NCBI GenBank assembly: GCA_964014485.1
Contig: CAXHAT010000125.1
Coordinates: 1 to 24,002 of the forward strand
From: an uncultured Deferribacteres bacterium
GTDB lineage: Bacteria; Zhuqueibacterota; Zhuqueibacteria; Zhuqueibacterales; Geothermadaptataceae
Direction of reading: 5' to 3'
DNA length: 24,002 nt
Shown here: positions 1 through 24,002 of the stretch, piece after piece
How the letters are laid out: each line of letters opens with the position of its first letter
Numbering within the stretch: position 1 is the first letter of the stretch
Notes under the pieces: generated by a model
The model's input: only the letters and a program-made list of their open reading frames with translations
What the model was told of the DNA's origin: nothing
Databases searched by the model: none
Made by a program: the position numbers and the translations under genes

Positions 1-10
1 CTGATTTGAG

Positions 11-19
11 TTATCCACA
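11..19 (+). promoter_or_regulatory. Single consensus DnaA box (TTATCCACA)
   Basis: Exact TTATCCACA at 11-19. Only one copy was seen, so function is unproven. Confidence 0.25.
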
Positions 20-44
20 TTCTTTTTATCGCGCGTGCGCGCAG

Positions 45-116
45 GCGGGAATGACATAAAAGTGACATTTCTCAGGTGCTATTTGGAAAATTTACGAGAG
101 TGCGTAACATCAGTTA
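45..116. repeat. Right-hand part of a MITE-like element, second copy of 12970-13041
   Basis: Ungapped 72-nt alignment to 12970-13041 with 59/72 identities by hand count, ending in the identical AGTGCGTAACATCAGTTA. Confidence 0.85.
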
Positions 117-138
117 CTTCACACATCAAGGAACAGAC

Positions 139-534
139 ATGAAACTCGACCACATCGGCATTGCCGTAGCGGATTTGGAACAGGCGATTGCGCGCTACTC
201 AGGGCTTTTCCAGCGCGAACCGGATCATTTGGAAATTGTTGAAAATCAAAAAGTCAGCGTGGCGATGTTTAGTGCGGGGGAACCCGCAGTCGAACTTTTG
301 CAAGGCACGGACGACGACTCGCCGATTTCAAAATACATCGCCAAGAAAGGCGAAGGAATTCATCACATTTGTTTTCGTGTGGAGGATTTGGATAGCGCAG
401 TCGCGGCGGCGGAAAAGGCGGGGATGGAAAAGATCGGCCAGGAAAATGATCGCGGTGCGGGCGGGACGCGCGTGGCGTTTTTGCACCCCAAAACCACCGG
501 CGGCGTGCTTATCGAGCTTTCGGAAAAGAGATGA
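139..534 (+). CDS. mce: Methylmalonyl-CoA epimerase (VOC/glyoxalase fold)
   Basis: Motifs DHIGIAV, VELL, GEGIHHICF, GAGG..VAFLHPK..GGVLIEL. ATG at 139 follows AAGGA, while the ORF track's start at 76 lies inside a repeat. Confidence 0.9.
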   Translation: MKLDHIGIAVADLEQAIARYSGLFQREPDHLEIVENQKVSVAMFSAGEPAVELLQGTDDDSPISKYIAKKGEGIHHICFRVEDLDSAVAAAEKAGMEKIGQENDRGAGGTRVAFLHPKTTGGVLIELSEKR

Positions 535-542
535 CAGTTTTA

Positions 543-854
543 TTTTGACGGGATTTACACGATCTACAGGATTTGGCTCGTTACCAAACTGGAGTTTGGT
601 AACGCAATTTGTTCGAGAAGTTCTACCTTGACAATTTTAAGTTAAATCCTACGCTCTCAAGCGTCTCATTAGCGCCGTGCTTCAGCCCGGCGATTCGCAC
701 GCATTGAAGTGCGCGGCTAATGAGAACTTAACATTATCAAGCTACTTCTCGTTAAGAATTCGAAGTAAAACTTCGGAAGCAGCGGCGTAACCAAGTTTCA
801 ACTTGGTAACGAGACCAAAAACTTAATCTTGTTCATCCTGTTATCCCGTCAAAA
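543..854. repeat. Nested imperfect palindrome (REPIN/MITE-like composite)
   Basis: TTTTGACGGGAT 543-554 pairs with ATCCCGTCAAAA 843-854. CTCGTTACCAAACTGGAGTTTGGTAACG 577-604 pairs with CGTAACCAAGTTTCAACTTGGTAACGAG 786-813. TTGACAATTTTAAGTT 628-643 pairs with AACTTAACATTATCAA 725-740. TCTCATTAGC 664-673 pairs with GCTAATGAGA 716-725. Confidence 0.85.
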
Positions 855-894
855 AACAACTCGAACTAACGAATCCATATTTCTCGAATTAGTA

Positions 895-2748
895 ATGACG
901 ACTTCCGAAGCCTTACAAAAAAAACTCGCCAATCTGCCGACCCGCCCGGGCGTTTACCAATTCAAGGACAAGTCCGGCAAGATTATCTACATCGGCAAGG
1001 CCAAGGTTTTGCGCAACCGCGTGCGTTCCTATTTTCAGGACGGACGCGTCGAAGGCGCGAAGCTTTTTAGCCTGAAAAAACGCATTGCCGACCTTGAAAC
1101 CATCGTCACCGATTCCGAGATGGAAGCGTTGATCTTGGAAATGAATCTGGTCAAGGAGTACAAGCCGCGTTACAACGTCAATCTCAAGGACGACAAAAGT
1201 TTCCCCTACATCCGCGTCACCAACGAAGTCTTTCCGCGCATTTTCCCGACTCGAAAAATCATCCGCGACGGTTCGCGTTATTTTGGCCCTTACACGGACG
1301 TCAAAAATATGCGCGGCATTCTCAAACAAGTAAAGCGCATTTTCCCGATCCGAAGCTGCAACTACGACATCAACGACGAGACGATTGCCAAGAAGAAATT
1401 CAAGGTTTGTCTCGATTATCACATCCAAAAATGCGACGGCCCGTGTGAAGGATTGGTCGGCGCGGAAGAATACGGCGCGATGATCGACCAGATCGTAAAT
1501 TTTATCAACGGCCGCGACAAAGAAGTCGTCAAAGCGCTGACCGAACGCATGATGAAGTTCGCTGAGTTACAGCAATTCGAGCGAGCCGCCCGTCTGCGCG
1601 ACCGCATCAGGCTGATCGAGAATTTTCAACTCAAGCAAAAAATGGTCACTGATGATTTGAAAGACCGCGACGTGATTTCGGCGGCGATGGAGGATGAAGA
1701 CGCTTGCGGCGTGGTTTTCAAAGTGCGCGAGGGCAAGATCATCGGACGGCAGCATTTTTATTTGAAAGGAATTTTTAAAGACACTTTTGCTGAGGTCGTG
1801 ACTTCGTTCGTCAAGCAGTATTATTTGAAGGCGGAGTTCGTGCCAGCCGAAATTTACCTGCCGGAAGCGTTGGAAGAGCAGGAAGAAATTGAATCCTGGC
1901 TAGCGGAGAAGGCCGGCGGAACGGTGAAATTCATCGTGCCGCAAAAAGGCGAGAAAGCGCGCTTGGTGAGCATGTGCAACAAAAACGCGCAATTGCTTTT
2001 GCAGGAATTGCAAATTCAAAAATTGCGCGCGAAAGACAAACCGCCGCACGCCGTCGAGGCGCTTCAACGGGACTTGCGCCTCAAAAAACCGCCGCGCCGG
2101 ATTGAAGCGTTTGACATTTCCAATATTCAAGGAACCGATCCCGTCGCGTCGATGGTCTGCTTCGTCGACGGCGTAGCGAGAAAGTCGGACTACCGCAAAT
2201 TCAAAATTCGCATCAAGGATTCGCCGGACGATTTCGCGATGATGAACGAGGCGGTCGCACGACGCTACGGCGCTTCGCTTTCCGAAAAAATGCCGTTCCC
2301 TGATTTAATTCTGATCGACGGCGGCAAGGGGCAGCTCGGCGCTGCATTGCAAGCGTTAAAAACCACCAAGCATGACGACATCCCAATCGTCGCGCTCGCC
2401 AAACGCCTGGACGAAGTGTTCAAGCCCGGCGACCCCGAACCGCAAAACATCCCCCGCACTTCCAGCGGACTCAAACTCCTTCAGCGCTTGCGAGACGAAT
2501 CCCACCGTTTTGCCGTGACCTTCCACCGCTCCCTGCGACGCAAACGCACGACGGCCTCGGCCCTCGAACAAATCCCCGGCGTCGGCCCCGCGCGCCGCAA
2601 AGCGCTGATCAAATTCTTCGGCTCCGTCGATGGTGTCAAAGAAGCCTCGGTCGATGATCTCCAACTGGCGGAAAACGTCAATCAGGATTTGGCCGAGAAA
2701 ATTTGGGAGCATTTTCATGGGATGCGGGAAGACGAAGAAACGTCTTGA
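895..2748 (+). CDS. uvrC: Excinuclease ABC subunit C
   Basis: GIY-YIG domain (PGVY..IIYIGKAKVLRNRVRSYF), Cys cluster, UVR motif (FERAARLRD), RNase H-like domain (IEAFDISN, LILIDGGKGQL, RDESHRFA) and HhH (IPGVGP). ATG 895 chosen because the TTG at 829 lies in the repeat. Confidence 0.97.
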   Translation: MTTSEALQKKLANLPTRPGVYQFKDKSGKIIYIGKAKVLRNRVRSYFQDGRVEGAKLFSLKKRIADLETIVTDSEMEALILEMNLVKEYKPRYNVNLKDDKSFPYIRVTNEVFPRIFPTRKIIRDGSRYFGPYTDVKNMRGILKQVKRIFPIRSCNYDINDETIAKKKFKVCLDYHIQKCDGPCEGLVGAEEYGAMIDQIVNFINGRDKEVVKALTERMMKFAELQQFERAARLRDRIRLIENFQLKQKMVTDDLKDRDVISAAMEDEDACGVVFKVREGKIIGRQHFYLKGIFKDTFAEVVTSFVKQYYLKAEFVPAEIYLPEALEEQEEIESWLAEKAGGTVKFIVPQKGEKARLVSMCNKNAQLLLQELQIQKLRAKDKPPHAVEALQRDLRLKKPPRRIEAFDISNIQGTDPVASMVCFVDGVARKSDYRKFKIRIKDSPDDFAMMNEAVARRYGASLSEKMPFPDLILIDGGKGQLGAALQALKTTKHDDIPIVALAKRLDEVFKPGDPEPQNIPRTSSGLKLLQRLRDESHRFAVTFHRSLRRKRTTASALEQIPGVGPARRKALIKFFGSVDGVKEASVDDLQLAENVNQDLAEKIWEHFHGMREDEETS

Positions 2749-2818
2749 TTGGCAACAGGAGCTTTCTTTTCTTTAAGCAAAGAAACAAAGCCTTTTTCGA
2801 AACTAAAATGGTAATGTC

Positions 2819-3037
2819 ATGGCCGAGAATATTATAACATACCATGATCAAGTCTTAGAAGAAGTCAATAAGACGCCAGCAGAACACTTGCCTCATTTGC
2901 TGCAAATCATTCGCATTTTTAGAGAAAGTATAAGCTTAAAACCTGCTGATGAAAGCCTCGCGCAAGGATGGACCGAAGCGATGAACGGGGAAACCAGGCC
3001 CGTTTCTGAATTATGGGACGGGATCGAGTCTGATTAG
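2819..3037 (+). CDS. Probable type II antitoxin (72 aa, acidic C-terminus)
   Basis: Small ORF 16 nt upstream of a RelE-like toxin. Ends G(W)xEAxxGETRPVSELWDGI, a pattern typical of antitoxins paired with this toxin type. Confidence 0.7.
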   Translation: MAENIITYHDQVLEEVNKTPAEHLPHLLQIIRIFRESISLKPADESLAQGWTEAMNGETRPVSELWDGIESD

Positions 3038-3053
3038 CCGAATATTATATGAG

Positions 3054-3386
3054 ATGCAGATAGAATTTACCCCGGAATTTAAGCGGAACATTCGGCGGCT
3101 CTCAAAAAAATATCGCAACATCAGATCGGACGTTGAGCCTCTCATAGAAGATTTAAAATCCGGCAAATCGCCAGGCGCTCAGGTCCGGCATACAGTTTAC
3201 AAAACGAGAATCAAGAATTCGAACCTAAAGAAAGGAAAGCGAGCTGGATACCGCCTCATTTACTACATAAAAACTCTATCCCAAATAATCCTCGTTACTA
3301 TTTACTCGAAGACCGAGCAAGGCGATATTTCTACAGATAAGGTTCGTCGAATTTTGAAAGAATTCGAAAGTTCGCCGCGAGACTGA
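3054..3386 (+). CDS. RelE/ParE superfamily (HigB2-like) toxin
   Basis: IEFTPEFKRNIRRLSKKY, VYKTRIKNS..KGKRAGYRLIYY and ILVTIYSKTEQ. Basic, 110 aa. Confidence 0.88.
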   Translation: MQIEFTPEFKRNIRRLSKKYRNIRSDVEPLIEDLKSGKSPGAQVRHTVYKTRIKNSNLKKGKRAGYRLIYYIKTLSQIILVTIYSKTEQGDISTDKVRRILKEFESSPRD

Positions 3387-3500
3387 AAACAGTGTTGCTC
3401 AGCTACTCAAGGTTTCGAGCCCCGAAAGCTTAAGAAACAGCTCTTCTGTACATACCATGATTCCTGAAATTTCAACTTAGTTCATCGTAAAAAAACACGC

Positions 3501-3638
3501 ATCCAATTCTTTAACTCCATCGACGGCGTCAAAGAAGCCTCAGTCGACGATCTTCAATTGGCGGAAAATGTCAATCAAGACTTGGCCGAAAAGATTTGGG
3601 AGCATTTTCATGGGATGAAAGAAAACAAAGAAAATTGA
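3501..3638 (+). pseudogene. Orphan duplicate of the uvrC 3' end
   Basis: Reads IQFFNSIDGVKEASVDDLQLAENVNQDLAEKIWEHFHGMKENKEN* and is colinear with 2608-2748. There is an in-frame TGA at 3465 and no ATG between it and the fragment. Confidence 0.9.
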
Positions 3639-3714
3639 GTTTCGGTTTGAGCGCCTTTTCTTCTCATTACAGCTCGACTAACTTGTCCGGCAAACAACGA
3701 AAAGACAAAGTACG

Positions 3715-6249
3715 ATGAATATGAAGTCTTTCATCTCTTTCTTTTTTGTGGCAATCCTGGCAATAGGGGTTAAAGGTCAAATACCGCGCTTTGCGCTTCC
3801 AGCATCAACGTCGCCGCTAAAATCATCGGTTCGCCCGCAGACGTATTTTGACGTTTCCGGGCGCAAGTCCATTCTCATGGGGCGGGAAAACGGCGATTTT
3901 GAAGCGTGGGTCTTTCCCATGCAAATTCTCAAGGAATTCCGGCTGCAATACCGTTTTGAATCCATGCCTTCGCCGGACGATCTCAAGCACTACGCTTCTC
4001 ACATTGAAGTCTATCCTGAGCGCACGACGCTGACTTATACCCACCCGCTTTTCGTCGTCAAGCAGCATTTTTTCGCGCCGATTGACGAGCCGGGGATTGT
4101 AATCTTGCTGGAAGTTGACGCATACCGCGAGATGGAGATTTTCGCCAGTTTTCTGCCCAGCTTACAGCCGATGTGGCCGGGCGGTTTGGGCGGTCAATAC
4201 GCTTTCTGGGACGACGAGAACAAAGCATACATTCTGTCCGAAAGCCGCCGAACATTCAACGCGATGGTCGGCGCGCCCGGCGCGGAACGACAATCGCCGC
4301 CGCTGGCGCACGAGCTTTCGCAAAAACCGATTTTGTTCAAACTAAAAATTGATCCGGACGCAGCTCGTAAACAATATTTCCCGATAGTTTTGACAGCGAA
4401 TTTTGAAAGCCGTGAAGCGTGCATCGAACAGTACCACGCCTTGCAAAATCACGTTCGCGCGCAATACCAAAAAACGCACAATTACTGGAAGAATTTTCTC
4501 GCTTCAACGTTGACCATTTCCGGAACGGAATTCGACGAAGCGTTTCTCTGGAACAAAGTTGCGATGCACAAGGGCTTTGTTTGTAATCCGGACTTGGGCT
4601 GCGGGTTGATCGCCGGATTTGGACCGTCCGGCGCGAGTCGCAGGCCGGGATTCGGCTGGTTTTTCGGCGGCGACATGTTCGTGAACAGCTTTGCCATGAT
4701 CGGTTTTGGCGATTTTGAAACGGTGAAGCACAGCATCGCTTTTTTGCAAAAATATCAGCGCGATGACGGCAAAATCATGCATGAGTTGAGCCAGTCGGGC
4801 GGCATGTTGAACTGGTTTGAAGATTTTCCTTACGGCTATATTCACGGCGACACGACGCCGCTCTATCTCGCCGCGACGAACAACTATTTCAAACACACCG
4901 GCGACTTAAATTTTTTGCAGGAAAGCCGGTCTTCGTTAAAAAAAGCGTACGAGTGGAGCCGTTCGACGGACAGTGACGGCGACGGCTTGATGGAAAATAC
5001 GCTCGCAGGGTTGGGCGCTTCCGAACTGGGCAGCCTGCGCGAAGCCAGCGGCGTGGATATTTTCTTGGCAGCGATTGGCGTGGAAGCCTGGCGCAGTTTC
5101 GCCGAGATCGCGCAAGTTTTGAGCGAGGATGAAAACCTTGTCCGTCAGGCAAACGAATGGTTTGAAACTGGCAAGGCGAACCTGGAAAATAAATTCTGGA
5201 ACGCCGAAAAATTGCACTATAATTTTTCCATCACACGCTCCGGCGCGCCAAACGCAGAGCTCACGGCCTGGACCGCGTTTCCGATGATTTTCGATCTGCT
5301 GCCGGAAAAGCGCGCCCGCCTCACGCTCACCGAAATCGCTTCGTCAAAAATCAGCACGGACTGGGGCAGTCGCATGCTGTCCAACCAAAGTGCGGCGTAC
5401 GATCCGCTGGCTTACAACAACGGCGCGGTCTGGCCATTTTTGACCGGCTACACAATCTGGGCGCTTTATCGTCAAGGTCACGCCGAGGCGGGCTTGCAGA
5501 ACCTGCGAAATTTAAAAAATTGGGTTTATGAAGACGCGCTCGGCGCAATGCCGGAGATTGTGAGCGGCGAATATTTCCGCCCCCTTGAAACTTCCGTTCC
5601 GCATCAGCTTTTTTCAAATTTCGGTTTTACGGCGGGATTGGTTCGCGGCATGCTCGGACTGCGCATCGACACACCGTCGCGGATGGTGACGCTTGAGCCG
5701 CGCTTACCGATCGATTTGCCGTTTCTTGAACTCAAAAATATCAAGGTTGGCGATCAAACGCTTTCTTTGAGGATCGATCAGTCACCCGACGGCGCAGTTT
5801 TGAGAGTGCTCGAAAAACCACAAAAACCGGTGACGATCAATTTTTCACCCCGGTTTGGGCCGTTCGCTTCGCTCGTTCGCGGAAATAATTCCGACGTGTT
5901 GCATCGCATCGCCGGAGGGACTTTTGTCAACGCCGTTTTGAAAACGAACGACGCTTCTGAGCTCAAAATTACCGTTGATGATCCCTTGCGCGTTTGGCTT
6001 CCTTATCAAAAGCCTGAACCAGGAGATAGGTCGCGGCAAATGCGTTTGTGCCGCGTTGATCGGATTTCTGACCGCGAAATCAAGGTCATTTTAGAAGCGC
6101 CCGGCGGTTCAGAGCAAGTTTTAAACTATCGCGCGAGCGGAAAAATCGAGGTGCATGGCGCAAAAATTCTCGATGATCTCCGCATGATTGCGGCGTTTGA
6201 AGGTAGTGGTTATACGCGCAAAGTCTTGCGAATAAAAGTTGATTTTTAG
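3715..6249 (+). CDS. Secreted six-hairpin glycoside hydrolase (amylo-alpha-1,6-glucosidase/GDE_C-like)
   Basis: N-terminal signal peptide. Motifs GWFFGGD, GKIMHE, DTTPLYL, YNNGAVWPF, MPE and PHQLFS match the glycogen-debranching (alpha/alpha)6 family. Confidence 0.75.
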   Translation: MNMKSFISFFFVAILAIGVKGQIPRFALPASTSPLKSSVRPQTYFDVSGRKSILMGRENGDFEAWVFPMQILKEFRLQYRFESMPSPDDLKHYASHIEVYPERTTLTYTHPLFVVKQHFFAPIDEPGIVILLEVDAYREMEIFASFLPSLQPMWPGGLGGQYAFWDDENKAYILSESRRTFNAMVGAPGAERQSPPLAHELSQKPILFKLKIDPDAARKQYFPIVLTANFESREACIEQYHALQNHVRAQYQKTHNYWKNFLASTLTISGTEFDEAFLWNKVAMHKGFVCNPDLGCGLIAGFGPSGASRRPGFGWFFGGDMFVNSFAMIGFGDFETVKHSIAFLQKYQRDDGKIMHELSQSGGMLNWFEDFPYGYIHGDTTPLYLAATNNYFKHTGDLNFLQESRSSLKKAYEWSRSTDSDGDGLMENTLAGLGASELGSLREASGVDIFLAAIGVEAWRSFAEIAQVLSEDENLVRQANEWFETGKANLENKFWNAEKLHYNFSITRSGAPNAELTAWTAFPMIFDLLPEKRARLTLTEIASSKISTDWGSRMLSNQSAAYDPLAYNNGAVWPFLTGYTIWALYRQGHAEAGLQNLRNLKNWVYEDALGAMPEIVSGEYFRPLETSVPHQLFSNFGFTAGLVRGMLGLRIDTPSRMVTLEPRLPIDLPFLELKNIKVGDQTLSLRIDQSPDGAVLRVLEKPQKPVTINFSPRFGPFASLVRGNNSDVLHRIAGGTFVNAVLKTNDASELKITVDDPLRVWLPYQKPEPGDRSRQMRLCRVDRISDREIKVILEAPGGSEQVLNYRASGKIEVHGAKILDDLRMIAAFEGSGYTRKVLRIKVDF

Positions 6250-6308
6250 ATCGTCTGAAATTATTTTAAGCGTTTTTTCAGGATCGAACATCTGAAGGAG
6301 GAGTACCC

Positions 6309-7325
6309 ATGTCAGACCATCGCCCGAATTTCACTATCGAACGCCACGTTATTGAACATCAGAAGCATTTCCCTGAAGCGACCGGCGAATTTTCGGCGCT
6401 GCTTTACGATATCGCTTTTGCCGCCAAAATCATCTCCCGTGAAGTTAACAAGGCCGGCTTGGTGGATATTCTGGGCTTGACCGGCGTTGAAAACGTGCAA
6501 GGCGAAAAGGTTCAAAAACTCGATGAATACGCTGACGATATTCTGTTCCGCGCCCTTGACCACACCGGGCGTTTGTGCTGTATGGCCAGCGAAGAACGCG
6601 AAGACGTCATCCAGATTCCTCCGCAATTTGACACCGGCAAGTATGTTTTGCTCTACGATCCGCTGGACGGCTCTTCGAATATTGACGCCAACGTTTCCAT
6701 CGGGACGATTTTCAGCATTCATCGCAAAACCAGCGCCGGAGATCGCGGAAGCCTCGAAGATTGCCTGCAACCCGGCTACAAACAAATTGCGGCGGGATAT
6801 ATTATTTACGGCAGTTCGACCATGATGGTCTACACGGCGGGCAACGGCGTTTTTGGCTTCACGCTTGACCCGTCAGTCGGCGAGTTTCTGCTTTCTCACG
6901 ACGATATAAAAATTCCCAAACGCGGTAGTATTTACAGCGTAAACGAAGGCAATTATATCAAATGGGACGAAAACGTTCAAAACTATATAAAATACCTCAA
7001 GAGAGCCGAAAAGAAAGAAGGGCGGCCTTACAAGAGCCGCTACATCGGATCGCTCGTCGCTGATTTCCATCGCAATCTTTTATACGGCGGCGTTTTTCTC
7101 TATCCCGGCGAAAAGAAAGCGCCGAACGGCAAATTGCGCTTGCTCTACGAGGCCAATCCGATGTCGTTCATAGTTGAGCAGGCAGGCGGCTATGCGAGCA
7201 ACGGTGTTGAGCGCATTCTCGATCTACAACCGCATGAATTGCATCAGCGAGTGCCATTGATTATCGGCAGTTATGATGACGTCAAGGAAGCGGAAGCTTT
7301 TGTCCAGGGGAAGCGCACCGAATGA
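6309..7325 (+). CDS. fbp: Fructose-1,6-bisphosphatase class 1
   Basis: Motifs [37 protein letters not shown] and [11 protein letters not shown]. Strong RBS AAGGAGGAG. Confidence 0.97.
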
Positions 7326-7807
7326 AGCTGGGCCTGATTTCCGACACGCATAACCGAATGCACCCCGGCGTGCTCAAAGCTTTTGAAGGCGTGGACGCCA
7401 TTTTCCACGCCGGAGACGTCGGGAATGAAGATATTATCACGACCTTGGAAACATTGGCCCCTGTCTATGCGGTGTATGGAAATACGGATTATTCGCCGGT
7501 TTCAGATCGCAATCCGGAATGGCGTTTGGAGGAGATTGGCGGCAAGCGCATTTTTATGACGCACATTCAATTGCGTCAAGACGCCAAAAGCGTGCGCGAA
7601 ACACTCAGCAGGTTCGGCGTTTCTTCACCGCCTGACGTTTTCATTTTTGGGCATTCTCATCGCGATTTTTGCCAACGCGTCGACGGCGTTCTGATGCTCA
7701 ATCCCGGATCCGCCGGGCCGCCGCGTTTTGAGCTAAAGCCGTCTGTCATGATCCTGGAAATTCTGCCCGACGGCAAAATGCTTCCAGCACTGCGAAAATT
7801 GATGTAA
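7322..7807 (+). CDS. YfcE/MJ0936-family metallophosphoesterase
   Basis: Motifs ISDTH, HAGD, GNTD, FGHSH and NPGS. ATGA overlap with the fbp stop. Confidence 0.92.
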
Positions 7808-7824
7808 AAATTCTCAAAATTCTA

Positions 7825-7853
7825 TTGACAACACAGGGTCATTTTGTTATCTT
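7825..7853 (+). promoter_or_regulatory. Sigma70-type promoter for tRNA-Lys
   Basis: TTGACA (7825-30), a 17-nt spacer and TATCTT (7848-53) with an extended -10 TG, 17 nt before the tRNA. Confidence 0.8.
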
Positions 7854-7870
7854 CGCAACTCGTTTTTTGA

Positions 7871-7943
7871 GAGGGTATAGCTCAGCTGGTAGAGCAGCGG
7901 CCTTTTAAGCCGTTTGTCGAAGGTTCGATCCCTTCTACCCTCA
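7871..7943 (+). tRNA. tRNA-Lys (anticodon UUU), CCA not encoded
   Basis: Acceptor stem GAGGGTA/TACCCTC+A, D arm GCTCAGCTGGTAGAGC, anticodon arm GCGGC-CTTTTAA-GCCGT, T arm GAAGG-TTCGATC-CCTTC. Confidence 0.97.
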
Positions 7944-7948
7944 TTTTG

Positions 7949-7987
7949 AAAGCCCCGGCGGAAATTTCGTCGGGGCTTTTTTATTTT
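7949..7987 (+). terminator. Rho-independent terminator
   Basis: AAAGCCCCGGCG-loop-CGTCGGGGCTTT followed by a T-rich run directly after the tRNA. Confidence 0.85.
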
Positions 7988-8034
7988 GATTTCTTCCTGA
8001 AACCGCCTATCGCCTAACTACAACAATTCTCTCA

Positions 8035-8263
8035 GAGGCTGTTTTATAAAGTCCCGTAGGGATGCTTGATAATAGCCAAGCGATAAGTCGCCTGGAACCG
8101 ATGTCTTATGGTTTCAAGTCCTGCAGGGACGATTGAGGCTGGAAACACGATAAAATTTCAACCGTCCCTGACGGGACTCGACAAAAAACAAAACGTCATC
8201 TTCCCCGGAAGTGAACTTCCGGGCTACTTTCGACCGTCCCTGCGGGACTTTTAAAACAGCTTC
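8035..8263. mobile_element. MITE-like element with GAGGCTGTTTTA termini, TCA target duplication and internal REP-like palindromes
   Basis: GAGGCTGTTTTATAAAGTCCCGTAGGGA pairs with TCCCTGCGGGACTTTTAAAACAGCTTC. TCA flanks both sides (8032-34 and 8264-66). Four GTCCC(N)GGGAC-type units inside, no ORF. Confidence 0.8.
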
Positions 8264-8429
8264 TCAGAACACAAATCACTTCCTTCGCAATCATTCAACC
8301 TGACTTGTCACTCTTCAATGGCGAAGGCCGGTGAAGCAAAATCTTTTTGGTCACATGTACTGAACGATTGAAACCATCAAAATTGAGGGCAAAAGACGTC
8401 TACAACATGGCCCGACTTCTGGCTCTTTT

Positions 8430-8462
8430 AATCCTGCCGGGATTCGGAACCCTGGCAGGATT
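8430..8462. repeat. Isolated REP-like hairpin
   Basis: AATCCTGCCGGG-ATTCGGAA-CCCTGGCAGGATT. Confidence 0.6.
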
Positions 8463-8520
8463 GCTTAGACAAACTACATCCATTCAAATTCCACGAAAAG
8501 AGAAATGCAAACGAACAAGA

Positions 8521-8919
8521 ATGACAACGATGAATAGAAAAATCCGAACCCACCTAATGTTTGAAGGCTCTGCCGAAGAAGCGATGAACTTTTACATCGG
8601 CTTATTTCCCAATTCCGAAGTATTGGAATTGCAACGTTACGAAGACGGCGACAATGCCGGAAAGTTGGTTCAGGCGAGCTTTACGCTCGACGGTCGAGAA
8701 TTTATTTGCATCGATTCACCAATGAAGCACGATTTCAGTTTTACACCGGCGATTTCCATTTTTGTTGATTGTGAATCTTTGTCAGAATTTGAGCGCGTTT
8801 TTGCAGCGTTTGAAGAAGGCGGGAAAGCGCTTATGCCGCTCGACAACTACGGATTCAGCGAGAAATTCGGCCGGGCGCAAGACCGCTTCGGCGCACCCTC
8901 GCAGCTCAATTTACCGTAA
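8521..8919 (+). CDS. VOC family protein (PhnB / 3-demethylubiquinone-9 3-methyltransferase-like), C-terminal motif degenerate
   Basis: HLMFEGSAEEAMNFY..LF, FSFTPAISIFVDC, GGKALMPLDNYGFS and DRFG. The start may instead be 8530. Confidence 0.85.
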   Translation: MTTMNRKIRTHLMFEGSAEEAMNFYIGLFPNSEVLELQRYEDGDNAGKLVQASFTLDGREFICIDSPMKHDFSFTPAISIFVDCESLSEFERVFAAFEEGGKALMPLDNYGFSEKFGRAQDRFGAPSQLNLP

Positions 8920-8943
8920 TCTTCCCGTATTTCTTTGTCGGAA

Positions 8944-10275
8944 ATGATCATGAAAAACACCGAAAGCTCAACAAGCCGCCCTGCGGACTTCAATCCCACG
9001 ACTGCAAAAGATCGCATTGAAGCGATTGACGTGCTGCGCGGATTTGCATTGCTTGGCATCTTTGTCATGAATATCACAGGCATGGCGCTGCCGCTCGCAG
9101 CCTATTTCAATCCTATGAGTTATGGCGGCTCCGAAGGGCTCGATTTTGGCGCCTGGGCGTTCGCGCACCTTTTCTTCGATTTGAAAATGATGGGGATATT
9201 CTCAATGCTCTTTGGCGCGGGCTTGATCATTATGTTCGAACGCGCTGAAGCGGCGAGGAGACCTTTTGGCCGCATTTATTACCGACGCACGTTTTGGCTG
9301 CTTTTATTTGGCCTTGCACACGCCTATCTTCTCTGGCACGGGGATATTCTCGTCACTTACGCGCTGTGCGGCTTTGTACTCTTCCTTTTTCGGCGGCGTT
9401 CGGTGCGTGCGTTGATCATCAGCGGCGTTGCCGTGCTATTATTTGGCGCTCTGCTTTATAGCGGCGGCGGCTTTGCTCAATCACAATTGCGCGATGTTGC
9501 ACAGAATGTCAGGGCAAAAGCGGCGGGCGGTGAAGAAACCACCCCGCATCAACAGGCTCTGCTCGATCAATGGGAACACATACGTCGCTCCGCGGAGCCT
9601 ACGCCCGAAGAAGCTGAAGAAATGGTCAAGACCATGCGAGAACCAAGCGGAGCATTCTTTAAAAACGCCAAAGAATCGGTCATGATGCACACGCAAGCCA
9701 TCCCATTCATGCTGTTCTGGCGCGCCTTGGGCATGATGCTCTTGGGCATGGGATTGATGAAAGCCGGCGTTTTTACGGCCCAACGAACGGCAAAATTCTA
9801 CAGAAACTGGATCATCATCGGCTTTGGACTAGGGCTGCCGGTCATTGCATTTGGCATTCAGCAATGGAGCTCGCACAATTTCGATTCTATCGTCAGAATG
9901 CTGATCGACGGCCAGTACAACTATTTTGCGAGCATTTTGGTGAGCATGGCTTACGTCTCGCTGGTGATGCTGATTTGTCAATCGGGGAAATTTGAGCGGC
10001 TGCGCTCCCGGTTAGCTGCGGTTGGGCGAACGGCGCTGACCAATTATTTGCTGCAAACGATCATCGGCGTCGCCGTGTTCTACGGCTACGGCCTGGCACT
10101 TTTCGGCCAGATCGGTCGTTTTAATCTTTGGTGGTTCATACTGGGGGTTTGGGCGTTGCAGCTTTTTTTCAGCCCGTGGTGGCTGCGGCGTTTTCAATTC
10201 GGCCCGGCGGAGTGGCTGTGGCGCACTTTGACTTATTGGCGCAAACAGCCATGGCGCGTTAGAAAAGACGCCTGA
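8944..10275 (+). CDS. DUF418 (YeiB-like) membrane protein
   Basis: RIEAIDVLRGFALLGIFVMNI, FSMLFGAG, GDILVTYA, VGRTALTNYLLQT and GPAEWLWRTLTY. The start may instead be 8950. Confidence 0.92.
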   Translation: MIMKNTESSTSRPADFNPTTAKDRIEAIDVLRGFALLGIFVMNITGMALPLAAYFNPMSYGGSEGLDFGAWAFAHLFFDLKMMGIFSMLFGAGLIIMFERAEAARRPFGRIYYRRTFWLLLFGLAHAYLLWHGDILVTYALCGFVLFLFRRRSVRALIISGVAVLLFGALLYSGGGFAQSQLRDVAQNVRAKAAGGEETTPHQQALLDQWEHIRRSAEPTPEEAEEMVKTMREPSGAFFKNAKESVMMHTQAIPFMLFWRALGMMLLGMGLMKAGVFTAQRTAKFYRNWIIIGFGLGLPVIAFGIQQWSSHNFDSIVRMLIDGQYNYFASILVSMAYVSLVMLICQSGKFERLRSRLAAVGRTALTNYLLQTIIGVAVFYGYGLALFGQIGRFNLWWFILGVWALQLFFSPWWLRRFQFGPAEWLWRTLTYWRKQPWRVRKDA

Positions 10276-10286
10276 GGAAATTTCGT

Positions 10287-10337
10287 AAAATCGGGTTGAC
10301 GAAAGTCTCTGAATTTTGATTTCATCAACCCATTTTT
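10287..10337. terminator. Probable bidirectional terminator between convergent genes
   Basis: AAAATCGGGTTGACGAAA...TTTCATCAACCCATTTTT inverted repeat. Confidence 0.55.
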
Positions 10338-10342
10338 CAAAT

Positions 10343-11032
10343 TTAACGCCCTTTCATACGGTGAATTCCGAAAGTAATGGAAACGCCGGAATAGCCCAAT
10401 CGATCGCCGATTTGGTTCGGGAAACGAATGTAGTTATAGCGCACGCCAATATTTCCGACCGTCTTTTGCCCCATGTCATAATCAAATCCGCCGCCTAAAT
10501 ATCCCCCGCCGCCCGCTTGAAATCCCATATGCTGAAACGCGCCGAAGAAACCGTGTCCGTAAGGGAAATGCATGCCGAAAACCGGTCCTGCGCCAGCTTC
10601 AACATACGGCAAAATGGCGTTTTGGAACGTTTCAAAGAAAATATCTCTTCTCATGCCGAAGTAGAGCGGAACGAGCATCACGTTGCCTTTGGGGTCGCGG
10701 AAGCTGTTGTTGTACAGTCGCGAATAAGGATTGTCGTTATTGACGGAAAGCAGTTGGAGACTGAATTGCGTGTGAACGCCGTCGAGAATCGCCCAGTTTT
10801 TGCCGATTTGCGCGTTGGTTCCAAAAGTGGAAACGCCGCCGTTAAAACCAAAGAAATCATGATTATGAATCCGCTGAATAGCACGCAAAGGCTCGTTTTG
10901 ATGCGTTGCGCCGCCCGGCGAGTCGCGCACAATATCTGACGGTCGCGGTAAGGCGCCGAGCTGTGCAAAAACTTGTGAAGAAAAGACAAGCAACAAGGCG
11001 GCGGGGACGATTAATTTCAAATGACGCATCAT
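10343..11032 (-). CDS. Exported protein, probable outer-membrane beta-barrel
   Basis: Signal peptide (..SQVFA|Q) and alternating aromatic/Gly strands (PYVEAGAG, YLGGGFDY, IGVRYNYI, VSITFGI). GAGG RBS. Confidence 0.7.
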   Translation of the reverse strand: MMRHLKLIVPAALLLVFSSQVFAQLGALPRPSDIVRDSPGGATHQNEPLRAIQRIHNHDFFGFNGGVSTFGTNAQIGKNWAILDGVHTQFSLQLLSVNNDNPYSRLYNNSFRDPKGNVMLVPLYFGMRRDIFFETFQNAILPYVEAGAGPVFGMHFPYGHGFFGAFQHMGFQAGGGGYLGGGFDYDMGQKTVGNIGVRYNYIRFPNQIGDRLGYSGVSITFGIHRMKGR

Positions 11033-11591
11033 TCAACCTCCTGGGTTAAAAGATTCATGCTATCCGTTAATTCTGGCGGCAACTGCAGTGTTCTCCTAAA
11101 AAACAAAGCTAACTGAAATCGGGGTTAAAGCAAGTTTTTTATTAGCCCAAGGTCCTGTTTGAGCAAATGAATTTAACAGAAGTTTGTTCCGTAAACTCTC
11201 ACTTTGCCAAACTGATTCAGGATTGACGAATGCTGCAATAAAAAAGCGGAGACGACTTCCTGCCGCGCTCCGCTTTCTATGGAGGAACTGCGATTTTTTT
11301 GAAAAAACTGAGCTTCAGATCATTTACAGCGACAAACGCCCCGCTTGCGAAAAAACGAAGCGGGTGCGTCTGCGCTGGTTCTCTTGGTGGAAGGAAGAGA
11401 TTCTTTTATCTCCCGCCGATCTGCGGCATTCTTCATAATTTAATCTATTGATTGGAATCTATAAATCGCCGCCAAAAATAAAATCCCCGAAATTGGTGAT
11501 AATGCAGCATTTCGACAGGCGCTTAGTTTGATTGGTCTTGCCCTTGCCTGCCGTGTTTTTTATATCCGACCCACTTGCCAAGGAGAACAGA

Positions 11592-12431
11592 ATGCGGATA
11601 GAAAATCACCGTTTGGTCGGCGCGGACGCACTGCCGGTCAACTTTGTCCCCACCAACAATCACAGCGGGCCTTTCGAGCTTCCCCCCGATACGATCATCA
11701 TTCATTACACCGCAATGTGGGACGCAGAATCCGTCGTGCGCTCTTTTACCAACCCCAACGTCAAAGCCTCGGCGCACATTGTTTTAGGGCGCGACGGTGC
11801 AGTTTTTCAAATGATTCCATTCAATCTCATCGGTTGGCACGCAGGCAAAAGCGGCTTTACTTTCCCCGACGGTTCTCGGCGAACTGGATTCAATAAGTTT
11901 TCCATCGGCATTGAAATCGACAACGCCGGCTTATTAAAGCGCGAAGGCAATACCTTCAAAGCTTGGTTTGGCCGCACTTATCCCGCGCATGAAGTGGAAG
12001 AAGGCGTGCACCGCAACCAATCCGTTTCAAAATTCTGGCACAGCTACACGGAAAAACAAATCGCCGTCACCGAGCAAATTTGCAGTGCTTTGGTTCAAAC
12101 TTACCGCATCAAGCATATACTAGGGCACGAGGAAGTAGCGCCGGATCGCAAGATCGATCCCGGCCCCGCCTTTCCGCTCGACAAATTGCGGCAGCGTCTT
12201 CTCGGCGATGACAGAATTGAGGATGATGATCACGGCGAACCTACGCACGGCGTCGTCACCGCGAATCGTCTCAACATTCGCGCTTCGGGCCAAGCAAGCG
12301 CGCCAAAAGTCGCCAACCCGCTGCCGCGAAATACGCCGGTTCAGATTCTGGAAAAACGCAACGGCTGGTACCGCGTTTCAACGGGACTGACGGGCTGGGT
12401 TTTCGGAGAGTTTATTGAAGAACAGGAGTAG
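11592..12431 (+). CDS. N-acetylmuramoyl-L-alanine amidase (Amidase_2/AmpD fold) with C-terminal SH3b domain, no signal peptide
   Basis: IIIHYTA, SAH, WHAG, SIGIEIDN and GHEEVAPDRKIDPG. SH3b motif LNIR...GWYRV..TGWV. AGGAG precedes ATG 11592. Confidence 0.92.
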   Translation: MRIENHRLVGADALPVNFVPTNNHSGPFELPPDTIIIHYTAMWDAESVVRSFTNPNVKASAHIVLGRDGAVFQMIPFNLIGWHAGKSGFTFPDGSRRTGFNKFSIGIEIDNAGLLKREGNTFKAWFGRTYPAHEVEEGVHRNQSVSKFWHSYTEKQIAVTEQICSALVQTYRIKHILGHEEVAPDRKIDPGPAFPLDKLRQRLLGDDRIEDDDHGEPTHGVVTANRLNIRASGQASAPKVANPLPRNTPVQILEKRNGWYRVSTGLTGWVFGEFIEEQE

Positions 12432-12434
12432 AAC

Positions 12435-12830
12435 ATGAAAAAATGGGTCACCATTATTATCATTGCGGTCATCGTTGCCGGATTATGGTACCTGGTCGAT
12501 AAAGGAATTATCGATTGGCAACCGTTGACCATTCTTTTCACCGTATTTGCCGCCCCGTTTAAATTCGTGTGGAACTTGTTCGACGACAAAATCAAGAAGA
12601 TTCAGGAAGAGCACGCCAAGGTACGGGAGCACGAAGCGGAGTGGACGGAACAAACGCAAGAGGAAATCGCTGAGCGCGAAAGACGCGTCGAAAGCTTAAA
12701 TCGAGAAATCGATGAACTTGACGTAAAGCTTGACCAACTGCGCGAGAAAAGATCAAAGGTCGATCAGGAGATCGGCGAAATGAGCCTTGAAGAATTGCAG
12801 CGACGCGGCAGGGATACTTTTGGCGATTAG
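12435..12830 (+). CDS. Membrane-anchored coiled-coil protein
   Basis: Two N-terminal hydrophobic segments then a highly charged heptad region. Starts 3 nt after the amidase stop, with an AGGAG RBS. Confidence 0.8.
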   Translation: MKKWVTIIIIAVIVAGLWYLVDKGIIDWQPLTILFTVFAAPFKFVWNLFDDKIKKIQEEHAKVREHEAEWTEQTQEEIAERERRVESLNREIDELDVKLDQLREKRSKVDQEIGEMSLEELQRRGRDTFGD

Positions 12831-12858
12831 ACGCGGCATTCCAGTATACGAACAAACG

Positions 12859-13044
12859 ATTTAACTCATGTTACGCACTAGCCATGATGTCATAAAAATT
12901 CTCGTTAAAGTCATTCCCGCGAAAGCGGGAATCCAGGGGCAGTGCGCGATTGACTGGATTCCCGCCTTCGCGGGGATGACGTAAAAACGATGTTTTTCAG
13001 GTGCTTTTTGGGAAATTTCCAGTAGTGCGTAACATCAGTTAAAT
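12859..13044. mobile_element. MITE-like element with 22-nt terminal inverted repeats and an internal dRS3-like REP doublet
   Basis: ATTTAACTCATGTTACGCACTA pairs with TAGTGCGTAACATCAGTTAAAT (1 mismatch). Inside, GTCATTCCCGCGAAAGCGGGAATCCAG (12910-36) and CTGGATTCCCGCCTTCGCGGGGATGAC (12954-80) are inverted. Second partial copy at 45-116. Confidence 0.85.
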
Positions 13045-13101
13045 AAAGATGATGAATCATCGCACTCCGTTCCCGGAGTCGTTGACAGAAAGTTGGATTC
13101 A

Positions 13102-13533
13102 ATGAAAAGAATACTATTCATAGCCGTCTTTTTTTGTGCAGGAAAAGCGGCCTTTGCTCAGGAAACGCTTTTTCCAAAACCAGTCATTCCAGGCGATACT
13201 TTTGAAGTTTCAGCGCAGGGCGACACCCTGTGGGTGCTGAAGCACAGCCAATATATGCGCGCCCTCTCCATCGCCCAAAAGTTCGCCGTCACCGACAGCA
13301 TGTTGATGCTGCAGGAAATGAAAATTCAAAAACTGAACGCCGTAATTGCTGAAAAGGACAGCATTATTGAGCTGAACAAAGCCGGGTTTGAGCGTTATCG
13401 CGGACTCTGGGAAGAATCGGATAAAAAGCTTGAAAAAACGCGCATCAAATTGGTGAAAGCCAGACGCATGACGCTGATCGCCGCCTTGGGAAGCGGGGCG
13501 CTCGGAGCCGTTCTCGTTGCGATTTTAAAATAA
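13102..13533 (+). CDS. Exported coiled-coil protein with C-terminal membrane segment
   Basis: Signal peptide MKRILFIAVFFCAGKAAFA|Q, helical middle and hydrophobic C-terminus TLIAALGSGALGAVLVAILK. Confidence 0.8.
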   Translation: MKRILFIAVFFCAGKAAFAQETLFPKPVIPGDTFEVSAQGDTLWVLKHSQYMRALSIAQKFAVTDSMLMLQEMKIQKLNAVIAEKDSIIELNKAGFERYRGLWEESDKKLEKTRIKLVKARRMTLIAALGSGALGAVLVAILK

Positions 13534-13566
13534 TTGACGATAAACGATTGAGGAAGGAATTGAACT

Positions 13567-14007
13567 ATGGGCGACGTTTTCTTACAGCCGGAATTTAAGT
13601 ATGTCTACATTCCAGTCATCGTGTGGTTTGTGTTGGTCATTGCATTATTTATTGCATTGCTGGTCCGTTTTACATTTAGCGACAAACCGAACCCGTACAA
13701 AGACGAAACGCTAGCCATGCCGCGCGGCGTTTTGCGCGCCGTCTTAACTGTGTCCGTTTTGTTTATCGTTGTCCTGCTCGAGGCGATGAACTTTGCCATG
13801 GCAGGCGATTTTGAAGAACAAATCTCAGAATTGCTGACCGCTTTCCAAATGGTCATCGCCTTTTACTTTGGCGGCAAAGTGATGCACCACCTCGCGGCCA
13901 CCGACAAGAACAAGACAAAGGCGACGCTTGCCGCAATGCCAAGCGCGCCTCAACAACCTGCGCAGCCCAAACCAAAGCCGCAACCGCAGACCGATGCAGT
14001 GGGTTAA
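13567..14007 (+). CDS. Three-TM membrane protein, holin-like
   Basis: Three hydrophobic segments, LAMPRGVLRA loop and VIAFYFGGK (resembles the YFG motif of 3TM holins), Pro/Gln-rich tail. RBS GAGGAAGGA. Confidence 0.65.
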   Translation: MGDVFLQPEFKYVYIPVIVWFVLVIALFIALLVRFTFSDKPNPYKDETLAMPRGVLRAVLTVSVLFIVVLLEAMNFAMAGDFEEQISELLTAFQMVIAFYFGGKVMHHLAATDKNKTKATLAAMPSAPQQPAQPKPKPQPQTDAVG

Positions 14008-14365
14008 GAAGCTGCAGGAACAGTTCAAGCTGCTCCAGGAAAAATTTCGTCAATGGCTCAAATCGCGCAACATTCCGGAGCTTGACTTTAAGCCCACGGA
14101 ACGAACGAAAATCAAACTCTTTGCGAATACAGCGGAAGCGATTGTTTTTTGGATGAGTCTGGCCGGCCTGATCTTTCTTGTGATCGTCTCTTTTTTTCGC
14201 TTTGCCTATCTCTCAGAGGCGAACCTAAAACACGAGCAATTTCAGGCGCGTTACGACAATCTGGCGCAAAAAATCGAAGAGCTCGCTCTGGAAAACGCAA
14301 CGCTCGAAAAGCGCGTGGACAGCCTGCAACAAGAATTGGGCGCGGCAAAATCGCAGCGCGAATGA
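13994..14365 (+). CDS. Single-TM protein with C-terminal coiled coil
   Basis: ATG 13994 overlaps the end of the previous gene. TM IVFWMSLAGLIFLVIVSFF, then leucine heptads. Confidence 0.7.
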   Translation: MQWVKKLQEQFKLLQEKFRQWLKSRNIPELDFKPTERTKIKLFANTAEAIVFWMSLAGLIFLVIVSFFRFAYLSEANLKHEQFQARYDNLAQKIEELALENATLEKRVDSLQQELGAAKSQRE

Positions 14366-14377
14366 TGCAACGCCCCA

Positions 14378-14887
14378 TCAAAAAGCATTGAAAACTGCGT
14401 GGTATTCAATCACGCCTGAATTGCCCGCCAAAGCTCCTTTCTTCAGTTCCAGCGCCATGAACACCTCGTCCGGCACGTCAAATTGACTTCTAATTCCGAA
14501 ATTCACCGACGGCGTGAAGCCAAATTTCGGATAGAAATTTGGATGCCCCAAAACGACGACCGCCTCAATCTCCCTTTCTTGACAAGCCTGTAACCCCGCT
14601 TTCACCAATTTTGAGCCAATGCCCTGGTTTTGCTTCTCCGGCAAGACAGACATCGGAGCCAACCCCATGAATTTTGTCTCGCTTTTGCGGCCAGCCAAAG
14701 CGACTTCCGTGAACATAATATGTCCAACAATTTCGCCCGCTTCAACGGCAACCAACGAAATGCTCGGAACACCGGCGGCGTGCAGCGCTTCGACAAGCTT
14801 TGCCTCGGCGTCACTTTCAAACGCTTCGGAATTTACGCGCCAAACGCCGCCGCGATCAGCTTCAATTTCCGCTCTGATTTCTATCAT
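14378..14887 (-). CDS. GNAT N-acetyltransferase (YhbS-like)
   Basis: IVGHIMFT, LAPMSVLPEKQNQGIGSKLV, VVVLGHPNFYPKFGF and FMALEL. Confidence 0.93.
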   Translation of the reverse strand: MIEIRAEIEADRGGVWRVNSEAFESDAEAKLVEALHAAGVPSISLVAVEAGEIVGHIMFTEVALAGRKSETKFMGLAPMSVLPEKQNQGIGSKLVKAGLQACQEREIEAVVVLGHPNFYPKFGFTPSVNFGIRSQFDVPDEVFMALELKKGALAGNSGVIEYHAVFNAF

Positions 14888-15017
14888 TTCTAAACCGTTT
14901 TTATGTTACAAGGAGTGCAAGACTTGCCTTGCAAATCAGTTGCAGGCTTCTTCAAAACTCTCTCGTGTCAGCCGCGCTGAAAACGCCGCCGTGAGTTTTT
15001 TGATGCGCAAAGTGAAA

Positions 15018-15137
15018 GGGGCTGTCCAAAAACAAAATATTTTTATGGCATCTTACAACATGTCGTAGAGGTTCAAGATTTTGAACCCCTGCATATCGTA
15101 TGTCTCTCATTCGGAAACCATGTTTTGGGACAGCCTC
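15018..15137. mobile_element. Small MITE-like element with G(A/G)GGCTGTCC termini and an internal GTAG-type REP
   Basis: GGGGCTGTCCAAAAACA pairs with TGTTTTGGGACAGCCTC (15/17). Internal hairpin GTAGAGGTTCAAGATTTTGAACCCCTGC at 15065-15092. Confidence 0.7.
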
Positions 15138-15147
15138 ACCCTTCGGA

Positions 15148-17043
15148 TTATTTCAGAAAAGTGACGCGCCGCGAAAGCGTTTTCTCGCCAGCAGTGAGTT
15201 TTAAAAAGAACGCGCCCGAGGCGGCTTGCACGCCTGACTCATCCTCGCCGTTCCAAACAAGATTGCCGCTGCCAGTGAGACTTGAAAATGTTCGCACGAC
15301 TCTTCCGTGCAAATCGAAGATTTTCAAAACGCCGGTTTCGCCTGTGAGTACGCTGTATTCGATACGAAGCTCGGCGTTAAACGGCGTTGGATAAGCCTTC
15401 ATCAAAAATGGAACTTCGGATTCGAGCCTTTGCCTTTCTGTGACGGAGGTGAAGATTCCGCTAAAAACAAGATGCACCGCGCTTGCCTTGGGAATTTGGA
15501 AAAAAAGCGCGTTTTCTAAAATGTCGCTCATGCGTCCGGCGTATAAAATTTCGGGGCTGCTATCGTCGAACGTCCAAATATCGACATACTCGTAAAGTGC
15601 GTCACTCTCGATGCTAATATTCAAATCTTGCGCGGCGTCAAAATCCTTGTTGAGCAAAATAAGGTGCAGTTTCTCCGGCGCGTCTTCAACGATCGATGCG
15701 TAAACGGATATTTTCTCAATATTGCTTGAACTGGCCGCCACGCTGGTATTTCCGAAAGCCGCGAAATTGCCGTCATAGTTTCTGAACAAATTGTTCGCGG
15801 CGACAACGTAACTGTTGTCCTCGCCTTCCTGCCAGTAAGTCGCCAGATAGATGCCGTACTTGCCGAAAATCCCCAGCGCGTCAGCGTGAGCCAGCCCGCC
15901 GGAAACGTGCCCGCCGCCGCCATACGCGAATTCCGTAAAAGATAGCTTCGTGCCAGGGTAATAATTTTCTATCGACTGCTGAAGATTGGGAATGAGCGGT
16001 AAAAAATCCCTGCGCCACATGCCGATCCAACTGTCTTCAAAATAGGTGGGGTCCCACAAGGTGCGCGGAGCTTGCACGCGCGCTTCTACGTCCTTCGGCG
16101 TGAGCGCTTCGCCGTCAAAGACGATGCGATGATCGCCCCGCGCTTCCGGGTACCAATGCACGTCGAGAACGTCGATCAACCTGCGCCCGGCGCTTTCTTC
16201 CGCGTTCTTCATTTTGTCGAGATAATAATCGATAAACCAACGAAAGTTCTGGTTAATGACCGGCCAATCCAGCGCATCTTGCAGGGTGTGAAAGGCGTTG
16301 AATCCGTAAAGCGCCGGGCCAAGAATTTCCGCCGCCGGATCAACGTCTTTGATTGCCGCCGCCATTTCTATCGAACGATTGACAAGTTCGAGTCCAATGA
16401 TTTGCCCCGGAGAAATTCGCGGATGGGTAGAAGACCAAAGCGCCGGTTCATTGTCCAAGGCATACCACCTGACCCCGTCCACTTCTTGCGCTTGGCCAAA
16501 TTCAGAAATCAAGAAATTGACCAGTTCATCCATATAGACGGCGTTGTCTGTAAGATCGGGCGTTAGAGCAAATTCGCCGTCTTTTCGCGCCTTGGCCGCC
16601 ACCCATCTTGGCGAGGGCGCCGTTTCGTTTTCCTGCACCGTTCCATTCTTATCTTTTGCGACAAACCCGGCCATTTGAAGCGTGAGCACCGATTCCGCGC
16701 CAATCACCAGCGAGCGATCATGGAATTCGGTCATGACAATGCCTGGACGATTGGCTTGATTCGCCGGGATGTTCATAAACGAAACTAGAAAATCGTCGCT
16801 GGAATGGAACCAATCTTTCCCGGCGTTTGAAGCGTTATTTTCCCAGTTGTAGCCGGTCAGCCGATTGCCGCCCAAGCGCCGCACCGTCCAGGCGTCATTG
16901 TCGGACAAATCCTGATTGGAGCCGTAAATATAAGGGCTGATTGGTTTGCGCTGCTCGGAAGTGTTGATTGAAATTTGAATCTGAGCATTCGCCTGCAGCG
17001 TGATGAGAAGGCAAAAAATAGCACTGAAAAAACGCACCGCCAT
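15148..17043 (-). CDS. Secreted GH44 endoglucanase/xyloglucanase with C-terminal FlgD-Ig/Por-secretion-type domain
   Basis: Signal peptide. ISPYIYG, RLGGNRLTGYNWENNASNAG, DNEPALW (acid/base Glu), LDVHWYPE and FTEF (nucleophile Glu). Tail YPTPFN...IFDLHGRVVR...WNG.D.SG. Confidence 0.9.
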   Translation of the reverse strand: MAVRFFSAIFCLLITLQANAQIQISINTSEQRKPISPYIYGSNQDLSDNDAWTVRRLGGNRLTGYNWENNASNAGKDWFHSSDDFLVSFMNIPANQANRPGIVMTEFHDRSLVIGAESVLTLQMAGFVAKDKNGTVQENETAPSPRWVAAKARKDGEFALTPDLTDNAVYMDELVNFLISEFGQAQEVDGVRWYALDNEPALWSSTHPRISPGQIIGLELVNRSIEMAAAIKDVDPAAEILGPALYGFNAFHTLQDALDWPVINQNFRWFIDYYLDKMKNAEESAGRRLIDVLDVHWYPEARGDHRIVFDGEALTPKDVEARVQAPRTLWDPTYFEDSWIGMWRRDFLPLIPNLQQSIENYYPGTKLSFTEFAYGGGGHVSGGLAHADALGIFGKYGIYLATYWQEGEDNSYVVAANNLFRNYDGNFAAFGNTSVAASSSNIEKISVYASIVEDAPEKLHLILLNKDFDAAQDLNISIESDALYEYVDIWTFDDSSPEILYAGRMSDILENALFFQIPKASAVHLVFSGIFTSVTERQRLESEVPFLMKAYPTPFNAELRIEYSVLTGETGVLKIFDLHGRVVRTFSSLTGSGNLVWNGEDESGVQAASGAFFLKLTAGEKTLSRRVTFLK

Positions 17044-17278
17044 GACTTCCTCTGGAATTCAATGTAAATGAAAAATTTGCCAGAAAGATATTCTACTGTT
17101 ACTCGACGCCCTTGCTTGAAATACAAATTTTTCCGTCAATCCTTCTGTCTAAACAAGAACAGTGTCGACGTACTAAGTGCATCTCTTACAGATCAATTTC
17201 AAGCAAAAACAGGATTACGAATTCCTGGCTCCACAAACTGCGGTGCGAAAATTTGTTTTTGAGAAGAACGTTATTTTG

Positions 17279-18748
17279 TCAGGAGAGAGAAAGCTCGTAG
17301 TTTTTCAATAAACGGAGCGCTTCCAGGCGGAGGATTTCGGGGTAGATCGCTTTGTAAATATTGCAGTTGGGGGATTGCACATCGTAGCGGCCGGTGGCGC
17401 GGTAGGTTTCCTTGGGACAGCCGCCGGTACACCAATATTTCCACTCGCAATCGCGACAGCCTTCTTTTTCATCAACGGAAAGATTTTGCACGCCATCCTG
17501 ATCTGCGCGCACGGCAGTGAGGGGATCGTCCGAACGAACGTCTGAAACTCGTCGATCCATTTCCATCTGGCATTTTGATACGCCGCCAAAGTGATCGATG
17601 ACGAGGTAGTTATTGTCAGCCGCGCAAGGCGTGGCGTGCGGGGCCGCAAGGTTGCCGCGATCCGCCAATGAAGCCAGCAAGCTGCGATTCGGCAGGTTGT
17701 TTTCAATGATTTTGAACGCAGCCTTCATGCCGGAAATGATCTTCGTTTCTTCCAATTTTAATTCAGCATGAGTTTGGCTCGCGGCGTTTTCACGGTAAAA
17801 GTTAAGACTAAAAGGCAAGTCTTTTTCCAAAAGCCATTCGACGGTTTCGGGCAGTCGTTCCGCACTTTGGCCGGAAACGGTGACGCAAATATCAGGAATC
17901 AATCCTTCCGCCACGGTCATTTCAATATTTTCAGCGATTTTTTCAAAAGACGGCTTACCGTTCGCCGTCATACGCTGCCGGTCATGCATCTCGCCAACGC
18001 CGTCGAGAGAAATCATCAGTTTCAAATTGCGACGTTGCATTTGGCGGATCATTTTTTCGTTCAAGAGTGCGCCGTTGCTCAAAATCACGCCGCGTACGTC
18101 AACGCCCAAATCTTCGCCTTTTTCTAAAGCTTCGTCGTGCAATTGCAAAACAAGCGGCATGTTCATCGTCGGCTCGCCGCCGGCATATTTGAGCTTAATT
18201 TTTCCTAATCCGTTGGATTTCGCCGATCTGAAAATGGCGCCGAGCGCAAAACGTCCGGTTTCCAAATCCATCTTCTCTGTCGTTTTGTTGAGATAGCAAT
18301 AAGTACAGCGCAGATTGCAGGCGTTGGTGACGTGCAGCCAGGCGACAAGCGTGTCTTCAACCGCCAGATCCGTTTTTTCCTGCAATGCGTCGTGCAAAAA
18401 ACCGGCGCGATGAAGATCGGTAACGGCGGAAAATTCGGAGGCGCCGTCGAATGGTTCAGCGGAAAAGTTTTGGAGCGAAAAAGGCGTTTCAAAACGCCGC
18501 CAGATTTCGCGGGATGCGTCGTTCAGCAAAACCAGCGAAGCGCGGGAATGCGATGACGCAACGGCGGTAAATTCGCCGATCTGAAAACTGTGAGAAACGG
18601 GCGTTTGCTGAAGCAGAGCGTCAGCGGTGGGCAGGGATTTGTTTTCGGCGGGTGCGGAAAAAGAAAGGGGACAAGCGCAGTCCCCTTCAATCGTAAGAAT
18701 TTCACCATTCCATGCTGCGCGATCAAAGATGACGATAGGCGTTTTCAT
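17279..18748 (-). CDS. Radical SAM/SPASM-domain protein with RRE(PqqD)-like N-terminal region
   Basis: CNLRCTYC, GGEP, SNG, ISLDG, HDRQR. SPASM cysteines in PC..Y..KC and CRDCEWKYWCTGGCP..NC. ATG 18748 is 4 nt after the upstream stop; the alternative start is 18775. Confidence 0.93.
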   Translation of the reverse strand: MKTPIVIFDRAAWNGEILTIEGDCACPLSFSAPAENKSLPTADALLQQTPVSHSFQIGEFTAVASSHSRASLVLLNDASREIWRRFETPFSLQNFSAEPFDGASEFSAVTDLHRAGFLHDALQEKTDLAVEDTLVAWLHVTNACNLRCTYCYLNKTTEKMDLETGRFALGAIFRSAKSNGLGKIKLKYAGGEPTMNMPLVLQLHDEALEKGEDLGVDVRGVILSNGALLNEKMIRQMQRRNLKLMISLDGVGEMHDRQRMTANGKPSFEKIAENIEMTVAEGLIPDICVTVSGQSAERLPETVEWLLEKDLPFSLNFYRENAASQTHAELKLEETKIISGMKAAFKIIENNLPNRSLLASLADRGNLAAPHATPCAADNNYLVIDHFGGVSKCQMEMDRRVSDVRSDDPLTAVRADQDGVQNLSVDEKEGCRDCEWKYWCTGGCPKETYRATGRYDVQSPNCNIYKAIYPEILRLEALRLLKNYELSLS

Positions 18749-18752
18749 TCTC

Positions 18753-21545
18753 TCACTCGTAGATCGATATTTCATTGCTGAGTTGCAATGTCGCTCTTAG
18801 TTTCGTCTCCACAACTTGCAGGTTTTCTTGAATATCTTCCGGTTCCTGGCTCAATTTGTCGAGAAGTTTCTTGGTATAATTCATTGTTTCAATCGGCGTC
18901 GGCAGCGCATGCAGGCGCTCTTGCAGGCGATCCGCGATTTTGGTCAGGCGGCGCTGATATTCACCCGTAGAAAGCGCCGTCTCGTTTTTGGTTTGCGACA
19001 CAATGCCGCAAGCCTTGTACAGATTTTCAAAAGCCCGCTCGAAATTTTCGCGCTCAAAATAAACGTCGCCGGTGGTCAAGGCGACTTTGTCCAGCAAGTG
19101 CGGCAGGTTTTCCTTTTCGGCGATAACCGTGACTTGTTGGGCCATATCTTCAACCTGTGAGAACATCCTGCTCGCCTTATTCCGACTCATGCGCTTGACG
19201 GCTTTCGCCCACTCGTAGTAAAGCTCACTCAAATCTTCCAAATTCTCAGCTTCCGATTTCCGGTCGCCAATCTTCTGGCTGTATTCAAGGCTTTGACGCA
19301 GGTATTTGTCGGCTTCTTTCCGATCTTCCAATCCGCCGCGCTGTCTGAAAACGCAGCCGATCTCGTTGAGCGTCACGATGAGATAGGTCACATCGTTTTT
19401 CTCGTCGAAAACGCGCTTGGCCATTTTGAGATATTCCAAGGATTTATCGAAGTCGTTCGCCACGCGCATCATATGGCCGAGGTTGATGTGCACCAACGCC
19501 AAGCCGCGATCGCTGTGCGAAGCTTCAAAAAAGTTTTTGGCGGTGCGATAGAGTCGAGACGCTTCGCCAAAATAGCCCTGTTTTTCCTTGATCATGCCAA
19601 GCGTATTGTAACCCAGCCCCAATTCATAAGGAATCTCCAGTTCCTTGCGCAGTTGCAGCGCCTTGCCGACGTAGGTCAGCGCTTGCTCGATATTGTCTTT
19701 CCTAAAATAGACATACCCGATATTGTTCAGAGTGCGTGCAATATGTTTTTTGGAACTGGAGTATTTTAGAGAATCTTTGTAGTACTTGAGCGCGTCGTCC
19801 CAATCCGATTTGGCGCGATAAATATAGCCCCAGTTGTTGTAAAGCTGACCGATTTCCTTCTTGAGCAACTTGTGCAGCGAGGTTCCCGGCGCGGTTGCGG
19901 CCGCGTGCAGCAGGTTTTTATAAATGCGCTCCGCTTCAGCGGCGTGCTGCAAGGCATGCTTGTAATTGCCTGCGTAGGTCTCAAGTTCAATGAGAATCAT
20001 GTGACTGGTCGCTTGCAATTTCGGATCGGCATTTGGCTGCCGGATGAGCGCACTCCAATGTTCGCGAGCGCGCCGATAGTCATCCCTGCGAAAAGCGACG
20101 AGCGCTTGTTGAAATCTGAGTTGATCAATGCGGTCGTCGGGCAAATCGCGCTCAAAACGACTGGTTTCAGCATTGATCAGTTCGCAAAGCGAAACGTCGG
20201 TGCGATGGCTGGCTAATTTAAAAAGCGATTCGCCGTGCTTCGAGCCGCCGACGTTATCCTTTTCTAATTCATAATAAAGAAATTCCGCCAACAACGCTCG
20301 GACTTCATCCGACTTGGGCAATTCCTTGGCTTCCAAAACTTCCGGTTCGCCCATGCGCTCATGATACCAGGCCAAAACGTCGTCCAGCATGGCTTGTCGT
20401 GTCCAGCGACCTTCCGCCGGCCAAATGTGATAGTTGACCAATTCGCGCATCACGTCGTGTAGTTGAAACGAACCGTGAAAATTCTGCTCAGGATCCGGCT
20501 TGCGGTATTTCACAAAACTGTATTGCCCCAGACTTTCGAACAACTCAGCGGCTTTTTCCGGGGTGATTTTCAATAGCTGTGCGAGCAGGTCCGCCTCCAT
20601 GCGCCGCCACGCCAACGCCGTGGCCAGGATGACGTTACTCTGCTCGTCGCGCAGACGCAAAATCCAATCGACCAGTTTTTTGCTAAACGGGCCCGGGCCA
20701 TCGAGCAGTTCTTCCGCCGTACCCATTTCGTTGATAAGCCAATCGTAGCTGAGCGCGCCGAAAAGCGGTCTTCCGCCGCATCGCGTGTAAAGTTCGTCCA
20801 GTTGTTTGCGTGTAATTTTTCCGGGCAGAACGTCCCCTTCCTTAAAATAGCGGACAAACTCGGTTTTGTTGAGCGGCCCGAGTTCAATTTTGAGTACGTT
20901 TTGTCTCAGCGCTAGCGGAAAATGCACATCCAGACGACCGGCAAAGACGAAAATCAGCCCCGGCTTTTCAATAGCCTTTTTGTGCGGGTTGGCCTGCCAC
21001 TTGGCCTCGAGTTCTTTCAAAAGCGGCGAGAGTCGCGGCAACAATTTTTGCCCCATCCAATAGGCGATGGGCTGCATTTCTTCGCAGGTGTCGAACAGGA
21101 GGATTATTCGATTGCCCGCTTCCAGCAATTCGCGTAAATCCTGGATAAACGCGTCTTCAACACGGCCAAAAGCCTCTTGCTGCTGCCCCTTGTCCGGCCT
21201 GAGCTTCAGAACATCGTCATAGATTTTTCGCTGCTTCTCAAAGCGCTTAAAATACTCCAAACCTACGCGACGCGCGACCTCATTGAGCAGGCCGAATTGC
21301 GTTTGATTGGACGGCTTGTAAAAGTCGATGATGTCGGCGCAAAGCCATTCGCGCGTTTCGGTGCGCCGGCGAATTTCATCTTGCAAAACATGCAAAAAGC
21401 GCGTCTTGCCGATTCCGCCGTCCCCCTTGATGTTCACCATCCATTTTTTGCCGTTGTTCTGCAACAACCGCAAAACCTGATTGATTTGCTTTTGCCTTCC
21501 GACGAAAACCTTTCGGCTGTCGGTCGGGTGAAATTTCTTCTGCAT
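18753..21545 (-). CDS. STAND-type P-loop NTPase with C-terminal TPR array
   Basis: FVGR, Walker A GDGGIGKT, Walker B LLFDTCE, sensor FAGR, GxP (GGRPL) and winged-helix LHD. Repeated TPRs (YNNWGYIY, LNNIGYVY, YNTLGMI, INLG, LNEIG). Confidence 0.88.
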   Translation of the reverse strand: MQKKFHPTDSRKVFVGRQKQINQVLRLLQNNGKKWMVNIKGDGGIGKTRFLHVLQDEIRRRTETREWLCADIIDFYKPSNQTQFGLLNEVARRVGLEYFKRFEKQRKIYDDVLKLRPDKGQQQEAFGRVEDAFIQDLRELLEAGNRIILLFDTCEEMQPIAYWMGQKLLPRLSPLLKELEAKWQANPHKKAIEKPGLIFVFAGRLDVHFPLALRQNVLKIELGPLNKTEFVRYFKEGDVLPGKITRKQLDELYTRCGGRPLFGALSYDWLINEMGTAEELLDGPGPFSKKLVDWILRLRDEQSNVILATALAWRRMEADLLAQLLKITPEKAAELFESLGQYSFVKYRKPDPEQNFHGSFQLHDVMRELVNYHIWPAEGRWTRQAMLDDVLAWYHERMGEPEVLEAKELPKSDEVRALLAEFLYYELEKDNVGGSKHGESLFKLASHRTDVSLCELINAETSRFERDLPDDRIDQLRFQQALVAFRRDDYRRAREHWSALIRQPNADPKLQATSHMILIELETYAGNYKHALQHAAEAERIYKNLLHAAATAPGTSLHKLLKKEIGQLYNNWGYIYRAKSDWDDALKYYKDSLKYSSSKKHIARTLNNIGYVYFRKDNIEQALTYVGKALQLRKELEIPYELGLGYNTLGMIKEKQGYFGEASRLYRTAKNFFEASHSDRGLALVHINLGHMMRVANDFDKSLEYLKMAKRVFDEKNDVTYLIVTLNEIGCVFRQRGGLEDRKEADKYLRQSLEYSQKIGDRKSEAENLEDLSELYYEWAKAVKRMSRNKASRMFSQVEDMAQQVTVIAEKENLPHLLDKVALTTGDVYFERENFERAFENLYKACGIVSQTKNETALSTGEYQRRLTKIADRLQERLHALPTPIETMNYTKKLLDKLSQEPEDIQENLQVVETKLRATLQLSNEISIYE

Positions 21546-21561
21546 CAGGCGCCCTCTCCAG

Positions 21562-23973
21562 TTAAAAAGTGTTCCGCTGCAGCCCTAAAGGATGTAGATT
21601 CGGATCGCCAAACAGAACCCAGGAAGCCCATAAATCGGTGATAGACTTCCTGAGCTCTACTCGCGCTTCTCGAACCGCTTCGCCAATACTGTTTCCTCCT
21701 AAAAGCGATCTATAGAAGCAATGCGCAAAAACGCTTGCATCCTGATCATCTATCGGCCACATCGGGCCGAGGCAGCCGCTGGCTCCGGCTTCCAAAACGC
21801 CGGTGGCCACATTCTCAAGCATTCTCCCCTGCGCGCTGGATCGGGTTGATTCCGGCGCGGCAGAAGCCGCTTCACAAGCATTGAGAAAAAAGAAAGAATC
21901 ACATTTCAAATAACGTCTAAACTCTTCCGCGCGCATGGTCAATCGCGTCGTTGAACCGGCGCGTGGAAAATAAAGGCCGCTCAAAGGCGGCGAATCAACA
22001 TCGAAAAAACCGTGCCCCGCATAATGAATAATATGGTACTCGTTTTTGAAAAGATGCAAAACAAACGCTTCCAGAGTCGCTTGTTCTGATCCAAGCAAAA
22101 GATCCACGTCCACTTCGGACTCTCGCAGCATTTCTGCGACGGACGCCGCTTCCTGACGCGCCGAGGGCAAATCGCCGGTCGGGTCGCCGACCACCAGCGC
22201 AGTCAGTGCGCCGTTGGTTTCGTGCTCAGCAAGTCGTTTGACTTTCTTCTGTTCGCGGCGCATTTGGATTTGCCGCCCCAAAGAACGCGCCAAACAGAAG
22301 AACTCATCGCCGTCATGCATCAATTCGAACGGAATATCCATCGTATCCGTGGTCAACTGGACGGCGTGACGTTTACGCGCATTCAAAAATTCACTCGCTT
22401 CCTCTGGAAGGTAGGTCGACCAGGCCAAGCCGCCAACTGTTTCTAAATCCGTTCGCCAGGCGTCAAGACCGAATTTCATATCTGTATGATGCGTGTGCGA
22501 AGTGAGCATCGGCTCGTTCTGATTGCTCGACCAGGTAATTTGGTATTCCGCCGGGGGCGAATAATGAATTCTCAAATTGCACACCGCTGTCGGCTGGTGA
22601 GAATTCAAAAATTTATTCAAAAGCGCCAGCAATTCATTGACGCCTTTTCTCCCTAGAATTTCCCAAAATTCATAGTCTCCCTGATCCCGGCGCAGAAAGT
22701 TTCCCAGAAGTTTTAACTGAAATTTGTCATCGTCGCGTTGAACAAGAAACCATGTTTCAAGGCCTTCCGCAAAAGATTTTTTTGCTTCGGCAAGCGGATC
22801 ACGCTTTTCGAGCAGCGCCGTCTGAATTTGGTGATAGAGCAACTCACGCAGCGTCAAAACGCCGGGCTCGCCTTGCGACGCTTCCTGATTCAAGGATTTG
22901 GTGTAGATTTCAATCAACTTGCGATTGATTTCCAAAGCGCGTTGCGGATATAAAATCGAAGCCGCCGTATGCAAAATTCGCCGCAAGAGCGGATCAAGAT
23001 GATAGGCCGGATTGCCGTCGCTCATGTGAACGACATGAACCGTCGATTCCATGCACTCCTGCATCATCTTCTCATAATCGTTGCGATGGAATGCGGGATC
23101 GATAAATTCAAGCAACTTGGCGTCGAATCGACGCGGGAAACATGCGTTCAAAAAGTTGTCGCCAGGCCAAATCTCAGCGGTCGGCAATAGTTTTTTGCTA
23201 ATAACTTTATCAAAGAGCTTTTGCGCAAGGTCCGAACGTTTGTGAGGCAAATCATCGAGTTCAACATCCAACTCCTGCAAGTGCAGCATCAGAGCTTCCG
23301 TGCTGAACGGATGGCCTTTGGTCAATTTGTAGATTTCGCGCTTCTGCGGCGGCAAAAAACTCTGCGGCGCAAGCTGTTCAATGTGGAAAGAAGTATTTTT
23401 AAAATCGAAGGCGTTAATGTAGTGCTGACGTATTGCTTGCCGATACTGAAACGGCCAATAACTTTTCTCAACTCGCGGGCCGCGCCCCGCCAAAAAAACC
23501 GCCACTTTCGGCGTCCCGGCTTTTTGTAAATCCTGGATAAAATTGTTGCCTATCCAATCGAAGAACTTGGCTTCGCAACACTGGCAACTGTCGTAAATCA
23601 GGACAACGGGCTTGCGCTTCAGCGCTTCGATGTATGACGCCGGAACCGCCTTTTCGGTGTGGCCGTTAACCATCTTTTGCGGCGCAATGTAATTATGTAA
23701 TTTGAGATAAAAACGAGATACGGATTCTTCGAAGGAGAGATTTTCGAACGCCCCAAAATCAAATAGCAACGTCTGAACGCCTTTTGCCGCACAGCGATTT
23801 TGAATCTGCTCGATCAAACGCGACTTCCCGACTCCGGAAATGCCGTAGTAATCGACGCCCGCCAGCAAGTATTTTTTGCGACTTTTGATCCGGTCGAGCA
23901 ACGCGTCAATGCGCGACAGCTCAGCTTCCCGGTCAATAAACCGCGCGTTCTCTGACATTGTTTTTTTCCCCAT
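21562..23973 (-). CDS. STAND-type P-loop NTPase fused to C-terminal CHAT (caspase-like) protease
   Basis: FIDRE, Walker A GISGVGKS, Walker B LIYDSCQ, LAGR and KGHP. CHAT motifs IPFELMHD, VVGDP.GDLP.A..EA, IIHYAGHG (His), LNACE (Cys), GPMWPIDD and WASWVLFGDP. The start may instead be 23958. Confidence 0.9.
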   Translation of the reverse strand: MGKKTMSENARFIDREAELSRIDALLDRIKSRKKYLLAGVDYYGISGVGKSRLIEQIQNRCAAKGVQTLLFDFGAFENLSFEESVSRFYLKLHNYIAPQKMVNGHTEKAVPASYIEALKRKPVVLIYDSCQCCEAKFFDWIGNNFIQDLQKAGTPKVAVFLAGRGPRVEKSYWPFQYRQAIRQHYINAFDFKNTSFHIEQLAPQSFLPPQKREIYKLTKGHPFSTEALMLHLQELDVELDDLPHKRSDLAQKLFDKVISKKLLPTAEIWPGDNFLNACFPRRFDAKLLEFIDPAFHRNDYEKMMQECMESTVHVVHMSDGNPAYHLDPLLRRILHTAASILYPQRALEINRKLIEIYTKSLNQEASQGEPGVLTLRELLYHQIQTALLEKRDPLAEAKKSFAEGLETWFLVQRDDDKFQLKLLGNFLRRDQGDYEFWEILGRKGVNELLALLNKFLNSHQPTAVCNLRIHYSPPAEYQITWSSNQNEPMLTSHTHHTDMKFGLDAWRTDLETVGGLAWSTYLPEEASEFLNARKRHAVQLTTDTMDIPFELMHDGDEFFCLARSLGRQIQMRREQKKVKRLAEHETNGALTALVVGDPTGDLPSARQEAASVAEMLRESEVDVDLLLGSEQATLEAFVLHLFKNEYHIIHYAGHGFFDVDSPPLSGLYFPRAGSTTRLTMRAEEFRRYLKCDSFFFLNACEAASAAPESTRSSAQGRMLENVATGVLEAGASGCLGPMWPIDDQDASVFAHCFYRSLLGGNSIGEAVREARVELRKSITDLWASWVLFGDPNLHPLGLQRNTF

Positions 23974-24002
23974 CTAACTGTGAACTTCCTGATTCCGTAG
24001 AC

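Follow-up and report, generated by a model that had tools for sequence, protein, structure and literature searches.

Two described systems come closest to the locus presented here. According to the parts of the paper drawn on here, Fxs is a predicted conflict system of bacteria with a multicellular habit and contains a peptide-modifying radical SAM/SPASM enzyme (Kaur, Burroughs, Iyer, Aravind 2020, eLife, PMC7159879). In Klebsiella pneumoniae, Avs2 needs the radical SAM accessory Avap1 against some phages, as given in the sections used of a second paper (Nat Commun 2024, PMC11564622). The window, which is the whole 24,002-nucleotide stretch of DNA analysed, carries a trio of genes comparable with both. 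Its closest known counterpart is the Fxs (FxSxx-COOH) theme of peptide processing with an AP-ATPase-TPR protein. As in the sections of PMC7159879 used here, a radical SAM/SPASM enzyme of the peptide-modifying type is genomically coupled to a STAND (AP-ATPase)-TPR protein and, in some relatives of the trio, to a TIR-bearing NTPase, and the trio likewise occurs in bacteria with a multicellular habit. Unlike Fxs, however, the trio has two separate STAND proteins, a sensor-like one with TPRs and an effector carrier, and its proposed substrate is a Cys motif within the enzyme polypeptide itself. The FxSxx peptide, the zincin peptidase and the vWA-MoxR-VMAP core are absent, with no such peptidase among the window ORFs. 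The enzyme is not FxsB, since it reaches 47.6 bits with TIGR04269, for which the cut-off is 370; a first-pass annotation of this DNA had noted a different gene set for the FxsB/FxsC system. With Avs2/Avap1 the trio shares an NLR-like STAND protein and a radical SAM gene in one operon. On the other hand, Avs2 is a single STAND protein with its own effector, and Avap1 is set apart by its description as viperin-like from the enzyme found here, an RRE and SPASM maturase (PMC11564622, in the sections used). The Avs models of PADLOC did not match either STAND protein. A specific match to any of the three proteins was not obtained with PADLOC v2, which includes Avs, pVip and others; only weak generic matches appeared, with 28 bits for BovA in the CHAT region, 35 bits for a TPR model and 63 bits for pVip in the radical SAM core. 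A full-text literature search found no paper describing the three-gene unit, and the NCBIfam matches listed all stay below cut-off. The earlier statement that no described system with exactly this trio is known agrees with these searches. The trio would belong to a widespread three-component system, so far unnamed; among the curated families, PADLOC models and papers searched, none corresponds to the unit.

All three genes lie co-directionally on the minus strand and span 17279-23973. Gene 1 (21562..23973, from its ORF and translation) encodes an 803-aa NOD-CHAT protein, P0001. Gene 2 (18753..21545) encodes P0002, a 930-aa STAND NTPase with a C-terminal TPR array, as assigned by ORF, Pfam, AF2 and Foldseek. 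Gene 3 (17279..18748), assigned by the same methods and NCBIfam, encodes a radical SAM/SPASM enzyme with an RRE-like domain and an N-terminal tail bearing a Cys motif. The Pfam and NCBIfam scans returned the domain content that had been annotated for all three. A gap of 16 nt (21546-21561) containing the SD-like GGAGAGGG separates genes 1 and 2, and the ATG of gene 3 at 18748 stands 4 nt past the TGA of gene 2, preceded by the SD-like GAGTGAGAGA. The spacing of 16 and 4 nt reported earlier is correct with this start, which gives the 489-aa form also present in a public protein collection (entry P0005). The first ATG, at 18775, is an alternative start (17279-18775) and would give 498 aa with a 23-nt overlap with gene 2. 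A terminator-like hairpin with a T-run lies about 50 nt past the stop codon of gene 3 (17210..17227, minus strand); it is a weak signal, one site against 0.4 expected, and is likely the 3' end of the operon that the three genes form. An additional gene upstream had also been suggested. The open frame LRNQEVHS* does end in TAG immediately before ATG 23973, but it consists of 9 codons and then the contig ends, the window being the entire contig; therefore, there is no evidence of an upstream gene. The upstream position is taken in relatives by an unrelated DUF255/thioredoxin-like gene, a Schlafen-like ATPase or a GNAT. The remaining genes of the window are housekeeping ones (UvrC, FBPase, amidase, GH44) except for one RelE/ParE-like ORF, and the locus is therefore not a defence island.

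The neighbourhood survey covered the window itself together with L001-L049 and L087-L091, which makes 55 loci. The STAND-TPR gene adjoins the radical SAM gene in 47 of them, 46 times directly upstream on the same strand and once convergently, and a second, repeat-less NOD-only NTPase stands alongside in 41 of these 47; both counts come from HMM profiles whose training sets included many of these loci. An independent single-sequence search gave 34 STAND-TPR matches. The loci belong to Chloroflexota, Nostoc, Actinomycetota, Ca. Vecturithrix and the phylum of the window. The spread within that phylum is patchy, with the radical SAM gene present in no more than 6 of 167 genomes. Three relatives have the same unrelated genes on both sides of the trio. 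Orthologues were not found in the viral collection searched. Since the gene order recurs in this way, the arrangement is far beyond chance and the trio is one conserved unit, as had been supposed from the window.

The CHAT domain, however, is not a defining part of it, contrary to the first-pass annotation. A fused CHAT occurs in 6/55 loci and a separate CHAT gene once, so the CHAT form is a rare variant. The conserved unit consists of a NOD that lacks repeats and bears an exchangeable effector or adaptor, followed by the STAND-TPR protein and, after it, the radical SAM enzyme. By Pfam, the repeat-less NTPase carries CHAT in the window, L012, L087, L088 and L090, TIR in L005, L010, L014, L029, L033 and L034, trypsin in L037, SIR2 in L091, DUF4062 in L089, EAD2 in L018 and bDLD1 (bacterial Death-like) in L023. 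In L003, L006, L007 and L016 it carries EAD9 together with an adjoining trypsin-EAD9 gene and Trypco1. EAD7 is also among its domains, and in at least 9 loci it carries no effector domain. On the radical SAM tree with 29 rows, at least 14 changes of effector state are counted. Such effector swapping is typical of conflict systems. The former description of an inflammasome-like module thus survives as regards the conserved unit, which has an NLR/inflammasome-like look and no curated match, but not as regards CHAT as its defining member.

On its motifs, AAA_16 score and fold match, gene 2 encodes a STAND NTPase. P0002 scores 37.2 bits with AAA_16, above the cut-off of 32.6 in Pfam. Its NOD covers approximately residues 14-440 (20226..21506, minus strand; motif positions and alignment A3) with Walker A GDGGIGKT (K47), Walker B LLFDTCEE (D152), R204, GRP (P260) and LHD at 362-364. 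Over the 33 sequences of alignment A3, G44, G46, K47, D152 and P260 are invariant, and L362, H363 and D364 are near-invariant. The sensor-like TPR array follows at approximately residues 470-930 (18756..20138, minus strand; Pfam TPR, AF2 and profile matches). Many TPR families match it in Pfam (TPR_12, 84 bits; TPR_MalT, 49 bits), and its profile matches are kinesin-light-chain, LGN/Pins, PH0952 and AfsR TPRs. In the AF2 model of P0002 (pLDDT 89.4, pTM 0.83) the repeats are all-helical, and the Foldseek top matches are the STAND-TPR protein PH0952 (6MFV) and Avs3 (8DGC). A large TPR protein is likewise encoded with a SPASM maturase in cyclophane RiPP clusters, namely HaaT (NCBIfam NF041717), but P0002 reaches 38.9 bits against a cut-off of 1125 and is not a member. 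Between phyla, the identity of the TPR protein is about 20%, whereas that of the radical SAM enzyme is 45-57% with an invariant motif in its tail. Therefore, a TPR array reading variable foreign ligands fits better than one reading the tail, and the latter role is doubtful.

Gene 1 encodes a putative repeat-less STAND-type NTPase fused to a CHAT protease. Its NOD lies at approximately residues 12-400 (22774..23940, minus strand; motif positions and alignment A4) with Walker A GISGVGKS (K50), Walker B LIYDSC (D128), AGRG and GHP (P222). G47 and P222 are invariant over 22 rows of alignment A4, and the domain is alignable with NOD-only proteins from other loci by phmmer and HMM. In Pfam, AAA_16 gives 25.3 bits against the cut-off of 32.6, with ATPase_2 and nSTAND6 likewise below cut-off, and a PDB sequence search with P0001 returned no match. 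The NODs of P0001 and P0002 are barely alignable with each other (BLASTP E 0.026). The CHAT (caspase-like) domain (PF12770; 21604..22338, minus strand; residues 546-790) was detected with 104 bits against a cut-off of 24 and an E of 1.3e-29. His654 (HYAGHG) and Cys700 (LNACEA), the presumed catalytic residues of this fold, are aligned and retained in 10/10 CHAT-bearing rows of A4. Orthologues of gene 1 are found in L012, L087, L088 and L090 and as P0125.

Gene 3 encodes a radical SAM enzyme of the RiPP-maturase type with a SPASM extension and an RRE. Its match to Radical_SAM (PF04055) has 58.9 bits, the cut-off being 29.5. The radical SAM core and the SPASM-type C-terminal Cys set extend over 17336..18337 (minus strand; columns of alignments A1 and A2, Pfam and NCBIfam partial matches). 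The cluster site CNLRCTYC (CX3CX2C; C153, C157, C160) and the C-terminal C384, C402, C440, C443, C449, C453 and C471 are all invariant in A1 and A2. The SPASM assignment rests on this Cys pattern, the NCBIfam partial matches and the fold, because the Pfam scan reported no SPASM model for gene 3. An RRE-like (PqqD-like) domain at 18371..18616 (minus strand) is seen as strands and helices at model residues 45-114. The AF2 model has a pLDDT of 88.8 and a pTM of 0.90. Its best Foldseek matches are CteB (5WHY/5WGG; top, E 9e-20, alignment over 458 columns), anSME, ChlB and TigE. Seventy-three NCBIfam families match gene 3, the maturase families tested including PapB, DynA, nif11 rSAM, QhpD and SCIFF, and none of the 25 matches listed reaches its cut-off. 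PapB is the best among the matches listed (148 bits against 340), and QhpD is also among the best partial ones (107 against 453). Gene 3 shares the RRE, radical SAM and SPASM fold and a Cys- and Asp-rich (proposed) substrate with the thioether-forming CteB, PapB and QhpD, of which the last two form Cys-Asp/Glu links. It differs from them in the substrate motif, in its fusion to the enzyme and in scores far below the family cut-offs.

The tail of gene 3 contains the motif D-C-A-C (D32 C33 A34 C35 of P0003; 18671..18682, minus strand), which we propose as a tethered core peptide. Over the 76 sequences of alignment A2, both Cys are invariant, the conservation of D and A is 90% or more, and the flanks are variable. 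A CxC motif is found in 109/120 homologues. Repeats of it are frequent, either as (DC)n or as 2-4 copies, and in L030 it stands at the C-terminus of the enzyme instead of the N-terminal tail. DC[AD]C occurs 50 times inside the radical SAM genes versus 9 times in the whole remaining six-frame translation of the same loci. In the AF2 model the motif region has a pLDDT of 54 and is not modelled into the active site; residues 1-10 reach 87. Among STAND-linked members, the motif is degenerate in L015 and L025 (CxxxC) and in L020 (single Cys), and the RRE is lost in L037 and L042. In STAND-less relatives, the tail is missing from the enzyme and the motif is found at the end of a small ORF immediately upstream. 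Such stand-alone peptides are present in L044 (50 aa), L045 (38 aa) and L177, which thus have the RiPP precursor/maturase layout, whereas in the window the motif lies within the enzyme. These loci sit among housekeeping genes, and L177 is placed within the fused clade, a position that lacks firm support. Because the motif ends a separate upstream peptide in these relatives, the N-terminal tail is probably the fused substrate of the enzyme itself. OphMA, of the borosin type, unites a methyltransferase and its core peptide in one polypeptide and modifies itself autocatalytically in a single turnover. Gene 3 would resemble it in having enzyme and core in one polypeptide; OphMA, unlike the trio, is a methyltransferase with the core at its C-terminus, has a natural product as output and is not part of a STAND system.

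An enzyme of the RiPP-maturase type with an RRE, and relatives with a separate precursor peptide, would also suit an ordinary RiPP or signalling-peptide cluster. There, the peptide (the tail itself or an unannotated one) would be matured and released as a signal or antibiotic, possibly freed by the CHAT or trypsin proteases of the repeat-less NTPase. The STAND proteins would then not be immune receptors but regulate or scaffold the production or perception of the peptide, as in development or kin recognition. The STAND-TPR proteins AfsR, MalT and the LAL regulators do control gene clusters, and AfsR is among the profile matches of P0002. However, the Pfam scan found no DNA-binding domain in P0001 or P0002, and a conserved transporter or leader peptidase does not adjoin the unit in the loci surveyed. 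The many variants with TIR, SIR2, DUF4062, Death-like and EAD domains are of the cell-death or immune kind rather than biosynthetic, and a core placed between leader and enzyme would need two cuts for its release. This explanation is accordingly given a rather low probability.

A slightly lower one is assigned to the enzyme being an accessory of a STAND defence and having a target outside its own tail, be it a nucleotide, a protein of phage or host, or one of the STAND partners. The N-terminal Cys motif would in that case not be a substrate but would bind a metal or cluster or have a regulatory role. Cys-x-Cys runs can bind metals, and the TPR array varies too much to be matched to a tail that is invariant. 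Avs2 with Avap1 is a precedent, within the sections of PMC11564622 used here. Against it, the motif is the C-terminal end of stand-alone peptides beside tail-less enzymes, the classic precursor/maturase layout. Its copy number varies and it once stands at the opposite end of the protein, which is odd for a structural metal site, and the fold is that of an RRE and SPASM maturase, not viperin-like. Furthermore, neither STAND alignment (A3, A4) contains a conserved Cys; therefore, the STAND partners are unlikely substrates. That the genes are chance neighbours, or merely share transcription with no common function, is extremely improbable given the same order and tight spacing in 47/55 loci of several phyla with differing flanking genes.

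The explanation to which the balance tilts, if slightly, is that the trio belongs to a widespread NLR/STAND-type conflict system with a self-tagged radical SAM enzyme. Its broader part, that the trio acts as a conflict or cell-death system, is quite probable on the sequence evidence. Gene 2, a STAND protein that lacks an effector and whose long TPR array evolves fast, would likely be the sensor. Gene 1, with a related NOD, no repeats and an output domain (here CHAT), would likely be the executor. In sensor/helper NLR pairs and in NAIP-NLRC4, one NOD protein has the sensor without an effector and the other the reverse. By analogy only, from the same division of sensor and effector, gene 1 might be recruited and activated through co-oligomerisation with gene 2 as in such a pair or in NAIP/NLRC4. 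The highly conserved RiPP-maturase-type radical SAM/SPASM enzyme of gene 3 starts with a leader-like strand, followed by a flexible loop with D-C-A-C and then the RRE. We infer that it most likely cross-links its own tail in a single turnover, acting in cis or with one enzyme molecule modifying another, and that the bond is probably a Cys-based thioether. With or without this modification, the tail may be an endogenous ligand or licence coupling the enzyme to the STAND pair. Upon invasion, the output in the window would be CHAT proteolysis leading to growth arrest or cell death. The full chain, an immune or cell-death system in which the enzyme cross-links its tethered peptide once per molecule and the state of the tail, set by the SAM and reducing power available during enzyme synthesis, is the signal that licenses or triggers the NLR-like pair, is somewhat unlikely as a whole. 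If true, it would mean that post-translational peptide chemistry acts as an immune messenger inside the cell, or that it guards SAM and Fe-S metabolism when phages interfere with them.

The rSAM/STAND unit is conserved. A scan with one genome per species for homologues of the radical SAM enzyme (rSAM) returned 80 loci, and L001 to L049 among these were counted as true relatives of the enzyme. The window's own phylum, in which just 6 of 167 genomes had the rSAM, supplied five more loci, and the window itself brought the set to 55. With HMMs trained on many of the same loci, a STAND-TPR gene was found to adjoin the rSAM gene in 47 of the 55 loci (46 directly upstream on the same strand, one convergent), and a single-sequence search alone gave 34 STAND-TPR matches. 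In six of the remaining eight loci, the contig stops on the side where the gene would lie, and two (L044 and L045) are genuinely without the gene. Forty-one of the 47 also have a second, repeat-less NTPase next to the STAND-TPR gene. The trio described in the first-pass annotation is thus a real, recurring unit. No conserved fourth gene was found in these loci, and the upstream and downstream neighbours vary. In three relatives of the same order, one of them an unpublished genome (G162, locus L090), the CHAT-bearing trio is located between a DUF255/thioredoxin-like gene and a reelin/NIDO-repeat gene. A Schlafen-like ATPase is additionally inserted in one of the three. The locus of the relative G161 (L087, 2793–7821) has a Schlafen AlbA_2/HATPase_c_4 gene separating the DUF255 flank gene from the trio and, on the upstream side of the flank gene, a gene for an AAA_35 NTPase; the two may represent a small accretion of defence genes.

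The window is a complete contig of 24,002 bp from a genome of 8.4 Mb in 465 contigs, and its final 6.7 kb is occupied by three minus-strand ORFs. Gene 1 (P0001, 803 aa, 21562–23973) is followed after 16 nt by gene 2 (P0002, 930 aa, 18753–21545), with GGAGAGGG ahead of the gene 2 ATG. Gene 3, the rSAM, was called as 498 aa (P0003, 17279–18775). An ATG at 18748, preceded by a purine-rich stretch, lies 4 nt past the gene 2 stop and is the start of the 489-aa form of the enzyme in the public collection (P0005). With this start, the originally reported spacing of 16 and 4 nt is correct. The further gene suspected upstream of gene 1 carries no weight, as just 9 codons are open to the contig end. A terminator-like hairpin was found after the rSAM stop (17227–17210, minus strand; one found vs 0.4 expected). 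No separate precursor gene was found within the window, and the intergenic gaps are too short for one. The sole ORF in the 235 nt after the rSAM, as read by eye, has 10 codons and is taken as chance. No close paralogues were found in the window's own genome. Directly downstream of the trio, a GH44 protein with a weak C-terminal Por/T9SS sorting-domain match is encoded (15148–17043, minus strand), which is unrelated to it. Elsewhere in the window, an ORF of 110 aa (3054–3386, plus strand) surrounded by housekeeping genes gave RelE/ParE toxin matches of 28.8 and 25.4 bits.

The effector carried by the repeat-less NTPase is exchanged among the loci. By Pfam, a CHAT domain is located at its C-terminus in the window, L012, L087, L088 and L090, and also in P0125, which came from the P0001 homologue search. 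The domain is TIR in L005, L010, L014, L029, L033 (with EAD7) and L034, trypsin in L037, SIR2 in L091 (unpublished genome G158), DUF4062 in L089, EAD2 in L018, and bacterial Death-like domain 1 in L023. In four Nostoc loci it is EAD9, and a trypsin-EAD9 gene and a Trypco1 gene adjoin; the called NTPase of a fifth (L019) gave no EAD9 match. At least nine loci show no terminal domain by Pfam, often with two further genes of no known kind. A separate CHAT gene is present in L039, and a separate SIR2-like gene in L015 and L025. Mapped on a 67-core rSAM tree, the effector state changed at least 14 times among the 29 rows that were scored (CHAT 2, TIR 5). The gene unit pointed out in the first-pass annotation stands; CHAT is not its defining part and is one output among many. 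Such a combination, in which the core stays the same while death or immune effectors and EAD adaptors are shuffled, fits the NTP-dependent conflict systems of multicellular bacteria, as presented in the relevant passages of Kaur et al. (PMC7159879). Four effector-less loci (L017, L041, L047 and L049) contain two further conserved upstream genes of about 430 and 460 aa, one ending in a Trans_reg_C winged helix and one without a Pfam match. The Dictyobacter loci have an additional gene downstream of the unit, for a STAND-WD40 protein of about 1250 aa (L015, 13095–16853; L025, 12951–16616).

P0001 gave weak P-loop matches over residues 12–222 and a clear CHAT domain at 546–790 (104 bits, Pfam). 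It keeps Walker A K50, Walker B D128, the GHP motif, and the CHAT residues His654 and Cys700. No match to it was found among PDB sequences. The homologue search with P0001 gave 9 matches among 8000 scored candidates sharing most short words, a number that says little on the rarity of the fusion. P0002 matched AAA_16 above the cut-off and many TPR families (Pfam). Among 33 aligned homologues, Gly and Lys of Walker A, Asp of Walker B and the proline of GxP are invariant, and LHD is nearly so. The AF2 model of P0002 (pLDDT 89.4, pTM 0.83) comes nearest to PH0952, an archaeal STAND-TPR protein (6MFV), and to terminase-bound Avs3 (8DGC). Identity of the TPR protein across phyla is about 20%, vs 45–57% for the rSAM. 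PADLOC gave no specific match on the trio.

P0003 contains a CX3CX2C site and seven invariant C-terminal cysteines. It partially matches many SPASM peptide maturases in NCBIfam, none at the cut-off; PapB is the best (148 vs a cut-off of 340), followed by DynA, nif11 rSAM and QhpD. The best structural match of its AF2 model (pLDDT 88.8, pTM 0.90) is CteB, a sactipeptide thioether synthase, followed by anSME, ChlB and TigE. By likeness to CteB, PapB and QhpD, the chemistry is probably Cys-based. The rSAM family is large: in the sequence search, 3044 of 8000 scored candidates matched at E ≤ 0.001, more distant radical SAM relatives included. The best 120 matches listed are 44–62% identical, and the few of these with a source name are labelled candidate division KSB1, Chloroflexota or Anaerolineae. 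The viral collection gave distant relatives only, with partial matches of at most 34% identity.

A variable segment of about 45–70 residues ahead of the RRE-like domain, here called the tail, holds a D-C-A-C motif. Both Cys are invariant among 76 sequences, in which the Asp and the Ala also reach 90% conservation or more. A CxC motif is present in the tail of 109 of the best 120 homologues listed, most of the others being N-terminally short, and the motif is frequently extended to (DC)n-AC or present in 2–4 copies. In the AF2 model, the motif region has a pLDDT of 54, and residues 1–10 form a short strand at 87; a leader docked on the RRE with a floppy core would look like this. L044 and L045, which have no STAND genes, encode an rSAM of 35–37% identity without the tail. 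Just upstream of it, a small ORF ends in the motif (50 aa at 5728–5880 in L044; 38 aa at 2486–2602 in L045). A third stand-alone peptide (L177) came from 401 genomes of the same phylum; its neighbours are ProRS, MreB, MreC and PBP2 genes, without a STAND gene. Because the stand-alone peptides end in the motif beside tail-less enzymes, the motif appears to behave as a RiPP core, either free-standing or fused to its own enzyme. The STAND-linked enzymes all group in a single clade of 49 rows in the rSAM tree (SH-aLRT 96), with L044+L045 and L178+L179 outside. L177 nests inside this clade without firm support, so either the fused or the split form may have come first.

Several variants of the tail were observed. 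In L030 (Ardenticatenaceae, 5950–7549), the N-terminal motif of the rSAM is degenerate, with one Cys only, and CDCAC/DDCAC is found at the extreme C-terminus; the gene is broken into two ORFs and includes bases that are masked or ambiguous. The STAND-linked enzymes of L037 (9869–11074) and L042 (9974–11233) have lost the RRE-like domain; an N-terminus of 54–58 aa with one or two QCDCA motifs leads straight into the radical SAM core. In L015 and L025, CxxxC replaces CxC. Next to the peptide and rSAM pair of L045, from a small-genome bacterium, a 588-aa ORF (369–2135, minus strand) looks, judging by its sequence alone, like a candidate large serine recombinase.

Two other assignments for the rSAM were rejected. 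The STAND proteins are unlikely to be its substrates because no Cys is conserved in either of their alignments. An anSME-like formylglycine reaction was dismissed, the sulfatase motif C/S-x-P/A-x-R for that reaction being absent around the D-C-A-C motif.

We propose that gene 2, with its NOD and fast-evolving TPR array, would be the sensor, and that gene 1, with a NOD and an output domain and no repeats, would be the executor. Gene 3 would be the conserved self-modifying partner, coupled to the STAND pair by its cross-linked or uncross-linked tail. How the tail talks to the STAND proteins is the weakest step. A complex prediction of the TPR part of P0002 (residues 440–930) with the rSAM, run without controls, gave no answer (score 0.00 vs a mark of 0.32) and carries no weight here. 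Because the array itself is variable, its ligand is more probably a variable one (invader proteins, for example) than the invariant tail.

The nearest described theme appears to be the Fxs peptide-processing module, which in the relevant part of PMC7159879 comprises an rSAM/SPASM enzyme, a peptide, a zincin peptidase, and an AP-ATPase-TPR or TIR-NTPase. Unlike Fxs, the unit is without the FxSxx-COOH peptide, the zincin peptidase and the vWA-MoxR core, and P0003 is not FxsB (47.6 bits; cut-off 370). The difference in gene set from the FxsB/FxsC system, pointed out at first, was confirmed. Another precedent is Avs2, which has the rSAM protein Avap1 as an accessory (PMC11564622). By term search, radical SAM is unmentioned in the 2021 Death/TRADD-N paper (PMC8195603), and a 2026 ParA preprint has rSAM in unrelated contexts only. 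In agreement with the initial statement that no described system with this exact trio is known, no description of the unit was found in the full text of open-access papers (main text for PMC7159879) and bioRxiv preprints; nor was the self-modifying radical SAM/SPASM layout in the open-access papers and bioRxiv searched. The unit most probably belongs to the STAND/NLR-type conflict systems as an undescribed variant, one whose rSAM enzyme is self-tagged; its function and mechanism are proposals from sequence. If this is true, a peptide-cross-linking radical enzyme with its own substrate would be a third, chemically unusual component of bacterial NLR-like immunity. The two NTPases would be a natural split sensor/executor STAND pair in bacteria, and RiPP enzymology would gain a self-modifying radical SAM/SPASM enzyme. 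The variants with a swapped domain (CHAT, TIR, SIR2, trypsin and Death-like) would be ready material for comparative experiments.
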